From: Candidatus Tayloriibacteriota bacterium | Lineage (GTDB): Bacteria; Patescibacteriota; Minisyncoccia; Phycocordibacterales; PALSA-1337 | Assembly: GCA_003151615.1 (NCBI GenBank) | Contig: PLXZ01000004.1 | Location: forward strand, 173,285 to 237,284 | DNA: 64,000 bases | Direction of reading: 5' to 3' | Shown here: piece after piece, positions 1-64,000 of the stretch | Layout: each line of letters starts with the position of its first letter | Position numbering within the stretch: the first letter of the stretch is position 1 | The notes under the pieces: model-generated | Seen by the model: the letters and a program-made list of their open reading frames with translations, nothing else | What the model was told of the DNA's origin: nothing | The model's database searches: none | Made by a program: the position numbers and the translations under genes

Positions 1-126
1 TTTTTTTGAGGGATTTTTGCATTTCTTTCGATTTCTTTATCAAAATTTTATTACTTATTCATCTTTTCTTCATCTCGCTTCGATATACTTTCCCATTATC
101 AGAATTAATAGTTAATTTAAAAAAAT

Positions 127-639
127 ATGAATATAAAAAATCATACGAATGTTTCCGGTAAAAATAAGCGGGGGTTCACTTTGATAGAAATCCTCGTCGT
201 CATCGGTATCATCGCCGTTTTGGCGGCAGTGGTGTTGGTGGCGATCAATCCCACCCGCCAGTTCAAATTGGCGCGTGATTCGCAGAGGGTCAGCAATGTC
301 GATTCAATCCTTAACGCCATCGACCAGAATATGGCGGAGCATGGCGGCACATTTATGTGCGGTTCGAACCCGACCCAGATTCCGACGGGGCCGGTTGTCA
401 TGGCGAGTGAGGATCTCAATATCCCGAATGGTGGCTTGGATGGCTTTGACATTGGACAATGCGTTGTTCCTGCCTATATTTCGGCACTGCCGTTTGATCC
501 TTTGGGCGGTCCGGCACTGTATGTCAGTCCGCAGCATTACGATACGGGTTACACCATAGCGCAGGATGCCGACGGTCGAATCACCGTGAGTGCGAACAGT
601 GAAGTAAATCTGGGTGTGCCGATATCGGTGACGCGTTGA
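127..639 (+). CDS. Type IV pilin/pseudopilin-like protein with N-terminal prepilin methylation motif
   Basis: N-terminus KRGFTLIEILVVIGIIAVLAAVVL is the class III signal/N-methylation motif (G|FTLIE) followed by a hydrophobic helix. Full-length ORF. Confidence 0.7.
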   Translation: MNIKNHTNVSGKNKRGFTLIEILVVIGIIAVLAAVVLVAINPTRQFKLARDSQRVSNVDSILNAIDQNMAEHGGTFMCGSNPTQIPTGPVVMASEDLNIPNGGLDGFDIGQCVVPAYISALPFDPLGGPALYVSPQHYDTGYTIAQDADGRITVSANSEVNLGVPISVTR

Positions 640-698
640 CGCCGATTGGATTGGGCGAGGTGTTATATAATGTCCGCATCTAGGGTATTATAGAAGCA

Positions 699-1757
699 AT
701 GAAGTTCAGTCCGCCGACACAACATCAAAAAATATATGTGCTTGGGGCATGTGCGGTTCTTCTGGTCGTCAGTGTGTATGTGCTGAAGAACGGGACATTG
801 CATCGTAATAAGATAACATATTCGGGTTCAGGAATCGCTTCTTCGGAAACGGTTCCTGTTGCCGCATCCGGCAGTAAAAATAAACCTCTTGTTCCGCCAA
901 TAAAACCGGCAAAAGTAACTTCCGCAACTTCGACGACTCCGGCAAAGCCCGCTTCTCCTCTCGATACCATTTCGGCCACCGCATATATTGTCGGCAATGC
1001 CGCGACAGGCCAGATTTATCTTTCTAAAAATCCGACTCTCGAAAATGGCCTCGCGTCCATCAGCAAATTATTCACGGCAATTGTCGCGCAAGGAAATATG
1101 GATCCGAATCAAGTGATACAGATAACGCCGGCCATGCTCGCGGTATATCCGAATTCGTACGGAATCCTGCTCGGCGAGAAATTCAGCCTGAGCGACCTTT
1201 TCTATGGAATGCTCTTGCAATCGAACGATAATATCGCGGAGGGAATCGCCATGGCGTACAGTTCGCCGTCGACATATATTTCGACCCCCGCAGGCACAAG
1301 TCCCTCCGAATCGGCTTTCATGGCGAAAATGAATGCATTGTCGGCGTCACTCGGTCTGACGCAGACGCATTTTGAGGACGCATCCGGATTGGCCGACGGC
1401 AATGTCAGCAACGCAAAAGACCTTTTTTCTTTCGGGCAGTATCTGTATAAAAATCAGCAGGCGCTTTTGGGTATCACGGATACATATTCATATTCCGTTG
1501 CAACGACAACCGCTCATCTGGGTCACGATTTTATCAATATAGACCCGTTCGTCGGCGATCCTCATTACATCGGCGGAAAAACAGGCCGCACCGATTTGGC
1601 CGGGGAGGACATGCTCTCGATTTTCGATTACAAAACAACAAGCGGAGCCGATTACCCCCTGGTCATCGTCGTTTTACATTCCGATCTTTCCGAGCGGCAA
1701 AATGACACGTCGCAACTGTACTTGCAGGCGATAAACATTATCAACAAGCAGAATTAG
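699..1757 (+). CDS. D-alanyl-D-alanine carboxypeptidase (peptidase S11, PBP5-like) with N-terminal TM anchor
   Basis: Active-site SxxK (ASISKLF), SxN (QSNDN) and KTG (GGKTGRTD) motifs in canonical order. N-terminal hydrophobic segment. Confidence 0.7.
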   Translation: MKFSPPTQHQKIYVLGACAVLLVVSVYVLKNGTLHRNKITYSGSGIASSETVPVAASGSKNKPLVPPIKPAKVTSATSTTPAKPASPLDTISATAYIVGNAATGQIYLSKNPTLENGLASISKLFTAIVAQGNMDPNQVIQITPAMLAVYPNSYGILLGEKFSLSDLFYGMLLQSNDNIAEGIAMAYSSPSTYISTPAGTSPSESAFMAKMNALSASLGLTQTHFEDASGLADGNVSNAKDLFSFGQYLYKNQQALLGITDTYSYSVATTTAHLGHDFINIDPFVGDPHYIGGKTGRTDLAGEDMLSIFDYKTTSGADYPLVIVVLHSDLSERQNDTSQLYLQAINIINKQN

Positions 1758-1772
1758 AAAATCCAGGGAATT

Positions 1773-1946
1773 CTAAAAGTATCCGTGGCTGACTTTGTAG
1801 CCGATCCATATGCCGGCAAAACCGCCGACGCCGCTTAAAATAATTGAAGACATTGATAAAACGGATGCGCCCCAGAGATCGGGAATGTAGGCTCCGACCG
1901 TGGTGCCGATGGTGAGACATATCCAGATGAAAGATTTTGAGGACAT
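1773..1946 (-). CDS. Small hydrophobic two-TM protein (~57 aa), possibly GlsB/YeaQ/YmgE-like
   Basis: Unlisted short ORF MSSKSFIWICLTIGTTVGAYIPDLWGASVLSMSSIILSGVGGFAGIWIGYKVSHGYF read by eye. Glycine-zipper-like membrane peptide. Coordinates approximate. Confidence 0.3.
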   Translation of the reverse strand: MSSKSFIWICLTIGTTVGAYIPDLWGASVLSMSSIILSGVGGFAGIWIGYKVSHGYF

Positions 1947-1980
1947 GGAATAAGAAATTGTTTTCGGTTATAATGATAGC

Positions 1981-2259
1981 ATGATACAAATATTCGACAA
2001 TGTCCTGAAGCGCGCAAACGTCAAAATTGGCTGGATTGACGGAGCGCATATTCGCGATTATACGGGCAAGGATCTCGGCTATTTCGGTGACAATAAAATT
2101 TGGAATGTTTCGGGCGACAAGATCGCTTTCATAGAAGGGGAATATATTTATTTGACCGGCAGTTCCAACAAAATTCGCCTCGAGGACAAATTGAAGGAAG
2201 TGATTGGTGGAAACGCATCCGACTTGTGCCGCGTCGCCATTACGTTTCTTCTCGGATAA
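1981..2259 (+). CDS. Hypothetical small protein with internal G-x-I/K repeats
   Basis: Clean 92-aa ORF with repeated GWIDGAHIRDYTGKD / GYFGDNKIWNVSGDKIAFIEGEYIYLTG pattern. Preferred over the overlapping 179-aa minus-strand ORF, which has a junk-like composition. Confidence 0.45.
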   Translation: MIQIFDNVLKRANVKIGWIDGAHIRDYTGKDLGYFGDNKIWNVSGDKIAFIEGEYIYLTGSSNKIRLEDKLKEVIGGNASDLCRVAITFLLG

Positions 2260-2276
2260 AAAACACAACAAGCAAA

Positions 2277-2305
2277 ACAAAAGAGCGGCTCACGCCGCTC
2301 TTTGA
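2277..2305. terminator. Bidirectional rho-independent terminator hairpin
   Basis: agagcggctcacgccgctct inverted repeat flanked by A-run (left) and T-run on the minus strand, between convergent genes 1981..2259(+) and 2358..3281(-). Confidence 0.5.
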
Positions 2306-2357
2306 GTTAGATTAGGTTTTGTTTAAGAGCACACTTATGTCGAGTACTCTCGACGCA

Positions 2358-3281
2358 TTAGAAACCGAAGATGTGCGAGAAGAATCCGCCGATTGCCGCG
2401 AATATGCCGTTTCCTCCGGCATGAGGTCGCGTCGACGAAGCGTTTCCTGTACCCGGAGCTTTCTGGTCAATGACCGACGAAGCGGTGATTGAACTTCCGT
2501 TGACTGCACCCTGAACGATTACATTGTCTCCAACAGAGAGGCTCGATACCGTCACGATATTCTGTCCCTCGACGATTTTCGCGTTTGAAGCGTCAACCGT
2601 GTAGGAAACGTTGCTTTTATTCGTGATGGTCAATGAAGAACCGCTGATCGCGCTTATCGTCCCTGCGACGACAGGCTGTCCGTTGCCAGTAATAGGGGAA
2701 GTTGAAGAAGCGTTGCCGTGGTTGAAGCCAGGACCTCTTTGTCCGGTGGTCGTAGAGCCCATGCCCATGTGCATTCCTCCGCCAAATCCGTCACGGATTG
2801 ATGTGGCCGTAACGTTGGTACCGCTCACCGTACCTTGCACCGCAACCAGGTCACCTACGACGATGCTTGAGACACTGCTCGTCGCATTATTTTTGAAAAT
2901 TGTCGCATTCGTCGCGTCTACCATGAAGGTAGTTGTTGCCGTCGCCGAAGTGGACGAACCAAAAGCCGGATGAGCCGCCTGAGTGACCGTCAGGGAGTCG
3001 CCGTTAATTGCCGCTACTTTGCCAATTATCGCGGGACGATCCATCATTTCGTCAGGCCCCATTCCGGGCTTGCCTTCACCTTTATCGTCCTGTCCCATCC
3101 AAACGCCCAATCCCGGGTGTTGTTGACCCTGCGGACCTTGCTCGCCTTGTCCGTTGCCAAAAGAAGCGCTGATATTGGCAGTCGCCGCATTGGCGAAACT
3201 GCCGGAAAGGGGAATCGCCACTGCCAAAGCCGCAAAAACAGCCGTGGCAACGACACTCGAAACATATTTTGTATATTTCAT
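2358..3281 (-). CDS. Secreted repeat protein with DUF5666-like repeated beta domains and a Gly/Pro-rich linker
   Basis: N-terminal signal peptide (MKYTKYVSSVVATAVFAALAVAIPLSGSFANA). Three repeats of the pattern G.V.AI.GDSLTV...VGD.V.VQG.V.G..VTA.SI. Gly-rich central region. Confidence 0.55.
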   Translation of the reverse strand: MKYTKYVSSVVATAVFAALAVAIPLSGSFANAATANISASFGNGQGEQGPQGQQHPGLGVWMGQDDKGEGKPGMGPDEMMDRPAIIGKVAAINGDSLTVTQAAHPAFGSSTSATATTTFMVDATNATIFKNNATSSVSSIVVGDLVAVQGTVSGTNVTATSIRDGFGGGMHMGMGSTTTGQRGPGFNHGNASSTSPITGNGQPVVAGTISAISGSSLTITNKSNVSYTVDASNAKIVEGQNIVTVSSLSVGDNVIVQGAVNGSSITASSVIDQKAPGTGNASSTRPHAGGNGIFAAIGGFFSHIFGF

Positions 3282-3411
3282 TTTATATCTCTATATTGTG
3301 TTATATATTGAACTAATAATGTGGCCGGTCTTATCGTTGGCCTTCTCAATATCTACTACGTCTTCCATCAGAAAATTATTTCACTTGATATTTTTTGTTG
3401 TTTCGGACGAA

Positions 3412-6360
3412 TTATTTGAACCAGCCTCCGATCGTCGAGAATATTGAATTTAGAAATCCGGATCCGCCTTGTGAAGAAAGGGCGTTGCCGACCAGGAGAC
3501 TATTATCCGTCGTAGTCGCTATGGAAGTGGGGGCACTGGAGCTAGAGACGACAGGTACAACTGTTGGCGCGATGGTTGGTGTGGAGGTTGAAACGGTTGT
3601 TCGCACAGTCGGGGCAGTCGCAGGTTTTCGCTGATCGAATCGCGCTTTGTAGGCATTGATGATGACGAGTTCAGCGGGAGTGAGAGTTTTTGAACTGCCG
3701 CAGACAATGGAATTGATTTCCTTCACCGTTGTAATGTATGTCTGGCCGGAACTTTTGTTCAGACCCCATGGACCCATCACATCGCTCATATGGCTTGCCT
3801 GGAAAGCTTTGACGGCGGCTATTGTGTTTGCGTCAAGAACGCCGTTGACCGCCAGATTCGTGTTGGTGTAGAGATTCAAAAACAGTTGAAGTTGGGCGAC
3901 TGCCGCCGGAGAATTTGTGCGGCCCGGAATGACGTAACTTGTTAAAAATGGACATGAGAGAGTGTTTGCAACTGTCGGAGATGTAGTCGATTGCGTCGTC
4001 ATTGTTGATGAGTTGTCGTCATTTGAAGAACTGCCGCCAAATGCAACGCCACCACCACCTCCACCGCTGAAGCTGATGGCATTAGTCGCCGCAGATACAA
4101 TTGCAGGGTCATTCGTTGTCGTTGTGCTTACGTTAATATTGAATGTCGAGGTCGCAGTGTTTCCGGCCGAATCAGATGCGGAACACATGACGGATGTCGT
4201 CGTGCCGATGGTAAAGAGTGAGCCGGAAGTTGGAATACAGCTTATGCTTGTCGTCGCGATTCCGTTAGTAGTCGTCGCCGTGCTTGTTGCGGTGGGCAAC
4301 GTATAGTTGATTGCTATCGAAGGACTGGTTGAAGAAGTAGTTGTAGCAATATCGGATACAGGGCTGATTGTCAGAGGATTCGTCGAGCTACCGTTTGCCG
4401 TGTAGACGAGTAGACATACATATTGTGTCGCTCCTGCGGCGTTGGGAATACTGCAATCACCGCTTGTGGTTAGATCATAACCTGCGAGAATATTTCCGGT
4501 CGCGTTGAACGAATCACCCGCGTTCACTATGAGAGGATCTACATATGAAGTAGTCGTCGAGATAGCAGTCCCTCCATTGATCGAAACGAGAGCGGCGGAA
4601 CCGATCGGAGCATTAGGAATTCCGATAACGAGCTGAGCCGTGCTTGATGCATTCCATATCGCGCTGCCATTGGTCGTATAGTTTAATGAACAATAGTATG
4701 AAGTTCCTCCGACCGCAATCAAATCACAATCGCCGCTTGCGGAAAGGTTGTAACCGGCAACGACAGGTCCTGTGACGCTAAAATGGTCGCCATTATTTAT
4801 CCTGAGAGGATCAACGTATGAAGTAGTCGTGGAAATCGGAGTCGCGCCGTTGATGGAGATAAGCGCGGCAGAGTTGTAGGGAGCATTCGGAATTCCTATC
4901 TGCAGCGTTGCCGTACTCGTCGCGGTCGGTGGAGTCGTTGTTGCTGTGGTGGTTGCGCTTACAATAATTTTGAAGGTTGATGATGTGGCGTTTCCATTTG
5001 AGTCAGACGCGGAACATATGACGGTGGTCGTACCGAGAGCGAAGAGGGAACCGCTCGATGGCACACAATTGATCGTACTCGTAGCGGACGCATCAGTTTC
5101 GGTTATTGCGGGAGTTGAATATTGTACCGCAGTACTGGTGGCGTTGGTTGTTGTTGAGATAGTAGCTGTCGGATGGATTGACAAGGTATTGATCGTCGAA
5201 GTAGAAGTGCTCGTGCCGTTTGCTGCATAGACTACCCAGCATAGATAATCACTTCCGCCTGCGGCAGTCGTATTACAGTCGCCGCTCAAGCTAACAGTAT
5301 ATCCGGTGACCATAGAAGCCGTCACATCAAACGTACTGCCGTTATTAATGATGAATGGCGCGCCGAGATATTCAGTTGACGTGGCGCTGTTGATGCTCAC
5401 ATATGCGTGCGATCCAACGGGAGCGCCTGGAGTATTCAGAGTAAGCTGTGAGGTGCTCGAAGCGGCCGAAGTCGTAGTGGCTGTCGTGCTTGCAAAGGCG
5501 GCTGAGATCGTATTGTTAGCGCCGACATTGCTGAATGTGAATGCGCTTGATGTCCCGACGGAGAGGCCGTCGACGATGACGCTGGCGATATGGAAGCTTG
5601 AGCTTGCAATGATGGCGAATGACTGGTTGCTTCCGTCATTTACGGAGACCGCGCCTGAAGGACTTATCGATCCTCCTGTGCCGGCCGAAGCAGTGATGGT
5701 GTGGACTATTGGTGTTGTTGTAGCCGTGCTCGTAGCCGCCAAAATAGTACCGCTCGAATTGAAGTTCGTATTATAAGTATAGTTGGAAGCATTTGCTCCG
5801 CCAAGAACGATGTCTGTTACGGTAATACCTTTTGGTCCTCCGACACTCGGATCGGTAAATTGAGCATCGGCGCTCGTGACGGCGACATTATCGTTATTGA
5901 ACACCGTGTTTAACCAGTAGTGGCTTATCGTTGCGGTAGTGGTGCCGTCGTAGACCTTATCGGCTCCGTCGCCGTTGATGGAAAGATTTGCTTTGTTGAT
6001 TGCAAATGACTGTACGGCATTGGGTGCCGCGGCGTAGGTTGAGTCACCTGCCTGTTGTGCGCCGATGCTGCATTCACCGGCCGTGTCGAGATGCACGCTT
6101 GTTCCCGAGACCGTACAATTTCCGAAAGATATGAATGAAACCGGCAGGCCGGAGTCAGAACTTGCGGACACATCAAAATCGCTCGCGCCATAGGTCTGAT
6201 CCGCGAGGGGATTGAAGGTTATGGTCTGGGTAGTGGTGCCTGTATCGGCATCAGCAATCGTAGGAATTATAAAAGCGCTTCCCTGAAGGATAATCGCCAA
6301 CGCGACGATTCCCGCGAGAACTTTTGAAACGAAAACGGGTTGGTTGTGTTTTAATATCAT
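3412..6360 (-). CDS. Large cell-surface protein (982 aa) with tandem HYR/Ig-like repeats and a C-terminal PG_binding_1-like domain
   Basis: Signal/TM N-terminus. Repeated C.P.SGSLF..GTT.V.C.A.D..GN...STF.I.V motifs typical of HYR domains. Tandem ~100-aa repeats are also visible at DNA level (4100-5100). C-terminal LxxYxxxxLAVNGVLDANTIAAVKAFQ resembles a peptidoglycan-binding domain. Gly6 run. Confidence 0.65.
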   Translation of the reverse strand: MILKHNQPVFVSKVLAGIVALAIILQGSAFIIPTIADADTGTTTQTITFNPLADQTYGASDFDVSASSDSGLPVSFISFGNCTVSGTSVHLDTAGECSIGAQQAGDSTYAAAPNAVQSFAINKANLSINGDGADKVYDGTTTATISHYWLNTVFNNDNVAVTSADAQFTDPSVGGPKGITVTDIVLGGANASNYTYNTNFNSSGTILAATSTATTTPIVHTITASAGTGGSISPSGAVSVNDGSNQSFAIIASSSFHIASVIVDGLSVGTSSAFTFSNVGANNTISAAFASTTATTTSAASSTSQLTLNTPGAPVGSHAYVSINSATSTEYLGAPFIINNGSTFDVTASMVTGYTVSLSGDCNTTAAGGSDYLCWVVYAANGTSTSTSTINTLSIHPTATISTTTNATSTAVQYSTPAITETDASATSTINCVPSSGSLFALGTTTVICSASDSNGNATSSTFKIIVSATTTATTTPPTATSTATLQIGIPNAPYNSAALISINGATPISTTTSYVDPLRINNGDHFSVTGPVVAGYNLSASGDCDLIAVGGTSYYCSLNYTTNGSAIWNASSTAQLVIGIPNAPIGSAALVSINGGTAISTTTSYVDPLIVNAGDSFNATGNILAGYDLTTSGDCSIPNAAGATQYVCLLVYTANGSSTNPLTISPVSDIATTTSSTSPSIAINYTLPTATSTATTTNGIATTSISCIPTSGSLFTIGTTTSVMCSASDSAGNTATSTFNINVSTTTTNDPAIVSAATNAISFSGGGGGGVAFGGSSSNDDNSSTMTTQSTTSPTVANTLSCPFLTSYVIPGRTNSPAAVAQLQLFLNLYTNTNLAVNGVLDANTIAAVKAFQASHMSDVMGPWGLNKSSGQTYITTVKEINSIVCGSSKTLTPAELVIINAYKARFDQRKPATAPTVRTTVSTSTPTIAPTVVPVVSSSSAPTSIATTTDNSLLVGNALSSQGGSGFLNSIFSTIGGWFK

Positions 6361-6449
6361 ATTAATTATTGTTAATTAAGGCTTATTTAGTAATGGTTAA
6401 CTAAAGCCAAGCATAGTGCTTTCCTATCTTAAGATTGTGTAGGACAATC

Positions 6450-7205
6450 TCAGGACTTTTTCAAATAGTGCGGATTGATTTTGACGGATTGCGTCGTCAG
6501 AATAAAAAAGTTTTTGATTCCCGTCTCGATGGCGATGTTTTTCCTGATCGCGTCGGCGACATTGTAGAGTTTTTTCCAGTCAAACCGTCCTTGCATGTCC
6601 ATCTGTTCGGAGATCTCGGAAAGCTGCCAGTCTTTTTCCGTGCAGTCAAAATCCTTGAAAATAATGTCGAGCACATAATATTGCTTGCTGAATTTTTTGA
6701 TTTTTATCTCGGCCGCGCCGACGAGAAGCAGCCCGCTGTCAGGATCGAATGAGGCATTGCAGACTTTTCCTCCGCGCATCGGTTGCTCGGATTCTCGCTT
6801 CATGAGGATTTTATTGAGATGCTCCAATTCGTCGACATTCGTGTGGTACGGCGAAACGTCAACCCACGAGCCGATGATTTCGACGGGTTTCTTTTTGGAA
6901 TCTTTGATAAGAGTCGCGCAATCCTTGATATGGTGATAAGTTCCGTCACTATGAAGCCAGCGATAGGTGATATCTATAGAATAGACCTTTCCGTTTTCAA
7001 GCTCTTCCAGTTTTTCGAGCGTCTGCTGGGCGTCGTCGGGGTGAAGACGTTTCATCCAAAATACGCGGTCATATTTAAAATCAGTACGGTCAAACCCGGT
7101 ATTTTTTTTGAAATTATGATCCAGCCAAAAAGTGTTCCAAAGTTGGGTCTTCGGATCGTATTTTTTCTTATACAAAACCGCCGGCATTTTTGTTTCCATT
7201 TGCAT
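6450..7205 (-). CDS. PAS domain-containing protein
   Basis: ITYRWLHSDGTYHHIKDCATLIKDSKKKPVEIIGSWVDVS matches the PAS/PAC core (Y/FR..h.DG....h...). Confidence 0.5.
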   Translation of the reverse strand: MQMETKMPAVLYKKKYDPKTQLWNTFWLDHNFKKNTGFDRTDFKYDRVFWMKRLHPDDAQQTLEKLEELENGKVYSIDITYRWLHSDGTYHHIKDCATLIKDSKKKPVEIIGSWVDVSPYHTNVDELEHLNKILMKRESEQPMRGGKVCNASFDPDSGLLLVGAAEIKIKKFSKQYYVLDIIFKDFDCTEKDWQLSEISEQMDMQGRFDWKKLYNVADAIRKNIAIETGIKNFFILTTQSVKINPHYLKKS

Positions 7206-7451
7206 GTGGTATTACTTGACACTTTAAATCTTGTCAGTGATGACGTGTCGGATCGGCAAGCATTACTGTCATAAACGAAGTCCTGAAATGATTTTGAAGT
7301 TCGAGCGTCTCCATTGAGCACGGGGAAAAACCCCGAAATTAATTAATATAATAAAAACAAAAATGATAACTATTAAAAACGACGAAAAGGAAAACGAAGA
7401 CGATCAGGAGGATGAAGTTGAAGAGCACAATTGGGTTGCCATTTAACAGTA

Positions 7452-7670
7452 CTATTTACTGAAGAGTCTTGAAAACTTTAGTTTCAGGACGGCAAAGAGA
7501 TAGACGATCTCAAGGATGCCCGCCGTGTTCACGATAAGGAGTATGACAAACCACCATGCTTGACCGCGTCGTCCAGAATGCCACAATGCGAGTCCTTTCC
7601 AAAAAATGCTCCAGAGCACAACCAGAAACAGCAATGAGCCATATCCGTGCGTTAGATTTAAATTGATCAT
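7452..7670 (-). CDS. Small two-TM membrane protein (PLD-N-terminal-like, W-rich)
   Basis: 72 aa with two hydrophobic helices and a W...W......W motif followed by GILEIVYLF. Confidence 0.4.
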   Translation of the reverse strand: MINLNLTHGYGSLLFLVVLWSIFWKGLALWHSGRRGQAWWFVILLIVNTAGILEIVYLFAVLKLKFSRLFSK

Positions 7671-7676
7671 ATATTT

Positions 7677-7912
7677 CTAGTATCCGCTGCCGGTCGTGCT
7701 GCCGTTTGCGGGAATTATCGGCGTGCTGATATTGACCGTCGTTGCGCCGCTCGGTGCAGTTTGACTTGTCGACGGGGAACCATGCCAATAATAGCGGGTG
7801 CCGAAAACCAACAATGCTATGACGATGAGTGCCCCGAGAATAATGCCGACAAGAACGCCTGCTGATGAATCTTCAACGGGAACCGTTGGGGGTGTGTTAA
7901 TTATGGTTGTCA
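7677..7912 (-). CDS. Small membrane protein with Ser/Thr-rich extracellular tail
   Basis: The 150-aa ORF's upstream part looks like junk. The internal start MTTIINTPPTVPVEDSSAGVLVGIILGALIVIALLVFG gives a single-TM protein. Confidence 0.35.
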
Positions 7913-8077
7913 TAAATGTATAATGTGTTATTAAAATAATGCCTTTCATCAGTGGAGACGGACAAGAGAGGGTGTGGTTACAGCTATTTTTTATTACAAA
8001 AAGATATGAAGAAATAAAAAAGGCCGGGACAATGTGCGTCCCGGCCTCGCGAATGATGAGGTGAACTCCAAAGAAAG

Positions 8078-8500
8078 TTATTTTTTCGGCAAAAGGCCTT
8101 CGGGGGGAACGGGAGGAGCGTAGTGCCATGAAATAATGTCGTTTCCGTAGAGCGTTACCGACAGAAGTCCCGTGGCGATTGCAATGTCACGCACTCCGAT
8201 GGAGTCGAGGCCTACTGACGCGACGATGCCGCACATATGCAAAAAGAGAAGTGCCGCGACGGGTCGGACCCAGATTCCGAAAACCAGAAGCAAAGCCATG
8301 AGTACTTCAAAAATGCCATTGCACGTCACGAGCGTCAGGGAGGACAAACCCGTTACGTGAACGGCGATGGTGGGGATGTAAGATATCCATGCGCCCGGGT
8401 CGAGTATCTGCGACGCGCCGAACCATACGAATACTCCGGAAAGGCCGAGACGCAGAACGATTGGTGCGAAAAAGGGAAGTTGTTTCATATTTTTATTCAT
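8078..8500 (-). CDS. DoxX family membrane protein
   Basis: APIVLRLGLSGVFVWFGASQILDP... four-TM architecture and the DoxX signature (lLRl.lG..f...G..Kl.dp). Confidence 0.6.
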   Translation of the reverse strand: MNKNMKQLPFFAPIVLRLGLSGVFVWFGASQILDPGAWISYIPTIAVHVTGLSSLTLVTCNGIFEVLMALLLVFGIWVRPVAALLFLHMCGIVASVGLDSIGVRDIAIATGLLSVTLYGNDIISWHYAPPVPPEGLLPKK

Positions 8501-8508
8501 TGCATTAT

Positions 8509-8904
8509 TTACTGAACAAGTGTGCCGATTTTAAAAGTGGCAAGTTCCGCGGCCGGCCGGGCTTGTCCGCCGTGCTGGCCGTTGAATGCCGCTGATCCGT
8601 CCGTGCCGCACAGGCTTAGTATCGCTTGCGGACCGCCGGGATGCTCGTTGATCCATGATGTCACGTCATAAACGTCGCCGTTGATCGCCGTCCAGCAGCT
8701 CGCGCCGTTGTTGTGTTGGGCAACTTGAGCGAGGGTGTAGGTGTCGGGGCCTTGAGTCGTCGAAGTGGAAATCGCGGTTGATGTTGAAGTGGTTGTCGTG
8801 GCCGGCCGGGCCGTTGATGGTCCGTTCTGCACAATTGCCGTAATGCCAGCCGTGGCAACGACGAGAATTCCGAGAGTCAGCGCCAGTTTTTTATTGGTTG
8901 TCAT
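8509..8904 (-). CDS. Cytochrome b5-like heme-binding domain protein with N-terminal TM and Thr/Ser-rich linker
   Basis: YTLAQVAQHNNGASCWTAINGDVYDVTSWINEHPGGPQAILSLCGTDGSAAF contains the HPGG heme-ligand motif and the fold pattern of cyt-b5/steroid-binding domains. Confidence 0.6.
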   Translation of the reverse strand: MTTNKKLALTLGILVVATAGITAIVQNGPSTARPATTTTSTSTAISTSTTQGPDTYTLAQVAQHNNGASCWTAINGDVYDVTSWINEHPGGPQAILSLCGTDGSAAFNGQHGGQARPAAELATFKIGTLVQ

Positions 8905-9222
8905 GGGGTTTGTTACATCAAAGTATGTAACTTTATTTCCGTTGAATCCTACTTGAACGCAAACGATAGAAGCACGATGGTCAAAGCGTTAAGAACCACC
9001 AATGCCAAAACCATTTGCCATTTTACCGGAAATGGATTCTGTAAAATATAGACTGTATAGATTATTGCAACGATCGCCGCACCAATGAAGTTTCCTTTTA
9101 TCATGTTCTCATTATATCACATCAAGTCCTATCTTGCTTCTTATGTTGAACGAAGTTAAAACCAATTTACGCAAATAAAAAAGGGCAAGGACTTTCATCC
9201 TTGCCCTCTTGAAAACGCAAAT

Positions 9223-10050
9223 TCAAACTTCAGTTTTCTTGTATTTGTTGATGATGAGGACTTTTGACGTGCACGTCTCGGGGTTAATCAATTTGACCGC
9301 CAACGAAACACGGTTTTCTTCGTTGAGCGCAAACCAGTATGCCGTTTTGATTTCCTCGATGTCGCCTTGAAGCGGGACAAGGATCGGTTCACCGATAAAC
9401 GACGGCAGGGGATTGCCGTCTCCGGTGTAGGTTGTAACCATGCGGCCAAAACCTGCAGGAATGTCTTCATAGCTGTAAAACAGCCGTTCGCAACTCTCGT
9501 CAGCGTTTGATTTGCGAAGGACTGACATATGGAAACCGGGCTTTTTCCCTGCCTCGGCCGTAATAATTGCACTGATCCGAGGGGTGTAATTTGGTTTGTC
9601 GGGCTCGTATATATGGGTCGAAAGACCCTGGGCAAAACGCGAGAAGTTATCGTGCCCATTTATTTCGGCAATGATCTGGTCAGTCTGTTTGCCGTTGCTC
9701 ACCACATGCTGTCCGAAAATATAATCCATGGCATTGTAGATGATGAGACTCGTGTCTCCGGCTTTCGCGGGGTCTGCCGGTTCGGTGAAGATTCTTGGTC
9801 CCACGGCGCTGAAAATACGATTTCGGCTGTTCGCGCTTCTTCCCATTATCCAGTAAATCTGAACCAAATTTCCAGACTCGTCCCGGCCGATGACGATTCC
9901 GCGTCCCGGATACGGGTTTTCAAAGAGCCGCTTCAGATTTTTCGCGGCTTCCGTCGATTGATCAATTTCCATAATTTCCTCCATTTTCAACGATCGCGCC
10001 ACTGGTTGCTCGGTATATTGAGCGGGTTTATCGCGGATGCAGTGACACAT
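9223..10050 (-). CDS. purO: IMP cyclohydrolase, archaeal type (PurO)
   Basis: YPGRGIVIGRDESGNLVQIYWIMGRSANSRNR, HVVSNGKQTDQI and NYTPRISAIIT align with conserved blocks of Methanocaldococcus PurO (YLGRILAVGR..., VVSNGSHTD, NTPRIAAAI). True start may be an internal Met (9984 or 9972). Confidence 0.6.
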   Translation of the reverse strand: MCHCIRDKPAQYTEQPVARSLKMEEIMEIDQSTEAAKNLKRLFENPYPGRGIVIGRDESGNLVQIYWIMGRSANSRNRIFSAVGPRIFTEPADPAKAGDTSLIIYNAMDYIFGQHVVSNGKQTDQIIAEINGHDNFSRFAQGLSTHIYEPDKPNYTPRISAIITAEAGKKPGFHMSVLRKSNADESCERLFYSYEDIPAGFGRMVTTYTGDGNPLPSFIGEPILVPLQGDIEEIKTAYWFALNEENRVSLAVKLINPETCTSKVLIINKYKKTEV

Positions 10051-10068
10051 CCTTACTTGCTATATCAA

Positions 10069-10100
10069 AATCTATTCTTTTTCAGGGAAAAGTCAATAAG
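10069..10100 (-). promoter_or_regulatory. Sigma70-like promoter TTGACT-N17-TAGATT with TTCC-N8-GAA inverted repeat in the spacer (family D, copy 1)
   Basis: Reverse complement reads cttaTTGACTtttccctgaaaaagaaTAGATT, ~20 nt upstream of the purO ORF. The same element recurs at 12361 and 15420. Confidence 0.5.
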
Positions 10101-10167
10101 GGCCATTGACAACATTAGATAAATACTTTATCTTGCCAACAGATAAACAAAAATTTACGAGGTATTT

Positions 10168-10701
10168 ATGATCACTAAATTCGATGCAGCTCTCATTCAG
10201 TTTTTTGAAAAAATTGCACACGCGTTCCAAAGACTCACCGGAAAGAACAACTTCTGGCTGGGTTGGGCGATGTTTTGGATAGATGTCGTTTACGTCCTGG
10301 TCGGTCGTTATATCGGAAGGACGAAAGATAATAGTGAAATAATTTTTATGGAGATGTCCTTCTATGTTGTGGTTTACATTATCATTCAGATTTTGATCAC
10401 CAGGATACTTCAGAATTTGACATTTATATCAAATTCACGCGTCCGGTCGCGTAATCCGTTGGAGTGGCTCTTGATTGGCAAGTTGTTGAGAATGATTTGC
10501 TGGTTTTCCTTTCTGAAATCCTTGATGTCTAACTGCTTTGGATCAGGATCTTGGGTTAATACGGGGGATGATTTTTGCAATTTGGTCATGTGGTATTTCT
10601 TCTCGTGCACGCCGCTTCCACCCGGGGAGAACAAATTGTCCCGGTTGTTTGATTCGATGCGGTCTCTTTTCACCCGCAGGCATGCCGCCGTCGGCGCCTA
10701 A
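10168..10701 (+). CDS. Hypothetical membrane protein
   Basis: 177-aa ORF with several hydrophobic helices. No recognisable motif. Confidence 0.4.
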   Translation: MITKFDAALIQFFEKIAHAFQRLTGKNNFWLGWAMFWIDVVYVLVGRYIGRTKDNSEIIFMEMSFYVVVYIIIQILITRILQNLTFISNSRVRSRNPLEWLLIGKLLRMICWFSFLKSLMSNCFGSGSWVNTGDDFCNLVMWYFFSCTPLPPGENKLSRLFDSMRSLFTRRHAAVGA

Positions 10702-10719
10702 AATCAGTTCTTGAAATTC

Positions 10720-10750
10720 AAGGCACTACGTTACGTAGTGCCTTTTTATT
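10720..10750 (+). terminator. Rho-independent terminator
   Basis: aaggcactacgt/tacgtagtgcctt perfect palindrome followed by TTTTTATT, just after the 10168..10701 stop. Confidence 0.6.
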
Positions 10751-10820
10751 GACAACTTTCCATTAGGCGGTACTGTAAAGGAAGTTTTGAACCACACATC
10801 TTGAACCTCACAATTAAATT

Positions 10821-11750
10821 ATGAAACACATTCTGCGTTCACAACAGTTCGACAGGCCTGCCTTGGAAAAACTGTTTTCGGCGACCGATGAGCTGAGCGC
10901 CCTCTATGAAACTCCCGCTGGCAAGCGCGATATACGGAAACTCTGCGAAGGGAAGCTGTTGTTTGCCGTTTTCTACGAGCCTTCCACGCGAACCCGTTTT
11001 TCCTTTTGTTCGGCCGCGCAACATCTTGGCATGATGACTCTGCAAACCGAAAATGCCAAGGAATTTTCCTCGGCCATAAAAGGCGAGACTCTTGAAGACA
11101 GCATAAACGCCCTATGCCAGTATGATCCGGACATCATTGTCTTGCGTCATCATGAAACGGGAGGTGCCGATCGCGCCGCGGCCGTTGTTGACCGTTTCGA
11201 TCATAATGTTTCCATCATCAATGCCGGCGACGGCAAAGGCCAGCATCCGACCCAGGCGCTTCTTGATCTCTATACTATCAAGCGCGAGCTCGGCCGGATT
11301 GACGACATTACCGTGACCGTCACCGGCGATTTGGCCAACGGACGGACTGTCAAATCCCTCGTCTATCTGCTCGCAAAATTCAAAGGCGTCAAATTTGTCT
11401 TTCTCTCGCCGGAGAATTTAAAAATGGAGGAGGGAATTATCGGACACCTTCGCGAGCATGAAGTTCCGTTTCGGGAAGCGCGCAACCTCGAAGACGCCCT
11501 GACCGATACCGACGTCGCCTACTGGACCCGTATACAGACCGAACGCGGCAGTTCCAATACGACGCTTGATCTCACGCTCGGCGTGCCGCAGATGAAATTC
11601 ATGAAGGAAGGTTCAATTGTCCTTCACCCGCTTCCAAGGGTCAACGAAATCGCCAAGGAAGTTGACGGCGACAAACGTGCGGCCTATTTTCGGCAAGTCC
11701 GAAACGGCATGCTCATCCGCATGTCGCTTCTGCGGGAACTGTGCGGATAA
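10821..11750 (+). CDS. pyrB: Aspartate carbamoyltransferase catalytic subunit
   Basis: STRTR carbamoyl-phosphate motif, HPTQ, and HPLPRVNEI (ATCase-type HPLPR.DEI) motifs. 309 aa. Confidence 0.85.
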   Translation: MKHILRSQQFDRPALEKLFSATDELSALYETPAGKRDIRKLCEGKLLFAVFYEPSTRTRFSFCSAAQHLGMMTLQTENAKEFSSAIKGETLEDSINALCQYDPDIIVLRHHETGGADRAAAVVDRFDHNVSIINAGDGKGQHPTQALLDLYTIKRELGRIDDITVTVTGDLANGRTVKSLVYLLAKFKGVKFVFLSPENLKMEEGIIGHLREHEVPFREARNLEDALTDTDVAYWTRIQTERGSSNTTLDLTLGVPQMKFMKEGSIVLHPLPRVNEIAKEVDGDKRAAYFRQVRNGMLIRMSLLRELCG

Positions 11751-11765
11751 ATAACCAATCAATCG

Positions 11766-11803
11766 AATCCGGTCGGCATTGCAACCCGACCGGATTTTTT
11801 TAT
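11766..11803 (+). terminator. Rho-independent terminator after pyrB
   Basis: aatccggtcgg...ccgaccggatt stem followed by T7 run. Confidence 0.6.
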
Positions 11804-11827
11804 TAATTTTTACGGTGGTGGGGAATA

Positions 11828-11856
11828 TAAAAAGAGACGAACCGAAGTTCGTCTCG
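11828..11856 (-). terminator. Family-T terminator hairpin (gagacgaaccgaagttcgtctc + A-run on plus = T-run on minus), copy 1
   Basis: Perfect hairpin with loop aaccgaagtt. Near-identical copies at 13206, 14094, 15470, all downstream of minus-strand genes. Confidence 0.6.
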
Positions 11857-11885
11857 TGTAAAATTAAAATATCTTAAAAATGTAA

Positions 11886-12305
11886 TCAATGTGCCGCGGG
11901 TAGCGGTGCACCTTGTTCATCAACGAGGATATGATCCTCCGGAGTCCAGGCTGGTAAAGCCACAACAAGCACTTCGGCTGGAGCACCAACTCCCTCAGCC
12001 CAGTGAGGGGTGAAGGGAACAATTTGATTTATTCCATCTCCGGCCTTGTAGCGGTATGCGGCGCCGGATTTTCCCTGGTAAATGTCCAATTCGCCATTTA
12101 TGACGCAATATATTTCACGGGTGTGCATGTGCACATGAGCCTTCGATTTTCCGATCAATGCCACCGCCGTGCTCCAGCGTCCGTCGGGATCCTTTTCAAG
12201 TTCGCAAACGATTTCTTCGGGATGTTCACGGTTGGGCAGGTAGAAGATTTTTTTGCCGGTGTTGCGACGTTCAAATGCCGCAATCATTTCTTGGGGTATT
12301 TCCAT
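11886..12305 (-). CDS. Cupin domain protein
   Basis: HVHMHTREIYCVINGELDIYQG...AYRYKAGDGINQIVPFTPH matches the two conserved cupin motifs (G.H.H...E..y...G and G....p.g..H). Confidence 0.55.
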   Translation of the reverse strand: MEIPQEMIAAFERRNTGKKIFYLPNREHPEEIVCELEKDPDGRWSTAVALIGKSKAHVHMHTREIYCVINGELDIYQGKSGAAYRYKAGDGINQIVPFTPHWAEGVGAPAEVLVVALPAWTPEDHILVDEQGAPLPAAH

Positions 12306-12360
12306 ACGATGTTCTTTCTTTGTTGTGAACCGCTACGAGCAGTTCGATTTGCTGTCTTAG

Positions 12361-12391
12361 AATCTATTCCTTTTATGGGAAATGTCAATGA
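12361..12391 (-). promoter_or_regulatory. Family-D promoter copy 2 (TTGACA-N17-TAGATT with TTCC-N7-GGAA spacer repeat) upstream of cupin gene
   Basis: Reverse complement reads tcaTTGACAtttcccataaaaggaaTAGATT, ~50 nt upstream of the 12305 start codon. Confidence 0.5.
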
Positions 12392-12455
12392 GGGAAAATA
12401 AAAAACGCCGTACCCGAAGGTCGTGCGTTATTGTAATCAGACTAGCGGTATTTTT

Positions 12456-13013
12456 TTACTGGGCGTCCTTATAGGCGCATTCATTAGTGCAATAAACCGC
12501 GACTTGATTTGGGGGAATGGGTTTACCGCAACCTTCTCTTTCGCACTTGCGGCCCATGGGATGTGTATTTGGGGCGAACCATCCTCTGTTCTCGCACGCG
12601 GAGCACCCATGGCCGCCGCAATTGTCGCATTGGACAGAATCGGTGGGATAATTTTTATCCTTGGGAATATCCATAATGTTTCGTTCAACCACTGCTTGTT
12701 CGCTTGCCTGGCACTCTTCCACATGACGTTTGTAAGCGCGATGATGAATGTTTTTACCACACTTGGGACAGACATTGCAACATGGTGCAAAGTGCATCGT
12801 GTGACTTCCAGGTTCATGGCATGGACAATGACAGATGTCAGGGTCGGAACAACAATCATTGACAAGAGAGGGCGGTTTCATTTTTGGTTTTGCCCGGAAT
12901 TCTGCGTTGACTGCTTCCGAGGATTTTTTCCACGTCTTCGGGTCACCCAAGCCCTTAAAGGCTTCTTTGCGGGAGATGGGCCGACCACCCAGAGGAGTTT
13001 TTGGTGTGCTCAT
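12456..13013 (-). CDS. Cysteine-rich hypothetical protein (multiple CxxC/CxC pairs, probable Zn-binding)
   Basis: 185-aa ORF with >20 Cys in paired motifs (CHCPCH, CNVCPKCG, CDNCGGHGCSAC, CEREGCGK). Chosen over the overlapping ORFs 12423..13103(+) and 12437..12865(-) for protein-like composition. Ambiguous. Confidence 0.4.
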   Translation of the reverse strand: MSTPKTPLGGRPISRKEAFKGLGDPKTWKKSSEAVNAEFRAKPKMKPPSLVNDCCSDPDICHCPCHEPGSHTMHFAPCCNVCPKCGKNIHHRAYKRHVEECQASEQAVVERNIMDIPKDKNYPTDSVQCDNCGGHGCSACENRGWFAPNTHPMGRKCEREGCGKPIPPNQVAVYCTNECAYKDAQ

Positions 13014-13104
13014 GGTCTTTGTTCTGGTTTCGACTCACTACGAGTAAGTCTGTTCGCTGATTCGCATACTACAACTTATCTACTCAATAGTCAATTTTTA
13101 TAAA

Positions 13105-13197
13105 TTAATTTCGATCCCTGTTCGGGTATCCCAAAACCACCTTGATATACAATGCTGAAAAAGTGCTCCGCATGTTGAACGAAGTCAGAGCCTGTAT
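13105..13197. repeat. Composite repeat: family B (tRNA-3'-end-like TTCGATCCCTGTTCGGGTATC...) fused to family C (GCTCCGCATGTTGAACGAAGTCAGAGCCTG)
   Basis: Family B recurs at 18031 and 18942. Family C recurs at 14058 and 28421, the latter being the 3' end of the serine recombinase ORF. Confidence 0.6.
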
Positions 13198-13205
13198 TTA
13201 GATAA

Positions 13206-13235
13206 TAAAAAAGAGGCGAACCGAAGTTCGCCTCA
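13206..13235 (-). terminator. Family-T terminator hairpin copy 2 (gaggcgaaccgaagttcgcctc)
   Basis: Same loop as copy 1 with compensatory stem changes. Downstream of 13252..13626(-). Confidence 0.55.
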
Positions 13236-13251
13236 TTGAATGTTAATGTTG

Positions 13252-13626
13252 TCAGTGAGCAAGGTCAGGCCGACCGATGGGAAGAAACGCACTCCCACCG
13301 AGGATCCGGAGCCATAGGTCGGACTTAAGCGGTCCGATCCATCCCTCCGGAATCACACCGTCTGCGATGATGTCCGCCGATATTGCCTTGGCCAACTCGG
13401 CACGTGCTTCCTGGCGGCATCCGTCTTTGCCCGGCCCGGTATCAATTTCGATGCTGATGATCGAGTAGTTCACGTCGAGCGGTCCGACGTCGTGGACACG
13501 AAGCAGGACGTCTTCCATGTTCATCTTCAGATGAGTGGCGACTGCCTTGTGGGCGCTGTCGCGGATTTTTACCACCGCAGCATTGTCAGCACGACTGCGA
13601 TCTCGCCATATGGTTACGAGGGGCAT
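13252..13626 (-). CDS. Tautomerase-superfamily-like protein (Met-Pro1 N-terminus), paralog 1
   Basis: Starts MPLVTIW... (Pro1 after the initiator Met is the catalytic hallmark of 4-OT/MIF tautomerases). AGGAG RBS 6 nt upstream of this Met. The 150-aa listed ORF extends upstream without an RBS. 92% identical paralog at 15515..15889. Confidence 0.45.
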   Translation of the reverse strand: MPLVTIWRDRSRADNAAVVKIRDSAHKAVATHLKMNMEDVLLRVHDVGPLDVNYSIISIEIDTGPGKDGCRQEARAELAKAISADIIADGVIPEGWIGPLKSDLWLRILGGSAFLPIGRPDLAH

Positions 13627-13657
13627 TTTGGTCTCCTTTCTTTTGGTTGCTGGTTGA

Positions 13658-13897
13658 TTAACTTTTGGTTGACTGTGCTTTTTTGTAAGCTTCGTCATCC
13701 GCAACGGTTTCCTTGATGCCGGCAGTAAGGATGTTTAATCCCATAAGTGTCAGGATTAATCCAGACGTAGTGACTGCTTTGAATAAAACGACTATGTTTC
13801 CTGGGTTTGCTGCGTATTGGGCAATATAGGGTGCCGCAACTCCTAAGCAGTATGATCCGATGATCATCAGTGCTCCGACAACTGTTTTAATTTTCAT
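13658..13897 (-). CDS. Small two-TM membrane protein
   Basis: 79-aa ORF with two hydrophobic helices and a charged C-terminus. Confidence 0.4.
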   Translation of the reverse strand: MKIKTVVGALMIIGSYCLGVAAPYIAQYAANPGNIVVLFKAVTTSGLILTLMGLNILTAGIKETVADDEAYKKAQSTKS

Positions 13898-13937
13898 ATT
13901 TCGATTTATTTTATTGGTTGAGTTTGTTGTAATCTCT

Positions 13938-13989
13938 AGTTAGCCGTTTCCCATAAGACACTTAAATGTCCTCTGGGAAACGGCTAACA
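13938..13989. repeat. Perfect 15-bp inverted repeat hairpin (agttagccgtttccca ...20 nt... tgggaaacggctaac)
   Basis: Read directly. Lies upstream of the 13897 start codon, not in terminator position. Confidence 0.5.
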
Positions 13990-14002
13990 CCAATAGATAT
14001 GT

Positions 14003-14087
14003 CAAAAAACTACTACCATATAATAGTAGCATAATATATAGAATATGTCAAACGTTAGCTCCGTATGCTGAACGAAGTTAGAACCTG
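14003..14087. repeat. Composite repeat: family E (CAAAAAACTACTACC...ATATGTCAAAC) + family C copy 2
   Basis: Family E recurs at 16301..16372. Family C copy 2 (gctccgtatgctgaacgaagttagaacctg) is 25/30 identical to copy 1. Confidence 0.55.
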
Positions 14088-14093
14088 TTTGAA

Positions 14094-14121
14094 ATAAAAA
14101 AGACGAACCGAAGTTCGTCTC
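14094..14121 (-). terminator. Family-T terminator hairpin copy 3 (agacgaaccgaagttcgtct)
   Basis: Identical to copy 1. Downstream of 14141..14821(-). Confidence 0.55.
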
Positions 14122-14140
14122 GTGTAAAGTAATTTACGTT

Positions 14141-14821
14141 TTAACTCACTTCTGGCCATTGTTCGATAAGGGCTTCCAAAAGTTGTTCCATTTCCCACCG
14201 GCCTCCACAGTGAGGGGTAATGATCAATGAATCCAGCACGTTTTGCTCGTTTTTTCTGGATGCTAGCGTATCAAGTTTTCTCTGTTTGTCACAATCACAG
14301 GTGACCCCCACGATGAACGCACGGGGAACATCCTGTCGAAATTGCTGTAGGAATTTCAGGCAGGCATCAAATGCACTGAGGCCCATGTATGACACCAAGA
14401 GAATATTTGTATCTGTGTCAATGTTTCGCGCGATTTTATTTTCAACTTGTGCTTGGGCTTGAGCACCGATTGTTTCTTCGCGCTCAAGATACGTGGCCAT
14501 CATTTCCATGTCTGCGCGAGCCATCGCCGTGGCGCCGAATAAGAGATCAAACGGCGGTCGGTCGTCATGCCGTCCATGTGACAGGGTGATTTGCAGACCC
14601 TGTTTCCCGGGAGTAGCAAGCAGTCCATCTTCATAACTGCCGATGCCGTTGTAGCTCACAAAGATTGCACGCAGTGTTTTTTTATTGCGAATCACATTTG
14701 GCAAGATGTCGCTAATAAATTGGTCAGTGTTTTTTTGTTGGATTAAGGATGTGGTCGGCACGCTGTACCTCCGTAGTTGTTGGTTTTTGTTTAAGGGAGA
14801 AGTAAAATACTTCTCTGACAA
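14141..14821 (-). CDS. Hypothetical protein
   Basis: 226-aa ORF, protein-like composition, no motif recognised. Confidence 0.45.
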   Translation of the reverse strand: MSEKYFTSPLNKNQQLRRYSVPTTSLIQQKNTDQFISDILPNVIRNKKTLRAIFVSYNGIGSYEDGLLATPGKQGLQITLSHGRHDDRPPFDLLFGATAMARADMEMMATYLEREETIGAQAQAQVENKIARNIDTDTNILLVSYMGLSAFDACLKFLQQFRQDVPRAFIVGVTCDCDKQRKLDTLASRKNEQNVLDSLIITPHCGGRWEMEQLLEALIEQWPEVS

Positions 14822-14865
14822 TTTGAGTAAAGACTACAATATATGTTTTACTTTGTAAATAGGTG

Positions 14866-14968
14866 GCTCCCCGAACATGAGATTGTTATAACTATATTTT
14901 CCGACTTTGATTACATGAATCGGTTGTACGGACAGCTGTTGTTTATGAAGGCGATGGGGAAATAAAAA
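14866..14968. repeat. Family A repeat copy 1 (GCTCCCCGAACATGAGATTGTTATAAC...CAGCTGTTGTTTATGAAGGCGATGGGGAAATAAAAA)
   Basis: ~100-bp element, ~85% identical copies at 17208..17310 and 18089..18179, truncated copy at 18997..19020. Confidence 0.6.
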
Positions 14969-15013
14969 TCTCCCCGTAGCTTTCGCTCGTAGGAGAGTTG
15001 TGTTAAAAACAGC

Positions 15014-15361
15014 TTATTTTTTTACGGAAGTGAAAGGTTTCTTATCGGTTGAACCGTTAAGATAATCTATCCACGCGCATTGCCGAAAATAAGTTGAACG
15101 GGCATACATCGTAATGAGTTCCTCGCGCTCGACCGGCGTTTTGGCTTCGTCCAGTTTCTGTCTGGCTTCTGGCGAGAGCGATTCATTATTCATGTGATCT
15201 CGCTCTTCGTCCGTCAACATTGTTAGTCTGCGTTCAAAGTTGAGCCGGTGGAGCAGGTCATCAATACTTTCAATGCGTTCGTCTTTTTTCAATGTGTCAA
15301 GAAATGCGAGCAGCACTTCTTCAGTTTTTTGAAACTCTGCAGTTTTTGTCGGTTCACTCAT
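15014..15361 (-). CDS. Hypothetical acidic protein
   Basis: 115-aa ORF preceded by the family-D promoter. Confidence 0.45.
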   Translation of the reverse strand: MSEPTKTAEFQKTEEVLLAFLDTLKKDERIESIDDLLHRLNFERRLTMLTDEERDHMNNESLSPEARQKLDEAKTPVEREELITMYARSTYFRQCAWIDYLNGSTDKKPFTSVKK

Positions 15362-15419
15362 AAAGGTATCTTTCTTCGAAGTGCCGTTTATGGATTTTTG
15401 GCACGGTTTCCTATCCCAA

Positions 15420-15450
15420 AATCTATTCCTTTTACGGAAAATGTCAATGA
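15420..15450 (-). promoter_or_regulatory. Family-D promoter copy 3 (TTGACA-N17-TAGATT, TTCC-N7-GGAA spacer repeat)
   Basis: Reverse complement reads tcaTTGACAttttccgtaaaaggaaTAGATT, ~55 nt upstream of the 15361 start. Confidence 0.5.
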
Positions 15451-15469
15451 ATACTCATAAATGAGTATA

Positions 15470-15499
15470 AAAAAAGGGGCGAACCGAAGTTCGCCCCAT
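15470..15499 (-). terminator. Family-T terminator hairpin copy 4 (ggggcgaaccgaagttcgcccc)
   Basis: Same loop with compensatory stem. Downstream of 15515..15889(-). Confidence 0.55.
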
Positions 15500-15514
15500 T
15501 GAGTGTTGATATTG

Positions 15515-15889
15515 TCAGTGAGCAAGGTCAGGCCGACCGATGGGAAGAAACGCACTCCCACCGAGAATTCGGAGCCACAGGTCGGACTTAAGCGGTCCGA
15601 TCCATTCCTCCGGAATCACGCCATCGGCGACGATGTCCGCCGATATTGCTTTGGCCAACTCGGCGCGTGCTTCCTGGCGGCATCCGTCTTTGCCCGGGCT
15701 GGTGTCAATCTCGATGCTGATGATCGAGTAGTTAACATCTAGCGGGCCGACGTCGTGGACACGAAGCAGGACGTCGTCCATGTTCATTTTCAGGTGAGTG
15801 GCGACTGCCTTGTGGGCGCTGTCGCGGATTTTTACCACCGCAGCATCGTCAGCACGACTGCGATCTCGCCATATGGTTACGAGGGGCAT
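15515..15889 (-). CDS. Tautomerase-superfamily-like protein, paralog 2
   Basis: MPLVTIWRDRSRADDAAVV..., 124 aa, differs from paralog 1 at ~9 residues. Flanking DNA is also duplicated. Confidence 0.45.
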   Translation of the reverse strand: MPLVTIWRDRSRADDAAVVKIRDSAHKAVATHLKMNMDDVLLRVHDVGPLDVNYSIISIEIDTSPGKDGCRQEARAELAKAISADIVADGVIPEEWIGPLKSDLWLRILGGSAFLPIGRPDLAH

Positions 15890-15929
15890 TTTGGTCTCCT
15901 TTCTTTTGGGTTGTTGGTTGAAGCTTCGT

Positions 15930-16199
15930 CTAATTCAGCAGGGTAATTATACAATCGCCATTTATCATGACGATATTTCCAGTTTTGTCGTCCTGGAAAT
16001 AGTATCCGTTGCTTTGGCTTTCGTTTTCAATCTTGCCCGAGGTGGTCCACTGACCGATGAGTTTGCCTCCTGAATAGAGTTCAACTTTATGTTTTTTGCC
16101 CCAAGCTGAGAAGGCCGCTCGGTTTGCGTTTGAGCAACCGGATAGCATACCCAAACTTAACCCGGCAACCAGTATCATCAGACTAATTTTAAGTTTCAT
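15930..16199 (-). CDS. Lipoprotein
   Basis: Internal start MKLKISLMILVAGLSLGMLSGC gives a signal peptide with lipobox L-S-G-C. Confidence 0.45.
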   Translation of the reverse strand: MKLKISLMILVAGLSLGMLSGCSNANRAAFSAWGKKHKVELYSGGKLIGQWTTSGKIENESQSNGYYFQDDKTGNIVMINGDCIITLLN

Positions 16200-16300
16200 T
16201 TTTTTCCTATTTTTGTAGTTGGTGTGCAAACCAAACTTGGCTGCATCTTTCAAGGCTCGAATAAGCCCTCAAAGACGCAGCCAATTTAATAGGGGAATTT

Positions 16301-16372
16301 CAAAAAACTATTACGTAACTATGATAGCATAAGATATAGTATATGTCAAACACGAGCTTCCCGAACGGGAAT
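16301..16372. repeat. Family E repeat copy 2 followed by GCTTCCCGAACGGG (degenerate GCTCC-core site)
   Basis: caaaaaactattacgtaactatgatagcataagatatagtatatgtcaaac parallels 14003-14057. Confidence 0.5.
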
Positions 16373-16449
16373 AAAAAAGGCCGCGCACTTAAGATGGCAC
16401 GGCCTTGGATATTTTGATTGAGGTTGTTTGACCCGCCTTGAGAAGATTG

Positions 16450-17112
16450 TTAATGGCAACCACCACTGTAGTGATAGACAGCTGCCTTTTCCCCCAACTG
16501 TTCTTGAATGTTACGATCCTCACAGATTGCAATGTCAACAATTTTGCCTTCGTAATGCGCTTTACGATACTCGTTGGCAGGCACGACTTGATATTTATTC
16601 CAAACAATCATTACAAGGTCTGCATTGCCGGTGTATTTATCTTTTTTGCCGAGCCATAGGACCTGATTGAATCCGAGTTTGTTAACCCCCTTTTTTGAAA
16701 GACTATTCTTTTTTGTCATAGTCTTTAGAATCTCTGCGGCAGGTATTTCCTCAGGAAAAAACAAATCCGTCGGGACTGCATTGTCTGGGAGTCGATCCAA
16801 GGTTTTTCCGACAGAAAATTTTTTTTCGCTCGGAACAATCGCATATAGCACAGGAGAGAATGGACTGTCACCATTGTAATCCTCAGGTCGTGACAATGCT
16901 AAGGTTGAATGACCTGCCGCGGGGCCAGTATGATGAATGTTTATCCCGTCGATCACCAGACCGCCGGAAGGTAGTATGAGTCGTTTCACTGGTCCAGATT
17001 GATATGATTTCCGCCAAGATTCAGGGCTTTTAGTTTCGTTTTTCATAAATTCTTTCGAAGTTCTTTGTTTCAAACCCCTAATTAGGTGGTTCAGATTTAC
17101 TGATGTGAACAC
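16450..17112 (-). CDS. Hypothetical protein
   Basis: 220-aa ORF. No motif recognised. Confidence 0.4.
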   Translation of the reverse strand: MFTSVNLNHLIRGLKQRTSKEFMKNETKSPESWRKSYQSGPVKRLILPSGGLVIDGINIHHTGPAAGHSTLALSRPEDYNGDSPFSPVLYAIVPSEKKFSVGKTLDRLPDNAVPTDLFFPEEIPAAEILKTMTKKNSLSKKGVNKLGFNQVLWLGKKDKYTGNADLVMIVWNKYQVVPANEYRKAHYEGKIVDIAICEDRNIQEQLGEKAAVYHYSGGCH

Positions 17113-17207
17113 TACAATATAAATATTAAAGAGTCAATAATTCGTAATGGTTCGAATCCCATTCTGGGTACGAAAAAAGACCCATATAAATGGTTCTTTT
17201 TTCACAT

Positions 17208-17310
17208 GCTCCCCGAACATGAGACTATTATAACCATATTTTCAGACTTAGATTACATGAGTCGGTTGTATAGTCAGCTGTTGTTTATGAAAGCGATGGG
17301 GAAATAAAAA
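17208..17310. repeat. Family A repeat copy 2
   Basis: gctccccgaacatgagactattataaccatattttcagacttagattacatgagtcgg... Preceded at 17140-17168 by a tRNA-3'-end-like fragment ggttcgaatcccattctgggta. Confidence 0.55.
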
Positions 17311-17358
17311 ACCGCCCAACAAAGTGCCGTTGGGTCGGCTTTTGAATATGGACGGGGT

Positions 17359-17598
17359 TTAACTACGCTCGATGACTTTAGCGGTAACGACTGATGTAGG
17401 AGGTCTTTCAAAAACTGAATCAGGCACTTCAAACTCTACCGTCACGACCGCTCGATCTTTGGGTTGAGACAGGTAGCCTTCACCGTAATGTTCTTGATTA
17501 TGTTCTTCAGATTGTTTCAACAACTCATCAATCCATTGTGAAGCCGCAATAGCCTTGTTGTAACCCTTTGAAACTTCGATATGCGCTGTAACTTTCAT
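17359..17598 (-). CDS. Hypothetical small protein
   Basis: 79-aa ORF. Confidence 0.4.
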   Translation of the reverse strand: MKVTAHIEVSKGYNKAIAASQWIDELLKQSEEHNQEHYGEGYLSQPKDRAVVTVEFEVPDSVFERPPTSVVTAKVIERS

Positions 17599-17638
17599 TG
17601 ATAGTATCCTTTCTTTTTGTTTCTAGTTTAAATACTGG

Positions 17639-17971
17639 TTAGCAACAACCGCCACCGCCTGAGCAATGGCCTCCAGTTGCCCGAATGTATCGGCGAAGCG
17701 AGTCAGTGTCATAATCCTCACCGCCGATTGCTCCTGCATATACTTGTATTTTAGCATCAGGGGCTTGCAGATGTTGGACGCTGTGTTTGTAGGGTGTCTG
17801 CTTTATAAGCGACTTCCAGTTATCCAAGAGTTTTTCTTTATCATCAGACCATGTGACAAAGTTTATTTCACCCGTCCCGCATTTACAGGAGAGAGAATGT
17901 TGATATCCACGTAGGTAGGCGTTCACCTCTGGACTCCTTCCACAACGGCAGGGAATTGGTGTCATATTCAT
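17639..17971 (-). CDS. Hypothetical Cys-rich protein ending CSGGGGCC
   Basis: 110-aa ORF with CRCG...CKCG and a C-terminal Cys/Gly cluster. Confidence 0.4.
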   Translation of the reverse strand: MNMTPIPCRCGRSPEVNAYLRGYQHSLSCKCGTGEINFVTWSDDKEKLLDNWKSLIKQTPYKHSVQHLQAPDAKIQVYAGAIGGEDYDTDSLRRYIRATGGHCSGGGGCC

Positions 17972-18030
17972 AATTTTGTTTTCAAGTTGTCTGATTCAAA
18001 GATTACCTCTAACTGATTAAAAGTCAATCA

Positions 18031-18179
18031 ATTTCGATCCCTATTCGGGTATCGCAAAACCACGTTGATATACAAGGCTGAAAAAAGTGCTCCCCGAACA
18101 TGAGATTGTTATAACCATATTCTCGGATGTGGATTACATGAATCGACTGTATGGTCAGCTGTTGTTTATGAAGGCGATG
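18031..18179. repeat. Composite repeat: family B copy 2 + family A copy 3
   Basis: atttcgatccctattcgggtatcgcaaaaccacgttgatatacaaggctgaaaaaagtGCTCCccgaacatgagattgttataacc... Confidence 0.55.
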
Positions 18180-18346
18180 TCAGTATGACTTGCAAGGACT
18201 TGCTTTTATACCATATATGTGATATAATTAAGCCAGTAATCCTTAATCGTATGGTTAAGTCGTTTCGGTACCCTTTGGGTATGTGAAATAAGGGGGTATG
18301 TGTTTTCCTCCACTAAGACACAAGTTCATTGGAAAGAAATTAACGT

Positions 18347-18880
18347 ATGTTAAAAGACTACATCATCATCAACGGCCCTCCGAAGTTCGAACTCATGCTC
18401 GCTTTATTCCATACTGCGAATATTGTGTTCAAAACTGAATGCGGTCAGGTCATCACTGTAATGGTAACCCAGGTCAAAAAACTTAACGACGATGGCCACG
18501 ACGCTTGGAATATCAGGGGCTTCATCATTTTGGATGACGGAGACTATCGGAAAGATAGTCACGAATGCAGAGCCATTTTCTCCAGCAAAAACCGTAAAGG
18601 TAAGCTGACAGACCTCGGTCTGAAAAACATGAAGTTCGAGCCTGAATACCTTGAACGTCTGTCTGATGACCAACTTCGGAAGAGGGTCGCTTCTGACCAG
18701 AAAATTGCAGAACATTTCAAGGCTATACTCGATCAATACATGTGCGGACTCAATCCCCGTGATCGGTTGATTGCGGAAGTTATTGCCGCGCAGGAGTTGG
18801 CCTTGGTGACGATGGATATTCAGTCCAAACACAGCAAATATACTAATGACCGTTCACGTAACACTGCGATTGCAGCGTAA
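18347..18880 (+). CDS. Hypothetical protein
   Basis: 177-aa ORF, the only plus-strand gene in the cassette region. Confidence 0.45.
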   Translation: MLKDYIIINGPPKFELMLALFHTANIVFKTECGQVITVMVTQVKKLNDDGHDAWNIRGFIILDDGDYRKDSHECRAIFSSKNRKGKLTDLGLKNMKFEPEYLERLSDDQLRKRVASDQKIAEHFKAILDQYMCGLNPRDRLIAEVIAAQELALVTMDIQSKHSKYTNDRSRNTAIAA

Positions 18881-18896
18881 GTGCGACAGACATTTG

Positions 18897-18937
18897 TAAT
18901 TAAAACGGCGACCAGAAATGGTTGCCGTTTTTTTATT
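18897..18937 (+). terminator. Rho-independent terminator
   Basis: aaaacggcgaccagaaatggttgccgttttttt hairpin + T7. Confidence 0.6.
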
Positions 18938-18941
18938 ACTT

Positions 18942-19020
18942 GAGTTCGATCCCTGCTCGGGTGCTCGAAAACTGTGTTGATACACAAGGTTGAAAAAAGT
19001 GTTCGCCGAACATGAGAGGA
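18942..19020. repeat. Family B copy 3 + truncated family A (gttcgccgaacatgagagg)
   Basis: gagttcgatccctgctcgggtgctcgaaaactgtgttgatacacaaggttgaaaaaagtgttcgccgaacatgag. Confidence 0.5.
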
Positions 19021-19042
19021 AGATACTCTGACGCATTAGCCT

Positions 19043-19626
19043 TTAACCAACTTGTCTGATCCAATCTCGGATAAACATGCCCACTCGTTCAATATCAGTC
19101 GGTGCTAGTTCACCACTATGCATGATAATATTTCTTGATTTTTCCAAAGTTTCAATTATTTGCTTTGCCCACTCCACTTTACCAACGTGCACTTCAAAAA
19201 ATTTCCAATTTTCAGGCTTAGCCATGATAGAGATGAGGTCTCCAAATTCAGTGTAATAAATCATTGAATCACCCCTAGCGGTAAGCCAGCGAACATCTTT
19301 TTCTGACTTTTTTCTATTCTCTGCATTAGTCCTGATTTCTTTCTTTACACATAAATCCCACCAATTTTCACCTTTTTCTTCAAGAAGTTTTTTAGCAATA
19401 AACTCTCTTACTGAATTTTCAAAGGAACAGATAGCAGTATACACAACTGCCATTCGTCTCGATTTTACAACGAATTCCTCGTCCATAAGCGGAAGACCTA
19501 GTCGTTTAGATGTTTCTGCTTCCCATACTTCGGAGAAATCACCCTTTGACTTTCTACCAGCCTTATCTAAAGCCTCTTCGGTTAAAAGCCCCCTAAAGGT
19601 AAAAGAATATAATCGGTTAGAATCCA
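19043..19626 (-). CDS. HEPN-domain protein (C-terminal Rx4H motif)
   Basis: C-terminus ...EKSRNIIMHSGELAPTDIERV carries the R-x4-H HEPN signature. Internal Met MDSNRLY chosen because the upstream partner ORF ends at 19629 (abutting genes). Confidence 0.45.
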
Positions 19627-19628
19627 TA

Positions 19629-20279
19629 TTAAAACAGATGTTTTTTAAGGCTTTTAAATAGTGCGTCGTATACAGCGGCATCCCTTGATTCCGGTAGGTG
19701 AATTTGGATATTGTAATGCAATTCTGTCTTACGTAGTTTCCCACCGACACTATCCTCGTCTGTGTCTTCCTGTGCGGCAGGTGGAGTCTCTTTTGCGGAC
19801 TCAGGCTTTTGATTGTCATTCTTCTCTTTACCGCCCTGAACTTTTTTTGCTGTATTACTCCACTCAGCATAAGCGGCAAGAGTCACGAATGTATTAGCCA
19901 TTAAATGCAAAACCTTATCTGAAATTTTACCTTGAGTTAATGTTCTAAGTTTGTTTTTGACTTCTGACTGCGTAAGTTCGTTTGCCTTTGTGTTAACAGC
20001 GAATAAATCCCCATATGCTACAGTAATCGCATTTGCCAAGACTTGTTTAGATTGAGATTGATCTAAAAAGTTGAAATATATTTCTGTTGGTACAGCATTG
20101 GCATCTAGAAACCCCAATCCTTTAAGTAGTCCTATGTACAGACGGTCATTTGTACTTTTAAACTCAAGACTTTCTAGGAATTTCTGCGTAAAGGTCTCAG
20201 GCGCTTTCGCCGTAATTAGACTGTTAAAAAATGACTCAAGATTTTTTGTCGTAACCAAATATGAGGGTGTAAGTGCCAT
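19629..20279 (-). CDS. Hypothetical protein, upstream partner of the HEPN gene
   Basis: Start at MALTPSYLVTTKNLESFF..., stop abuts the HEPN start. Two-gene operon. Confidence 0.4.
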   Translation of the reverse strand: MALTPSYLVTTKNLESFFNSLITAKAPETFTQKFLESLEFKSTNDRLYIGLLKGLGFLDANAVPTEIYFNFLDQSQSKQVLANAITVAYGDLFAVNTKANELTQSEVKNKLRTLTQGKISDKVLHLMANTFVTLAAYAEWSNTAKKVQGGKEKNDNQKPESAKETPPAAQEDTDEDSVGGKLRKTELHYNIQIHLPESRDAAVYDALFKSLKKHLF

Positions 20280-20724
20280 AAAAGTATTGTTATTTATATA
20301 GCGGAAATATACCATGTACAAATAAAAAAACAATACGGTAAAATTAAGTCAATTTACCTTATTTTTCGCTTCTATCGCTCAAGAATAAATGGTATAATAC
20401 AGGGTAGAAAGTGAACTATCTGTCGATTTTTCCTTAAATGCCGTTTCTGATAAAAATCAAATAGATTCATTATCAAAGTTTGCTAATCAAAAATTAAAAT
20501 CATCATGAAGAAAACAATCATTCTCAATAGAAGTGCTGTAACAGGAAAAATAGTTACAAAGGCGTATGCGAAGAAGCATCCGCGCACTACCGAACGAGAG
20601 GTCTACAAAGTTAAGAAATAAGTACATAAATGATATCGCTGTCGGAAACGGCATTTAGGGAAAAATAACATAAAGACATACTTTCCATTAGGCTTTTGCA
20701 GAGGAATGCCAGCACGAGCGATTT

Positions 20725-21249
20725 CTACGCGTTGAGCGCAGTATTTGCGTAGTAGTTTAAGTCTTCTAGCGTAATACCTGCTCGCCGTATGATTAGATAC
20801 TTGTCCTCTGATGAAAAATAGGTCTTCCGAAGCATTCTTGAAAACGTCCGTGCCTTGTATGTCGGTGCTTCATATTTCAGTCGGCAACAGACACGACAGA
20901 GGGGTGATTCAAGAGTGCTGTATTCGTAGAGGTGCTTTGCTCGTCTTTCACAACCATTGCAGATAAAGTAAAAAATGAAGCCACGCCTTAGGTTTGAGGG
21001 TACGTAGTCCACTTTTTGTTCGTTCCAATATGGAATGCCGTCATTGAAAACAGCTATTGATTTAAATGTCGTATATCGTGGATTGTTCAATAGCCCTTTC
21101 ATATACGAAACTTCGCCCTCATGGTTTGTGTTGAGTATACGACCTTCTTTTTCTCTGATGTTTATTTTGAAGTTTCTTACATAGTCGCCAATAGTGAAGC
21201 GCAGATATCCGCTACTGTTAAATATTTTTTTGTGTTGAGAGATCCTCAT
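20725..21249 (-). CDS. Hypothetical protein with CxxC...CxxCC cluster
   Basis: 174-aa ORF, FICNGCERR...CRVCCRLKY. Confidence 0.4.
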   Translation of the reverse strand: MRISQHKKIFNSSGYLRFTIGDYVRNFKINIREKEGRILNTNHEGEVSYMKGLLNNPRYTTFKSIAVFNDGIPYWNEQKVDYVPSNLRRGFIFYFICNGCERRAKHLYEYSTLESPLCRVCCRLKYEAPTYKARTFSRMLRKTYFSSEDKYLIIRRAGITLEDLNYYANTALNA

Positions 21250-21316
21250 AATCGTTAATGAACGCTAATGAGTTTAATATTATTCGGATCTGATTTTTTA
21301 CACAACCGACAGGAAG

Positions 21317-22060
21317 TTAGTATATGTTTGAAGGAAAAACACCCGTATACTGATTACCAAAATCATCAACGCAAGTAACCTTAAAATCATATAATGAGCC
21401 AGCTATGTCCACACCTTCACCGTTGGGACTGGTTCCAAAAGTGATAGTATGTTTTTCTGTGGCGGTGTTCGCATAGGTAGTTTGGCTATAAGGCACATCT
21501 GCGCTACCACCAGCCCATGTCCATGTGCATGTTGAGGTGTTTCCGCTCGGTATTGATAGAGAAAAGCCATACTGGCCGTTATAAAATTCCGATACTTGTA
21601 CAGTCGTCGCATTAACTTTTGTATTAGGCTGAACGTCAGTAACAGGATTGTCCGTAGCTGTATTTGAATTCGTAATCGGTGACGGAGAATAATTTTCGGA
21701 GTTAACGATAGAAATTGTTAAAACTATAAGGGCAAATACTCCCCAGAAAATGTATACGGGTCTGAATCTATTTTTCTGTCGGACGACTGTAGCATAAGGT
21801 TTTGATGATTGATTGTCATCATCTGTATCGAAATCTTCTTGCTGTGTAGTGTTAAATGTCTGGTCATAGTGTGTTTTGCTTTTTTCATTAGAAAGTACGC
21901 GGTATGCTTCGTTGACCTCTTTGAATCTTTTTTCGTTACCATTATTTGTGTCAGGGTGATATTGGAGCGCGAGTATCCGATAGGCTCTTTTTATATCTTC
22001 AGTGGAAGCGTCACGAGGAATTCCTAGAATTTCGTAGTAGTCTTTTTTCATGGTTTTCAA
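21317..22060 (-). CDS. J-domain (DnaJ-like) membrane protein
   Basis: [33 protein letters not shown] with the HPD tripeptide. Central TM helix ([15 protein letters not shown]). Confidence 0.6.
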
Positions 22061-23058
22061 TTACCGAACATATATGATAATTGGTACTGATCTGCGATTT
22101 CTCCTGCTGAATTGATTTGTCCCAGAATACACCCGTTTGTTAGTGAAACAGCCGTACTACCTTGCATACCGTTTGGTATTGCTATGTTGGTTGAATCATA
22201 ATATCCTGACGCACTTGTGATATTGCCAGTAAGCATTAGACTGGTTGAATTTGGTGGCCAGCCAACAACCACTACGGAATCACCGACTGAGCCGCGTGTT
22301 GAGCAATAGTTTTGTAGATTTGTCGTAAGGGCATGAGTTGCGAGGTAATTATTTGATGTATCAATCATGATTTGTGCAAAATCAATACCCGCATTACTGA
22401 CGAGATTTATTATTTGACTTTGACCGATGTCAGAACCGACGGTAAAGGTTGATAGGCCTCCTCCATAAAGTGAAGCTCCTGCTGGGAAAGAAACAGTACA
22501 CGAGCCAGGCAGTATTTGATAACCAGCATAAGACGTATTTGTTACTGCTCCTAGAACTGTATTTATAAAGTAATTTCCACCTGTATACTGGCCAAGAAGA
22601 CCATTTCCGCTTTCTGAAAAAAGAACGTTGCCATAACGGTTATAGTAATTGCAAGTAAAGAAAGCGAGTTCTGGGGAGAGTTTGGTAGCGAGTATATTCG
22701 CAGAATAATTATTTTGTGGCTGAACAGAATTTGTTGATGGTAGAATTGCGTTTGTTGTATTTTTAGGAGTATTAACTTGACCAGTTAAATCAGCGTTGAT
22801 TGCGGTGCGTGTTAAAGAGCCGACATATCCCGTTGGCGATATACTATTTGCAGACTGGAAATTTTCTACAGCCTGTTGCGTCAATGAGTAGAAATTTCCT
22901 GTTGCCGAGCCTTGAAGGTATCCGTTACTAATCAAAAACTGTTGAAGTTCAGTTACTTGTTCTCCAGTTGAACCATAGCTTAAATTAGAGTTGATTGAGG
23001 CATATGACACAAGAGGAGCGGCGAGAAATATGACTGTTCCTATTATTATTTTTTTCAT
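22057..23058 (-). CDS. Secreted protein with N-terminal peptidoglycan-binding (PG_binding_1-like) domain
   Basis: Signal peptide. [20 protein letters not shown]...[16 protein letters not shown] matches the PG-binding repeat pattern. 4-nt overlap with the upstream J-domain gene. Confidence 0.5.
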
Positions 23059-23060
23059 AT

Positions 23061-23792
23061 TTATTGCGATATATTCATCGTATTAGTAACTGCACCCAAA
23101 GATTGAAGTTGTCCCTCAAGTGCGTTTCGATACGCTGTTATGGTGCTATGAAGCGTTGATGTTGAAGTCGTTGGTTGTAGGCCAGCGGTAGCTGTTACAT
23201 ACCACTCTCCGAGCGTATTAGGAAAAAGAGGCGTGCCGTCTAATCTCATGGAGCTATTGAGAACAGAAAGAAGTGTTGTGGTTCCGGTGAGGCCATTAAC
23301 TGCAGTATTGTTACCATTAAATTGCAGAGGCGCATTGTCTATATCGAAATCAATCTGTGTGAGGGCGGCTAATTCTTCGTTGATGCCCTGAATCTTTGCG
23401 TTATTTGTTGCGCTTGCCGTGGTAGCTGACTGTGTATTCGTGCTAGCGGAGCTTAATTGCCCTTGGCATAAGGCGTACTGCGTTTGCGCCTTTGCAAGCT
23501 GTTGCGTAAGGCTTGTTATGTCCGCTTCTTCCGTCGGATCCTTAACCGTCTGCGTCGTCGTTTTCGTTATGACTGTAGGAGTTTGCGATGTCGTGCTTGC
23601 AAGTTCGACCTGTAGCTGTGATATTTCAGTGTTCTGCTGATTGATTGTTTCGGTAAGGGCCACTGTTTCCGATGATGAAGCGGTTACTGAAACGGAGCTT
23701 TGACTAAACCATGTCGTTGGATTCCACCAAGCGGCGAAAGCGATTGACGGAATGAATGCTAGGCCTATGGGTGCGATAAAATATTTTTTCAT
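23061..23792 (-). CDS. Secreted coiled-coil protein
   Basis: Signal peptide. Heptad-like Q/T/L-rich region. Confidence 0.45.
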   Translation of the reverse strand: MKKYFIAPIGLAFIPSIAFAAWWNPTTWFSQSSVSVTASSSETVALTETINQQNTEISQLQVELASTTSQTPTVITKTTTQTVKDPTEEADITSLTQQLAKAQTQYALCQGQLSSASTNTQSATTASATNNAKIQGINEELAALTQIDFDIDNAPLQFNGNNTAVNGLTGTTTLLSVLNSSMRLDGTPLFPNTLGEWYVTATAGLQPTTSTSTLHSTITAYRNALEGQLQSLGAVTNTMNISQ

Positions 23793-23863
23793 TTGATTTT
23801 TTATTATTAAATTTCAACCGACGTTATCCTTATATTAAATACTACGCTTCAAAAAATAAACCT

Positions 23864-24472
23864 CTACGTCGGCAAGGTCTTGTTTTTTGAAAGCCAATTT
23901 TCCATACGATTTTCAAATGTCATAAGCTCCCACTGGGCTAAACTCGCGTTCTCATTTTTCGCTTTCTTCTTGCAAATATCCATGGCCTTTATGTACTCTT
24001 TTTCTGTAAATTCACCTTTTGTCCATTTTGGGCCTTCCCAAGCAATTTTATTTAGAATAATTGAATCTATCACGCAGTGCAGAGGTTCATCTTTTTTGAA
24101 ATTAAACACCCATAGGTATTTAAGATAGAGATTGAGAAGTTTTTGTACTCTGCCGAAAGTGATTTTGTTGTTATTCAAAATGTCGATATATACCGATTTG
24201 TTTATTTTTTGTTGAAAGTCATTGAGGAGTTCAATATACTCTTCGTCCGTATTAGGAATTTTTTCTGAAAATTTTTCAAGCTGTTCCGATAAATAATCTC
24301 TAAATTTCATCCGCTTATTTGGGTCGGCGTTCAGTTTGTAAGTGGAGTAGCCTCTTATTAACGCCGCTTGGAAAACCAAAGAAGAGATTTCTTTTTTGGC
24401 GAATTCTATTTTTTTGAATTCTATTGATTGCATACAAAAAGCCCACCACAGGTAGAGGCCTAAGCCTCTCAT
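23864..24472 (-). CDS. Hypothetical protein
   Basis: 202-aa ORF, Lys-rich. Confidence 0.4.
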   Translation of the reverse strand: MRGLGLYLWWAFCMQSIEFKKIEFAKKEISSLVFQAALIRGYSTYKLNADPNKRMKFRDYLSEQLEKFSEKIPNTDEEYIELLNDFQQKINKSVYIDILNNNKITFGRVQKLLNLYLKYLWVFNFKKDEPLHCVIDSIILNKIAWEGPKWTKGEFTEKEYIKAMDICKKKAKNENASLAQWELMTFENRMENWLSKNKTLPT

Positions 24473-24752
24473 ATCAGTTTCCCAATATGGCGAGTTAAGC
24501 GACCCTATGATGGGTTTTTTATGCTTAACTCGACTTTCTTCACCATGCCATTGGATTACTCAAATGGTTTAGGCTACTTCTAACATATTCAGTTGTGGCC
24601 TAATCATACAATAAACGCCAATATCTGCAATGGTGATTAAATCAGAGCAAGCGCAGGACAAAGTTCTTTTTGTGAGGTAGTATATTTCTATGCGGACACA
24701 GGTTTACAGCTGTTAGAGCCGAGTTTTAAGCGAAAGAGCCACCTATAAAGAT

Positions 24753-25343
24753 ATGAAAAAGTTATCAAATAAACCCATTTCGGATCCGTCGCACGACACG
24801 GAGAAAAAAGATAACAAAATTGAAGCGGTGGTTTTAATTGCCTACGTACGTGAGACATATGGGGAACCAAGGCTTGCTCTTTATGTATTAAACTCAATTA
24901 TCGGTAAACGTATTAAGAAATTTACTAAAGAGAAGTGGGGTATAGCGAAATTTATCGCAGAAAGAACTTCCTATATTTCTGTCGAAGAAGATTATGATGT
25001 TGATGTTGAAAAAGGGGATTGGGGTCTTCCAGTAATGATGGGCGCGGCACGACCGATAAATGTTGATATTCTAGATAAAAATAATTTATCATTGCTTAGA
25101 CAGGAAGTTAAGACTTTTTTTGACAACATATCAAATTTTGTTTCAAGCACTAATAGACCAAGATGGGTTTGCCAAAAATGTGGCAGATTTTTAGGAAAAG
25201 AACTTTCGTCTGCTAGCGAAGTGAAAAAATTATTGAGGGATTTTAGTATGGGAAAATATCACAAGTGTCGTTCATGTCCAACAAATAATTACTTCACTTT
25301 CAATTCTGACGGTATCGTTTTCCACAGTAAACCGATTGACTAA
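24753..25343 (+). CDS. Hypothetical protein with C-terminal zinc-ribbon (CQKCG...CRSC)
   Basis: 196-aa ORF. Confidence 0.45.
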   Translation: MKKLSNKPISDPSHDTEKKDNKIEAVVLIAYVRETYGEPRLALYVLNSIIGKRIKKFTKEKWGIAKFIAERTSYISVEEDYDVDVEKGDWGLPVMMGAARPINVDILDKNNLSLLRQEVKTFFDNISNFVSSTNRPRWVCQKCGRFLGKELSSASEVKKLLRDFSMGKYHKCRSCPTNNYFTFNSDGIVFHSKPID

Positions 25344-25723
25344 TACGGTATTTCGTGTATAGTAGCACCAGCTCATTAACGTCTGAAATATCTGAAGGCA
25401 CGGGATGTGTCCGTAGGAAATTGTATCTGTTTTGCAGGTAACTCACAGAGGTGGGCTGTAGAAGCCAGAACAATGAATAGCAGTCTTGACGACTGGTGTT
25501 TATTGTTTTGGCTTTTTTCGTTCCAAAAAACGAATTATCAAAAATAAACTACGGACTTTTCTGAGCTTTAACAGCTTTAGAAAACTACAATTACAAAAGA
25601 AGAAAATAACAAGCCCACCCAAGATGCGGCTCGTCAGTTTGCATCTCTGATAGTGGCACTCATTCAGGAAATTAGCTTCAGCGAAAAAATAGAAAAATCG
25701 GACGTTAGAAATTAAAAAATCCC

Positions 25724-26203
25724 ATGAATCCAACAAACATTGAAAGTAAAATAGAACAGCCTCAAAAATCAAAAATTATAAGTTCTCCACAATTATCGAA
25801 TCAAATGCCAGCCATAAAAGAAAGCGACATCGGTTGGCTTGAACACATGGACATTGACGTCATGCACTTCAGCTTTCTCTCGGGCGTCGGAAGCCATTTC
25901 GGACTTAAAACCCTCGACGTCGCGATTATTTGTTGCATTTGGATTTTTTCCAAACGTAAAGGGTTCTGTTACTTGAGTAAGGAGAGAATGGCCGTCTTAG
26001 TCTGCACGAATCCAGTGAGCCTCTATCAGCATCTTGGAAGTCTTAAAAAAAAGCAATATATTGAGCAATCAGAAAAAACAATGGGCAGAGTCACTTTGTT
26101 ACGCCTATCTCCTGAAGTCCAAGATTACGTAAACCGCACAAAATCGGAAATCGACAAACGAAGAGAACGGAACAAAAAATCGAGCAAAAATAATGGGTAC
26201 TAA
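25724..26203 (+). CDS. Hypothetical protein (possible winged-helix DNA-binding, phage-like)
   Basis: 159-aa ORF with a basic C-terminus. Confidence 0.4.
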   Translation: MNPTNIESKIEQPQKSKIISSPQLSNQMPAIKESDIGWLEHMDIDVMHFSFLSGVGSHFGLKTLDVAIICCIWIFSKRKGFCYLSKERMAVLVCTNPVSLYQHLGSLKKKQYIEQSEKTMGRVTLLRLSPEVQDYVNRTKSEIDKRRERNKKSSKNNGY

Positions 26204-26433
26204 AGAATCCGTGGGAGTAATACTAAAGAATCTTTAGACCATAATGAATCCCATATTGAATTAAATAATAATTATTGTATCAACCCTCAAATGCGGATCC
26301 GAATGCGATAAAAATGCTCCCCTAAATGCATGAATTCAATCACGGATCCGTTCCGTCGGTGCGCATAAGTCTGGTTGATTTACCTCTCGACAGTTTATAA
26401 AATAAAAACATCAATATTATCTACTGTAAAGAG

Positions 26434-26622
26434 ATGTATCAAAAACCCATAGCCAAAATCAACGAGATAAAAGCCTTGCTCAAAGCAGGTCAAATCTCAT
26501 TCGATGAGGCCAAGGCGTTAGCGTCTCCGCTCATTAAGGAAATGGAAGCCTCTGCGGAAAAGGTTGCGAAGAAATTTCGCCGACCTGCTCCAAAGTTCAG
26601 CTTCACTGCTTTAATGAGATGA
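26434..26622 (+). CDS. Small hypothetical protein
   Basis: 62 aa, stop overlaps the next start (ATGA). Confidence 0.35.
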   Translation: MYQKPIAKINEIKALLKAGQISFDEAKALASPLIKEMEASAEKVAKKFRRPAPKFSFTALMR

Positions 26623-26822
26623 AAAAATCTATCAAAAAGTACGAAGTCTCATTAACAGAAATTAAGCACGGACATGTCGTCGTCGAAGCTAAAAGCTACG
26701 ACGAGGCTACCCGAATAGCATTACAAAATTACCACCAAGGCGAAGTAACTATGGGCGATACGCCCGACATTGAAACGAAAGCGGTCAAAGAAATACCGCC
26801 CATAGGATTTTTGCCTCACTAA
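26619..26822 (+). CDS. Small hypothetical protein
   Basis: 67 aa, translationally coupled with the upstream gene and immediately upstream of the recombinase. Confidence 0.35.
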   Translation: MKKSIKKYEVSLTEIKHGHVVVEAKSYDEATRIALQNYHQGEVTMGDTPDIETKAVKEIPPIGFLPH

Positions 26823-26837
26823 AAAATATATAAAATT

Positions 26838-28457
26838 ATGAAAAAGAAGCAAGTAAATGAAAAACCATTAGAAGACATAAAATACGCCGCCAGTTATATC
26901 AGAGTGTCGACCCAAGACCAGCTCAACGGGCTTTCAATTGAGGTTCAAGAAAAACTGTGCCAACGAAGAGCCGAAGAAGCAGGGTACAAAGTATCTGAAG
27001 TCCTTGACGACGGAGGTATTAGCGGACACAACGACAATCGCCCAGGATTGCACCGCTTGAAAGAATTGATTACGACAAAAAAGATAACGGCTATAGTCGC
27101 TCTATCGTCCGAACGCCTTTTCCGCAACACCCGCTCGCATCTCGACTTTATGGAGTGCGTCTTTACTTACGGTGTTCATCTCCTTTACGTCAATGGGGCA
27201 ACACCTGAAAACAACGCAAGTTCAAGGATGCAGGACACAGTTCTTGCAAGTATGAATCAGTTTTATAGAGATCAAATATCTGACAAAGTGAAAGGTGTCC
27301 TCTATGAAAAGGCCAAAATGGGCTATTACCCCTCTCGACCTCCAGCAGGATATATGAATGTTCCAAACCCAGACAAGAATGCAGAACGCATGGCGCAAAA
27401 GCTCGTAGTGCCAGACCCAAACACAGCTCCATTCATCAAAGAAATGTTTACGCTCTACGCCACAGGAAATTTCAACGTCTACGACCTTTGCGACATTATG
27501 TACGAAAAGGGCTTGCGAAGCAGAAAGGATGGCAAAATATCGCCAAGTAGACTTCACGATATGCTGAGAAGCCGTTTTTACATCGGTGAGCTTGTATGGG
27601 GGCCAATCAGCAACATAGAGGGGAAACACGAGCCTATCATTGATGAAGCGGCCTTTAATCAAGTGCAAATGATTTTAACAGCACGCAATCACCACGCCTG
27701 TCGGCGGCGGAAATACCAATGGCTTTTAAACGGCTATCTCTACTGCTACAAGCACGACAACCGTTATACGGCCGAATGGCACACAATCGGAAATAGACGC
27801 ATTGCATATTACCATTGCGCCAACAAAAGCGGTTGCGGCAAGTATTCCGAACAAGTAGACCTAGAAGCTAAAGTTGCCGAAAAATTCAAGGACTTGGAGT
27901 TTAGTCCTGCGTTTATTAAAGAGGTGATCGCCGAAGCAAAGGCGACATTCAACGAACAGCGAAAGGGCTACGACAAAAAGAAACAAGGCCTCATCAATCA
28001 GCGTACCGCTTTCGACCGACGGCGCAAGGTTATGGAAGACAAACTTTTCGACGGCGTAATCGGCGATGACGACTTCAAAAAGAACCGAGCCGAAGTTATG
28101 GCTGAAATACAACGGATTGAGGTGAAGCTATCGGACTTGGAAAAAAGCAGGGAGGTCAGAGTTGATGAAGCGGAGCAGATACTTCGTTTTACGAAGAATA
28201 TTTACGACGCATATCAAAAGGCATCGCCAGATCTCAAGCGGCACTATTTAGGCTTCTTTTGGTCACGCTTTGAGGTAAGTGATAAGGTTATAATAACGTC
28301 TACTCCCTCGCTTCTTTTCGCTGAACTTTTGAAGCTAAAACACGCTATTTTTAGAAGGTCAGAAACGCAAAAACACAAAGGACTGAATAGATCTAACAAA
28401 GTTATATTAGGAGGTCTACGGCTCCGCATGTTGAACGAAGTCAGAACCTGCATTTAG
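26838..28457 (+). CDS. Large serine recombinase (resolvase N-domain + recombinase domain + Zn-ribbon + coiled coil)
   Basis: AASYIRVSTQDQ (catalytic Ser), DGGISGHNDNRPGL, recombinase-domain block, C...C.C...CGK zinc ribbon. 539 aa. The last 30 nt equal repeat family C. Confidence 0.8.
   Translation: MKKKQVNEKPLEDIKYAASYIRVSTQDQLNGLSIEVQEKLCQRRAEEAGYKVSEVLDDGGISGHNDNRPGLHRLKELITTKKITAIVALSSERLFRNTRSHLDFMECVFTYGVHLLYVNGATPENNASSRMQDTVLASMNQFYRDQISDKVKGVLYEKAKMGYYPSRPPAGYMNVPNPDKNAERMAQKLVVPDPNTAPFIKEMFTLYATGNFNVYDLCDIMYEKGLRSRKDGKISPSRLHDMLRSRFYIGELVWGPISNIEGKHEPIIDEAAFNQVQMILTARNHHACRRRKYQWLLNGYLYCYKHDNRYTAEWHTIGNRRIAYYHCANKSGCGKYSEQVDLEAKVAEKFKDLEFSPAFIKEVIAEAKATFNEQRKGYDKKKQGLINQRTAFDRRRKVMEDKLFDGVIGDDDFKKNRAEVMAEIQRIEVKLSDLEKSREVRVDEAEQILRFTKNIYDAYQKASPDLKRHYLGFFWSRFEVSDKVIITSTPSLLFAELLKLKHAIFRRSETQKHKGLNRSNKVILGGLRLRMLNEVRTCI
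28421..28450. repeat. Family C repeat copy 3, coincident with the 3' end of the serine recombinase ORF
   Basis: gctccgcatgttgaacgaagtcagaacctg, 28/30 identical to 13166-13195. Confidence 0.6.
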
Positions 28458-28534
28458 ACCTAAGATCAGCTTTCTAGGAGGCCTTTCCACAGATCCGAGT
28501 ACCGCATATTGGTTATCTCTGTTAAAATACTGGT

Positions 28535-29620
28535 ATGAGCAGTAATGCACTACTATCTTTATCAAAGACAAATAAAGTTTCGGAGCAAAATAAATTTGTG
28601 GCAGCTCAACCGATGCCAACAATTGATATTGAAAACAGGCGATATATCGGTAGCAAAGCAAAACTTTTAGATTGGATTTTTGATCACATAAAAAAAGAAT
28701 GCAAAGGAAATAGCTTCGCTGATATTTTTGCCGGTACAGGCGTTGTTTCCGCTAGGGCAGCGAGATCATTCAACAAGATTATCTTGAACGATATTTTGCA
28801 TTCGAACTTTGCTTCATATCAGGGATTTTTTGCGCAGGAAAAATATGATAGGGAAAAAATATTTAATTTTGTAGCACATTACAATTCTCTAGATGCTAAG
28901 GATATCAAGCATACATTTTTTTCAAAAGCATTTGGCGGAAAGTATTTCAATGTACCTGCGGCAAAACTTATAGGATACATTCGCGAAGACTTAAATAAGA
29001 GAAAATCAGAATTAAATAACAAAGAGTATCATATTTTGTTAACATCTTTGCTATATTCAGCTGACAAAATTGCGAATACCGTAGGACATTACGAGGCATA
29101 TTTTAAGAAAAGTATTTCAGATCGTAAATTTATTTTTAGACTAATCGAACCTTTGATCAAAGCGGGTAGAGTTTCTATTCACAGAGAGGACGCCAATGAA
29201 TTGGCAAAGAGCTTGAAAGCTGACATTGTTTACATTGATCCGCCTTATAATTCAAGACAGTATAGTCGCTTCTACCATGTCCTAGAAACACTCGCTCTTT
29301 GGGACAACCCCAAGCTTTTTGGTGTTGCACTTAAGAGGCCAGAGGAGAATATGAGCGAATATTGCAGAAACAATGCGGTCAATGCATTCGCTGATCTAAT
29401 TGGTAAACTAAATGCTAAGTATATTGTTGTTTCCTACAATAATACCTATAACTCAAAAAGCTCATCGTCGAGAAATAAGATCGAGCTTGAAGATATAAAG
29501 AGCATTTTGACCAGTAAGGGTAAGACAAAGATTTTCAAAAAAAGTCACCAATTCTTTAACGCAGGTAAGACAGACTTCAACGATCATCAGGAATGGCTTT
29601 TTATCACGGAAGTATTATGA
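28535..29620 (+). CDS. DNA N6-adenine methyltransferase, D12/Dam class (first of two)
   Basis: RYIGSKAKLLDWI (D12 class motif I) and VYIDPPYNSRQY (DPPY catalytic motif). Confidence 0.75.
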   Translation: MSSNALLSLSKTNKVSEQNKFVAAQPMPTIDIENRRYIGSKAKLLDWIFDHIKKECKGNSFADIFAGTGVVSARAARSFNKIILNDILHSNFASYQGFFAQEKYDREKIFNFVAHYNSLDAKDIKHTFFSKAFGGKYFNVPAAKLIGYIREDLNKRKSELNNKEYHILLTSLLYSADKIANTVGHYEAYFKKSISDRKFIFRLIEPLIKAGRVSIHREDANELAKSLKADIVYIDPPYNSRQYSRFYHVLETLALWDNPKLFGVALKRPEENMSEYCRNNAVNAFADLIGKLNAKYIVVSYNNTYNSKSSSSRNKIELEDIKSILTSKGKTKIFKKSHQFFNAGKTDFNDHQEWLFITEVL

Positions 29621-30525
29621 AATCAGACACATCGATTAAAAGATCACCGTTTTTTTATGTCGGTGATAAGTTCAAACTAATAAAAGAGATAAAGCAATAT
29701 TTTCCAGAGAAAATAGATTCCTTTGCCGAACCTTTTTTGGGTGGAGGGAGTGTTTTTTTAAATGTGGATGCGAAAAAGCATTTTGTTAATGATATTGATA
29801 TTAATGTTATAAATCTTCACAAGTATTTAGCTAACTCCTCAAAAAAAGAAAAGGAGTTCTTCGGAAAAATTAAGAAAATCGTGCAAAGGTATAATCTCTC
29901 CCGATCATTTTTTGAGGACGTAGTCCCTCTTTCTTTGAGAAAAACATGGCTGAAGACATATTATGCCCACTTCAACAGAGACGGCTATAACAAAATGAAG
30001 AGTGAGTACAACAAGGTAAAAAAAGATACTCTAATTTTGTATCTGTTGCTCATATACGGTTTCAATAGGATGCTGAGGTTCAATAAGAAAGGCGAATTTA
30101 ATATTCCTGTTGGAAACGTTGATTTTAATCGGAATGTCGTGAATGCGCTTCATGATTATTTTGAAGCTATGAAAAGCAAAGATGTTGTTTTTTCTAGCAA
30201 GGATTTTAAGAAATTTATTTTAGACCTAAAGCTAAATAAAAATGACTTTGTGTATGTTGATCCACCATATTTAATCTCTGCAAGTGAGTACAACAAGCTT
30301 TGGAATGAAGATTTAGATCGAGAACTAATGAGTACTTTGGATATGTTGGATAAAAAAGACATAAGATTCGCTCTCTCCAATGTCACGGCATACAATGGTA
30401 AAAAGAACGAAAAATTGATATCTTGGATGAGTAAATACAAGGTTCATCCAATAAAGAGTAATTACATCAGCTATCACAACAATAAGAAAAAGCAAATAAA
30501 CGAAGTCCTGATCACAAATTATTAA
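29593..30525 (+). CDS. DNA N6-adenine methyltransferase, D12/Dam class (second)
   Basis: FFYVGDKFKLIKEI... and VYVDPPYLISASEY. Overlaps the first MTase by 28 nt. True start may be M at 29617. Confidence 0.7.
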   Translation: MAFYHGSIMKSDTSIKRSPFFYVGDKFKLIKEIKQYFPEKIDSFAEPFLGGGSVFLNVDAKKHFVNDIDINVINLHKYLANSSKKEKEFFGKIKKIVQRYNLSRSFFEDVVPLSLRKTWLKTYYAHFNRDGYNKMKSEYNKVKKDTLILYLLLIYGFNRMLRFNKKGEFNIPVGNVDFNRNVVNALHDYFEAMKSKDVVFSSKDFKKFILDLKLNKNDFVYVDPPYLISASEYNKLWNEDLDRELMSTLDMLDKKDIRFALSNVTAYNGKKNEKLISWMSKYKVHPIKSNYISYHNNKKKQINEVLITNY

Positions 30526-30526
30526 C

Positions 30527-32128
30527 ATGCCCACCTCACGAAACAACGAATATAAACCATTACTTTTTACGACGACTGTCAGAAATCCAAGTCGCCTAAA
30601 AGCGTTGTTGAGTGTACTTCACAAATTTAATAGCCAAGAGTTAACGAATGATCTCTCTGTGAAGATAATGGGTGAGTTAATTAGGTATGGATTATACAGA
30701 CCAACAAGAGCCGTGTCGTCAGAAATCGAAAAGAAGTGGGGATCAAAAAGAATAACAGATAACTCAACAATCGGTCTTCAGCTCCTTGCAGATGATGAGG
30801 TCGCCACGTTGCTCGACAAGAACCCACAAGCTCATAAAGAGGCAGGTTTTGATCGAGGTTGGCCATCACGATTTGCGACAGTGTTCGATTTAGCTAAGGA
30901 ACTTGGGTTTGTTTTTTATACAGTTGGTGAGAAGATTGAATTTTCCGAGATCGGGTCAAAGCTTGCAAACTCGATTGAAATAAAGATTCAAGAGGATAAT
31001 ATTTTAGTAGAAGATACTCACCCTGAATTTGAGCAGCAAGCTTTTCTGCATGCACTTGCCAAGTATCAAAGAAAAAATCCTTTCGTACGTGTTTTGAACG
31101 ATAATGCCCCGCTTATACTTTTGCTTGAGGTTATTCAGAAGATAAATGCTGACAACAATTTTAATGCATCTGGTATTTCTAAATTGGAGCTCCCGCTTTT
31201 TATTTACTGGAAGAATAATGATTCCGAAGCGCTTTATCAGAGAATAAAGAAGCTTCGTAATGATTTTGGCTATTCACCTACATGGGAAACGATATGTGAT
31301 ATTTGCAGAAACGAAATAATGCAGGGTGAGGACTCCACTAGGAAAGATAAATCAATCATGCTCGAGTATCCCGATGAATATATAAGGAAGATGCGTCTTA
31401 CCGGACTCATCTCTTTGAGAGGTGGTGGTAGATTCGTTGATATAAATAAAAATGAGCAAGAGAAGGTAGATTATATCCTCAAGGTATATTCAACTTATAA
31501 TAAATATCCCACCGAGCGAGAATATTTTAATTATGTCTCTACGATCGACGAGAACCTTGTCACTGTCGGCGCCAAGGCTGTAACGATTGAAGAGAAAGAT
31601 CGTTATCTTGAGAAATGGGTCAATGAATATTCATGGCCCAAAATTCGCGAGGAAATGACGAATCTTGCTGATAAGAAGCTTACCAAAGACGACGTTCTGA
31701 AATATCTTTCGAATCCAATAAGATTGGAGTTTCTTACTGCAATAGCAATAAAATCAAAGTTTCCGAATATTAAGGTCATCGCAAACTATCCCGTAGATGA
31801 CGAGGGTTTGCCTACATCGACAGCAGCCGGAGTCAACGATATGGGCGACATTGAGTGTTACGAAAATCATAATGGTGTTCTCGTTGAGGTGACAATGTCC
31901 GAGGGCCGATCGCAGACTATGATGGAAGTGTGGCCGATCACGCGTCATCTTGAGAAATTCAGCAAGAAGACAGAGGACGCCATGTGTTATTTTGTTGCCC
32001 CAAGCCTGTACACCGATTCAATAAGGCAAATAGACTATTCAAAACAACAGTACAATATTTCGATTGTACCAAAGACAATAAAAGATTTTTTGAATCACCT
32101 AGAAAGTACTCAAACACTCTATGTTTAA
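30527..32128 (+). CDS. Putative restriction endonuclease, large (533 aa), likely Type IIS (AlwI/MlyI/PleI-family-like) partner of the two MTases
   Basis: Start 2 nt after the second MTase stop. The two-Dam-like-MTase-plus-large-REase arrangement is characteristic of Type IIS systems. C-terminal D..E.YE...VLVEVT resembles a PD-(D/E)xK core. Family assignment is inference. Confidence 0.45.
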   Translation: MPTSRNNEYKPLLFTTTVRNPSRLKALLSVLHKFNSQELTNDLSVKIMGELIRYGLYRPTRAVSSEIEKKWGSKRITDNSTIGLQLLADDEVATLLDKNPQAHKEAGFDRGWPSRFATVFDLAKELGFVFYTVGEKIEFSEIGSKLANSIEIKIQEDNILVEDTHPEFEQQAFLHALAKYQRKNPFVRVLNDNAPLILLLEVIQKINADNNFNASGISKLELPLFIYWKNNDSEALYQRIKKLRNDFGYSPTWETICDICRNEIMQGEDSTRKDKSIMLEYPDEYIRKMRLTGLISLRGGGRFVDINKNEQEKVDYILKVYSTYNKYPTEREYFNYVSTIDENLVTVGAKAVTIEEKDRYLEKWVNEYSWPKIREEMTNLADKKLTKDDVLKYLSNPIRLEFLTAIAIKSKFPNIKVIANYPVDDEGLPTSTAAGVNDMGDIECYENHNGVLVEVTMSEGRSQTMMEVWPITRHLEKFSKKTEDAMCYFVAPSLYTDSIRQIDYSKQQYNISIVPKTIKDFLNHLESTQTLYV

Positions 32129-32207
32129 TCATAAACTCGGATGCTACTTAATTTTATTGACCACATAAACAGGAAGTTCTTGAGCTGGAAGGTATAATAA
32201 TAAAAAA

Positions 32208-32654
32208 ATGACAAAAGCCGCAGACATGCTCGCAAATATGATGAAAGACCAAAACATCCAACCGCTTACACCGGCAATCATTCCTGTAGTTAAGAGTGCG
32301 ATTATTCCGACACAACCGCCAAAGAAGAAAAGAGGACGCCCAACAGCAATTACCCCAGACGTTTGTCGGAAAATAGAGGAGGTAGCAGCACTCGGCGGAA
32401 CTATCGAAGAAATGGCTATATATGGGGATATTCACAGAGATACGCTCTATGCTTACCTCAAACAAAATCCGGAGTTTTCCGACAGAATAGGAGCATTGCG
32501 TCAGAGACCCATTCTCAAGGCTCGTATTACTGTAATAAACAGCTTAAGTGAGCCACATCATGCCCAGTGGTATCTTGAACGCAAGGCACGCAAGGAATTT
32601 TCGCTGAAAGGAGAGGAGGATCCCACGATAAGGGTATTACAAATAGATATTTAA
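32208..32654 (+). CDS. Phage-like HTH protein (terminase small-subunit/homeodomain-like N-terminus)
   Basis: KKKRGRPTAITPDVCRKIEEVAALGGTIEEMAIYGDIHRDTLYAYLKQNPEFSDRI is the classic phage TerS/helix-turn-helix pattern. Confidence 0.4.
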   Translation: MTKAADMLANMMKDQNIQPLTPAIIPVVKSAIIPTQPPKKKRGRPTAITPDVCRKIEEVAALGGTIEEMAIYGDIHRDTLYAYLKQNPEFSDRIGALRQRPILKARITVINSLSEPHHAQWYLERKARKEFSLKGEEDPTIRVLQIDI

Positions 32655-32697
32655 AAAAGAGCTGAACAAATGCAGGACTATATGATATCCTTAGCGC

Positions 32698-33108
32698 ATG
32701 ATAAAAACTGAAAGCGCCGGCGGTGTCGTAAAAAACAAGGAAGGAAAAATCCTAGTTGTCAGCCAAAGGGGGACTTCATGGTCTTTGCCCAAAGGTCATA
32801 TAGAGCCGGGAGAAAATGCTCGAGAGGCTTCAAAAAGAGAAATTGAGGAAGAATCGGGGTTAACGAATATCACTTTCATCAAAGAACTGGGTACCTACTC
32901 CAGATTTAAAATAGCGAAGGACGGGGGTGAAGATACTTCTGAAAAAAAGACGTTGCATATCTTTCTGTATGAGACGGATCAAGATAAACTCAAACCAATT
33001 GATCCTGATAACCCTGAAGCTCGCTGGGTTGAACCAAATAAGGTTGCCGATTTACTGACACATCCGAAAGACAAAGAGTTTTTTATAAAGATTTTACCGA
33101 CCATATGA
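32698..33108 (+). CDS. NUDIX hydrolase
   Basis: Nudix box GHIEPGENAREASKREIEEESG (Gx5Ex7REUxEExGU). Confidence 0.7.
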   Translation: MIKTESAGGVVKNKEGKILVVSQRGTSWSLPKGHIEPGENAREASKREIEEESGLTNITFIKELGTYSRFKIAKDGGEDTSEKKTLHIFLYETDQDKLKPIDPDNPEARWVEPNKVADLLTHPKDKEFFIKILPTI

Positions 33109-33413
33109 ACAAAAAAGTCATAGTCTATGTTCCACTCTCCCACGCTGACAAGGTTCGTGAAGCTATTGCTCAAGTTGGTGGTGGAAGACTTGGTAAATAT
33201 ACCCACTGTTCATTTTCAACGAAAGGAATAGGGCGATTTAGACCCGAAAAAGGTGCGAATCCCCACATCGGTAAAGTAGGGATAATAGAAAGCGTTGAGG
33301 AAGAAAGGATCGAGGTAACATGTGTCGCTAACATTATCAATGCCGTCATTGCAGCTATCAAAAAAGTTCATCCATATGAAGAGATTCCAATTGACGTATA
33401 TAATTTAGAATAA
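33105..33413 (+). CDS. Small hypothetical protein (PII/CutA-like fold suspected)
   Basis: 102 aa. C-terminal HPYEEIPIDVY resembles the CutA/PII-like motif. Weak. Confidence 0.35.
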   Translation: MNKKVIVYVPLSHADKVREAIAQVGGGRLGKYTHCSFSTKGIGRFRPEKGANPHIGKVGIIESVEEERIEVTCVANIINAVIAAIKKVHPYEEIPIDVYNLE

Positions 33414-33628
33414 TTATGTCAGAAACCATTTTTATGACAAATGAAGAGTTGATAGAAAAATATAAAAGTCTACACCGAGAAAAAACAGGTATGGAATTGT
33501 CAGACGAGGAGGCTTTTTCTCAGGCCATGAATCTTGTTGCGTTAGTTAAAGATGTCTATAAACCCATTCCTTCCAATTTTATGAATCTATAAAAAATCTA
33601 ATCCTTTTTTTTGAAAAGTACGAAACAG

Positions 33629-33934
33629 CTAAGGTCTTTGAAACCACGCCACTATCCATCCGATTATGAAACCGATAAGTCCGTAGCAAGCTAAGGTAAT
33701 CCCATACACTGTGCCTGGTTTGTTAAAATCGAAACCTCCTTCGGGTGGCGAATTGTGCCCTGCCCAAGCTAGTCCTGCAATTATCATTATTACAGAAAAG
33801 AAAATAATCCATTTGCCAGTTTTTCGAACAGGGGAGCCGTGTACGGTTATGTGCTTCGTTCCTCCAATGCCAAACCAAGCAACGATAACTGCGACGATAA
33901 TACCCCCTGTGACCGTGATCAATAACTGAGTCAT
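33629..33934 (-). CDS. Hypothetical three-TM membrane protein
   Basis: 101-aa ORF, hydrophobic helices. Confidence 0.4.
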   Translation of the reverse strand: MTQLLITVTGGIIVAVIVAWFGIGGTKHITVHGSPVRKTGKWIIFFSVIMIIAGLAWAGHNSPPEGGFDFNKPGTVYGITLACYGLIGFIIGWIVAWFQRP

Positions 33935-34047
33935 AATAAACTACTCTATTCCTTAATATCAGCAAAGTAAAGTAGGTTACCCGCGTGATAAGTGTTTTCT
34001 CAACTCATCAATAAAATAACGCATTTCCTGACCTCCAAAAGCGCTAA

Positions 34048-37000
34048 ATGTCCATAAATGTTAAAATAGCTTTTCTCATGAACGACGAAACGCCCAATGC
34101 AATACCACCAGATAAATTTAAGTTTGACGATCCCCGTCAGAATACAATTTTCGATTACCTGAAAAGACTGGTCGGTGAGGGTGCGGCATCTTTCTATAAA
34201 GATGCTTGCCGTCACATGGTGACAAAGCCTCCTTTTGAGACTACGACGCATATCATTAGCCATCTTTTGCGCGAAGTCGAAAGCGCCCTTCGAGCCGTAC
34301 TCGAAGGGATAACTGAGCCAGCCCCTACCGGAGAAGGTAGGCACAAAAAGCAGATACAAATAATCCTGAAAGCCCTTGATATTCCTGAAAATGAACTGGT
34401 TGGTAGGGCTTGGTTGGAGTTGCCGGGAGATAACGGTTTCCAAGACACGGCTCACAGAAATAATCTTGATGCCGCGCGTCCAATGGACAACGATTTCAAG
34501 ACCAGATGGGATAATTTCAATTTGATTCTGCTATCCGTCCTAGGAAAATTCGAGACTCAATATACGAAAGTTTTTGTGACACTCAATGAGCTTGCGAAAA
34601 AGACAATGCCCGTGCAAGCAGACGTCAATACTTTAAAATTGCACATCCCAAATAATCGAGCGGCTCACGAACATTTTTTCAAAAAGATAGATTCACCCCT
34701 GTGGTTACCATTACTTAATGACGCGGGATTTTTTGCATCACCGCCCGCGCCCGAAAAAGATATAGAGAATAACAGTGTCCGCTACCCAGCTTGGCCGGTG
34801 CTTATCTATCTCGGAAAAGTCGCCACGGCATCACCAGATTTGGTGACTCAGATTCTGTCAGGTATTCCAGAAACAGAAAATGGTACTGTGAAAGCTGGGT
34901 TGATCGAGATAACGACCCTTTTGCCAAAAGAAAAGAAACTGGAGCTGATTCTGTGTGTAAAAAAATGGATGAATGCTGACAATCAATTCTTCAGCTCAAT
35001 AAAATCCATCGAACTCATAAAATCATTAGCAACTGATAAGGAGATAGATTCAGCCTTTACGTTGTCACGTGAGCTCCTGGAGTTTATTCCTGATCCTACA
35101 GTTCCCAAACCGATCGAGGGAACTGACTGGATACCTTCACGTGAGCCAAGGACAATTATAGATAAATGGCAGTACGCAAGGTTTCTACAAGATGATTTTC
35201 CGGCCATTGCACAGCAAGATCCTTTAAAGGCTCTTGGGCTTCTTTGTGACATGCTTACACGGTTCTACGATCTGAGCCATACCGGAAAGGCGGAGGAACC
35301 TCTTGAGGATTACTCTTACATCAGCCGACCGTTGATTGAGACATCGGATCATCTCCATCGCGATGATATCGATGATTCTTTGATGGAAGCGATACTGAGC
35401 GTATCAATCAATGGGATCAAAGAGGACTCTGCTTTTCTGGAAAAAAGTATCTCCAAACTGAAAAAACAAAAGTGGCCTGTGTTCACTCGCATTATCCTGT
35501 ACCTCTTGAGCAAGCATCCGATCATAAATCCGGACCTCACGATTAACTATGTATTAACTACTGAGTTTTTGGATAATCAAAACTATGGCCATGAGTACCC
35601 CTTACTGCTGAATAATGGCTTCAATTTACTTAGTTCTGAGCAGAAGAAAGTGATATTTGACCTGATTGAAAAAGCAGAGCTGATAAAAGAGCGCATTGAA
35701 ACGCGACCGGACCCAGTATCTGCGGAAAACGCAGACAAGATAGTGAAGGGCTGGCAACGTGACAAACTATCAATCATCGCAACTCATCTTGAGGGTGATC
35801 GAAAGAAGGGTTATGAAACACTGGTCGCTGATATGGGCAAAGCAGAGGATGAAGAAGTTCGACACAAGCGTTCGGGAGTTTTCGTTGGACCTGTAAGTGA
35901 TGTGGATGCTGAACGGATAAGCAAGATGACTCTTAATGAATTTATTGGGCTTCTGAAAACATGGCAACCAAAGAAGGGTGATTTCGGTTTCGGTCCCAGC
36001 AAGGAAGGACTTGGACGGGAGATCAGTGCCGCAGTCAAAAAAGAACCTGCTCAATTTTCCACTTACGCTATATCTCTCGTCGGTTTTGATCCAACATACG
36101 TCCGTAATTATCTTCAGGCATTTTCTGAAATCACACAGAATAATATTCTGTTCGAATGGAAAGCGATAGTCGATCTGGGCGTGTGGATATCAGAGCAACC
36201 TCGTGAGATTCCAGGAAGAATAGTTGGCCACGTATTCGACGAGGATGTTGATTGGGGTTGGACGAGGAGAGCTCTGATAACTTTGATTTCAAATGGCCTG
36301 AACAATAACTCGATTCCGTATGAGCTACACGAAAAAGTGTGGAAAATTATTGAAATCCTTACCGACGATCCTAATCCGACGTCGGAGCAAGAGCTGACCA
36401 GAGAAGGAACACTGACAGAAGATGCCTATGGACTCACGATCAATACCGTCCGTGGTGAGGCAATGACCGCTGTCGTTGAGTACGGATTATGGATCACTCG
36501 GTTGATAGATAAGTTGCCTGAAAACAAGAAGCCGACTCTAAAAGGGTTTGCCCTCCTGCCAAAGATCCAGTCCATTCTCGAAAAGCATTTAACAAACGAT
36601 CCGTCCATAGCTGTCCGCGCCGTATATGGACGCTATTTCCCATGGATTCTATACCTAGGAAACGATTGGACTCTCGCACACGTCAAAGATATTTTCCCGC
36701 CTGGTGGATTTAATACCCCTCTGTATGACGCGGCATGGGAAACGTATGTCACCTATGTCTCCGTCTACAATGATGTATTCGAGGTCCTCCGCGATCAATA
36801 CATGGAAGCGGTAAAAAACATCGGGACAGCAACAAAAAAGAAAAGCCATATAGATAGGGACAATAGTCTTGTTGGGCACCTCATGACCATGTTCTGGAGG
36901 GGTAAATTGGCCATCGGGGACATTCTATTTACCACCTTCTGGAAAACAGCGGATGCTGATACGAGAGGTCATGCAATGGATTTCATCGGTCGCAGTCTAC

Positions 37001-37494
37001 ACAACATGACAGAGCCACTAGAACCTGAGGAAACTGGACTATTGAAATCTCTTTGGAAATATAGAATCGAGGAAGCGGAAGCGGCGCAAGACAGAACGTC
37101 TTATCAAAAAGAGATGGACGCTTTTGGATGGTGGTTCGAAAGTGGAAAGTTTGATGAAGATTGGGCGATCAAAGAGTTTCTGAGGAGTCTCGATATAGCT
37201 AAAGGTATGAGATCAGATTACTTCGTCATCGACCGCTTGGTCATTCTGGTTGAGAGCAGACCGCTGGAGGCTCTTCAGATTCTCGAAAAGTTAATCCAGT
37301 CCGACAGACCCCAGTGGTTTATATTCGGAAATGAAAGCGATATCAGAACGATATTCACTCGAGCTCTTCATTCTCCCGAGGCAACAGCACAGAAAATGGC
37401 AACGGACCTGATCAACAGACTCGTCGCCAAGGGTTATAGTTCTTATAGTGATTTACTGTTACCTCCTCCAATTAGCCAGATTGTTATGGACTAA
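34048..37494 (+). CDS. Large hypothetical protein (1148 aa), mostly alpha-helical/W-rich, no recognised catalytic motif
   Basis: Single uninterrupted ORF. Composition suggests helical repeats. Sits between the R-M/NUDIX genes and a convergent hypothetical gene. Confidence 0.55.
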   Translation: MSINVKIAFLMNDETPNAIPPDKFKFDDPRQNTIFDYLKRLVGEGAASFYKDACRHMVTKPPFETTTHIISHLLREVESALRAVLEGITEPAPTGEGRHKKQIQIILKALDIPENELVGRAWLELPGDNGFQDTAHRNNLDAARPMDNDFKTRWDNFNLILLSVLGKFETQYTKVFVTLNELAKKTMPVQADVNTLKLHIPNNRAAHEHFFKKIDSPLWLPLLNDAGFFASPPAPEKDIENNSVRYPAWPVLIYLGKVATASPDLVTQILSGIPETENGTVKAGLIEITTLLPKEKKLELILCVKKWMNADNQFFSSIKSIELIKSLATDKEIDSAFTLSRELLEFIPDPTVPKPIEGTDWIPSREPRTIIDKWQYARFLQDDFPAIAQQDPLKALGLLCDMLTRFYDLSHTGKAEEPLEDYSYISRPLIETSDHLHRDDIDDSLMEAILSVSINGIKEDSAFLEKSISKLKKQKWPVFTRIILYLLSKHPIINPDLTINYVLTTEFLDNQNYGHEYPLLLNNGFNLLSSEQKKVIFDLIEKAELIKERIETRPDPVSAENADKIVKGWQRDKLSIIATHLEGDRKKGYETLVADMGKAEDEEVRHKRSGVFVGPVSDVDAERISKMTLNEFIGLLKTWQPKKGDFGFGPSKEGLGREISAAVKKEPAQFSTYAISLVGFDPTYVRNYLQAFSEITQNNILFEWKAIVDLGVWISEQPREIPGRIVGHVFDEDVDWGWTRRALITLISNGLNNNSIPYELHEKVWKIIEILTDDPNPTSEQELTREGTLTEDAYGLTINTVRGEAMTAVVEYGLWITRLIDKLPENKKPTLKGFALLPKIQSILEKHLTNDPSIAVRAVYGRYFPWILYLGNDWTLAHVKDIFPPGGFNTPLYDAAWETYVTYVSVYNDVFEVLRDQYMEAVKNIGTATKKKSHIDRDNSLVGHLMTMFWRGKLAIGDILFTTFWKTADADTRGHAMDFIGRSLHNMTEPLEPEETGLLKSLWKYRIEEAEAAQDRTSYQKEMDAFGWWFESGKFDEDWAIKEFLRSLDIAKGMRSDYFVIDRLVILVESRPLEALQILEKLIQSDRPQWFIFGNESDIRTIFTRALHSPEATAQKMATDLINRLVAKGYSSYSDLLLPPPISQIVMD

Positions 37495-38308
37495 TTCCTA
37501 CGGATATATCAGTGATCAGTTTATTCTTGAAGTTAGAGAAGCAGTTGAAAAAGTGCGATGCAGTAAGGAAATATAGAGTAAAGTAGGCTTTCGTCTGACT
37601 GGCGGGCATGTTATCAATAAAATCAAAATTGCTATAATTCAGCCGTAACCGCATTTGATAAAAAAAGTCGAAAATTGAAACCGTCAGCGACTGTTTAAAG
37701 CTTTCCACCCGTTGTCGATTTCTGATTGTCCTTACTTCTGTGATGCCATGGGACAATTTCCAACTAGCAATCTTCTCGTTGGCAACCTTCTTCATTATCA
37801 ATTTGTAAACTACATCGTCCTCGGTGTTTCCTCTCAAGTTTGCGCCGGAGGTACTCCGAAAATTAAGGATAGACTTATCGAATACTTGATTAAAGAGAGG
37901 TTGGCTAAATTGAAGCGATCCGCTTGATAGTAATCCAGTGAAATGTTTTACGCAGTCTACGTGTTTTGCTCTGAGCTGCGATGTCTTGCCTGTCATGAGA
38001 CAGTCAATGACGCATAGCAGGTGATAGGCAAGGTAATAGGATTTGATAGGCAACCACAAAACGGCTGCGGTCGAGTATTCTTCATCCATTTGTACGATAC
38101 CACACTCGTCGTCGATTGATTTTTTCGTCAGCTCAATTAAACGTACCTTGTCTCTGATTGCAGGAAGCTCTGTTGGTGTGAGTAGTGCATTTGATGTAGA
38201 TGAAATTGATACGCCACGTGCAAGTTTTGCGAGGAGGGATATATATTTCAGATGCGTAGAAAAGTCCGGTCTGTTTAAGGGGGAGAATGGAGATTGTGTG
38301 AATAGCAT
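37484..38308 (-). CDS. Hypothetical protein
   Basis: 274-aa ORF convergent with, and overlapping by 11 nt, the 1148-aa gene. Confidence 0.4.
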   Translation of the reverse strand: MLFTQSPFSPLNRPDFSTHLKYISLLAKLARGVSISSTSNALLTPTELPAIRDKVRLIELTKKSIDDECGIVQMDEEYSTAAVLWLPIKSYYLAYHLLCVIDCLMTGKTSQLRAKHVDCVKHFTGLLSSGSLQFSQPLFNQVFDKSILNFRSTSGANLRGNTEDDVVYKLIMKKVANEKIASWKLSHGITEVRTIRNRQRVESFKQSLTVSIFDFFYQMRLRLNYSNFDFIDNMPASQTKAYFTLYFLTASHFFNCFSNFKNKLITDISVGISP

Positions 38309-38615
38309 ATACCCACTTTATTCCTCGTTAAGAAGAAAGTAAAGAAAGAAAGCGAGTAACAATACACTCTTTTGAGTGTATGTGGACTGATTTCAAATAG
38401 ATGGTATCATGTTGGTTACAATTGAATATTAAAGTAGCCTAAACCCTCGAGTAATCGGTGGCATGGTGAAAAGTCCCGTCGGAGCCAAAGAACCCATCAT
38501 ATGGGGTCGCTCTGACGGGCCGTATCGGGAAACTGATATGAGCAACTTCGGTTGCTACCCATGTGGTGGGCTTTTTGCTACCACTCATGGAATATTTACG
38601 CCCTAAAATATTCGC

Positions 38616-39614
38616 ATGAAAATCCTAATTACGTTCGCACTTGGAATCTTTAGCTTTTTCCATCAATCAATAACTCCTACCATTGCCATCTCAACAACCA
38701 CAGAGACGGCGACAACCTCTGTCTTTTCATCAGAAGCTACCACATCAGTGGCAGATTCTAATACTCAAAATGTAAACATATGCGAGAAAGAATATGGCAC
38801 GAATAGTTTAAACTCCGGTGGTGCTCCTGCCTGTGAATGCGCGCATGGATACGCCTGGAATAATGAATATACCAAATGCGTGACGCCAACGGTTGCTTGT
38901 TCAGAAATTAATGCCAATTGGGATGGTAAAATTACCAACAGTGAAGCTGAGTGCAATAGCTGCATGCCTGGATACGTTCCCAATAGTGCCGGGACAGCTT
39001 GCCAAATATCTAACGTATCAAATCCCCCAGAGACTACAACTAATTTAGAACAAGACTGTTTGAATAATGTCATGCAAAACGAGGCGCAAATGCTCCAAAA
39101 ATCTAACGCAGCACAAAAAACGTCAATACTATCAATAAATGACCAGCTCCAATTAAATAACGAGGCCATGTATGAGGAAAATCAGATTATGGCCATAGGA
39201 ATCAACGCATGCAAAGCTATGGCCGGGCAACCGACAACACCAATTCAATCTACTCCTGATCAACAGTACAGCGAGACAAACTCCTCTTACCAGCCAACCA
39301 TTCAAGACACAACAGGTCAAAATAACACTAACATTTATGGGGTGATCTACGCCCTCGACGGATCAACCGTTTCTGGAAATAGTGGAAATTATTCTCGAGT
39401 GGGCGACACGATTTATACCCCCGGGGGTGCAACTTACAGTGTTGTTGGTGACACCATATACGGACCGGGTGGGGTGACCTACAGTTTGGTCGGTAACACA
39501 CTTTATGGTCCCGGCGGTACGACCTACAACCTCACCGGCAATAAGATACAAAGTAGTGACGGTTCATCTGCCTCAAAGGTCGGCGACACCATCTACATCC
39601 AGCCGGGCAATTAA
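38616..39614 (+). CDS. Secreted Cys-rich protein with C-terminal 12-aa tandem repeats (VGDTIYxPGGxTYS)
   Basis: Signal peptide. Six+ repeats of GDTIYTPGGATYSVVGDTIYGPGGVTYSLVGNTLYGPGGTTYNL. Confidence 0.5.
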   Translation: MKILITFALGIFSFFHQSITPTIAISTTTETATTSVFSSEATTSVADSNTQNVNICEKEYGTNSLNSGGAPACECAHGYAWNNEYTKCVTPTVACSEINANWDGKITNSEAECNSCMPGYVPNSAGTACQISNVSNPPETTTNLEQDCLNNVMQNEAQMLQKSNAAQKTSILSINDQLQLNNEAMYEENQIMAIGINACKAMAGQPTTPIQSTPDQQYSETNSSYQPTIQDTTGQNNTNIYGVIYALDGSTVSGNSGNYSRVGDTIYTPGGATYSVVGDTIYGPGGVTYSLVGNTLYGPGGTTYNLTGNKIQSSDGSSASKVGDTIYIQPGN

Positions 39615-39710
39615 ACATATGATCATACTTCTAATCGTACTCCTGATAATTATTGGAATCGCTTGGTATATTCATGTGTTTGTGGACAAGTATAACGAAC
39701 GAGATAGACT

Positions 39711-40439
39711 ATGAAAAACAAGAAAAAAATAATCATATACGGAATCCTACTGGTCATCGCTATCCTAGCCGTCATTGTTCTCAAGTTCTCAGTGCAGGTA
39801 TATGAGCAAGAACAGATTAATACTGCAACCCCCGGCACAGACGATGATATAGATATGTCATGGCTCTATGGCACAGCCACCTCGACCATCCCCGGCATGG
39901 ATGATAGCGACAGTTATGTACTGCTCCAAAGTGACAGCGCCGTCCCTACCTACAAGGATTTCTTAAATAATGATCTTCAAAAAGTATGTCCTTTTTACAA
40001 GCCAGATGGTATTACCTATCGAGACTGTCTTGGTAATCTCTTGGCAGATAGAGAAAAAGCAGTGGAGCAAATGTATAGCGACCTTGTACGTGATACGCAA
40101 ATTGTTAGCAATGAAGCTATGGCGGAGGGACCGATAGGTGGAGGTCTTGTCGCTCGAACAAACGAATACTTTCTCACAAATCTAGCCATGCTCGAAAAAA
40201 CATGGAAACCGTACCGGGATGCACTCTGTAGTGCTGAACTTTCTGATACCTACAGTGGTAGTAATCAGTACGGCTATTTAACAACCTGCCAAATCTACGA
40301 GACTACTGCATACGAAACACGACTTATTGGATTTCGATATGAATATGTTGGTCAAGCTGTAGAGTGGCGCATACAGCAAAATGTTACTCCTAAACTTGAA
40401 ACGTTTAAAGAGTTGATGAGCAGGGAATCTAATCTATAG
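39711..40439 (+). CDS. Membrane-anchored protein with LprI-like (DUF1311) pattern
   Basis: N-terminal TM. C...C...W..YRDALCSAE...SGS....C....T..R.. spacing resembles the lysozyme-inhibitor LprI family. Confidence 0.4.
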   Translation: MKNKKKIIIYGILLVIAILAVIVLKFSVQVYEQEQINTATPGTDDDIDMSWLYGTATSTIPGMDDSDSYVLLQSDSAVPTYKDFLNNDLQKVCPFYKPDGITYRDCLGNLLADREKAVEQMYSDLVRDTQIVSNEAMAEGPIGGGLVARTNEYFLTNLAMLEKTWKPYRDALCSAELSDTYSGSNQYGYLTTCQIYETTAYETRLIGFRYEYVGQAVEWRIQQNVTPKLETFKELMSRESNL

Positions 40440-40534
40440 AAAGCTGTGGGGCTTTGTGTCGATATGGGTGAAAACATTAAACTGTAGCAGCTTAACTTGA
40501 AAAAGAAATATTCTCGGAGCATACTTGTCGTAAC

Positions 40535-41422
40535 ATGAGTGAAAAGAGTGATTCTACAAAAAATACAAGAGTCGTTTCTAAAATATATCAAGAAAACCTA
40601 GGACTCATGATAGCAGTGAGTGACTGGCTTTTTAGACATCACAGAAAAATAGTGACTGATTTCGATGAGAAATATAAGCTTTTTAATTCTGCTGAAATCC
40701 AAAAAGAAAAACCGTTCAAATGGACTCTCGATGAAGATCTGATGTTAGATTCAGGATTTTTAGACAAATATGATGAGGGTACACGATGGAACATGAATTA
40801 TATAAGAGAAAGAATGGCTAAAGATTTCAAAGATAGCATTCTCTCTAAAATAAAACTACCTCTCCATTTTCATTCACATCTTTGGAATCTAATAGCTTAC
40901 GGAGATGTAGGTGCACCAGGAGTTAATTTCTCTATTACTTTCCAGCAAATAGATCCAAAGTCCGATATCCGAAAGGCCACAGTTGGTGGTATGCAGTACG
41001 CCAGTCTTAATGTCTACAAGCCTCTTTCTACAGCAGAAAAGGTATTAGCCGATAAATTACTAAATGGACTCAACTCTATCGCACTTCATAAATCGGTAAG
41101 TGAAAAAAACAATTTTAATAATGTCGTCCTGACCCTCAAGATATTAGACGATACGATAAATCAGGGCCGATCAAAAAGAACGAAGAAATACACTGGCTAC
41201 TTAGCAGCTCTTGCTAAGGCTGTTGATAGAGGCGATCACCCTATTAAGGCACTTAGAAAATTGGAAAAACAACACCCAGATGATGTTGTCATCGAGAAAG
41301 GGACACAGATTACGAGTGACAAGATTTCCAAAAAATTGAGAGTTAGTAGTGGTGAAAATGTAAGGACTATTATCAAAAGACATAAGAAAAAAATGAACTC
41401 ATATTTCGAGAAATTGTTGTGA
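40535..41422 (+). CDS. Hypothetical protein
   Basis: 295-aa ORF, Lys-rich. Confidence 0.45.
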   Translation: MSEKSDSTKNTRVVSKIYQENLGLMIAVSDWLFRHHRKIVTDFDEKYKLFNSAEIQKEKPFKWTLDEDLMLDSGFLDKYDEGTRWNMNYIRERMAKDFKDSILSKIKLPLHFHSHLWNLIAYGDVGAPGVNFSITFQQIDPKSDIRKATVGGMQYASLNVYKPLSTAEKVLADKLLNGLNSIALHKSVSEKNNFNNVVLTLKILDDTINQGRSKRTKKYTGYLAALAKAVDRGDHPIKALRKLEKQHPDDVVIEKGTQITSDKISKKLRVSSGENVRTIIKRHKKKMNSYFEKLL

Positions 41423-42056
41423 CAATTTTCTAGTATAAAACTGTCACGGTAAAAATAAATGTGATGATATCTTGCTGCTAGAGCCTTTATTGGCTCAGAG
41501 TGGCGCTACTAAAACACTAGCCCCTGGCATCACTCCCAGGGGCTTTTGTTATGCATTTAAAAGAGAAAGCAACCCAAAAACTAATGGAAATCATCAGCAA
41601 AGATTATGGTGTTTCCCTTACTCATCAGGAAGCTGAAGAGTTTGGCCTTTCTTTAATACGCATTACAAAAATTGGACAGAATGTTTTTAATCGCAAAGAG
41701 CAAATACCAGCAGACTAGATCTGCCTCTTCAAGCCCTGGGCGAACCTATGTGGGGCTTGTAAAAATAAAACAGACATAGGACTTGATGGATTCCGTGATC
41801 TCGCGGTACAGAGATGGCTTATACGTTCAACGGAAAACCAGCAAGACCTCTGATTACGTTTCGCTAAAAGCATCTGATCGTAATCATGTTCGCTCTCGGT
41901 GGAACCATAGCCGAGTAGACAGCGGATGCGAAGTGCTCTCCGGGCTAAAGCGGATAAAAGAGCATAGCGATATCTCCTTTGTTGGGGGTAGGGGGGCTTT
42001 TGGACACTCTGGGCTTTCCGTTCAACAGATTAATCATTAAACTCGGTTTTATTCAA

Positions 42057-42668
42057 ATGAAAAAATCTTTACCAGAAAATAAGATCGGACAATATACACC
42101 CGAGGATGCTCGCAAGCTCGTCGAGTTTATCTTTCTTGAGAATAGTGATCCGCAGAACATTTACAGTGAGCTTGCTGAAAAAGTAATGCCAAAGTTTATG
42201 AAAGGAACCGATGAGGAGAAAGAGTGGGCGAGACGTCAACTTCTTGGAAGATCCAGTGAAGCTGTTATGACTGTTGGTCTTATAAATCACTATCAGATCA
42301 TTTATACAGCAGAGAAACAGTATGCATCGTTAATTCTGGAGATAACACGAAAAATCGAAAAGGAACATGAATGCACAACAGCAGTCGAGAAGATTTTGGC
42401 TGAGCAAATAGCTATGGCTCACATAAAAATCATTGATTATTCTCGGAGATTTGAAGAATGGTGTAGTAGTCCTCAATCAAGTAAGGTAGAGATAACAAAA
42501 TTTCTAGAGATGCTCGGCCGGCAAATAGACAAAGCAAATCGGCAATTGCATACAGCCATAATCGTATTGAGACAGATCAAGCAGCCGGCGCTATCTGTGA
42601 ATATCAATACAAAGAATATCTTTACTGCACAAAACCAACAAATCAATGATAACTCGCAAAAAACATGA
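42057..42668 (+). CDS. Hypothetical protein
   Basis: Internal Met MKKSLPENKIGQY chosen. The upstream part of the listed ORF has junk composition. Confidence 0.4.
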   Translation: MKKSLPENKIGQYTPEDARKLVEFIFLENSDPQNIYSELAEKVMPKFMKGTDEEKEWARRQLLGRSSEAVMTVGLINHYQIIYTAEKQYASLILEITRKIEKEHECTTAVEKILAEQIAMAHIKIIDYSRRFEEWCSSPQSSKVEITKFLEMLGRQIDKANRQLHTAIIVLRQIKQPALSVNINTKNIFTAQNQQINDNSQKT

Positions 42669-42997
42669 AATCATATAATCCGAATGATTCAGGAAAAAAG
42701 TTTCTGGTTGATGAATGTCAAAAAATAAGTATAACAACCTATATTCGACAAGCTAAAGCAAAGCTCAAGAATGCACTACTCATGAGCACACTTGAGATGG
42801 ATAGCAAGGCCATAGAATTGACCCCCTCAAAGACCTCATTCCATGGCGAAAGATATTGGTTCAAATGCCCTAAATGCAGTAAGCGCGCCGGCACATTATT
42901 CGTACATCCACTGAATCATGAAATTGGATGTAGAAAATGCCTTAACCTTGAGTACAGAAGCAGAAGATATAAAGGCATGATTGAGGAGTCATTTTAA
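42665..42997 (+). CDS. Hypothetical zinc-ribbon protein
   Basis: CPKCSKR...CRKC, 110 aa. Start overlaps the upstream stop (ATGA). Confidence 0.4.
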   Translation: MKSYNPNDSGKKFLVDECQKISITTYIRQAKAKLKNALLMSTLEMDSKAIELTPSKTSFHGERYWFKCPKCSKRAGTLFVHPLNHEIGCRKCLNLEYRSRRYKGMIEESF

Positions 42998-43056
42998 GCC
43001 CGTAGACTTATCTTGTATTAGCGGTATTGTATGTGTTAAGACAACTAACAAAAATA

Positions 43057-44759
43057 AAATGAAAAACGAAGCGCAAATAATAAATTACGATGTGTATCTC
43101 CGTAAATCGAGTGAGGCGGAAGATAAACAGATTCAGTCCATCGATGACCAGAGGCGAGAACTGAATGAATATGCAAATAAGAATAATCTTCACATAGTAG
43201 GTGAGTTTGAGGAATCGCAGAGTGCACATCATCCAGGGCGGCCGATTTTTAACAAAGTCATGAAAAGGATCGAGAAGGGAATATCGACTGGATTACTAGT
43301 TTGGCACGCCAACAGAACCTCGAGAAATCCAGTTGATAGTGGAACAATAATAAACCTTATCGATGAAAAGAAACTGATACATGTTAGGACGCCGTCACAT
43401 ATTTACGGTAATACTTCCACGGAGAAAATGATGCTTGCACTTGAGTGTATGATGGCTAAAAAAGATTCGGACGATAAAAGCGAAGCGGTAAAGAGAGGTC
43501 TACGCGGCAGATATAGAAAGGGACTTCCAAATGGCGTGGCACCTATCGGATTCCTAAATGATATGTCAGTTGAAAAAGGTAATCGGGGATGGCTTGTGGA
43601 CGCCGAAAAGCTCCCTCTTATTGGCCAACTTCTTCAGCTCTGTCTTACCGGAAGATATTCAACCAGAGATCTCCTAAATATCGCAAATGAGGATATGGGA
43701 CTCCGCACCCAACTCCGCAAAAAACAGGGAGGTAAAAAACTTGTGCTCTCATATCTGACAGATGTCATCCTTAAGGGAGAGGTATACGCCGGATTTTTCT
43801 ACACCGCTGATGGTGAGAGACATGATTTGGCTGAAAGCATCCCAAGACTAATTACAGAAGAACAACACTGGCAAATTAGAAAGATATTAGGTGATAGAAA
43901 CAGGCCTCGAGCGTCAAAAAATAAAATGACCTTCGCGTATACGGGACCGACAAAGTGTGGAGGGTGCGAGGGATCAATCACTGCTGAACACAAGTACCAG
44001 CTTATTTGCGCCTGTAAATTAAAGTTTGTTTATCTTAATAAGACACATTGTCCGGGGTGCGGAGTTTCAATAAAAAACATAGAAAAGCCCACCTATCTTC
44101 ATTACATTTATTACCACTGCACTAGGAAGAAAGATTTACTTTGCCGTGAGGGTAGTGTGCAGGAATTATACATAGATAATCATCTAGCAACATACTTCAA
44201 AGAAAATTTCAAAATCTCGAAAGCGCTCCATGAATGGTGTATCGAAAATATCGAAGCCCTTGATGCTGGCGATGCTAAAAACGGATCCGAAAAGAAAATA
44301 TCTTTGGAAGCGACCATCGCTAAAAAGCAAAATGAATACAAAGAGCTTGTTCTCATGAAGACCCGCGGACTTATCAGTGATAGCGATTTTGTAGAGCTTA
44401 AGACGAGCCAAAAAGCCGAAATTGAGGCCTTACAGCGGACTTTGAGCAATACGCCAAATAAGGACCAAACATCAAGCGTTAAAGCGCGTAGAGCCTTTAC
44501 GCTCGCATTAGGAATTGAAGAAGTATTCAAGAACGGAACACCTCAAGAGAAAAAAGAGGTGTTATCAGAGATTGGTTCGAACCTAACTTTAAAAGACAAA
44601 AAGCTCAATGTTTACAACACAGGAATCTATGAACGGATCATAAACGGACTACTTAGGGCGAAAGCAGAAAATCCTCGGTTCGAACCTGAATATATCTTAG
44701 ATACATCAAGTCAGAATAAAGATTTTATGCTCGCACGACCAACTCTGCTCCGGGAGTAG
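43057..44759 (+). CDS. Large serine recombinase (second copy, distinct sequence)
   Basis: YDVYLRKSSEAEDKQIQSIDDQRRELNEY (resolvase catalytic domain with Ser), recombinase domain, CGGCEGS...C zinc ribbon. Stop codon lies inside the 3' end of the adjacent tRNA gene. Confidence 0.75.
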
Positions 44760-45091
44760 GGATCGAACCTACGACCAATCGCTTACATCGCTCCTCTTGT
44801 TGCCAAAAGGGATGGACTATATCATTTCCATACATTGTCAATCTGATTTGACGAATGATTAGGGACGAGGGGCTTCGCGGGCTGTTTTGAAATTTTTGTA
44901 TTTCATAACGCCAGCTACTCTTTAAAAAGATAGTCTCTACACCTTCCCATTTTTTGAATGGGCTCGGCTCGGGATTGCCCGCAGTTTTGTGCTGCGGGTT
45001 TCCCCGATTTCTCCTCGTTATTCGACCAGGCTTTTACCTGGAAGCTGCAAGTTGTTTACAGGCGACTGCTCTACCGCTGAGCTATCCCGGA
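44748..45091 (-). tRNA. tRNA gene (probably tRNA-Asn GUU) interrupted by a group I intron in the anticodon loop
   Basis: 5' exon TCCGGGATAGCTCAGCGGTAGAGCAGTCGCCTGT (acceptor, D-arm GCTC/GAGC, anticodon stem GTCGC). 3' exon TAAGCGATTGGTCGTAGGTTCGATCCCTACTCCCGGAG (anticodon stem GCGAT, T-arm GTAGG-TTCGATC-CCTAC, 7-bp acceptor complement). Exons are separated by ~270 nt. Confidence 0.6.
44786..45057 (-). ncRNA. Group I self-splicing intron within the tRNA
   Basis: P-like ACTGCGGGCAA, Q-like AACCCGCAGC, R-like GTAGAGACTAT and S-like GATATAGTCC elements in order. P1 possible between exon CTGT and GCAG (terminal U.G). Omega-G precedes the 3' exon. Confidence 0.55.
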
Positions 45092-45255
45092 ATGTTTTTG
45101 CTGATGCTTGTGGAAAGAACGGGCGTCGAAAGATATTCGACAAAAAACGACTGCGGTCTATAGTACCCAAATTTACCCTAAAAATCAAACTTGACCCCGC
45201 CGCAAGCCTGGCGCATCCTGAAATTTTTATATATAATGTCTGTATATAATTTCAT

Positions 45256-45633
45256 ATGAACATACAAATAAAAACAAAAGGGGGGATGACGGTGACTGAC
45301 GCGATCAACGATTATGTGAACAAGCGCTGCGAGAGCCTGCAGAAATTCACGGCGAATGATCCGACTGTTTTCGTGGTTGTCGAAATCGGCCGCACAACCG
45401 AACATCACAAGCACGGCGACATATTTCGGGCTGAAATCCATATTACCGGAAAAAATGTCGGTAAAAACGGGGACGTCTATGTCAGCGCCGAGCGCGAGGA
45501 TTTGTACGCGGCCATTGACGCGGTTCGCGACGAGGCGTTGCGCGAGCTTGCATCGGCAAAGTCAAAACGCACGACTCTCGTGCGCCGCGGCGGGGCGAAG
45601 GTTAAAAACATGATCAAGGGTTTTTTTAATTAG
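45256..45633 (+). CDS. hpf: Ribosome hibernation-promoting factor / RaiA (S30Ae family)
   Basis: MNIQIKTKG..VTDAI.DYV..K...L.KF...FVVVEI......HKHGDIFRAEIHI pattern typical of HPF short form. Confidence 0.7.
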   Translation: MNIQIKTKGGMTVTDAINDYVNKRCESLQKFTANDPTVFVVVEIGRTTEHHKHGDIFRAEIHITGKNVGKNGDVYVSAEREDLYAAIDAVRDEALRELASAKSKRTTLVRRGGAKVKNMIKGFFN

Positions 45634-45842
45634 ATTAAGAACTTTAAAAACAAGAACATGAAACAGGGGACAATCAACACATTTATACATCAAAAAGTAA
45701 ATGCGTATTTGTGTTTCGCGCTGTTGGGGCTCATGACTTTTTGGACGGTGCTTTTTTATGCGACGCACAAGGCGACGGTTTTTGCCGATAACTATAATCA
45801 GAGCGCAAACAGTTTGGATTCCGGGTATTAATTTTTGCTAGT

Positions 45843-46712
45843 TTATTGCCGAGTGGCCGGCAAATAAGGTTTCGCGTCCGTTTCGCCTTTTCCTTCGGGA
45901 ATGACTTTTTCTATGATCAGTTTGCCGCTCTCCCAGCGGGCTTCGGTTATTTTAACCCGGATTTTCGCGCCGTTTTTCTCGGCAAAAAAATATGCCGTCG
46001 GCCATTCCCGGTAGGCCTGAATTTTTCGAAAATTGAGATAAGGATCGTCGGCGAAATTTACCAGTCCGTCGTTTTTTAAAATTTTTTTGGTCAGGGTCGC
46101 CGCGGCATGGTCCTGCGGTTTTTCGACTATCCGGCCATCTATCCAACCGGGCAGAGTTTCAGCAAGAAGTTTTCCGCCTTCGCGTGCAATGGTCTCTTCG
46201 AATACTCCGTACGCCGGCCATTCGTCGACGGTTATTTCCTTTTGCACCACAATCGGGCCGTGGTCCATCAGTTCATCGATGCGCATGATGGTGACGCCGG
46301 TTTTTTTTGCGTCGTCAAGCATGGCCGACTGAAGAGGGGATGCGCCTCGATAGAGGGGAAGAAGGGACGGATGAACGTTGAGGGTTTTGTGTTTCGGAAT
46401 ATCCAAAATTGCCTGCGGAATTATTTTTCCGTATGCCGCGACGACAAAAGTTTCGATGTTTCCGCCGGCGTTTTTTGTCGCACACGTTTCCTTCAATTTT
46501 TCCGCAAAATCCGCATCGAGCTTTGCCGGATCAAGTACTGGAATGCCGCGTTTCATTCCCCAGGCTTTAACCGGCGTCGGAGTCAATACCAGCCCGCGAC
46601 CGACTGGTTTGTCGGGAGTGGTGACTATGAGCGACGGCGGCATGCCGGCTTTTTCAAGCTCGTCGAGAACATAGATTGAAAATTGCGCGCTGCCGAAAAA
46701 AGCATAATTCAT
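45843..46712 (-). CDS. fmt: Methionyl-tRNA formyltransferase
   Basis: N-terminal FFGSAQFSIYVLDEL, HPSLLPLYRGASPLQSAML (formyl-transferase SLLP motif). Start taken at MNYAFFG, overlapping the def stop. Confidence 0.8.
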   Translation of the reverse strand: MNYAFFGSAQFSIYVLDELEKAGMPPSLIVTTPDKPVGRGLVLTPTPVKAWGMKRGIPVLDPAKLDADFAEKLKETCATKNAGGNIETFVVAAYGKIIPQAILDIPKHKTLNVHPSLLPLYRGASPLQSAMLDDAKKTGVTIMRIDELMDHGPIVVQKEITVDEWPAYGVFEETIAREGGKLLAETLPGWIDGRIVEKPQDHAAATLTKKILKNDGLVNFADDPYLNFRKIQAYREWPTAYFFAEKNGAKIRVKITEARWESGKLIIEKVIPEGKGETDAKPYLPATRQ

Positions 46713-46713
46713 T

Positions 46714-47283
46714 TTATTTTTCATGCGATTTTTCATTTTGATTCTCGTCTTCCGGCGGCATATCACGGACGTCATGGGCCTTGTCAATGAAGAGAATGCC
46801 GTCGAGATGGTCGGTTTCGTGCTGGAAAACCTGGGCGAGCAGGCCGCTTGCTCCGCGCAGGACGCGCTTGCCGTTTTCGTCATAGCCGCGAATGGTTGTT
46901 TTTTGCGATCGTTTTACCTTTCCGTAAAGCCATCGCACGGACAGGCAACCCTCTTCGACATCGTGTTTTTCGCGCGACAATTTTGTGATTTCAGGATTGA
47001 TGAATACGATGTCGCCTCCGGCGTATTTTTCATCCGCAGCGGAAAGCACCGCGCCCGACACTGCAAAAATACGCAACGGTTGGCCAATCTGGGGAGCCGC
47101 GATGGCCACGCCGTCGCTCTGTCCAGCCAATGCGCTTTTCATGTCCGCGATAATTTTTTTTATTTTCGGCGAAGCGATGTCGGCCACCGGCACGGTCTGG
47201 GCAAGCTCGCGCAGAACAGGGTCGCCGTTCTGGACGATAAGGACTTCGGGGGGTTTTGCTTCTTTTTTTGCAGGCATGATCAC
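46714..47283 (-). CDS. def: Peptide deformylase
   Basis: GVAIAAPQIG, EGCLSV, HETDHLDG motifs (the three Def signature motifs). Confidence 0.85.
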   Translation of the reverse strand: MIMPAKKEAKPPEVLIVQNGDPVLRELAQTVPVADIASPKIKKIIADMKSALAGQSDGVAIAAPQIGQPLRIFAVSGAVLSAADEKYAGGDIVFINPEITKLSREKHDVEEGCLSVRWLYGKVKRSQKTTIRGYDENGKRVLRGASGLLAQVFQHETDHLDGILFIDKAHDVRDMPPEDENQNEKSHEK

Positions 47284-47289
47284 ACTATA

Positions 47290-49365
47290 TTATAGAAGAG
47301 TGTCCGGATCAATGTTGACTGTGACCGACGGAGGCAATGCGCGCAATGCGGCGGACAATTGCGCGTCGGGCCAATTCGGACGGGAAACAGTCGCGGAAAC
47401 GCGGGGAATCCGGATCAGTCCGTGAAGGACGAAATTGCCGCGGACGGTATGGGTGAAAGCCGGAAAAATGTCCACGGCGTAGGGCGCGCCGGTGTGCGAG
47501 GTCGAGATTTCCTCGAGCGTCTTTTTGATTGAAGTCATTTCCGCGACAATTTCGTCCTTTTTTCCTTCAAGCGTCAGCTTGATGAGCGTGCTGAACGGCG
47601 GATAGCTGAACGTCTTGCGTTCGGCCAGCGCCGCGCGGAAAAATTCGTTCAGGTTGCCTTTCATCGCATAGTCGAAAATTGCTTCGTCGCCTTTGCGGGT
47701 CTGGATTATGACTTCACTGCGGGCCAGGGCGCGGACGGACAAAAGGACATGCAGAATTTTTTCATGGATGCGAAAATCGGGAATGGAAAGAAGGGAATCG
47801 AGCGACACAATGACGGCATTCTCCACTTTTTCATGAAGATACGACAGCATCATTTCGGTGCCGAGAAGTATCGCGCTGGGCTGCGCGCGAAACGCGGCCA
47901 CGACGGCGTGCGCCTGTTTGTCGTTCGGCGTCGAGTCGGAGTCGATCTGAAACAGCTTCATATCGGGAAATTTGTCGCGGATTTTTTCGGCGACAAGGTC
48001 GATGCCGATGCCCACGGTCGCCAGTTTCCAGCTGCCGCAGTTTTTGCACGTTTCCTCGCTCGGCCGACGAGCGCCGCAGCGGTGACAGAGGAAGAAACTG
48101 CGGGCTTCGGTTGCGGGCGTGCCAGTTTTCCCGGCTTTTCCTGCAGCCGCCGCTTTGGCCGGAGCGCGGTGTAATACGACCGGTTTCGAACATTCGTTGC
48201 AGGTCACGATGGTTTGGCAGTCGGTGCACACGACCGAAGGCGAAACTCCGCGGCGCAAGGCGAACATGATCATGTGTTCATTATTTGCTTTGTTCTTTTT
48301 GATGAGCTCTTCCGCCGCCCCGGAAAATATTTTAAATTGGCCGCCGTTGGTTCCACCCGCGTTTCCGCTCGTTTTCCCCATTTCTTTTTTATGCGTGCGC
48401 ATGTCGACGAGAGTGTCGCGCGACGTGGCGAGCGTGCGGAATTTGAAGGGCGCGCCGGCAATGATTTCGTCTTCCGACTGGCGCCAGAGCGTTTCGACTG
48501 ACAAAAACATGTCGCCAAAAAACAGCGGGATGTTGCGTTCTTTTGCGTAGGTTTCAGCGACGCGCCGGATGTCAGCAAACGGACGGCGGAGTTGCTTCCA
48601 GCCGCGGCTGTTTTCCTTTTCGACAATGATGACGCCGATGTCCCTGCGCGGAATTGAAAGAAACGATCCGGTGGCCACCACAACGACGGGATGTTCCTCT
48701 TCCACGATTTTATTCCAGCTGTCGACGAGTCTTTTTTTGGAAAGGCCGGAATGGAGAATGTGCGCGTAGCCCTCGATGCCTTTTTCGATCAGTTCATAGG
48801 CGTGTTCAGCTTCCTCGGCGCTCGGCACCAGAAACAGGACTGATGATTTTCGGGCGAATTCCTGGCGGATCAGTCCGCGATAGCTGCCGTATCGTTCCTC
48901 GTCGTCGCCCTGAATGGCATGAACCTCGAAAAAGTTTTTCCGGTTTTTTGTCGCATCTTTTTCCTTGGCGGGCATGTCCGGCAAGACCAGTGTCGAAGTG
49001 GGCTCGGTCTTCAATTCCGACGATTTCGCCAGGATAATTTCCGGGACAAGCGCCGCGAGGGTGCTGCCGACGGTCGCGGCATAATATTCGGCGGTCTGCC
49101 GCGCGGTCGCCATGAATTCCTTCGTGAAAAACGGCCGGGCTTTTTTCGCTGATTCCGCCGGAATTTTTTTAAGCGAAAACGAAGCCTGCCTGAGGTCGCT
49201 TTTCAATTCTACCGCTTCGCGAACGGCAACAACCACGCCCTGAATGATTTTTTTGCGAACCGGCACGTCGATGACCGCGCCCAGCGCTATCGGCGCAGGA
49301 CAAAAATACGAGAGCGTTTCGGCTCCGGTTCCTCGCGCGATAGGGATGACTTCGATGATATACAT
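47290..49365 (-). CDS. priA: Primosomal protein N' (PriA) with degenerate ATPase motifs
   Basis: Overall PriA architecture with CxxC...CxxC...CxxC...CxxC zinc-binding domain (CTDCQTIVTCNECS...CHRCG...CKNCGS). Walker A replaced by HAIQGDDEERYGSY and DEEH box by VEKEN. def-fmt-priA synteny. Confidence 0.65.
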   Translation of the reverse strand: MYIIEVIPIARGTGAETLSYFCPAPIALGAVIDVPVRKKIIQGVVVAVREAVELKSDLRQASFSLKKIPAESAKKARPFFTKEFMATARQTAEYYAATVGSTLAALVPEIILAKSSELKTEPTSTLVLPDMPAKEKDATKNRKNFFEVHAIQGDDEERYGSYRGLIRQEFARKSSVLFLVPSAEEAEHAYELIEKGIEGYAHILHSGLSKKRLVDSWNKIVEEEHPVVVVATGSFLSIPRRDIGVIIVEKENSRGWKQLRRPFADIRRVAETYAKERNIPLFFGDMFLSVETLWRQSEDEIIAGAPFKFRTLATSRDTLVDMRTHKKEMGKTSGNAGGTNGGQFKIFSGAAEELIKKNKANNEHMIMFALRRGVSPSVVCTDCQTIVTCNECSKPVVLHRAPAKAAAAGKAGKTGTPATEARSFFLCHRCGARRPSEETCKNCGSWKLATVGIGIDLVAEKIRDKFPDMKLFQIDSDSTPNDKQAHAVVAAFRAQPSAILLGTEMMLSYLHEKVENAVIVSLDSLLSIPDFRIHEKILHVLLSVRALARSEVIIQTRKGDEAIFDYAMKGNLNEFFRAALAERKTFSYPPFSTLIKLTLEGKKDEIVAEMTSIKKTLEEISTSHTGAPYAVDIFPAFTHTVRGNFVLHGLIRIPRVSATVSRPNWPDAQLSAALRALPPSVTVNIDPDTLL

Positions 49366-49459
49366 ATATATGTGTGAATGCGCCCTGCTTCAAGCCGTCG
49401 CGCCGTTACATATACATTACAGGAAATGGAGGGTTTTACAAATGGTATAATAATTTCCG

Positions 49460-52400
49460 ATGCCATCGATTGAATCAGTGCCGGAAAGTCAGATCAAGCA
49501 CGTTGAGAAGGTGCCCGATTTTGACGCGCTTCAAACCGAAAAGGAAAAATTGTTTCGTGAGGCCGAAGAGGAGTCGATGCAATTTTCTGAAGATGAAAAA
49601 ATGGACGCTGTTTCCACGGTTTCTAATTATTCCGTAAAAGATGGATTTGAGCTTGCCCGAAGGCTTGGTTTGGATGGCAATCGTACGTTCCATGCCATGA
49701 CCTATGGAACCGTGGTCTATAAAAATAAGCCATTTTTTACGGCTTTCGATAATTATCTTGCCGCAAACGAAGGATATGCCGATAACAGCAATCATGAGAA
49801 ATCTGTCATGAGTGATGGGGTTGGGAGAATTCAGCGTGGGCTCGACAGCCAACTCGATGACGTCAAATTGTATATTGATCATTCAAAGAGACAGACTGGT
49901 TCACTCGGACCGAAAATCGATGAATATTACTCACATTTCATCCGCAATCGTCGCGTAAAAAGTCCCGAATTGCCGAACGACGGTCGCACACAAATCGAAC
50001 GGGTCGCCGAAGAGCATCTTCTGAGCGCGCAGGCGATACTCGAAGAAAGTTACTACACTGGGCCGGTGAGGGAATTTTTAGGTCTCGATGAAAAAGTTCT
50101 TGGTTGGGAAGAAAATGGAATACATGAAGGATATGGAGATAAAGGCGCGCAATTCAAACGAGATCTTCAGGTTGATGATTTATGGAAATTGAGAGGAAAT
50201 GTCATAGACAGACAATCGCTGGATGCCCTTTTCGAAACTAAAATAATGGGTGGATTGGACAAGAACGACCCGCGGCTTGAAAGTGTTTTAAAAAATGCCC
50301 GATACGCTCCTTCAAAAGTGGTCTTTGAAGAGCGCAAGCGTGGTGCCGAAAAGGGCTTGATAAAGCAAATTGAAGATTCCATGGTTGCACGCGGATTTAA
50401 AAAGGATGATTTTGAAATTACCTTGAATCAAGAAAAAGGGGAATATGAAGTGGTGAAGAAGGAAAAAGAGCAAGAGGAGGAAACAATAGAAGAAGTAGAG
50501 AACAAAGAAAATATGAAGCTGGTAAAAGAAATACCACGCGATATTAGTCTCAGTAAAGTAGATGCGAATTATCAAACTTACAGGACAATGGAAGACGAGG
50601 AAGATCCTCGATTCAATCAATTTCGTATAGATCAAGGTTCTTTTGGAGATTCCGGAGTGATCATGATTGATGGCGAACTGCATACACTATATAAGAGCCA
50701 TTACCTGTCTTCATTTTTCGTACGACCCGATGGGTCAAAATCCCGTATGTATTATCATGCTCATTCACCCCGCGAGGTTAATGGTAAGCTCGGATTTGAT
50801 TTTGCTCCAGATGCAACAATGCAGTCGTATCGAATGATGTTTGATAGTGAAGTTTTCGGAGATAAATATTGGCAACCTCGAGGTTATGATGCCGTCGAAC
50901 ATGAAGGCAAGCTATTTTACGTTGCGGAAGAAAAGGCAAGTGATTCAAGTCATAGTCATGCCTTGTTTAAGGGCGCATCTTGTTTGCGTGATTTTGGTCC
51001 GGGAGTGGCGATAGATGATTTTTTTGTTGGTCAGAAGGATATAGCTTGTGTTACTCGATCGTTAAGTGATAATAAGAAGAGAGAGGTTCAATTTATTACT
51101 CATAATGAGAAACTCGGACCTTATGACAACATAGAACTTTGTAAAAATTCAAAGGATGAATTGATTTTCTATGCCAAGAAAGGTGACGAACATTTTGTAT
51201 ACGTGGATGGAGTTGATGAGAAGATCGAATACAGTGGAGGTGCTATAAGTCAGATCTTATTGTGTAACGAGGAAATTTATTTACTTTGTAATGATGCTGA
51301 GAATGAAGAATTGGGTACTTCTGAATCATACCTTGGTGCAGGCATACATTTGGTAAAAGGGAAAAATTCCATATCTAATTTTATGGAAATTAATGGTGGT
51401 ATCTTTTATCTAAGATATTTTAAGGGGCGCGGTTTCCATGGGTATCCCGATAAAGTGAAGCAGTTTAGTTGGCAAAAAAACGGCGATGATCGTAGTTCAG
51501 ATTATTACCTAAAGAAAATAAATCTAACGGGAGTATATAACCAAGCTGTTGGTTTTCATGATACGTTATTTATTACTGACGATAAGAAAATTTTATCTCT
51601 CAAATATGGCGAAGAAAAATTTAAAGAAGTAACTTTTGACGGATACGTTAGACTGTCTCAGTCAGGCGGAAAGCTTTTTATACTTGAATCTTTGGAGGAT
51701 AAGGAGCGTGTTTGGGAATATTCTGAGGCAGGCGAAATTGAATTAAAAGAAAACGAAAAGCGTGATCTCGACCTCGCAAATGCTGTCGCCAAAGAAGACC
51801 TTGACACGATAAAAGAGTATTTTGCAAAATATTATCCGGAAGAGGCGGAAAAATCTCCGGCGGAACAGATTAAAGCAGGTTTGAAAGGAATGTTGGAACA
51901 GTCGGGCCGTTTTGTATCCGCAGTCAATCAAACGATCAAAGAAATGCCTGAATTGTTCATGGATACGTTTCGAGCGAAGGATGACAAGCCGACGGAGTAT
52001 CTCATGACCCAAATGTTCAATTATATGTTTCCGGAAACGCGGGCGAACAAGGAAAAAGCCCTGAAACAGGAAAACAAGAACAATCCGAATCGCCCGAATA
52101 TTTTTGGCGGAAGTAGAAAAGACGCCGCAGTTAATTATGATCCGGGTGTCGACCGCTTGGCTTCGGTTGATGAATCGGGTTATTACGAGATGATTAATGC
52201 GAACCGGGAAGTGCTGAAACTGCGCGAGCCATTGCCGGATTCGACTTTTATCGTCAGCGGCATATTCGGCAATCATACTGAAGGCGGCTGGGCTAAAGTC
52301 AACGTACCTATTTCACAGGAAATACAGGAACCGGCAAAAGAGACAACGTTTGAATTTGTCGATGAAAAATCAAGCCAGACCATCAATCTCCCGAGAATTG

Positions 52401-53635
52401 CCGGTTCTAAAATTATCACCGAACGTTTGAAAGGCGTGAATGCCAAGGATGCCGAAGTTCCGGTCAAGGTCATCGAGGAAAACAACCTTGGCGAAGTGCG
52501 CGTCGATAAGGGCAAAGATGCAAGACGCCTGGCATATTCGCAGTCGTTCAGTGAGGTGCCAAAAACAATGGCGGAAATTACCGAGAAAGATTATGAAAAA
52601 TTCAAAAAAGATTTTGAACGGAGTTTTGGCGACGTCATGACAAAGCCGATCGGTGACCTGGGCGACGAGCTTGACGTATTTGTCCGTGGTTTGAGGGATA
52701 AAAGCCCCCGCGAACAGGTGATAGCAATTCAGGAATTTTGCTATGAGTATGGATATTATAATGTTGATAAGCAAGTTCGTGACACTGACAGTTTCGAGGA
52801 ACGCTTGAGCATCATGGAGGGACGCATGGAGGAACTCAAAGAAAAAGATCCGAAACTTGCGCGTAAACTTTATGCCGGTATCTGCACTGACTTTGCCACA
52901 TTGACGACTGCGCTTTTGCGTAAGGCGGGTTTTGTTTCGGGTATTTCAACCGGCTATGTGCCTGAATCGGGAAGTACTGTTATTAAAAGCGACCGCGCGC
53001 ATGCCGTTTCATATGTTCTTTGGCCAAATCCCGAAAACAAGGACCGGAAACCCGATATGATTATTGTGGACGGTACACCGTCATCCATGACGCCCAAAAT
53101 AGTCGAACAGGAAAAAATTGCAAAAGAAGTTCATGGTGAGTCGGGCATCAATGCCGAAAAAGAAATGGCGGAACTGGAACGAATTTTGAAGACTATGGAC
53201 AGCGAGACGATTAAAAAAATGGAAAATGGCGTCCTAGAAAAAACATTGAATCAAATTCTGTACGGAGTGAAGCAGTCGCATGTTGATGTCATGGAGCGCG
53301 TTTTGAATGCTTCGCGATACGCAGGTTTTGATATCATTGAGATGACCAGAGGGAACGTCCAGGACCAAATTGAATTTAGGAAGTTCCTTGAAGAGGAAAT
53401 CTACAAGGAAAAAGGCGCCACCCATGAAAACAGGGAACGACGCGGCGAGGAGCTCTTTGAACTTATGCTCGACTTCACTAAAAGGTTTGAAAAAGACAAA
53501 GACGTGAAAAATAAAGCGGAAGTATTTGATATTTTGGAGAAAGTCTTTGATGTATCGGAGAAATATCTTGATCCTATCGAAGCGAGGAGTGCGGCTGCAA
53601 TCGTGACTTATTTGAGGGCGAAGAAAATGAGATAA
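49460..53635 (+). CDS. Giant protein (1391 aa) with C-terminal transglutaminase-like cysteine-protease domain
   Basis: LYAGICTDFATLTTALLRKAGF (Cys), AHAVSYV (His), IIVDGTP (Asp) in transglutaminase-core spacing. Long acidic/coiled N-terminal region. Confidence 0.55.
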   Translation: MPSIESVPESQIKHVEKVPDFDALQTEKEKLFREAEEESMQFSEDEKMDAVSTVSNYSVKDGFELARRLGLDGNRTFHAMTYGTVVYKNKPFFTAFDNYLAANEGYADNSNHEKSVMSDGVGRIQRGLDSQLDDVKLYIDHSKRQTGSLGPKIDEYYSHFIRNRRVKSPELPNDGRTQIERVAEEHLLSAQAILEESYYTGPVREFLGLDEKVLGWEENGIHEGYGDKGAQFKRDLQVDDLWKLRGNVIDRQSLDALFETKIMGGLDKNDPRLESVLKNARYAPSKVVFEERKRGAEKGLIKQIEDSMVARGFKKDDFEITLNQEKGEYEVVKKEKEQEEETIEEVENKENMKLVKEIPRDISLSKVDANYQTYRTMEDEEDPRFNQFRIDQGSFGDSGVIMIDGELHTLYKSHYLSSFFVRPDGSKSRMYYHAHSPREVNGKLGFDFAPDATMQSYRMMFDSEVFGDKYWQPRGYDAVEHEGKLFYVAEEKASDSSHSHALFKGASCLRDFGPGVAIDDFFVGQKDIACVTRSLSDNKKREVQFITHNEKLGPYDNIELCKNSKDELIFYAKKGDEHFVYVDGVDEKIEYSGGAISQILLCNEEIYLLCNDAENEELGTSESYLGAGIHLVKGKNSISNFMEINGGIFYLRYFKGRGFHGYPDKVKQFSWQKNGDDRSSDYYLKKINLTGVYNQAVGFHDTLFITDDKKILSLKYGEEKFKEVTFDGYVRLSQSGGKLFILESLEDKERVWEYSEAGEIELKENEKRDLDLANAVAKEDLDTIKEYFAKYYPEEAEKSPAEQIKAGLKGMLEQSGRFVSAVNQTIKEMPELFMDTFRAKDDKPTEYLMTQMFNYMFPETRANKEKALKQENKNNPNRPNIFGGSRKDAAVNYDPGVDRLASVDESGYYEMINANREVLKLREPLPDSTFIVSGIFGNHTEGGWAKVNVPISQEIQEPAKETTFEFVDEKSSQTINLPRIAGSKIITERLKGVNAKDAEVPVKVIEENNLGEVRVDKGKDARRLAYSQSFSEVPKTMAEITEKDYEKFKKDFERSFGDVMTKPIGDLGDELDVFVRGLRDKSPREQVIAIQEFCYEYGYYNVDKQVRDTDSFEERLSIMEGRMEELKEKDPKLARKLYAGICTDFATLTTALLRKAGFVSGISTGYVPESGSTVIKSDRAHAVSYVLWPNPENKDRKPDMIIVDGTPSSMTPKIVEQEKIAKEVHGESGINAEKEMAELERILKTMDSETIKKMENGVLEKTLNQILYGVKQSHVDVMERVLNASRYAGFDIIEMTRGNVQDQIEFRKFLEEEIYKEKGATHENRERRGEELFELMLDFTKRFEKDKDVKNKAEVFDILEKVFDVSEKYLDPIEARSAAAIVTYLRAKKMR

Positions 53636-53736
53636 TAAAAAGGTCCTACAAATTCCACTCGATTTTACAAATGGCGAGAAGACTTGTCCAAAGTTTTATT
53701 TTTGATTATTTATAATAAATGAAATTATAAGGTATA

Positions 53737-54786
53737 GTGTATGAATCTATGGAAAACATGCCCGAATTTAGAATGGTCGGCACCGATGACAAGGAAGCCA
53801 AGGCTGAAGCCAAGAAAGAGTCCGAAGATTATTTGGAGCGTCATGTAAGCTCGCTTTCCCCGGAAGAAAGGCAATTTTTTGAGAAATATGAAATTCCAAA
53901 AACGGAAGAGCAGAAATCCCTCATAGATTTTGCCAATGAGGAAACCAACAGATTACGCCAGGAAGGCGGATTGCCGCCCTATGTCGTGCCGACTGAAAAT
54001 TATCATATTCTCCCCACTGAAAAATATCGTGAAATGAACGGGCATGAAACCTCCGGGATAACAAGCTATATGAGCCAATCAGTCTGTTTCGATGCCGAAA
54101 AATTAGGTAAAAACATTCTTATGTTCGGTTCCACGGCTTTCCATGAGACTTTGCACCTCAAGGGACACACCTCGTTTGAAGTTGAAATCGAAGAAGATCC
54201 AAAGGAAAAAACGGAACATAGAATGAAATCAAATTATCGTGTGGGAGTTTCCGTAATTTCGTCCCAAAAAAAGATTCGCGATGAAGGGGAACAGCACCGT
54301 CATTTCAATGGTCTCAATGAGGCGATCATCGCGACTGAAGAAAAGAAATTACTTCCGAAACTTCTGGAACGTCCCGAAATTAAGAGTCGAGAGGAACTGC
54401 CGACATCTATTGAAAGAACGGCTATTCTTGAAAAATTTTGCGAGGCGGAAAAAATCTCCGTGGAGGAAATAATGGATTTTAAAATAGATGAAGAGGAAAA
54501 AGTCAGAAGCTATGTCGTTTTCCCTTATCTCCCCCAAAGAAAGGTTCTTTTGTATGTTTGCGCGGAAATCGCAAAGGATTTTCCGGAACAATATGGCGAT
54601 GCAGAGGCTGTGCGCAAAGAATTTACCAAAGCCCATTTTACCGGCCGGCTTTTGCCGCTGGCCCGTCTTACGGAAAGTGCGTTTGGAAAAGGAAGTTTTC
54701 GCATCCTTGGCGATATTGGAATTGATGAAAATAGTGGAATGTTGGGGTTAGAGGCGATGCAAAAGCTGAGAAATAAAAAATCTTAG
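53737..54786 (+). CDS. Hypothetical protein with HExxH zinc-metallopeptidase-like motif
   Basis: MFGSTAFHETLHLKGH. Immediately downstream of the transglutaminase giant gene. Confidence 0.4.
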   Translation: MYESMENMPEFRMVGTDDKEAKAEAKKESEDYLERHVSSLSPEERQFFEKYEIPKTEEQKSLIDFANEETNRLRQEGGLPPYVVPTENYHILPTEKYREMNGHETSGITSYMSQSVCFDAEKLGKNILMFGSTAFHETLHLKGHTSFEVEIEEDPKEKTEHRMKSNYRVGVSVISSQKKIRDEGEQHRHFNGLNEAIIATEEKKLLPKLLERPEIKSREELPTSIERTAILEKFCEAEKISVEEIMDFKIDEEEKVRSYVVFPYLPQRKVLLYVCAEIAKDFPEQYGDAEAVRKEFTKAHFTGRLLPLARLTESAFGKGSFRILGDIGIDENSGMLGLEAMQKLRNKKS

Positions 54787-54833
54787 TCTTTAGCCGTACT
54801 GTTCAGTGTCGTCTTTTCATTTTCGTAATGAGT

Positions 54834-56444
54834 TTACAAATCCCTGAACGTCTCTATTTTCGCGCCAATTTTATTGAGGCGTTCGGCAAGATCTTCGTAG
54901 CCGCGGTTGATGTTGTAGACGTTGCGCAAAACGGAAACGCCTTCGGCGGCGAGCATGGCGATCAGGATGATGACGGATGGGCGGAGGGCAGGAGGGCAGA
55001 CAACTTCGGTCGCCTTTAATTTCGTGGGGCCGGTGACATAAAAACGGTGCGGATCGGCGAGGATGGTTTCGGCGCGGAGTTTGTCCAGTTCCTTGTAATA
55101 AATAGCGCGCTCTTCGTAGGTCCAGTCGTGGATAAAGGTCTGACCTTCGGCCTGTGTTCCGATGACGGCGAAAAAAGGAAGATTGTCCATATTAATGCCG
55201 GGATATGGTTGCGCGTGAATTTTTTCTTCGAGCGCGACAAGTTTCGACGGTTTTGTGCGGATGTCGACGAGATTTGTTTCCCCATTTTCAGCCTTGTATC
55301 GCTTGACGATGGAATATTTGAAGCCCATTTTTTCGAGTTTCAAAAGTTCAAGTTCCAGAAAATCAATCGGACAGCGCTCGACGGTGATTTCCGATTTCGT
55401 GACGATGGCTGCGGCGAGGAGTGACATGGCTTCAATAGGATCCTCGGACAGGAAATATTCGACTGGCATGTTTATATCCGCGACGCCGTGGACCGTTAGT
55501 CGTGATGTTCCGATACCTTCGATTTTGACGCCGAGCTTTTGTAAGTAAAAACAAACGTCCTGTACCTGATAATTGGCAGATGCGAATTTTATCACCGTTG
55601 TTCCGGGTACGCCCGCTGCGGCAATGAGAACCGTTTCGGTGACGGTGTCGCCGGCTTCATAGAGGATGATTTCGTTTGGTCGCGAATCGCCGAAAATTTT
55701 CCCGAACGCATTTGCGCGGGAAGTTGATCTCGAGACTTCGTAATATTTCGAAGTCGTTTCAATGCCGATGCCGAGCTTTTCCAGTGCATAGAAGTAAGGC
55801 TTTACCGTCCGCGAACCGAGACGGCAACCGCCAGCCTGCGGAAATTTGAATGAATTGAGCTGATGGACAAGTCCGCCGATCATGATGATGCAACTTCGCG
55901 TTTTAGCCGCGGATTCATAATTGATTTTGTTGAGAGTGAATTTTGCAGGAGGTTTAATTTCGAGGTCAAAACGGTCCTTGCCCGCGCCGCTTTTGTCGGT
56001 GCTTTCTTTCCATGAAATTTTAACGCCGATAGATTCGAGAACTTCGATGAGGCGGTTTACTTCTTCGATTCGCGGCACATTTCGCACGGTCGTCACTCCT
56101 TTGTTCAAAAGGGAAGCGCAGAGAATACCGACGGCACCGTTTTTAGAGGTGCGCACCGCGATTCTGCCGGAAAGCTTCCGTCCGCCGGTGATTCTGAAAT
56201 TGACCGTGCCTCCGCGCGCGATCGAAACAATCTCATGATCGAGGGCCGCGCTGATTTTCGATAGTGTTTCCGTCGACAGGTTCTGCTCGCCCTTTTCGAT
56301 GCGCGCCACGACCGACTGCGTCGTGCCGATTTTTTTCGCCAACGCCTCCTGGCTCATGCCGCGGTCCTCCCGCAGCCGCGTGATCAGATTGCCGATGTGA
56401 GTCAGTGCCTTGTCTGCGGTATGCGCGGTGTCTGTCATGTTCAT
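54834..56444 (-). CDS. murA: UDP-N-acetylglucosamine 1-carboxyvinyltransferase fused to an N-terminal XRE-type HTH domain
   Basis: HTH: LITRLREDRGMSQEALAKKIGTTQSVVARIEKGEQNLSTETL. MurA/EPSP-synthase fold blocks follow (RITGGRKLSGRIAVRTSKNGAVGILCASLL..., C-terminal LRPSVIILIAMLAAEGVSVLRNVYNINRGYE). Start may be 56528. Confidence 0.65.
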   Translation of the reverse strand: MNMTDTAHTADKALTHIGNLITRLREDRGMSQEALAKKIGTTQSVVARIEKGEQNLSTETLSKISAALDHEIVSIARGGTVNFRITGGRKLSGRIAVRTSKNGAVGILCASLLNKGVTTVRNVPRIEEVNRLIEVLESIGVKISWKESTDKSGAGKDRFDLEIKPPAKFTLNKINYESAAKTRSCIIMIGGLVHQLNSFKFPQAGGCRLGSRTVKPYFYALEKLGIGIETTSKYYEVSRSTSRANAFGKIFGDSRPNEIILYEAGDTVTETVLIAAAGVPGTTVIKFASANYQVQDVCFYLQKLGVKIEGIGTSRLTVHGVADINMPVEYFLSEDPIEAMSLLAAAIVTKSEITVERCPIDFLELELLKLEKMGFKYSIVKRYKAENGETNLVDIRTKPSKLVALEEKIHAQPYPGINMDNLPFFAVIGTQAEGQTFIHDWTYEERAIYYKELDKLRAETILADPHRFYVTGPTKLKATEVVCPPALRPSVIILIAMLAAEGVSVLRNVYNINRGYEDLAERLNKIGAKIETFRDL

Positions 56445-56591
56445 GTTGGATAATATAGCATATACGCTATATATGTAAAATTTCAAAATTGTGGATAACT
56501 GGCGGTGGAATCTCTCAATAGGCGGCATTTTTTATTCTTTCTTTAGAACATTTTGAATGTTTCTCTATCGCCGCTTTGCTATGGTTGGCGG

Positions 56592-57005
56592 ATGAAACGA
56601 AAAAGTGAATTAAAACAAATTAACTCTCTGATTGCCTATTATTTTGGCCTTCCGAAAGGCCATCGTATTTCGCATCCAAACATAAAAATGTTTATAGATG
56701 ATGCCGTTCGCATCTCCCGACGGGCGATCAAGCATATTGTCGAGGAAAGAAGAGACGATACATACACCATTGCCCAAATACAGGGTATGTTTACAAAAAT
56801 TTTAGAGACAGTTCACAATCCCGATTTTTCAATCTCCAACAACAATAAAAAATATCCCGGCAGTTTTATGACGGTAAAATCATATCAAAAATTAAATAAT
56901 ATGCTCGTGGTCGTTCAAAACAAGAACTCTTCCGGAGTCGCAATCATTACGGTCTTTTTCAGACAATACCGGCATTACAAAAAAATGAAAGCTAAATCTC
57001 AATAA
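56592..57005 (+). CDS. Hypothetical protein
   Basis: ORF 56553..57005. Internal Met MKRKSELKQ preferred. Confidence 0.35.
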   Translation: MKRKSELKQINSLIAYYFGLPKGHRISHPNIKMFIDDAVRISRRAIKHIVEERRDDTYTIAQIQGMFTKILETVHNPDFSISNNNKKYPGSFMTVKSYQKLNNMLVVVQNKNSSGVAIITVFFRQYRHYKKMKAKSQ

Positions 57006-57213
57006 TCTGTTTCTGGAAGGTCGGCATCCCGTTTCCAGGTATCCTTCATCTATCATCTACCGAAGTAGAAGTCCGCAGTAGTCGCCTTTCTGCTGTCAGA
57101 AACAGGTTATTAGTATCTAGCTTTTCAAGCCTCACTGGGTTTAAGTATAAAGGAGAATTTTCGAAAGTCAAGAAATTGTTGAGCATACGCTTTTTATTTG
57201 TTACACTTTTGCC

Positions 57214-57601
57214 ATGAATCCGGAATTTCCAAAAGAAAGCATGTTCGGCGATGCGCATACACTTACGATGGGAGGCGTTGAGTATGATGTCTACAAATTA
57301 ATTGATATTGCCAAACACATGGAAACTGTAGAAATCAAAGTGGCCGATATTAAAAATCAGGTGTTGGAAGAACAATGTTGGACTGACAGCGATGCAAATA
57401 AATTTTCCCGAATGGATTGACCACATCAACAAAACAAAAAATGCCGACTATAGTTATCCGATTCTCATGCTCAAAAATGAAGTAATTGACGGAATGCATC
57501 GACTCATTAAGGCGATTACGGACAAGGTTGATACTATACTCGCAAAAGTCATGGACGAACTGCCGAAAGAGGTGATTTATATTTCGAAAAAGCAGGGGTG
57601 A
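57214..57601 (+). pseudogene. Possible frameshifted gene (two overlapping ORFs 57214..57420 and 57392..57601) encoding a ParB/Srx-like DGxHR protein
   Basis: The two ORFs overlap by 29 nt in different frames. The second contains IDGMHRLIKA, reminiscent of the ParB-like nuclease motif. Could be a frameshift, a sequencing error or genuine overlap. Confidence 0.3.
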
Positions 57602-57615
57602 AAAAACTCTTTAAA

Positions 57616-57716
57616 CATCACCATCGTGCAAATGCGAATGCGAAAATTCGAACCTAGGTTTTAAGCCATATTTTGGAAATCAAAATACACTTTTTCGCAT
57701 TTGCACGATGGTGATG
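57616..57716. repeat. Perfect 23-bp inverted repeat (catcaccatcgtgcaaatgcgaa ... ttcgcatttgcacgatggtgatg) with ~55-nt loop
   Basis: Read directly. Lies between the frameshifted gene and mreB. Confidence 0.6.
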
Positions 57717-57793
57717 TATTTTACATGTGGTTTTGTCCAGCTTCTCACGCCCAAGATCCATAAAACATTGTAAAAAGGCCGAATCTGAGTATA

Positions 57794-58819
57794 ATGGCTT
57801 TACTTATGAGCATTTTCTCGCCAAAACTCGGCATCGACCTCGGCACCGCGAATACGCTGGTGTTTCTTCCAGGTAAGGGAATTGTGCTCAATGAACCCTC
57901 TGTTGTCGCTGTTTCGGAACAGGACAAAAAAGTTCTCGCGGTTGGAAATGAAGCGAAAGCCATGATTGGCCGAACGCCGGATTCAATCATTGCGTACCGT
58001 CCAATGAAGGACGGCGTCATCGCGGATTATCGCGTGACCGAGGCCATGCTCCGCTACTTCATCAACAAAGCCCTCGGCAAATGGAATATTTTCAAACCGG
58101 AAGTAATGGTGTCGGTTCCGGCCGGAATTACTTCAACGGAACGCCGCGCGGTCATCGAGGCGACAATCAAAGCCGGCGCGAAAAATGCGTACGTCGTGAA
58201 GGAACCGATCCTCGCCGCCATCGGCGCGGGCATTCCGATTCAGGAAGCGAAGGGCCACATGGTTGTTGACATCGGCGGAGGCACGACCGACGTCGCTGTT
58301 ATTTCTCTCGGCGGCATTGTGTCATCGACTTCCGTAAAATGCGCCGGGAATAAAATCGACGCGTCGATTGCCGACTATATAAAGAAAACTTTTAATCTCG
58401 CAATCGGAGACAAAACGGCCGAAGACATTAAAATCCAAATTGGTTCGGCTATCCCTCTCGAAGAAGAACTTTCAATGATTGTGAAAGGCCGCGATTTCAT
58501 TACAGGTCTGCCGCGTTCAACAGAAATAAAAACAAATGAAATTGTGAAAGCCGTCAGTCGTGATCTCCGTGACATGATTAAAGCCATGAAGGACGTGTTG
58601 CAGGAAACACCGCCGGAATTGGCTGCGGACATCATCGACCAGGGAATCATCATGACCGGTGGCACGTCAATGCTCCGAAATCTTCCGGAACTCGTTCTCC
58701 GTCGCACCGGAGTGAAGGCCGTTTTGGCCGAAGACGCTTTATTCTGCGTGGCGAAGGGAACGGGGATTGCCCTTGAACACCTCGATACCTATAAAAAATC
58801 CATAATTACAAAGCGTTAA
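57794..58819 (+). CDS. mreB: Rod shape-determining protein MreB (actin-like ATPase)
   Basis: LGIDLGTANTLVF, DIGGGTTDVAVISLGGIV, actin-fold phosphate and adenosine motifs. Confidence 0.85.
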   Translation: MALLMSIFSPKLGIDLGTANTLVFLPGKGIVLNEPSVVAVSEQDKKVLAVGNEAKAMIGRTPDSIIAYRPMKDGVIADYRVTEAMLRYFINKALGKWNIFKPEVMVSVPAGITSTERRAVIEATIKAGAKNAYVVKEPILAAIGAGIPIQEAKGHMVVDIGGGTTDVAVISLGGIVSSTSVKCAGNKIDASIADYIKKTFNLAIGDKTAEDIKIQIGSAIPLEEELSMIVKGRDFITGLPRSTEIKTNEIVKAVSRDLRDMIKAMKDVLQETPPELAADIIDQGIIMTGGTSMLRNLPELVLRRTGVKAVLAEDALFCVAKGTGIALEHLDTYKKSIITKR

Positions 58820-58879
58820 TTTGCATTAGTTATCAACAGACGGTTGAGCGGGATTTTGCACATTTGCTATAATTTCCGC

Positions 58880-59125
58880 ATGAATCCGGCACATAAACAC
58901 AAGACGATAGTTTACATAATTCTAGGCATTATCATAGTCGTTCTTCTCGGTGCATACATATATACGGTTCTCGAGAACAGCATGTCGAATCAGCAATCCG
59001 CGGTTTCGTCTCAGACGGCTGCCCAGATCACGGCCCAGAGGCAAGCCGCGCTGGAACCGTTCACGCCAACGCGCTTTACCGCCGCGGAAATAAAGGCACA
59101 GCAGGCAATGCTGATAAAGCATTAA
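58880..59125 (+). CDS. Small single-TM membrane protein
   Basis: Internal Met MNPAHKHKTIVYIILGIIIVVLLGAYIY. Confidence 0.35.
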   Translation: MNPAHKHKTIVYIILGIIIVVLLGAYIYTVLENSMSNQQSAVSSQTAAQITAQRQAALEPFTPTRFTAAEIKAQQAMLIKH

Positions 59126-59153
59126 TTACGTCAATTATTTTTTTAAATATCAT

Positions 59154-59792
59154 ATGAAAAAAAATATCATAAATTCAACAAAGACTCTCGTGCTTGCCGT
59201 TATCCTCGCCACCGGAGTCAGCTACCTCTTCGCATGGACTGGACCGACAGCAACACCTCCAGGCAACAACACAGCAGCGCCACTCTCCGTCGCAACTTCT
59301 TCACAAACCAAGATGGGCCCGCTTATTCTCAACTACGCAAACCTAGTCACTCCAGGTCTCGAAGTTCTCGGCGGAATTCAAATCGTTGACGGTACGCAGG
59401 GCGTGGGCAAAGTGCTCCGTTCCGATGCCAACGGCGTTTCAAGCTGGGTTGCGACGAGTTCACTCGGTATTTCAGGAGGAAGCTCGGGTGTTTCTCAGAT
59501 AACTGCCGGTACCCGAGTTACCGTTACCCCTTCAGGGGGCACTGGAAATGTGACAGTCAACAGCTCTGCGACAGGAACAATCGGTGGAGGATGCTATGAA
59601 ACCTCTTCAGACCAAACTATTGATACTAATCCGCCTGCCCGTGGATGGGGAAACGGAACCCCGACTGGCGCAACTACGCAATATGCCGGCTGCAGCTGTT
59701 CTGCTGGTTATACTTCGCAGATGGTATATGGTCAGGCCAATAACGGCATCAGCGCCAGTGGAAATTACGCTTTCCTCTGTGTTGCGAATTAA
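59154..59792 (+). CDS. Secreted hypothetical protein
   Basis: Signal peptide/TM, Gly/Thr-rich, C-terminal Cys pairs. Confidence 0.45.
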   Translation: MKKNIINSTKTLVLAVILATGVSYLFAWTGPTATPPGNNTAAPLSVATSSQTKMGPLILNYANLVTPGLEVLGGIQIVDGTQGVGKVLRSDANGVSSWVATSSLGISGGSSGVSQITAGTRVTVTPSGGTGNVTVNSSATGTIGGGCYETSSDQTIDTNPPARGWGNGTPTGATTQYAGCSCSAGYTSQMVYGQANNGISASGNYAFLCVAN

Positions 59793-59814
59793 ATAAGCAG
59801 TTCATAAGACAATT

Positions 59815-60525
59815 ATGGCGACGCAACAGAGCATAAAAAACCACCATGCGTACGCTATTGAAGGCGGCGCGGGAAAGGTTTCAGTACTCAAAAAAAACAT
59901 CGCGGATATTTTTGGATTTTCAATCTTGCCGTCCAATCCTGATTTTTTTCACGAGAAATTCGAGACTTTGACGATCGAAGACAGCCGCAGAATCCGTGAA
60001 ATTCATTCAAGCAAGGCTTTTTCGGCAGACAGCCCGAGAATTTTTATAATTGAAATGTATGGAGCGACCCGCGAGGCTCAGAACGCTCTTCTGAAAATAA
60101 TCGAGGAACCTCAGCCCGGCAATTATTTTTTCTTTGTCGTTCCGTCGGTCAGCATTCTTTTGCCGACGGTGCTTTCGCGATTGCAGATTATGGATGTCGG
60201 AGGTTTGCCGGCGGTTGAAAACTTCGCAACTGACGCTACCGAAAATCACGCCACTAATTTTATTCGCATGCCGCTCGCGAAGAAAATCGCCTTTGTTGAC
60301 GAGCTCGCCGCATCAATCAGCGACGACAAAGTGCCGAAACACGAAGCGGTCGCTTTTCTCAACGGGCTTGAAAAAACACTTTATGATTCGTGGAAAAAAG
60401 ACCGGACTGCCGGCGTTGTTTCGGCGCGGAAACAATTCGAGACAATCGCCCGCGCCCGGGATTACATCAACGACCGCGCTCCGTCGGTAAAAATGTTGCT
60501 GGAATATGTCGCACTTTCTCTTTGA
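59815..60525 (+). CDS. holB: DNA polymerase III delta-prime-like subunit (AAA+ clamp-loader, degenerate)
   Basis: HAYAIEG, ALLKIIEEPQP (cf. ALLKTLEEPP) and VLSRLQ (cf. IRSRC) blocks. Confidence 0.6.
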   Translation: MATQQSIKNHHAYAIEGGAGKVSVLKKNIADIFGFSILPSNPDFFHEKFETLTIEDSRRIREIHSSKAFSADSPRIFIIEMYGATREAQNALLKIIEEPQPGNYFFFVVPSVSILLPTVLSRLQIMDVGGLPAVENFATDATENHATNFIRMPLAKKIAFVDELAASISDDKVPKHEAVAFLNGLEKTLYDSWKKDRTAGVVSARKQFETIARARDYINDRAPSVKMLLEYVALSL

Positions 60526-60537
60526 TGTCGGAGGATT

Positions 60538-61107
60538 TTGCTGTATAATGACTGCATGACATACGACTTTTCAAAATTTAAAAAACACGTTTCCGCGGGC
60601 GAGGAATGGCTGAAGAAGGAATATTCGAGTTTGCGTACCGGCCAGGCAAACCCGGCCCTCCTGGACTCGGTTAAGGTTGATTCTTACGGCGCTCCCGTCC
60701 CCATTTCTCAGATCGGAAGCATTACGACCGAAGGTGCGCGGACTCTCCGCATTACTCCATGGGACGCGTCGCAGATAAAAGAAATAGAGAAGGCAATCAT
60801 CGTCGCTTCTCTTGGCGTATCTGTTGTAGTGGACGATAAAGGTTTGCGCGTGAATGTGCCTGATTTGACCGCAGAACGCCGCACTCAGATTTTGAAAATT
60901 GCGAAGGAAAAATTGGAGGACGCTCGAAAAACCATGCGCGCCCATCGCGACGACGTCATGAAGGATCTCCAGGCGCAGGAAAAAGGAGGCGGACTCGGAA
61001 AGGATGATGTTTTTCGCCTGAAGGCCGAAGCGCAGAAAATCATCGACGATTCCAATAAAAAGATGGAGGAGATTTACGCGAAGAAGGAAAAGGAGATTCA
61101 AAGCTAA
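60538..61107 (+). CDS. frr: Ribosome recycling factor
   Basis: LRTGQANPALLDSVKVDSYG, RTLRITPWD, AEAQK..D blocks. 189 aa. Confidence 0.85.
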   Translation: MLYNDCMTYDFSKFKKHVSAGEEWLKKEYSSLRTGQANPALLDSVKVDSYGAPVPISQIGSITTEGARTLRITPWDASQIKEIEKAIIVASLGVSVVVDDKGLRVNVPDLTAERRTQILKIAKEKLEDARKTMRAHRDDVMKDLQAQEKGGGLGKDDVFRLKAEAQKIIDDSNKKMEEIYAKKEKEIQS

Positions 61108-61143
61108 TCATTCAGGAGAGCGATAGTCGCAGGAAATTTTTAC

Positions 61144-62244
61144 ATGATCATAATCACCGTTGCCATTTTTCTCATAGTTCTCGGTGTGCTTGTTTTTGTG
61201 CATGAACTGGGGCATTTTCTGATGGCTCGGGCTTTTGGAACACGTGTGGACGAATTCGCAATTGGTTTCGGCCCGAAAATCTGGAGCAGGCTCGGCACGG
61301 AAAAAAACGGCATTCGCATTTTGTATTCATTACGCGCCATTCCATTTGGAGGTTATGTAAAAATCTATGGTGAGAATGGCGAAGACGGCCCTGTGTCCGC
61401 CGATTCATTTGTCAATAAAAATCGCTTCAAACAGGTAGTTGTCCTGGCGGCGGGAATTTTCTTTAATTTTATTTTTGCTTGGTTTGTTATCAGTTTCGTC
61501 TTTATGATTGGTGCACCCGTCTCGCCGGATAGCTACACACAATATGCATCACGTATTCAGAACCAGCACGTCATTGTCGATGATGTTGTCATCGGTTCAC
61601 CTGCGGAGAAGGCAGGATTAAAAGCCGAAACAGTCATCACTTCTGTCGGGCCTGTTGGCGGAAATCAGATCGAACATCCTTCGGTTCAACAAATACAAAA
61701 TACTGTTAACACAGGCGCCGGCAAACCCGTTTTGATAAATGGAATTTCGGTAACCCCAGTGACGGGAATTGTTCCGGGAGCTTCTTCAACCTATGCGATC
61801 GGCATTGATATGGAAGATGCCGGAACGCTTCGACTGCCGCCGCTTAATGCAATCTGGGAAGGCGCCAAGTTCACGGTATTTATAATGCAAGAAACGATAC
61901 AGGGAGTTTGGGGCCTGATCGTCGGATTATTTCATCACGATACAGCGACATTGTCCCAAGTTTCTGGAGTCGTCGGCATTTACGGGTATGTCAGGGATGC
62001 CGTGCAAGTCGGTTTTATACATTTGCTCATGCTCGTCGCTGTTATTTCAGTTAATCTGGGTGTGCTGAACCTAGTTCCGTTTCCAGGTCTCGACGGCAGT
62101 CGCATTTTGGTTGTCGGTATAGAGGCGGTCATCCGTCGTCCACTCAAAGCCAGTGTTATGAGTGTTATTTATACCGGAGGTTTCTGCGCGCTGATACTTT
62201 TGAGTCTATTCATCGCGTACCACGACATTGCGACCAGATTATAG
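61144..62244 (+). CDS. rseP: RIP zinc metalloprotease (site-2 protease) RseP
   Basis: HELGHFLMARAFG (HExxH in TM1), PDZ-like middle, C-terminal LVPFPGLDGSRIL (LDG motif). Confidence 0.8.
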   Translation: MIIITVAIFLIVLGVLVFVHELGHFLMARAFGTRVDEFAIGFGPKIWSRLGTEKNGIRILYSLRAIPFGGYVKIYGENGEDGPVSADSFVNKNRFKQVVVLAAGIFFNFIFAWFVISFVFMIGAPVSPDSYTQYASRIQNQHVIVDDVVIGSPAEKAGLKAETVITSVGPVGGNQIEHPSVQQIQNTVNTGAGKPVLINGISVTPVTGIVPGASSTYAIGIDMEDAGTLRLPPLNAIWEGAKFTVFIMQETIQGVWGLIVGLFHHDTATLSQVSGVVGIYGYVRDAVQVGFIHLLMLVAVISVNLGVLNLVPFPGLDGSRILVVGIEAVIRRPLKASVMSVIYTGGFCALILLSLFIAYHDIATRL

Positions 62245-62276
62245 TATACTTTTCGAATACTCATTTTGAATCACAT

Positions 62277-63554
62277 TTGAATAACAGCCATATGCGCCAA
62301 TCCCAACTTTTCACAAAAACACGCAAAGAAGCCCCAAAAGACGAGGTTTCAAAGAACGCCCAGCTTTTGATTCGTGCCGGATATATTCACAAGGAAATGG
62401 CCGGTGTCTATTCGTTTTTACCGCTCGGTTTGCGCGTGATGGAAAAAATCACCGGAATCATTCGCGAAGAAATGAATGTGGTAGGTGGGCAGGAACTTTC
62501 ATTGACGGCTTTGCAGGATAAATCTCTCTGGGAAAAAACGGATCGATGGGATGATGCAAAGGTAGACAATTGGTTCAAAACAAAATTGAAAAATGGCACG
62601 GAAGTCGGACTCGGCATGACTCATGAGGAACCTCTGACTGCCATCATGGCTGAATATGTTTCTTCATACCGAGATTTGCCGATTGCCGCATATCAATTCC
62701 AGACAAAATTCCGAAACGAGACGCGTGCGAAAAGCGGTATCATGCGCGGCCGCGAATTCTTGATGAAGGATATGTATACTTTTTCTAAGGATGAAAAGGA
62801 ACACGCTGCATATTACGCGAAAATCCACGATGCATACATCAAAATATTCAAACGATTGGGAATCGGCGATACGACACATGCAACATTCGCGGCAGGAGGA
62901 ATCTTCAGCAAATATTCCGAAGAATTTCAGACCGAAAGCGAAGCAGGCGAAGACCTCATTTACGTGGATCCGAAAAGCGGCAAGGCCCTGAATAAAGAAG
63001 TTCTCACTGATGAAGTATTGGCTGATCTTGGTCTTTCTCGAGCTGATCTCGTCGAGAAAAAGTCCATCGAAGTTGGAAATATTTTCAATCTCGGCACGAA
63101 ATTTTCAGAACCTCTTGGCCTGACTTATTTGAATGAAAAGGGCGAGAAACAGCCGGTCATCATGGGATGCTATGGTCTCGGTCCTTCTCGAGCGATGGGG
63201 ACGATTGTTGAAGTTCTTTCCGACGAAAATGGAATTGTCTGGCCGAAATCCGTCGCACCTTTTGCGATTCATCTTGTCGTGTTGCATGACAAAGAGGGAA
63301 AAGACGGAACCGTAGGGAAAGCTGCCGAGGAATTATATTCTGATTTGACAAAACAAGGCTATGAAGTTTTGTTCGACGACCGTGAATTGCGTCCCGGCGA
63401 AAAATTTGCTGACAGCGATTTGATCGGTATACCATTGCGCATCGTTGTGTCTGAAAAAAATCTCGCTGAAGGGAAGTTGGAACTGAAACACCGCGCTTCT
63501 GGAAAAGTGGAGAAAATTACGGAGGCTGAACTTTCGGCAGTTTTGGCGAAATAG
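62277..63554 (+). CDS. proS: Prolyl-tRNA synthetase (short bacterial form without editing insertion)
   Basis: Class II motifs: FRNETRAKSGIMRGREFLMKDMYTF (motif 2), GCYGLGPSRAMG (motif 3), C-terminal anticodon-binding domain. Confidence 0.85.
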   Translation: MNNSHMRQSQLFTKTRKEAPKDEVSKNAQLLIRAGYIHKEMAGVYSFLPLGLRVMEKITGIIREEMNVVGGQELSLTALQDKSLWEKTDRWDDAKVDNWFKTKLKNGTEVGLGMTHEEPLTAIMAEYVSSYRDLPIAAYQFQTKFRNETRAKSGIMRGREFLMKDMYTFSKDEKEHAAYYAKIHDAYIKIFKRLGIGDTTHATFAAGGIFSKYSEEFQTESEAGEDLIYVDPKSGKALNKEVLTDEVLADLGLSRADLVEKKSIEVGNIFNLGTKFSEPLGLTYLNEKGEKQPVIMGCYGLGPSRAMGTIVEVLSDENGIVWPKSVAPFAIHLVVLHDKEGKDGTVGKAAEELYSDLTKQGYEVLFDDRELRPGEKFADSDLIGIPLRIVVSEKNLAEGKLELKHRASGKVEKITEAELSAVLAK

Positions 63555-63563
63555 GTTTTCACA

Positions 63564-64000
63564 ATGAAAACACTTCTTATTGATAACGGATCGACCTTAT
63601 TGACTAAGCTCGAGAAACTTATTCCGGGTGAAAAAATAGTTGCAAGTTTGGAGGATATAAGTTCTTTGTCCGATAACAATTATAATTTAATTGTTCTGTC
63701 CGGAGGGGGCAGATATATAGTTACCGGTAATGAGAATATTTTGAGGCCGGAAATGGGTCTGGTCCAATCAACCCAAGTGCCGATTATTGGTATTTGTTAT
63801 GGATGTGAAGTAATTGTCGATACGTTCGGGGGAACACTTGAAGAAATGCCAAGAAAAGAGAAAGGAATTATTGAGGTGGAAATTATATATCCGGATCCCA
63901 TTTTTGATGGAAAAAATATAGTGCGGGTGTACGAAAGTCACCAGTGGAGAATCAAATCGCTGCCAAAAGATTTTATAGTCTTGGCAAAATCATCTCACGG
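63564..64000 (+). CDS. Class I glutamine amidotransferase domain protein (partial, runs off window)
   Basis: MKTLLIDNGSTLL...LIVLSGGG...VPIIGICYGCEVIV... (Cys in GICYG nucleophile elbow). 3' end not in window. Confidence 0.5.
   Translation, partial: MKTLLIDNGSTLLTKLEKLIPGEKIVASLEDISSLSDNNYNLIVLSGGGRYIVTGNENILRPEMGLVQSTQVPIIGICYGCEVIVDTFGGTLEEMPRKEKGIIEVEIIYPDPIFDGKNIVRVYESHQWRIKSLPKDFIVLAKSSH

What the first reader, a model, noticed from the sequence alone, without database searches (positions are those of the whole stretch)
13105..18965. tRNA-3'-end-like fragments embedded in the repeat array (remnants of serial integration at a tRNA)
Family B copies (TTCGATCCCTGTTCGGGTATC, TTCGATCCCTATTCGGGTATCG, GAGTTCGATCCCTGCTCGGGTGCTCG) and the 17140-17168 segment (GGTTCGAATCCCATTCTGGGTA) read like a T-loop (TTCGATCC / TTCGAATCC) plus acceptor 3' strand. 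They lie on the plus strand, opposite to the intact tRNA at 44.7 kb, and differ from it. Multiple degenerate tRNA-end copies are the expected scars of repeated element integration and att-site duplication.
Basis: seen in the sequence. Interest (0 to 1): 0.55.

Follow-up and report, generated by a model that had tools for sequence, protein, structure and literature searches.

The report
Serine-recombinase insertion scars beside tRNA-Asn
The T-loop-like repeats are real: they are the left arms of recombination junctions left where large serine recombinases inserted mobile DNA, unit after unit, at the last bases of a tRNA-Asn gene in a small-genome Paceibacteria bacterium.

Summary
The four fragments exist as described. 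They are copies of one ~58-nt module, which I call L1. Its first ~21 nt match the T-loop/T-stem/acceptor 3' strand of the window's own tRNA, a tRNA-Asn(GUU) at 44748-45091(-) that ARAGORN misses because of a group I intron. Infernal does not call the fragments tRNA, and they lie on the opposite strand.

Every L1 ends at a 5-nt core, GCTCC, the reverse complement of the last bases of tRNA-Asn. Both large serine recombinase (LSR) genes of the window end across this core. Unrelated left modules (L1, L2, L3, LSR 3' ends) meet a few right modules there: R2, R1, or the tRNA.

R2 is the native 33-codon C-terminal tail of this LSR family. Of 120 homologues, 44 have tails with clear antisense-tRNA motifs. 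In four related contigs the sequence diverges immediately after the tRNA's GGAGC, and in one contig L1 abuts an intact tRNA-Asn.

The array is therefore a stack of LSR attachment-site junctions built by serial insertion at a tRNA end. I rate it a new variant of tRNA islands and SCC-like arrays.

The parts
13110..13164 (+). The T-loop/acceptor-like mirror segment is 13110-13130. It is followed by an A-rich spacer and ends at core 13165-13169.
   Evidence: (D3).
13165..13202 (+). Core GCTCC plus R1 module. In frame it reads LRMLNEVRACI*, the same tail as recombinase LSR#1.
   Evidence: (D4).
9136..9173 (+). Degenerate R1 module (GCTTCTTATGTTGAACGAAGTTAAAACC). This is the leftmost junction of the array.
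   Evidence: (D4).
13999..14095 (+). L2 module (a minus-strand sigma70-like promoter) joined at core 14058 to R1 copy 3.
   Evidence: (D8, D4).
14827..14965 (+). L3 left arm joined at core 14866 to R2 copy 1 (32 codons, LPEHEIVITIFSDFDYMNRLYGQLLFMKAMGK*).
   Evidence: (D2).
16297..16375 (+). L2 copy 2 joined at a degenerate core (GCTTC, 16356) to the short R3 module.
   Evidence: (D8).
17149..17307 (+).
18033..18188 (+). L1 copy 2 (18033-18088) joined at core 18089 to R2 copy 3.
   Evidence: (D3, D2).
18945..19017 (+). L1 copy 3 (18945-19000) joined at a degenerate core (GTTCG, 19001) to R4, an R2 remnant truncated after 17 nt. Proposed left junction of element E1.
   Evidence: (D3).
26838..28457 (+). 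Large serine recombinase LSR#1 (539 aa). Its last 11 codons lie beyond core 28421-28425 in an R1 module. Proposed right end of element E1 (19001-28420).
42981..44759 (+). Large serine recombinase LSR#2 (22% identical to LSR#1). Its ORF ends ...TLLRE* across core 44747-44751 inside the tRNA 3' end. Proposed right end of element E2 (28421-44746).
44748..45091 (-). tRNA-Asn(GUU), the integration target. Exons are 45091-45058 and 44785-44748. The group I intron is 45057-44786.

Best explanation
The fragments are copies of a ~58-nt left-arm module (L1) of attachment-site junctions used by large serine recombinases (LSRs) that integrate at the extreme 3' end of tRNA-Asn(GUU).

Site layout. Each junction has the form left arm | GCTCC | right arm. 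GCTCC is the reverse complement of the tRNA's terminal bases (about positions 70-74). The strand-exchange dinucleotide is inferred to lie inside it. The LSR gene runs across its own attachment site. In the free element the gene continues into R2, a conserved 33-codon tail. After integration it reads a few codons into the antisense of the tRNA, or into the right arm of the next element.

How the array grew. Each incoming unit recombines with the tRNA-proximal junction and pushes older units away from the tRNA. I infer two elements that keep their recombinase:
- E1, about 19001-28420, ending in LSR#1.
- E2, about 28421-44746, ending in LSR#2.
To their left, between 9136 and 19001, lie seven short units without a recombinase. 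Each has a right-arm tail module, a terminator, 1-5 genes (mostly on the minus strand), a promoter, and a left arm (L1, L2 or L3). These are decayed or trans-mobilised units.

The T-loop-like piece. L1 carries at its far end a degenerate mirror-image copy of the tRNA half-site (T-loop to discriminator), 35 nt beyond the core.

Shown: the modular junctions, the ORFs crossing the core, the tRNA hotspot, and R2 as an LSR tail. Inferred: the crossover position, the insertion order, trans-mobilisation, and the origin of the mirror copy.
For: 1. One core, shuffled arms. In the window, L1|R1 (13165), L2|R1 (14058), L3|R2 (14866), L2|R3 (16356), L4|R2 (17208), L1|R2 (18089), L1|R4 (19001), LSR#1|R1 (28421) and LSR#2|tRNA (44747) all switch partner at GCTCC. 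About 20 R2 copies from 10 other contigs have the same sharp left boundary with unrelated upstream DNA.
2. Both LSR ORFs cross the core in the same frame, G|CTC|C.
3. R2 is coding and belongs to the LSR. 44% of differing codons are synonymous in frame, against 15% and 7% in the other two frames. A profile search finds R2 fused to LSR C-terminal fragments P0008 and P0013. Full-length homologues P0204, P0254 and P0257 end in R2-like tails.
4. Of 120 LSR#1 homologues, my tail classification gives 44 with antisense-tRNA tails (QDSNLRP and similar). About 65 stop 2-4 residues after the junction (LLRE, LLRG, WGA and similar), which I read as the same state.
5. The tRNA is Asn(GUU). In related contigs L014, L015, L016 and L017 the DNA downstream of the tRNA diverges immediately after GGAGC, giving three distinct downstream sequences. 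Two of them are LSR 3' remnants.
6. In L006, L1 abuts an intact tRNA-Asn at the same core. In L010, L1 abuts a 19-20-nt tRNA-Asn 3' fragment.
7. Site geometry fits LSR sites. R2, R1 and R6 carry ..AAC at +24..+26. The tRNA carries CGAAC (its T-loop) at +17..+21, a 5-nt offset. The LSR#1 arm has GTTATA at -20..-15, which mirrors R2 about the core. The offset expected between attP and attB half-sites is from my own knowledge of LSR structures.
8. The orthologue of window gene 2358-3281 lies 8.4 kb from tRNA-Asn in L017, against 41.5 kb here.
9. L1-left shares TTCGATCCCTRYTC with the tRNA only.
Against: - Canonical LSRs recombine attP with attB, not attP with an existing junction. The serial-insertion rule is an inference.
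- The left arms share no motif next to the core.
- The arm symmetry holds for the LSR#1 clade with R2, but not clearly for LSR#2 or for L5-type remnants.
- L1 lacks a correctly spaced GTT motif, and its tRNA-like piece lies outside a normal ~50-bp LSR site.
- Simple conservative recombination at one attB does not explain why there are several L1 copies.
- No circular or empty-site form of these particular elements was seen.
- The similarity of L1-left to the tRNA is modest on its own: chance about 0.05 for the best copy.
- L020, a more distant relative, has no L1 immediately downstream of its tRNA-Asn.
Confidence: 0.7

Rival explanations
1. Classical tRNA-island scars. Each fragment is a displaced copy of a tRNA 3' end, duplicated as the att core when an element, typically with a tyrosine integrase, integrated into a tRNA on the + strand.
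For: Every fragment starts at the T-loop (TTCGA). Four of seven family members carry CCA at a fixed register. They share a 14-mer with a real tRNA. L010 holds a genuine 19-20-nt tRNA-Asn 3' fragment that also begins in the T-loop.
Against: No + strand tRNA and no T-stem 5' strand is found next to any of 10 copies. The CCA is one base out of register. No tyrosine recombinase was found among the ~50 window ORFs scanned with Pfam. The modules switch partners 56 nt to the right of the fragment, not at it. The tRNA covariance model gives no match at E<=10.
Confidence: 0.08
2. Ordinary intergenic repeats. L1, L2, D5 and D6 are promoter and terminator modules spread and shuffled by homologous recombination, as in the promoter-stem-loop modules of T4-type phages. 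On this reading the T-loop likeness is chance.
For: L1 is always next to the -35 box (GTCAAT) of a minus-strand promoter. L2 is a near-consensus promoter. Terminator D5 and promoter D6 recur. A cassette gene is duplicated with different neighbours. The T-loop motif alone is not enriched.
Against: Homologous recombination does not explain one 5-nt breakpoint shared by unrelated left arms, two recombinase ORFs and the end of a tRNA. It also does not explain R2 being a recombinase tail. L1 abuts tRNA-Asn in L006, and the shared 14-mer has 0.09 expected matches. Homologous recombination probably does add to the shuffling.
Confidence: 0.12
3. Integron-like attC sites. L1 plus the start of R2 is an imperfect inverted repeat (TGTTCGGG ... 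CCCGAACA, ~75 nt) that folds as single-stranded DNA and is recombined as a hairpin.
For: The inverted repeat exists in L1|R2 junctions. The region has the look of a cassette array of short, mostly unknown ORFs.
Against: Folding is no better than shuffled sequence (z = -0.3, -0.6 and +0.9). L2|R2 and L3|R2 junctions have no left repeat. The canonical RYYYAAC...GTTRRRY core-site order is absent (read from the sequence). No IntI-type tyrosine recombinase was found.
Confidence: 0.03
4. L1-left is a functional half-site. On this reading it is an accessory or alternative binding site for the recombinase that mimics the tRNA arm in mirror orientation, and is not a fossil.
For: It is the mirror image of the tRNA right arm, including a degenerate core (GGTGC against GGAGC). 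Its length and distance to the core are conserved in 10 copies from several metagenomes. Its T-loop variant tracks that of the local tRNA: TTCGAAT in L006, TTCGATC in the window.
Against: LSRs are not known to need accessory sites (own knowledge). The piece lies 35-56 nt from the core. Only four genomes were compared, and L010 and window copy L4 break the tracking.
Confidence: 0.2

Closest known systems
tRNA-gene genomic islands built by serial integration (Islander-type islands; tycheposons of Prochlorococcus, bioRxiv 10.1101/2020.12.28.424599)
   Same: The target is a tRNA gene. New elements insert at the same site and push older ones into the island. Fragmented integrases and att remnants are scattered through the island, and the cargo is defence and niche genes.
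   Different: Those islands are made mainly by tyrosine integrases that cross over inside the tRNA and leave direct partial-tRNA repeats. Here the enzymes are large serine recombinases. The crossover is at the last bases of the tRNA, so nothing is duplicated. The junctions are marked by a 5-nt core plus recombinase-tail modules.
Staphylococcal cassette chromosome (SCCmec; CcrAB/CcrC large serine recombinases) - from my own knowledge
   Same: Large serine recombinases insert at the 3' end of one conserved gene. Composite tandem arrays form, bounded by short repeated cores, and they include units that lack a recombinase and can be mobilised in trans.
   Different: The SCC target is the protein gene rlmH (orfX), not a tRNA. 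The ccr genes do not span the attachment site. The host is a Firmicute, not Patescibacteria. Membership was not tested; LSR#1 and LSR#2 were not compared with Ccr proteins.
Phage large serine integrases (phiC31, Bxb1, A118/LI) - from my own knowledge
   Same: Resolvase plus Recombinase domains. Short sites with a central crossover. Arm motifs mirror each other and sit about 5 bp further out in attP-type arms than in attB-type arms.
   Different: Their targets are usually protein genes or intergenic DNA, and attP lies beside int. Here attP lies inside int, 33 codons before the stop, and a large share of the clade reads into tRNA ends.
Integration-dependent immunity of cluster G/N/P mycobacteriophages (attP inside a gene, so that integration changes the protein's C-terminus) - from my own knowledge
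   Same: The attachment core lies inside a coding sequence, so the integrated and free forms encode proteins with different C-terminal tails.
   Different: There the split gene is the repressor and the integrase is a tyrosine recombinase. Here the split gene is the serine recombinase itself. No regulatory role has been shown.
Integrons
   Same: An array of short, mostly single-gene units of unknown function, each bounded by a recombination site.
   Different: There is no IntI and no folded attC. Here the units carry their own promoters and terminators, unlike typical integron cassettes (own knowledge).

Membership tests
tRNA gene or tRNA 3' fragment | Match to the tRNA covariance model (Rfam RF00005) or to ARAGORN | tested here: not met
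   No tRNA or tmRNA match at E<=10 in 7000-30000 or 13000-19100. ARAGORN finds none.
tRNA gene or tRNA 3' fragment | T-loop consensus followed by T-stem 3' strand, acceptor 3' strand, discriminator and CCA in register | tested here: inconclusive
   The T-loop TTCGAWY is present in all copies. A CCA-like triplet is present in 4 of 7 family members, but 14 nt after the loop instead of 13. The implied acceptor would start with U, A or C.
tRNA gene or tRNA 3' fragment | Sequence homology to a resident tRNA's 3' end | tested here: met
   TTCGATCCCTRYTC is shared only with tRNA-Asn, with 0.09 expected by chance. These are the best + strand matches in the window, but only marginally above background: scores 25, 23 and 20 against a background top of 18-22.
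Classical tRNA-island att repeats (tyrosine integrase) | Direct repeat of the tRNA 3' part in the same orientation as the tRNA, at the island boundary | tested here: not met
   The copies are inverted relative to tRNA-Asn. The module boundary is 56 nt away at GCTCC.
Classical tRNA-island att repeats (tyrosine integrase) | Tyrosine integrase gene in the island | tested here: not met
   Pfam scans of about 50 ORFs found two Resolvase-domain proteins and no Phage_integrase domain. ORFs below 60-70 aa and some mid-sized ORFs were not scanned.
Large serine recombinase attachment sites | Large serine recombinase (Resolvase catalytic domain plus Recombinase domain, >450 aa) next to the site | tested here: met
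   LSR#1 has PF00239 and PF07508. LSR#2 has PF00239 and aligns to LSR#1 over 475 aa. Both ORFs end across the core.
Large serine recombinase attachment sites | Hybrid junctions: the same short core joins interchangeable left and right arms, with no target duplication | tested here: met
   Nine junctions in the window and more than 20 in other contigs.
Large serine recombinase attachment sites | Imperfect dyad symmetry of arms about a central dinucleotide, with attP-type motifs about 5 bp further out than attB-type | tested here: inconclusive
   The LSR#1 arm (GTTATA, -20..-15) mirrors R2 (TATAAC, +21..+26). AAC sits at +24..+26 in R1, R2 and R6, against +19..+21 in the tRNA. The L1, L2, L5 and LSR#2 arms do not fit clearly.
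Large serine recombinase attachment sites | Recombination demonstrated (circular form, empty site, or assay) | not testable with these tools
   Only indirect evidence: L1|tRNA-Asn in L006 and different occupants in relatives.
Integron | IntI tyrosine recombinase and attC sites that fold as hairpins with R''/R' cores | tested here: not met
   No IntI was found (Pfam calls). The folding z-scores of -0.3, -0.6 and +0.9 are no better than shuffled sequence. Several junctions have no inverted repeat.
SCC-like composite arrays | LSR-driven tandem units at the 3' end of one conserved gene, including units without a recombinase | tested here: met
   This is a structural match only. There are two units with an LSR and seven without, between 9136 and 44747, all bounded by the core. 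Homology to Ccr proteins was not tested.

The most novel reading that the evidence does not exclude
Patescibacteria may carry a cassette platform driven by serine recombinases. On this reading, short recombinase-less gene units bounded by L1 (a mirror-image tRNA half-site) and by an R2 or R1 tail module are captured one after another at the end of tRNA-Asn, and each capture regenerates an L1|tRNA target. The arrangement in L006 fits this: X|R2, two genes, then L1|tRNA. The recombinase's own last 33 residues are swapped by every recombination event, because attP lies inside its gene. That swap could act as a built-in switch of activity or directionality. This would be an integron-like or SCC-like gene-capture system based on a tRNA end.
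Probability: 0.25. Interest if true: 0.75.

Novelty: new variant of a known kind. Interest (0 to 1): 0.55.

Why it matters
Patescibacteria (CPR) have very small genomes, and how they gain genes is poorly understood. A paper on gene exchange in 125 Patescibacteria genomes does not mention tRNA, integrase or recombinase at all (PMC12455944).

This window and 20 related contigs point to a widespread clade of large serine recombinases that use tRNA 3' ends as landing sites and carry their attachment site inside their own gene. They build islands of defence and unknown-function genes: an HEPN pair, methyltransferases with an AlwI-like nuclease, and LOOT RNAs.

Practical consequences:
- The tail of the recombinase ORF reports the state of the element. 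An R2 tail marks the uninterrupted gene; an antisense-tRNA tail marks integration.
- The GCTCC-type core gives exact island boundaries.
- tRNA-end-specific serine integrases with known arm sequences are candidate genome-engineering tools.

For annotation, the result shows that a 'tRNA-like fragment' can be the arm of a recombination site and not a pseudogene.

Tried and rejected
- tRNA pseudogene. ARAGORN and two permissive Rfam scans found nothing.
- Integron attC. My first impression from the short ORFs and the TGTTCGGG/CCCGAACA inverted repeat. Rejected: folding is no better than shuffled sequence, there is no IntI, and many junctions lack the repeat.
- R2 as an independent small gene. Several copies start with ATG or GTG at the junction. 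Others have TGG, GGG, CAG or GAG with no in-frame start. The profile search showed R2 fused to recombinase C-termini.
- R2 as the tail of a known larger protein, tested by word search. Only a 35-aa ORF was found. The exhaustive profile search was needed.
- A second, convergent tRNA as the source of L1-left. No T-stem 5' strand or further tRNA body lies beside any copy, including L006.
- L1 as the universal native flank of tRNA-Asn. True in L006. The more distant L020 has a plain terminator there, and L006 itself has an R2 junction 2.7 kb away. So L1 could equally be the arm of a recombinase-less unit.
- Dyad symmetry at the 28421 junction and between the LSR#2 arm and R1. Only weak 4-6-nt matches by eye.
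- The phage search failed (query one base too long) and was not repeated. The viral-contig scan for R2 found nothing.
- LOOT-adjacent ORFs are not homologous.

Full report
**Source.** The window is part of a 562,931-bp ENA metagenome contig (ERZ27254241 k141_1990104). Housekeeping genes (priA, fmt, mreB, frr, an M50 protease and a class II tRNA synthetase) and the closest fmt homologues (Patescibacteria/Paceibacterota MAGs) place it in a small-genome CPR bacterium. The one hit of the repeat in GTDB representative genomes is a Candidatus Paceibacterota MAG.

**The observation.** Three form repeat family D3. The fourth, at 17149, aligns with them over ~58 nt. The T-loop nonamer alone is not enriched (7 found, 4.1 expected). 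TTCGATCCCTRYTC with up to one mismatch occurs only in the three copies and in the real tRNA T-arm at 44754-44767(-), with 0.09 expected; I designed that pattern after seeing the sequences. The tRNA covariance model reports nothing at E<=10, and no copy has a T-stem 5' strand.

**The tRNA.** ARAGORN finds no tRNA in the window. Rfam finds a group I intron at 44793-45067(-). Reading the flanks and comparing intronless relatives gives exons 45091-45058 and 44785-44748. The spliced sequence is called tRNA-Asn(GUU).

**Modular junctions.** Reading the repeats side by side showed that they are composite. A left module and a right module meet at GCTCC, and the combinations are shuffled:

| Core position | Junction |
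|---|---|
| 13165 | L1 \| R1 |
| 14058 | L2 \| R1 |
| 14866 | L3 \| R2 |
| 16356 | L2 \| R3 |
| 17208 | L4 \| R2 |
| 18089 | L1 \| R2 |
| 19001 | L1 \| R4 |

. The same core ends both large serine recombinase genes. LSR#1 (26838-28457) continues into an R1 module (...GGLR|LRMLNEVRTCI*). LSR#2 (42981-44759) continues into the antisense of tRNA-Asn (...PTL|LRE*). On the + strand the tRNA end reads TGCTCCGGGAGTAGGGATCGAACC, so GCTCC is the reverse complement of the tRNA's last bases. Pfam scans of about 50 ORFs found no tyrosine recombinase.

**R2 is a recombinase tail.** R2 reads as 32-33 codons (LPEHEIVITIFSD.DYM..LY.QLLFMKAMGK). Scans of public contigs gave 22 copies (18 distinct) in 10 further loci, up to five R1/R2-type junctions per 5 kb (four R2 copies in L008). 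All have the same sharp left boundary and unrelated upstream DNA. Outside the bases fixed by my search pattern, 44% of differing codons are synonymous in this frame, against 15% and 7% in the other frames. So the sequence evolved as protein. Several copies lack any start codon.

An exhaustive profile search found 29 small proteins with R2 at their C-terminus. Two of them, P0008 and P0013, are C-terminal pieces of LSRs homologous to LSR#1, running straight into R2. Among 120 LSR#1 homologues, my regex classification of the tails gives:
- 3 full-length proteins ending in R2-like tails;
- 8 ending in R1/R6-like tails;
- 44 carrying the typical antisense-tRNA peptides (QDSNLRP, LESNQRP and similar);
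- about 65 stopping 2-4 residues after the junction (LLRE, LLRG, WGA and similar), which I read as the same state

. The attachment core therefore lies inside the recombinase gene, 33 codons before its stop, and a large share of sequenced members are integrated at tRNA 3' ends.

**The tRNA end is a hotspot.** Contigs L014, L015, L016 and L017 share the synteny priA-def-fmt-hpf-tRNA-Asn. Their sequences diverge from each other and from the window immediately after GGAGC, giving three distinct downstream sequences. Two of those are LSR 3' remnants. The orthologue of window gene 2358-3281 lies 8.4 kb from the tRNA in L017 and 41.5 kb from it here.

**What L1 is.** In contig L006 an intact tRNA-Asn is followed directly by the reverse complement of L1, that is, L1|GCTCC|tRNA. 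In L010, L1 is joined at the same core to a 19-20-nt tRNA-Asn 3' fragment. Ten L1 copies from five sources keep the same length and layout: TTCGAnnCCTGTTCGGG, about 5 nt, CAAAA, CGTTGATA..GGCTG, A-run, TGCTCC. The first ~21 nt are the mirror image of the tRNA right arm, including a degenerate core. For the best copy this is 15 of 23 positions ungapped, or about 18 of 22 with one gap by my hand alignment. In local alignment the copies are the top + strand matches to the tRNA 3' end in the window, though only just above background. L1 always lies beside the -35 box of a minus-strand promoter. It does not fold better than shuffled sequence.

**Site geometry (inference).** Right arms that act as element arms (R2, R1, R6) carry ..AAC at +24..+26 from the G of the core. 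The tRNA, and R5 with a variant AAA, carry CGAA[CA] at +17..+21; in the tRNA this is the T-loop. The LSR#1 arm has GTTATA at -20..-15, encoded by the conserved V-I residues of the clade. That mirrors R2 about a centre inside GCTCC. A 5-bp outward shift of the outer motif in attP arms relative to attB arms is the known LSR pattern (own knowledge). L1, L2, L5 and the LSR#2 arm do not fit this neatly.

**Model.** Elements whose site is LSR-end|R2 (or |R1) recombine with the junction next to the tRNA. Repetition stacks units, with the oldest farthest from the tRNA. In the window this gives E1 (19001-28420, a degenerate R2 through LSR#1) and E2 (28421-44746, R1 through LSR#2). To the left there are seven recombinase-less units, each with a tail module, terminator, gene(s), promoter and left arm. 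This is the logic described for tRNA islands and tycheposons, which are mostly built by tyrosine integrases. It is also the logic of SCC composite arrays made by Ccr serine recombinases (own knowledge).

Three things remain unexplained:
- why several L1 copies exist, since conservative recombination at one attB does not multiply the left arm;
- why L1 carries a mirror copy of the tRNA arm 35 nt from the core;
- whether the recombinase-less units move in trans.

**Verdict.** In the paper library I searched I found no description of tRNA-end-targeting serine recombinases in Patescibacteria, or of an LSR gene that spans its own attP. That is absence from that library only.

Noticed in passing
window 44786-45057 (-), within tRNA 44748-45091: A group I intron (Rfam RF00028) interrupts the anticodon loop of tRNA-Asn(GUU) after U35. 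This is why ARAGORN reports no tRNA. Close relatives (L014, L016, L017) are intronless. L020 has the intron with an inserted ORF that looks like an HNH endonuclease (my reading of its Cys/His motifs). L021 has an ORF with a faint HNH hit at the same place.
   Followed up: partly
window 24454-24575 (-) and 38436-38556 (+): There are two LOOT RNAs (Rfam RF03000, 82-84 bits), one in each proposed recombinase element. Each lies immediately upstream of an ORF (23864-24472 and 38616-39614). The two ORFs are not homologous. The position suggests a 5' leader, not a free small RNA.
   Followed up: partly
window 13207-13660 vs 15470-15923: A 124-aa cassette gene, with its terminator and ribosome-binding region, is present twice at about 92% nucleotide identity. 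The upstream partner genes and downstream modules differ.
   Followed up: no
window 11830, 13209, 14096, 15472 (terminator D5); 10053, 12345, 15404 (promoter D6); 13999, 16297 (promoter L2): The same terminator hairpin (GAGRCGAACCGAAGTTCGYCTC) and the same promoter modules recur behind and in front of unrelated genes, including pyrB and an IMP-cyclohydrolase-like gene. This suggests module-level shuffling in addition to the site-specific junctions.
   Followed up: partly
window 26290-26355: A GCTCCCC core (26316) sits roughly midway between two CGGATCCG copies about 48 nt apart, just upstream of the LSR#1 operon. It looks like an intact symmetric site, not a hybrid junction.
   Followed up: no
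window 19043-20333 and 28535-32128: The elements carry defence-type cargo: an HEPN_Swt1 plus DUF5343 gene pair in E1, and two D12-class methyltransferases with an AlwI-like restriction endonuclease in E2.
   Followed up: no
L002 6702 and 10873; L008 880 and 5051; L004 5240: Another right-arm module, R5 (GCTCCCCACCTCGGTACCGAAATTTCGAGGTG), has the tRNA-type spacing (ACCGAAA at +15..+21). It is joined to L2 and to recombinase remnants. It may be the 3' end of another structured RNA gene used as a target. Rfam did not name it.
   Followed up: no
L010 8591-8740: About 150 nt of GC-rich sequence with no Rfam match follows the 19-20-nt tRNA-Asn fragment, on the minus strand. The fragment starts in the T-loop, which hints at a second kind of breakpoint.
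   Followed up: no
L023 6549-6623 and 10001-11653: A more distant homologue (P0204) has an R2-like tail but no GCTCC core at the corresponding place. It lies 3.4 kb downstream of a tRNA-Asn on the same strand, the opposite arrangement to the window.
   Followed up: no

What the first reader, a model, noticed from the sequence alone, without database searches (positions are those of the whole stretch)
34048..38308. Orphan 1148-aa helical protein with a convergent partner, located just downstream of R-M and NUDIX genes: candidate novel defence or effector module
A single 3.4-kb ORF with no catalytic motif I can recognise, W/L-rich and probably repeat-helical. It is convergently overlapped by a 274-aa hypothetical gene and embedded among defence-type genes. 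Giant orphan proteins in defence islands are frequent sources of new systems.
Basis: inference. Interest (0 to 1): 0.6.

Follow-up and report, generated by a model that had tools for sequence, protein, structure and literature searches.

The report
Dsr1-like phage sensor, swapped effector
The 1148-aa gene is not an orphan: it belongs to a widespread, unannotated family built like the anti-phage protein Dsr1, with the same giant helical sensor but a small uncharacterised helical domain in place of the NAD-destroying sirtuin, and the 274-aa neighbour is not its partner.

Summary
Both ORFs exist exactly as stated: 34048-37494 (+), 1148 aa, and 37484-38308 (-), 274 aa, with an 11-nt overlap. The large protein is not an orphan. 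Residues 176-1131 match the PADLOC Dsr1 model over its whole non-sirtuin part (E 9e-38). Residues ~25-175 form a confidently modelled helical domain with no match in Pfam, NCBIfam, PADLOC or PDB, and with a near-invariant polar set (D52, C54, H72, R75, E76, E78, H136, R137, R144).

A profile of this domain finds 1309 clusters, and in the listed hits it is almost always joined to the same sensor. A Paludibacter protein joins it to a textbook Dsr1 sensor (E 2e-209), so it replaces SIR2.

The family is patchy across bacterial phyla and archaea. It has no conserved neighbour and often sits beside R-M systems, recombinases and transposases.

The 274-aa gene is absent from all 64 species-genome loci and three further contigs carrying a relative, so it is not a partner.

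Lee et al. (Nature 2026) showed that the Dsr1/Avs7 sensor binds phage major capsid protein and occurs with swapped effectors, including a "HEPN-like RNase".

Best reading: a stand-alone abortive-infection protein of that class. An RNase effector is plausible but unproven. This is a variant of a known kind, of moderate interest.

The parts
34048..37494 (+). Gene for the 1148-aa Dsr1-like protein. The stop codon is included. The true start is possibly M11 at 34078.
   Evidence: ORF listed and translated. An identical protein is called on a 563-kb ENA contig. There are 49 further homologous clusters and 64 genome loci. The N-terminal alignment shows the closest homologue starting at M11.
34120..34572 (+). 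N-terminal helical domain (aa ~25-175), the predicted effector, in the position that SIR2 occupies in Dsr1.
   Evidence: AF2 model of aa 1-200: pLDDT 91.6, all helical. No match in Pfam, NCBIfam, PADLOC or by PDB sequence search. The profile finds 1309 clusters at 50% identity. Mean pairwise identity is 44.6%, against 33.3% for the sensor. A Paludibacter protein has a homologous domain (hhalign probability 99%) fused to a strong Dsr1 sensor.
34249..34293 (+). Conserved motif 1, aa 68-82: H-x3-H-x2-R-E-x-E-S-x2-R (HIISHLLREVESALR), on the long helix 66-86.
   Evidence: R75 is conserved in 100%, H72 in 99%, E78 in 97%, H68 in 96%, E76 in 94%, R82 in 92% and S79 in 91% of 195 sequences. R75, E76 and E78 are invariant in alignments A1 and A2.
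34453..34479 (+). Conserved motif 2, aa 136-144: H-R-x2-L-x3-R (HRNNLDAAR), in the loop after helix 131-135.
   Evidence: H136 and R137 are each conserved in 99%, L140 in 98% and R144 in 97% of 195 sequences.
34573..37440 (+). C-terminal alpha-solenoid sensor (aa 176-1131), homologous to the non-sirtuin part of Dsr1.
   Evidence: One alignment stretch to PADLOC PDLC04166 (Dsr1): aa 176-1131 against profile positions 294-1215 of 1227, E 8.8e-38. Other family members give E 4e-18 to 5e-57, and the Paludibacter variant gives 2e-209. The AF2 model is all-alpha with HEAT/ARM-type Foldseek matches. The C-terminal half also matches the C-termini of haloarchaeal plasmid proteins annotated 'AAA family ATPase'.

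Best explanation
The gene encodes a stand-alone anti-phage (abortive-infection type) protein of the Dsr1/Avs7-sensor class.

Sensor. The C-terminal ~950 residues form a large alpha-solenoid homologous to the Dsr1 sensor. In E. coli Dsr1 and Salmonella Avs7 that sensor binds newly made phage major capsid protein (Lee et al. 2026).

Effector. The N-terminal ~150-residue helical domain occupies the place of the SIR2 NADase and is the effector.

Proposed mechanism. In the resting state the effector is held inactive by the sensor. Binding of a phage structural protein clamps the solenoid and frees or oligomerises the N-domains. The N-domains then damage an essential host molecule and stop phage production. 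The most likely target is RNA, cut by a metal-independent Arg/Glu/His active site (R75, E76, E78, H136, R137).

Shown here:
- sensor homology;
- replacement of SIR2 by this domain;
- single-gene organisation;
- patchy, mobile, defence-island distribution.

Inferred:
- the trigger is capsid protein (about 0.4);
- the effector is an RNase, HEPN-like or otherwise (about 0.45);
- activation works by de-repression or oligomerisation.
For: 1. Sensor homology. PADLOC Dsr1 gives E 8.8e-38 in a single stretch that covers the whole non-SIR2 part of the model. The same holds for archaeal, actinomycete and HTH-fused members.
2. Domain swap. A Paludibacter MAG protein (L064) has a Dsr1 sensor at E 2.3e-209. 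Its first ~195 aa are homologous to this N-domain (hhalign probability 99%, E 4e-18), with the LREIES and AHR motifs kept.
3. Effector-like conservation. The N-domain is more conserved than the sensor (44.6% against 33.3% mean pairwise identity). It carries a near-invariant polar set of D52, C54, H72, R75, E76, E78, H136, R137 and R144 in 195 sequences.
4. Fixed architecture. Of 131 N-domain proteins of at least 900 aa, 129 align to the whole family profile, and only one has a Walker-A-like pattern.
5. Single gene. No neighbour family occurs in more than 8 of 64 loci.
6. Defence and mobile context.
   - Type I R-M S/M/R genes lie upstream in several loci, with the S subunit directly adjacent in four of them.
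   - Type IIG/mad5 and SNF2 genes lie nearby in several others.
   - Neighbours also include OLD/AAA_15/AAA_21, Lit peptidase, PIN, serine recombinases and transposases.
   - In the window the gene sits in a low-GC island with a type IIS-like R-M system and two serine recombinases.
7. Horizontal transfer. The family occurs in Patescibacteria, Acidobacteriota, Actinomycetota, Cyanobacteria, Chloroflexota, Planctomycetota, Bacillota, Bathyarchaeia and Methanotrichaceae. One identical protein is found in two unrelated contexts. A full-length member lies on a Streptomyces linear plasmid beside TniB and Mu-type transposase genes.
8. Literature. The Dsr1/Avs7 sensor binds phage major capsid protein, and non-STAND proteins with this sensor carry varied effectors, including a HEPN-like RNase (PMC13581612 and PMC12803255).
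9. Hints of dimeric action. Two clusters carry tandem N-domains.
10. Weak HEPN matches. Weak Foldseek matches include HEPN toxins 7bxo (TM 0.51), 8xeh and 8xdj, and sacsin HEPN 3o10 (TM 0.48).
Against: - No member of this family has been tested experimentally.
- The N-domain has no significant structural or sequence match. The best Foldseek E-value is 1.4, and generic helical bundles such as the vinculin tail score about as well as HEPN.
- The canonical HEPN R-x4-6-H motif is absent. The conserved motif is H136-R137-x6-R144.
- The NCBIfam Dsr1 equivalog scores 13.6 bits against a cut-off of 1400, so this is a distant relative, and the sensor's specificity could differ from that of E. coli Dsr1.
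- The bilobed shape described for Avs7/Dsr1 could not be checked, because no coordinates were available and PDB 9N00, 9N01 and 9YIX did not appear among the listed Foldseek matches (the local copy stops at 8 April 2026, before the paper was published).
- I could not verify that the 'HEPN-like' protein of Lee et al. (Streptomyces sp. NBC_00271) belongs to this family, because the supplementary tables are not held and that strain did not appear among the hits.
- No relatives are phage-borne. This fits host defence but does not prove it.
Confidence: 0.7

Rival explanations
1. The 1148-aa protein and the convergent 274-aa protein form a two-gene defence or toxin-antitoxin-like module.
For: The two genes overlap convergently by 11 nt in this window. 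The 274-aa protein is a real conserved family of 47 clusters with no annotated function.
Against: tblastn finds the 274-aa protein in none of the 64 genome loci that carry a homologue of the large gene. It is also absent from L071-L073, which carry the closest relatives at 83% and 46% identity. Its own homologues sit in other contexts that lack the large gene: beside type IIG R-M and HTH genes in L066, and in another context in L067. In L066 it lies next to a homologue of window ORF 32208-32654, which suggests it belongs to the backbone of a mobile element.
Confidence: 0.04
2. It is a defence protein of the Dsr1-sensor class, but the N-domain is not a nuclease. It would be either a different enzyme (for example a metal-dependent hydrolase using H68, H72, E76, H99 and H136, or a nucleotide- or NAD-directed activity) or a non-catalytic adaptor that recruits a host factor.
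For: There is no significant HEPN match and no R-x4-6-H motif. Conserved His, Glu, Asp and Cys residues could bind a metal. No library contains the domain. Some members carry a CxxC insert between helices 3 and 4.
Against: H68 is lost in the divergent members P0038, L064 and NBC_00212, while R75, E76, E78, H136 and R137 persist. That pattern fits an Arg/Glu/His acid-base site better than a His-based metal site. An adaptor would be expected to have a conserved partner gene, and none is found. Lee et al. describe a HEPN-like RNase on this sensor in Streptomyces, a genus that has members of this family.
Confidence: 0.2
3. It is a function of the mobile island itself, such as element maintenance, addiction or anti-defence, rather than host anti-phage immunity.
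For: It is carried as cargo next to serine recombinases, transposases and tRNA integration sites in many genomes. Its nearest neighbours in the window are uncharacterised element genes.
Against: Homology to a sensor with experimentally shown anti-phage function. The gene occurs with many different element types and also embedded in type I R-M operons. That is typical of defence cargo and not of backbone genes. It is absent from phage and viral collections.
Confidence: 0.04
4. It is a housekeeping HEAT/ARM-repeat scaffold protein with no immune role.
For: The best structural matches are eukaryotic scaffolds such as CAND1, importins and PP2A-A. There is no Pfam domain.
Against: Those matches reflect only the generic solenoid fold, with TM-scores of 0.1-0.3. 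The distribution is sporadic across phyla, synteny is not conserved, several copies appear as split or fragmented ORFs, and the contexts are mobile. There is specific HMM homology to Dsr1.
Confidence: 0.02

Closest known systems
Dsr1 (defence-associated sirtuin 1; Gao et al. 2020; Garb et al. 2022; EcDsr1 in Lee et al. 2026)
   Same: It is a single-gene system of ~1150-1250 aa. The C-terminal ~950-aa alpha-solenoid is homologous over its whole length (PADLOC E 8.8e-38). It occurs in defence islands and is transferred horizontally.
   Different: It has no SIR2 domain. The first ~175 aa are an unrelated helical domain. The NCBIfam Dsr1 equivalog is far below its cut-off. NAD+ depletion is therefore not expected.
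Non-STAND proteins with the Avs7/Dsr1 sensor and alternative effectors, including the 'HEPN-like RNase-containing protein' of Streptomyces sp. NBC_00271 (Lee et al., Nature 2026, Extended Data Fig. 2; PMC13581612)
   Same: The same architecture class: an N-terminal effector, the Dsr1/Avs7-type sensor, and no NTPase. Streptomyces members of the present family exist, including one on the plasmid of strain NBC_00212.
   Different: Whether it is the same family could not be verified, because the supplementary table is not held. That protein was only modelled, not assayed. The present domain lacks the canonical R-x4-6-H motif.
Avs7 (SeAvs7, a STAND NTPase immune receptor; Lee et al. 2026)
   Same: The sensor class is related. 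The C-terminal half of the window protein matches the C-termini of haloarchaeal plasmid proteins annotated 'AAA family ATPase' (tblastn E down to 4e-20).
   Different: It has no NTPase module and no Cap4 nuclease. ATP-driven tetramerisation cannot apply as described for Avs7.
DSR2 (SIR2 plus a HEAT-like sensor that binds phage tail tube protein)
   Same: The same logic: an N-terminal effector held by a large C-terminal solenoid that recognises a phage structural protein (abstracts).
   Different: No sequence match to DSR2 models or to PDB chains. The sensor family and the effector both differ.
HEPN-superfamily abortive-infection RNases (PrrC/RloC anticodon nucleases, Abi_2/AbiD-F, HEPN-MNT toxins)
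   Same: It is a small all-helical domain with conserved Arg, Glu and His residues. Some homologues are embedded in type I R-M operons, as PrrC is (the PrrC comparison is from my own knowledge). There are weak Foldseek matches to HEPN toxins.
   Different: There is no significant sequence or fold match and no R-x4-6-H motif. Membership is not established.

Membership tests
Dsr1 (defence-associated sirtuin 1) | N-terminal SIR2 (sirtuin) NADase domain | tested here: not met
   Pfam finds no family at all in the 1148-aa protein. The PADLOC Dsr1 alignment starts only at profile position 294. The NCBIfam Dsr1 equivalog scores 13.6 bits against a cut-off of 1400. The N-terminus is an all-helical domain.
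Dsr1 (defence-associated sirtuin 1) | C-terminal ~900-aa helical sensor homologous to that of Dsr1 | tested here: met
   PADLOC PDLC04166: aa 176-1131 against profile positions 294-1215 of 1227, E 8.8e-38, in one stretch. Family members reach E 5e-57, and the Paludibacter variant reaches 2e-209.
Dsr1 (defence-associated sirtuin 1) | Acts as a single gene, with no conserved partner | tested here: met
   No neighbour family is shared by more than 8 of 64 loci. The 274-aa gene is absent from all related loci.
Avs7 / STAND NTPase immune receptors | Central STAND (NACHT/NB-ARC-type) P-loop NTPase module | tested here: not met
   No NTPase family appears in Pfam, PADLOC or NCBIfam. A Walker-A-like pattern occurs in only 1 of 195 family members.
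Avs7/Dsr1-sensor class of defence proteins (Lee et al. 2026) | Sensor homologous to the Avs7/Dsr1 TPR-like solenoid with a bilobed, sharply bent shape | tested here: inconclusive
   Homology to the Dsr1 sensor is met, as is similarity to the C-termini of plasmid 'AAA family ATPase' proteins. The AF2 model is an all-alpha solenoid. Its overall shape could not be inspected, and PDB 9N00, 9N01 and 9YIX did not appear among the listed Foldseek matches.
Avs7/Dsr1-sensor class of defence proteins (Lee et al. 2026) | Sensor binds phage major capsid protein, and binding triggers effector-dependent cell death | not testable with these tools
   This was shown for SeAvs7 and EcDsr1 only. It needs co-expression or binding experiments.
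HEPN superfamily RNases | Conserved R-x4-6-H catalytic motif | tested here: not met
   The conserved residues are H68, H72, R75, E76, E78, H99, H136, R137 and R144. No conserved Arg is followed by a conserved His 5-7 residues later. The nearest motif is H136-R137-x6-R144.
HEPN superfamily RNases | Four-helix up-down HEPN fold | tested here: inconclusive
Defence-island genes in general | Patchy phylogenetic distribution and enrichment next to known defence or mobile-element genes | tested here: met
   The family occurs in many bacterial phyla and two archaeal lineages. Neighbours include type I and type IIG R-M, mad5, OLD/AAA_15/AAA_21, Lit, PIN, recombinases and transposases. No background rate was computed, so this result is qualitative.

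The most novel reading that the evidence does not exclude
The N-terminal ~150-aa domain is a new effector enzyme fold, not a HEPN domain. It is used almost exclusively with the Dsr1-type capsid sensor. It is present in more than 1300 sequence clusters, including Patescibacteria (CPR) and archaea, and it kills or arrests the cell by chemistry not yet seen in abortive infection. The family would then be a distinct, untested single-gene defence system rather than a relabelled Dsr1.
Probability: 0.3. Interest if true: 0.55.

Novelty: new variant of a known kind. Interest (0 to 1): 0.38.

Why it matters
The family is large and completely unannotated: every named member is called 'hypothetical protein', and it has no Pfam or NCBIfam model and no full PADLOC model. 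This work places it in the Dsr1/Avs7-sensor class of phage pattern-recognition proteins. It also defines the family's effector domain and the residues to mutate.

The work extends this class to Patescibacteria and archaea, whose immune repertoires are poorly known. It also shows that current defence annotation, which would either miss the protein or call it 'Dsr1', mislabels proteins whose sirtuin has been replaced.

The gain is incremental, because effector swapping on this sensor has already been published.

Tried and rejected
- Library scans of the N-domain. Pfam, NCBIfam and PADLOC scans of all 33 aligned members at E up to 1 gave only scattered chance hits.
- PDB sequence searches. Profiles of the whole family and of the N-domain found nothing meaningful.
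- Foldseek of the N-domain against PDB gave nothing significant.
- Foldseek of the full-length model returned only generic HEAT/ARM solenoids and no Avs7, Dsr1 or DSR2 structure among the listed matches.
- Supplementary tables of Lee et al. are not held for either the preprint or the Nature version, so family membership in their Table 8 could not be checked.
- A search from a Streptomyces-lineage homologue, looking for strain NBC_00271, found other Streptomyces strains but not that one.
- Partner hypothesis: tested by tblastn and by the partner's own contexts, and rejected.
- Conserved-operon hypothesis (R-M or NUDIX as part of the system): rejected, because no neighbour is conserved.
- Phage or viral origin: no relatives in INPHARED phages or IMG/VR contigs.
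- Island att repeats: none were convincing.
- PHROGs for the surrounding small ORFs gave only a small-terminase-like hit for 32208-32654.

Full report
**Observation**

One is 34048..37494 (+), ATG start, 1148 aa. The other is 37484..38308 (-), 274 aa. Both end in TAA and overlap convergently by 11 nt.

Upstream on the same strand lie several genes:
- a large serine recombinase (26838-28457);
- two D12-class adenine methyltransferases (28535-30525);
- an AlwI-family endonuclease (30527-32128);
- a NUDIX gene (32698-33108);
- further downstream, a second serine recombinase (42981-44759).

The region from about 20 to 46 kb has 37-44% GC, against about 50% on parts of the flanks. The protein has 2.3% Trp and 10.6% Leu, so 'W/L-rich' is at most a weak description.

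**The large protein is not an orphan**

A word-indexed search found 50 clusters at 90% identity, nearly all covering 97-99% of the query. A scan of one genome per species found 64 loci. All members that carry a name are called 'hypothetical protein'.

Pfam finds nothing in the protein. PADLOC does. Residues 176-1131 align in one stretch to positions 294-1215 of the 1227-position Dsr1 model, with E 8.8e-38. That region is the whole of Dsr1 apart from its N-terminal sirtuin. The narrow NCBIfam Dsr1 equivalog scores only 13.6 bits against a cut-off of 1400. This is therefore a relative of the Dsr1 sensor and not Dsr1 itself. Archaeal, actinomycete and HTH-fused family members give the same PADLOC hit, with E from 4e-18 to 5e-57.

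An AF2 model of the whole protein has pLDDT 87.2 and pTM 0.72 and is entirely helical. Its best PDB matches are HEAT/ARM solenoids such as CAND1, importins, TBCD and PP2A-A, with low TM-scores. This confirms the 'repeat-helical' guess and nothing more specific.

The C-terminal half also matches the C-termini of haloarchaeal plasmid proteins annotated 'AAA family ATPase'. One example is a 1363-aa protein of Halapricum. This reproduces the published observation that the sensor is shared between ATPase-containing and ATPase-free proteins.

**The N-terminal domain**

Residues ~25-175 occupy the place of SIR2. Modelled with 33 homologues, the domain is confidently helical, with pLDDT 91.6.

It has no match in any library searched:
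- Pfam, NCBIfam and PADLOC, even at E up to 1 and across 33 members;
- PDB sequences;
- Foldseek against PDB, where the best E-value is 1.4. A few HEPN toxins and the sacsin HEPN domain appear, with target-normalised TM-scores of 0.37-0.51, but so do vinculin tails and designed helical bundles.

An exhaustive HMM search with the domain profile found 1309 clusters at 50% identity with E up to 1e-3, and 541 with E up to 1e-30. Among the listed hits, 129 of 131 proteins of at least 900 aa align to the complete family profile, and only one has a Walker-A-like pattern. In the listed hits the domain is therefore tied to this sensor.

Across 195 sequences the following residues are 91-100% conserved: D52, C54, H68, H72, R75, E76, E78, S79, R82, H99, W122, H136, R137, L140 and R144. 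The domain is also more conserved than the sensor, at 44.6% against 33.3% mean pairwise identity. This is the pattern expected for an enzymatic effector joined to a faster-evolving receptor.

The decisive comparative result comes from a Paludibacter MAG protein (L064).
- Its residues 176-1099 are a textbook Dsr1 sensor (PADLOC E 2.3e-209).
- Its first ~195 residues are homologous to the present domain (hhalign probability 99%, E 4e-18).
- The LREIES and AHR motifs are retained.

The domain therefore replaces the sirtuin on a bona fide Dsr1 sensor.

**Single gene, mobile, in defence neighbourhoods**

Clustering about 680 ORFs within 6 kb of the homologues shows no family shared by more than 8 of the 64 loci.

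The recurrent neighbours are defence or mobility genes:
- type I R-M S, M and R genes upstream in L006, L010, L048, L051 and L053, with the S subunit directly adjacent in four of these;
- type IIG/mad5 methylase-nucleases with an SNF2 helicase in L011, L013, L039, L041 and L044;
- OLD/AAA_15/AAA_21 ATPases, Lit peptidase and PIN;
- serine recombinases.

Three further observations point to mobility:
- The family occurs in Patescibacteria, Acidobacteriota, Actinomycetota, Cyanobacteria, Chloroflexota, Planctomycetota, Bacillota, Bathyarchaeia and Methanotrichaceae.
- One protein, 83% identical to the window's, is encoded with identical sequence in two unrelated contexts.
- A full-length member (hhalign E 1e-98) lies on a Streptomyces sp. 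NBC_00212 linear plasmid beside TniB and Mu-type transposase genes.

Several genomic copies appear as split or fragmented ORFs and may be decayed. No relative is found in phage genomes or in IMG/VR viral contigs.

**The 274-aa 'partner'**

It is a real gene with 47 homologous clusters. It has no family assignment in Pfam, PADLOC, NCBIfam or PHROGs.

tblastn does not find it in any of the 64 related loci. It is also absent from the three contigs that carry the closest relatives of the large gene.

Its own homologues sit elsewhere, without the large gene. In L066 the homologue lies beside a type IIG R-M system and HTH genes, and in L067 it lies in yet another context. In L066 it is adjacent to a homologue of window ORF 32208-32654, which is small-terminase-like. 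This suggests that both belong to the backbone of a mobile element. The convergent overlap in this window is therefore incidental.

**Comparison with what is known**

Lee et al. (bioRxiv January 2026, PMC12803255; Nature, 29 July 2026, PMC13581612) report the following:
- The Avs7 sensor is shared with Dsr1 and with other defence proteins that lack the STAND NTPase.
- These proteins carry NADase, nuclease, kinase and unknown effectors.
[quoted passage not shown] - Capsid-protein binding clamps the two sensor lobes and relieves autoinhibition of the effector.

The window protein fits this class. It may belong to the very group they label HEPN-like, since Streptomyces members exist. I could not verify that, because the supplementary tables are not held.

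**Mechanism proposed**

The sensor holds the N-domain inactive. A phage structural protein, most likely the major capsid protein by analogy (probability about 0.4), binds and closes the solenoid. The released N-domains then act, probably after pairing. Two clusters with tandem N-domains hint at dimeric function.

The conserved Arg/Glu/His set is typical of metal-independent RNases. H68 is lost in divergent members, while R75, E76, E78, H136 and R137 are kept. Some homologues are embedded in type I R-M operons, as the anticodon nuclease PrrC is. That last comparison is from my own knowledge.

I therefore favour an RNase effector, at about 0.45. The canonical HEPN R-x4-6-H motif is absent and no fold match is significant. 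HEPN membership is not established, and a different enzymatic activity remains a serious rival.

**Verdict**

The defence interpretation is supported, the two-gene module is not, and the 'novel system' claim shrinks to a Dsr1-type sensor with an uncharacterised, non-sirtuin effector.

This is a variant of a kind that has recently been described. It is of moderate interest, mainly because the effector domain is large in number (more than 1300 clusters), unannotated, untested, and present in Patescibacteria and archaea.

Noticed in passing
window 24454-24575 (-) and 38436-38556 (+): There are two full-length LOOT RNAs (Rfam RF03000; 82.4 and 84.3 bits against a gathering score of 46.4). They lie in inverted, outward-facing orientation 14 kb apart. 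Between them are the recombinase, the R-M system, NUDIX, the Dsr1-like gene and the 274-aa gene. Each sits just upstream, on the same strand, of an unrelated gene (24472..23864 and 38616..39614), and a terminator-like hairpin follows the right-hand copy. One hairpin shows compensatory changes between the two copies.
   Followed up: partly
L002 8635-8754, L049 7290-7412, L072 6913-7037, L003 4388-4504: LOOT RNAs recur in four other Patescibacteria loci that carry a homologue of the large gene. In L002 and L049 the RNA is 1.2-2.6 kb upstream on the same strand, and in L072 it is next to a serine recombinase. None was found in the other Patescibacteria-type loci scanned (L034, L044, L057, L071, L073) or in three loci from other phyla (L005, L009, L012). 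LOOT may be an RNA of serine-recombinase islands in this phylum.
   Followed up: partly
window 44775-45085 (-): There is a group I intron (RF00028, 52.1 bits, just above the gathering score of 50) at 44793-45067. By eye it interrupts the anticodon loop of a tRNA gene. The 5' exon reads CCGGGATAGCTCAGCGGTAGAGCAGTCGCCTGT and the 3' exon ends GGTTCGATCCCTACTCCCGGAGCA. My reading of the spliced loop is CUGUUAA, which would be tRNA-Asn(GUU). ARAGORN missed it. It abuts the end of the second serine recombinase gene. Related islands have the recombinase next to an intron-less tRNA (L002, L049, L057, L073), so this is probably the integration site and the right border of the island.
   Followed up: partly
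window 28535-32128 (+): This is a type IIS-like R-M system: two separate D12-class N6-adenine methyltransferases followed by an AlwI-family endonuclease (PADLOC REase_II, E 4e-121). The arrangement of two methylases, one per strand, is typical of AlwI, MlyI and N.BstNBI-type systems (the last point is from my own knowledge).
   Followed up: no
window 32208-33108 (+): ORF 32208-32654 (148 aa) matches PHROG terminase small subunit families (E 7e-14) although no other phage genes are nearby. A homologue lies next to the homologue of the 274-aa gene in L066. The NUDIX protein that follows matches PADLOC defence candidate PDC-S07 (E 2e-10).
   Followed up: partly
P0025, P0027, P0029 (about 1300 aa); P0192; P0119, P0151: There are architectural variants of the family. 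Three clusters carry an N-terminal extension of about 175 aa that includes an XRE-type HTH (Pfam HTH_3; PADLOC HTH_VI, capH and RmrA-like). One has a different N-terminal extension of about 200 aa. Two have a tandem duplication of the N-domain.
   Followed up: partly
N-domain alignment, between helices 3 and 4 (window aa ~87-97): Several homologues (P0014, P0022, P0037, P0039, P0040, P0044) carry an insert with a single CxxC motif at this loop. The window protein does not.
   Followed up: no
L004, L027, L029, L032, L042, L043, L045, L050, L059; L055, L062, L063, L065: Many genomic copies are split into two or more ORFs or are reduced to N-terminal remnants. This suggests decay, although sequencing or assembly error was not excluded. 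One example is the culturable Fredinandcohnia humi DSM 16318, where the gene is split into 684 and 434 aa.
   Followed up: no
L070 (Legionella pneumophila conjugative plasmid NZ_CP016871.1, CDS 11428-13797): A 789-aa 'hypothetical protein' matches residues 465-1136 of the window protein (E 3e-34). It is flanked by IS256 and IS3 transposases. It is probably a truncated or differently headed relative of the same sensor on a conjugative plasmid.
   Followed up: no

Follow-up and report, generated by a model that had tools for sequence, protein, structure and literature searches.

The locus analyzed here raises the question of how a tRNA gene can be read as two halves with a long stretch of sequence between them, while the stop codon of a large serine recombinase lies inside its 3' end. 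The host is a Patescibacterium, and the window (the whole stretch of DNA that was analyzed, 64 kb) gave zero tRNA calls with ARAGORN under default settings. When introns were allowed, one gene was called, a tRNA-Asn(gtt) with the junction cctgt|intron|taagc, and no further tRNA gene. We consider it highly probable (roughly 0.87) that a tRNA-Asn(GUU) gene is split between nucleotides 35 and 36 by an endonuclease-free subgroup IA intron, and that a serine-recombinase island has independently taken its place at this gene's 3' end. The split gene consists of the following parts:

45058..45091, minus strand, tRNA-Asn 5' exon (ARAGORN intron mode; nucleotides 1-35 in standard numbering, 34 nt) with the acceptor 5' strand TCCGGGA, the D arm, the anticodon stem 5' strand and C32 U33 G34 U35
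44786..45057, minus strand, group I intron of 272 nt, ORF-free (Rfam RF00028 and ARAGORN)
44748..44785, minus strand, tRNA-Asn 3' exon (ARAGORN intron mode) with U36 A37 A38, the anticodon stem 3' strand, a variable loop of 5 nt, the T arm GTAGG TTCGATC CCTAC, the acceptor 3' strand TCCCGGA and the discriminator G73

A preliminary description of this DNA, made from the letters alone, had read both halves on the minus strand with an intron between them and an Asn GUU anticodon after splicing between nucleotides 35 and 36, and this was borne out in every part by ARAGORN in intron mode, which joined the halves into a single gene. Together the exons form a perfect cloverleaf in which CCA is not encoded and the discriminator base, at 44748, presumably fits Asn identity as G73 does in E. 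coli. The spliced 72-mer was called tRNA-Asn by ARAGORN under default settings, and is identical in 66/72, 65/72 and 63/72 positions to the intron-less tRNA-Asn genes of the related contigs L008, L024 and L015, respectively, which lie downstream of fmt-hpf or beside homologous recombinases. The gene order priA-def-fmt-hpf-tRNA-Asn is conserved. A scan for promoters and terminators around the tRNA gave hits no commoner than in shuffled sequence.

The convergent neighbor of the tRNA gene and the DNA behind it are described by the following features:

43059..44759, plus strand, large serine recombinase of 566 aa (Pfam PF00239, 2.4e-19; phrog_95 integrase, 1e-46)
44747..44750, no strand assigned, inferred crossover core GCTC (GAGC on the tRNA strand, nucleotides 71-74; from junction alignments)
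28535..44746, plus strand, island cargo adjoining the recombinase, minimum extent, no synteny with relatives
28535-30525, island cargo, two D12 adenine methyltransferases
30527-32128, island cargo, AlwI-like restriction endonuclease
32698-33108, island cargo, NUDIX protein
34048-37494, island cargo, 1148-aa ORF of unknown function
38436-38556, island cargo, LOOT RNA of the family RF03000

The recombinase had been given as 43057..44759 in the preliminary description, which was right about its end; its start is most likely the ATG at 43059, and the 566-aa product is also called in the source assembly. As that description had noticed, the stop codon overlaps the tRNA 3' end: the TAG at 44757-44759 brings the ORF end 12 nt into the tRNA, so that the last three codons and the stop (44748-44759) fall within the 3' strands of the acceptor stem and the T stem. 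The resolvase catalytic domain PF00239 covers residues 12-155 (E 2.4e-19), and the phrog_95 "integrase" profile aligns with residues 20-544. The recombinase domain PF07508 and the zinc ribbon PF13408 gave no Pfam match in this protein at E <= 0.05; the distant recombinase of L015, to which it can be aligned by BLASTP up to about residue 312, has both, and the corresponding domains are probably too divergent here for Pfam to detect. Six homologues from metagenomes have 62-78% identity along the whole protein, and no relatives were found in viral contigs.

Whether the recombinase has used the tRNA gene as its target, as the preliminary description proposed, can be judged from the relatives. In L023/L024, L026 and L028 the homologous recombinase gene runs convergently into the 3' end of a tRNA-Asn with the same geometry, and the tRNA-Asn genes overlapped by these 62-78% identical homologues are intron-less; in L026 and L028 hpf-fmt-def is also found on the far side of the tRNA. 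The L015 recombinase, only 25% identical, shows the same overlap with a tRNA-Asn 3' end. All recombinase-tRNA contigs compared share the element-side end CTCTGC|TC, and the trailer GCAGAG occurs only beside tRNAs having this recombinase. Further evidence for integration comes from L030, L031/L032 and L033, where identical tRNA-Asn genes continue in three different ways directly behind GGAGC; in L033 about 130 nt of the recombinase 3' end persist as a relic. Because the relatives diverge directly after this motif, we place the crossover at tRNA nucleotides 71-74 (GAGC), with element DNA to the left of the core and the host tRNA to the right; this position is deduced from aligned junctions, and the crossover dinucleotide would be expected within GAGC.

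An alternative is that no integration took place at the tRNA, the recombinase being a resident invertase or resolvase, or having entered elsewhere, with an overlap due to chance or rearrangement. It could draw on the region left of the tRNA being variable in all relatives, from which frequent rearrangement follows, and on the missing left side of the island. The left junction (attL) was searched for with the right arm of L027, with regular expressions and by local alignment, and nothing rose above the shuffled background; a search for a displaced tRNA 3' exon copy likewise found none. A candidate attL at about 28.46-28.54 kb, right of the stop codon of recombinase 1, which would give a 16.3-kb element, was rejected as too weak a resemblance. 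In the collections this genome did not occur without the island; of the three contigs with an identical fmt protein, all have it. Serine integrases of the phiC31 and Bxb1 type are not known to leave a long direct repeat, and a missing displaced tRNA fragment is therefore what would be expected of such an enzyme. A chance overlap would also have to recur in three to four independent contigs and beside the L015 recombinase, to end at CTCTGC|TC on the element side in every such contig, and to leave identical tRNAs with three different flanks that start at one nucleotide position. Taken together this makes the absence of integration quite unlikely.

In the preferred reading, integration at the tRNA, a mobile island would have entered the extreme 3' end of the tRNA-Asn gene independently of the intron. 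Its recombinase would have joined an attP, located in the last codons of its own ORF, to an attB made up of the T arm, the acceptor 3' strand and the trailer, with the crossover in GAGC (nucleotides 71-74). Such an event would leave the tRNA intact and replace the trailer only, and the recombinase ORF would now run into the tRNA, where the T stem supplies its TAG stop. The sites in L027 and L025 are candidate attP sites, the alternative for them being another integration site. The island may still be able to move.

The enzyme resembles the phiC31, Bxb1, A118 and TP901-1 integrases in its N-terminal resolvase domain, in its size within their range of about 500-600 aa, in the position of its gene beside the attachment site and in the missing long direct repeat. 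Like the tRNA islands known from Islander and TIGER (PMC4383910), this one adjoins the 3' end of a tRNA and leaves the gene intact. In the Islander work (PMC4383910), tRNA targets are reported to be typical of tyrosine integrases, and in this respect the serine enzyme differs from typical tRNA-targeting islands. It further differs in an attachment site that would lie inside the recombinase's own last codons, and in a crossover that we place at tRNA nucleotides 71-74 and not within the T or anticodon loop.

With its two methyltransferases and the AlwI-like endonuclease, the island has a restriction-modification system of type IIS, and other unknown ORFs also belong to its cargo. Across roughly 17-45 kb the GC content is 0.35-0.44, down from about 0.5. 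The LOOT RNA, about 120 nt in length, was found in five of six such elements and is not present in the available 3.4 kb of L026; a Pfam search of the L027 ORFs returned nothing informative. We do not call the island a prophage, because a megablast search of 38-52 kb against phage genomes gave no match, no recombinase relative came from viral contigs, and phage structural proteins had no hits in the island. Separately from the features listed above, an array of GCTC-core sites with mix-and-match arms was observed at 9-19 kb.

Turning to the intron, the Rfam family Intron_gpI (RF00028) matches the minus strand at 44793-45067 over the full model (positions 1-253) with 52.1 bits, above the gathering score of 50 (E 2.4e-10), in agreement with the group I assignment of the preliminary description. 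The homologous introns score 56-75 bits. The intron begins with AAACAAC and ends in ...GCGAUG, its terminal G (omega-G) at 44786. The preliminary description had noted an exon-final U that can pair in a GCAG-guide P1 and a G before the 3' exon, and both were seen: the last base of the 5' exon is a U that forms a U.G pair with the guide UUGCAG. The predicted elements are as follows:

45045..45061, minus strand, P1: exon CUGU plus intron AA (45056-45061) with the guide UUGCAG (45045-45050), from the Rfam alignment
45026..45041, minus strand, P2 hairpin CCAGGU/GCCUGG, both sides changed in four of six pairs among seven introns
44935..45007, minus strand, domain of P4-P5 and P6-P6a, a fold common to the seven homologues
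45002-45007 with 44969-44974, minus strand, P4, UCGGGG/UCCCGA, four pairs with double changes
44992-44998 with 44978-44984, minus strand, P5, from per-sequence folding
within 44941-44968, minus strand, P6 and P6a, the P6 3' strand being GGU at 44941-44943
44935-44940, minus strand, J6/7 and the first base of P7
44866..45017, minus strand, P3: CGAGG (45013-45017) with CCUCG (44866-44870), 100% paired and invariant in 7/7
44815..44935, minus strand, P7: GACUAU (44930-44935) with AUAGUC (44815-44820)
44920-44929, 44877-44915 and 44833-44857, minus strand, P7.1, P7.2 and P8, enclosed by P7 together with the P3 3' strand
44793..44810, minus strand, P9 hairpin with a GCAA tetraloop, kept with altered sequence; GNRA loop in six of seven introns

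The group I core elements had been only partly recognized in the preliminary description. Its R and S do form P7, while its P (ACTGCGGGCAA) and Q (CCCGCAGC) are the two strands of P5 in reversed order, the real P and Q being the P4 strands UCGGGG/UCCCGA. No P10 pairing was apparent. The precursor has a minimum free energy z-score of -5.9.

Six homologous introns from related genomes share these helices and carry compensatory changes. When the seven introns were folded segment by segment, the same P2, P4-P5, P6-P6a, P7.1, P7.2, P8 and P9 were obtained, and P3, P6 and P7 form in all seven, P3 and P7 making a pseudoknot. Over P1, P2, P3, P4, P6 and P7, 98.6% of the cells are paired and nine pairs are changed on both sides; among 500 shuffles none came up to the real sequences in paired fraction or covariation score, and a control with shifted partners paired only 35-42%. 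The compensatory changes fall in P1, P2 and P4, whereas P3, P6 and P7 are invariant, so these three are consistent with the fold but without covariation support. In P1 the U35.G wobble pair at the 5' splice site is U.G in all seven introns, and the adjoining pair alternates between A-U and G-C. Since the MAFFT alignment lost its register in P5, P6a, P7.1, P7.2, P8 and P9, these helices were judged by per-sequence folding and not by pair counts. P7.1 and P7.2 appear as two hairpins in all seven homologues in spite of different sequences. In the classification of Michel and Westhof, subgroup IA is reportedly marked by two extra helices, P7.1 and P7.2, that come after P7 and before the 3' strand of P3, and their predicted position here indicates that the tRNA-Asn intron belongs to this subgroup.

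Could the split gene be a dead tRNA with a decayed, non-splicing intron, the cell being served by another tRNA-Asn? The Rfam score is just 2 bits over the gathering score, an HNH endonuclease ORF present in the introns of L005, L001, L002, L009 and L036 has been lost here, and the window covers 64 kb of a 563-kb genome. Against this, all core helices are intact and the variable ones still pair by way of compensatory changes, the exons have kept their perfect cloverleaf and their 66/72 identity to intron-less genes, and the window holds no other tRNA gene. Endonuclease-free introns of 235-276 nt in L010 and L014 score higher than 52.1 bits in Rfam, and a published survey found most tRNA introns to be without endonuclease genes and showed splicing in vitro for two Patescibacteria introns of the 35/36 tRNA-Asn kind (Nakagawa et al. 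2026, mSystems, PMC13011429). We therefore regard a dead gene as very unlikely.

That the gene is instead a tRNA-Thr(UGU) with the intron at 33/34, a reading shifted by two bases that ARAGORN and tFind gave for such genes in published cases (PMC13011429) and that ARAGORN gives for L013, which has an IC3-like intron, also at 35/36, is extremely improbable, since the intron would then end in A and the U.G pair of P1 would be lost at the 5' splice site, ARAGORN's own call here is Asn, and the spliced anticodon arm GCCTGTTAAGCGAT is the same as in the intron-less tRNA-Asn of L008, L024 and L015. With an A and not a G at the intron end under the shifted reading, the doubt that the preliminary description had left about the identity of the tRNA is removed.

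In the tRNA-Asn reading, splicing of this intron would run as follows. A precursor RNA would be transcribed from the minus strand, and the guide UUGCAG would build P1 with exon CUGU and the adjoining AA, so that U35.G comes to lie at the 5' splice site. Exogenous guanosine would cleave there, the terminal G (44786) would then enter the G-binding site in P7, and ligation of the exons would restore the anticodon loop CUGUUAA, with CCA added post-transcriptionally.

Classical bacterial tRNA introns are of subgroup IC3 and interrupt cyanobacterial tRNA-Leu(UAA) at 34/35, Azoarcus tRNA-Ile(CAU) at 36/37, Agrobacterium tRNA-Arg(CCU) at 36/37 and tRNA-fMet at 33/34. The intron studied here is likewise small, located in the anticodon loop and equipped with the GUAGAGACUA / GAUAUAGUC core and a GNRA-closed P9, and the self-splicing of the IC3 introns is predicted for it too; it differs in its insertion site and in P7.1 and P7.2, which IC3 introns do not have. 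Phage subgroup IA introns such as T4 td carry P7.1/P7.2 extensions and have HNH or other homing endonuclease ORFs in peripheral loops. The studied intron shares P7.1 and P7.2 with them, and the HNH ORFs are found in the introns of its relatives, where they lie in the P1 loop and run through the guide and P2; unlike the T4 td type, which interrupts protein-coding genes, it interrupts a tRNA gene.

Introns at 35/36 in Patescibacteria tRNA-Asn are known as subgroup IA introns, some with HNH endonuclease genes (PMC13011429), and were reported in 2020 as "Asn.4Ug" (Williams 2020, bioRxiv 10.1101/2020.01.27.920355), so the studied intron belongs to a published kind. It agrees with them in phylum, tRNA, insertion site, the U at -1 and the terminal G, in its IA-type architecture with P7.1 and P7.2, in having relatives with an HNH ORF, and in being overlooked by default tRNA finders; the studied copy stands apart in lacking an endonuclease gene and in abutting a serine-recombinase island. 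The lesson that default finders overlook such genes, giving the seeming loss of an essential tRNA in small genomes, has already been published. What is added here is the presence and absence of the intron and of the endonuclease at one syntenic locus among close relatives, as well as a cleanly mapped serine recombinase that would target the final nucleotides of tRNA-Asn, in a phylum about whose mobile elements little is known. The recurrence of LOOT RNA across these elements places this orphan RNA family in a genomic context for the first time.

A more far-reaching reading, which we find unlikely, is that these elements form a distinct class of Patescibacteria serine-recombinase elements. If so, the swap of the C-terminal tail would help to set the directionality of recombination, the LOOT RNA would work as a partner of the recombinase, in regulation or site choice, and not be unrelated cargo, and the GCTC-core array at 9-19 kb would record repeated recombinase-driven cassette capture. 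The tail swap in this reading follows from an attachment site within the 3' coding end of the recombinase gene, and the two forms of the protein do differ there: the last three residues and the stop come from the tRNA in the copy studied here, whereas the L027 form has 33 extra residues.

Under default settings ARAGORN found no tRNA gene in the 64-kb window, and with introns allowed it called a single gene, tRNA-Asn(gtt), interrupted at cctgt/.../taagc by an intron of 272 nt. The exons of this gene are:

45091-45058, minus strand: tRNA-Asn 5' exon, TCCGGGATAGCTCAGCGGTAGAGCAGTCGCCTGT
44785-44748, minus strand: tRNA-Asn 3' exon, TAAGCGATTGGTCGTAGGTTCGATCCCTACTCCCGGAG

Joined, they give a 72-nt cloverleaf with a perfect 7-bp acceptor stem, D arm, T arm, 5-nt variable loop, discriminator G73 and an anticodon stem GUCGC/GCGAU with the loop CUGUUAA. 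Default ARAGORN calls the spliced sequence tRNA-Asn, and 66/72 of its positions agree with the intron-free tRNA-Asn gene of one relative (contig L008) and 65/72 with that of another (contig L024). The Rfam model Intron_gpI matched at 44793-45067 (minus strand) over its full length (52.1 bits, above the gathering score of 50; E 2.4e-10). The preliminary description had read here a tRNA gene, likely Asn-GUU, split by a group I intron, and had proposed a group I model search and a tRNA finder in intron mode as checks; with both results at hand the split tRNA is confirmed. A Thr(UGU) reading was rejected because the intron would then end in A and the U.G pair at the splice site would be lost; this misreading is a known pitfall for such split genes (PMC13011429).

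The intron was mapped to the following helices:

P1: the guide UUGCAG paired with exon CUGU plus AA; U35.G pair at the splice site
P2: CCAGGU/GCCUGG
P3: CGAGG/CCUCG
P4: UCGGGG/UCCCGA
P5: CCCGCAG/CUGCGGG
P6: GCC/GGU, plus P6a
P7: GACUAU/AUAGUC
P7.1 and P7.2: two hairpins between P7 and the P3 3' strand
P8: helix mapped in the intron
P9: GCAA-closed hairpin, after which comes the terminal G (44786)

Subgroup IA has the P7.1 and P7.2 hairpins as its hallmark. Most mapped helices were recovered in the minimum-energy fold of the precursor (z-score -5.9). As for the core elements named from the sequence alone, the R and S strings were right, while those labelled P and Q turned out to be both strands of P5.

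Species-representative genomes were searched with the neighbouring fmt protein, which identified the host as a Patescibacterium; its relatives are labelled Zambryskibacteria, Campbellbacteria, Saccharibacteria and Parcubacteria and keep the gene order priA-def-fmt-hpf-tRNA-Asn. In seven (L001, L002, L005, L009, L010, L013, L014) an intron splits the tRNA-Asn at the same locus, five of these introns scoring above the Rfam gathering score. Segment-wise folding gave one architecture common to seven introns, with differing helix sequences. When pairs were counted in the helices that were in register in the MAFFT alignment (P1, P2, P3, P4, P6, P7), 98.6% of the cells were paired and nine pairs had changes on both sides; in 500 shuffles neither the paired fraction nor the covariation score was ever as high as observed, and pairing fell to 35-42% when the partner strand was slid. 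P3, P6 and P7 do not vary among the compared introns and therefore fit the fold without lending it independent support.

An HNH-motif ORF of ~90-145 aa occupies the P1 loop in L001, L002, L005, L009 and L036, where its last part covers the guide sequence and P2, with the stop in J2/3. The window intron has the same flanks as that of L005, but no ORF. At 45020-45050 (minus strand) it keeps the frame tail of the HNH ORFs, LQLPGKSLVE-stop, because these bases are ribozyme helices. The closest relatives are polymorphic for the intron: L030-L033, L006, L008 and L015 lack it, and L036 and L005 have it together with the endonuclease gene. In L013 (14608-14896) the same-locus tRNA-Asn, miscalled Thr(tgt) at 33/34 by ARAGORN, has a 216-nt intron at 35/36 (GUAGAGACUAGAUACCGG...) devoid of P7.1 and P7.2; it looks IC3-like, so one site is occupied by two different intron types in related genomes.

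Intron-split bacterial tRNA types were raised from 4 to 21 by Williams (bioRxiv 10.1101/2020.01.27.920355), and a passage in Nakagawa et al. (PMC13011429) lists 'Asn.4Ug' among them. The latter authors describe Patescibacteria tRNA-Asn(GUU) genes that carry a group I intron at 35/36 and escape standard tools, confirm their splicing in vitro, assign 25 of 28 introns at 35/36 to subgroup IA and report HNH endonuclease genes in four of the tRNA-Asn introns. The window intron shares host group, tRNA, intron class and insertion site with these cases. Since that report covers the exact situation, the intron is a further example of a described kind; little in it is new, and a modest novelty lies in the serine-recombinase island that targets tRNA-Asn and its LOOT RNA.

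Left of the tRNA the sequence has the following features:

24454-24575, minus strand: LOOT RNA copy (RF03000)
28535-32128: type IIS-like restriction-modification module, two D12 adenine methyltransferases and an AlwI-family endonuclease
32698-33108: NUDIX protein, after the module
34048-37494: 1148-aa ORF without family match
38436-38556, plus strand: LOOT RNA copy (RF03000)
43059-44759, plus strand: recombinase 1, 566 aa, same call in the source assembly (PF00239, 2.4e-19)

Many further ORFs there have no assigned function, the GC content falls to 0.35-0.44 and synteny with relatives is zero; to the right lie the core genes hpf, fmt, def and priA. Recombinase 1 has a resolvase catalytic domain and aligns almost end to end with the phage integrase family phrog_95; Pfam detected no downstream DNA-binding domains in it. 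Its last codons, CTC CGG GAG TAG at 44748-44759, are the complement of the tRNA discriminator, the acceptor 3' strand and part of the T stem, which places the stop codon within the tRNA 3' end as initially described.

A metagenome scan returned six homologues of recombinase 1 (62-78% identical over the full length). In contigs L023/L024, L026 and L028 the 3' ends of the recombinase gene and of an intron-less tRNA-Asn(GTT) overlap convergently, as in the window, and L026 and L028 run on into hpf-fmt-def. The element-side sequence ends ...CTCTGC/TC in the window and in all of these, and the trailer GCAGAG after the tRNA occurs only at occupied sites. In L028 the T stem has no TAG and the ORF extends to a TAA in the anticodon-loop complement. 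L025 and L027 have the same recombinase end followed by non-tRNA sequence, the L027 ORF being 33 codons longer; a second LOOT RNA downstream of the L027 recombinase suggests that this is element DNA, hence probably the attP form. L015 has the same kind of overlap between tRNA-Asn and a serine recombinase that shares only 25% identity with recombinase 1.

The sharpest evidence for the tRNA as target comes from the closest relatives, whose fmt is 77-78% identical to that of the window. L030, L031/L032 and L033 have identical tRNA-Asn genes followed directly after ...GGAGC by three different sequences (L030 11782 onward; L031 7602 onward; L032 2263 onward; L033 9613-9741), which puts the predicted crossover within GAGC (tRNA nt 71-74, window 44747-44750). 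Two of these contigs share an identical fmt protein, and L033 retains a relic of ~130 nt, about the last 43 codons, of a recombinase 3' end; judged from these sequences, they show element turnover and decay at the site within a population. The recurrent overlap and the GGAGC divergence support the earlier interpretation that the tRNA is the integration target of the island. Integration would keep the tRNA whole and replace the trailer alone. A serine-integrase half-site is ~25 bp; the intron, at least 35 nt from the crossover, would lie outside it and have no part in integration, and the in-tRNA stop codon would be a by-product of an attP within the recombinase ORF.

LOOT RNA (81-95 bits) was present in five of six sampled serine-recombinase elements, usually 1.3-4.5 kb upstream of the recombinase gene (L024 2537-2659; L025 661-782; L027 4428-4550 and 10208-10327), and was not found in the 3.4 kb searched of L026. 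The two window copies are mutually inverted. With these elements the orphan RNA may gain its first genomic context.

Searches for a displaced tRNA 3' exon and, by similarity and by pattern, for attL did not find the left end of the island, and every contig with an fmt protein identical to that of the window also has the island. The window further includes:

26838-28457, plus strand, in the low-GC region: recombinase 2, a large serine recombinase of 539 aa unrelated to recombinase 1 (22% identical), resolvase and recombinase domains
9136, 13165, 14058, 14866, 17208, 18089, 19001, 28421, 44747: nine sites with a GCTC (or GCTT/GTTC) core

The last 38 nt of the recombinase 2 ORF (GCTCCGCATGTTGAACGAAGTCAGAACC..., 28421-28458) recur downstream of small ORFs at 13165-13202 and 14058-14095, with a degenerate copy at 9136; from this repetition, the end of the recombinase 2 ORF, too, seems to span its own attachment site. 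The nine core sites have interchangeable left and right arms (two right-arm families plus the tRNA-Asn arm), occur in a region that has small paralogous ORFs and repeated terminator hairpins at 12-19 kb, and look like hybrid sites from repeated site-specific recombination. Recombinase 2, its repeats and these sites thus make the low-GC region probably a mosaic of several elements.

Four fragments resembling tRNA 3' ends (13110-13131, 17149-17172, 18033-18054 and 18945-18966, plus strand) comprise the T loop, T-stem 3' strand and acceptor 3' strand, e.g. TTCGATCCCTGTTCGGGTATCC; neither a matching 5' half nor an intact tRNA is close by, and they are possibly remnants of earlier integrations. The lowest-GC stretch (19043-23058, minus strand) encodes a Swt1-like HEPN protein, a DnaJ-domain protein and a peptidoglycan-binding protein, and a homologue of the ORF at 20725-21249, 47% identical, is part of the L027 recombinase element. 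Right of the tRNA, 49460-54786 (plus strand) holds two ORFs of 1391 aa and 349 aa without family match, low in GC and with strong GC skew. They lie between priA and an HTH/EPSP-synthase gene, and because these two genes are direct neighbours in L033, L030 and L036, the segment is a second insertion in the window.
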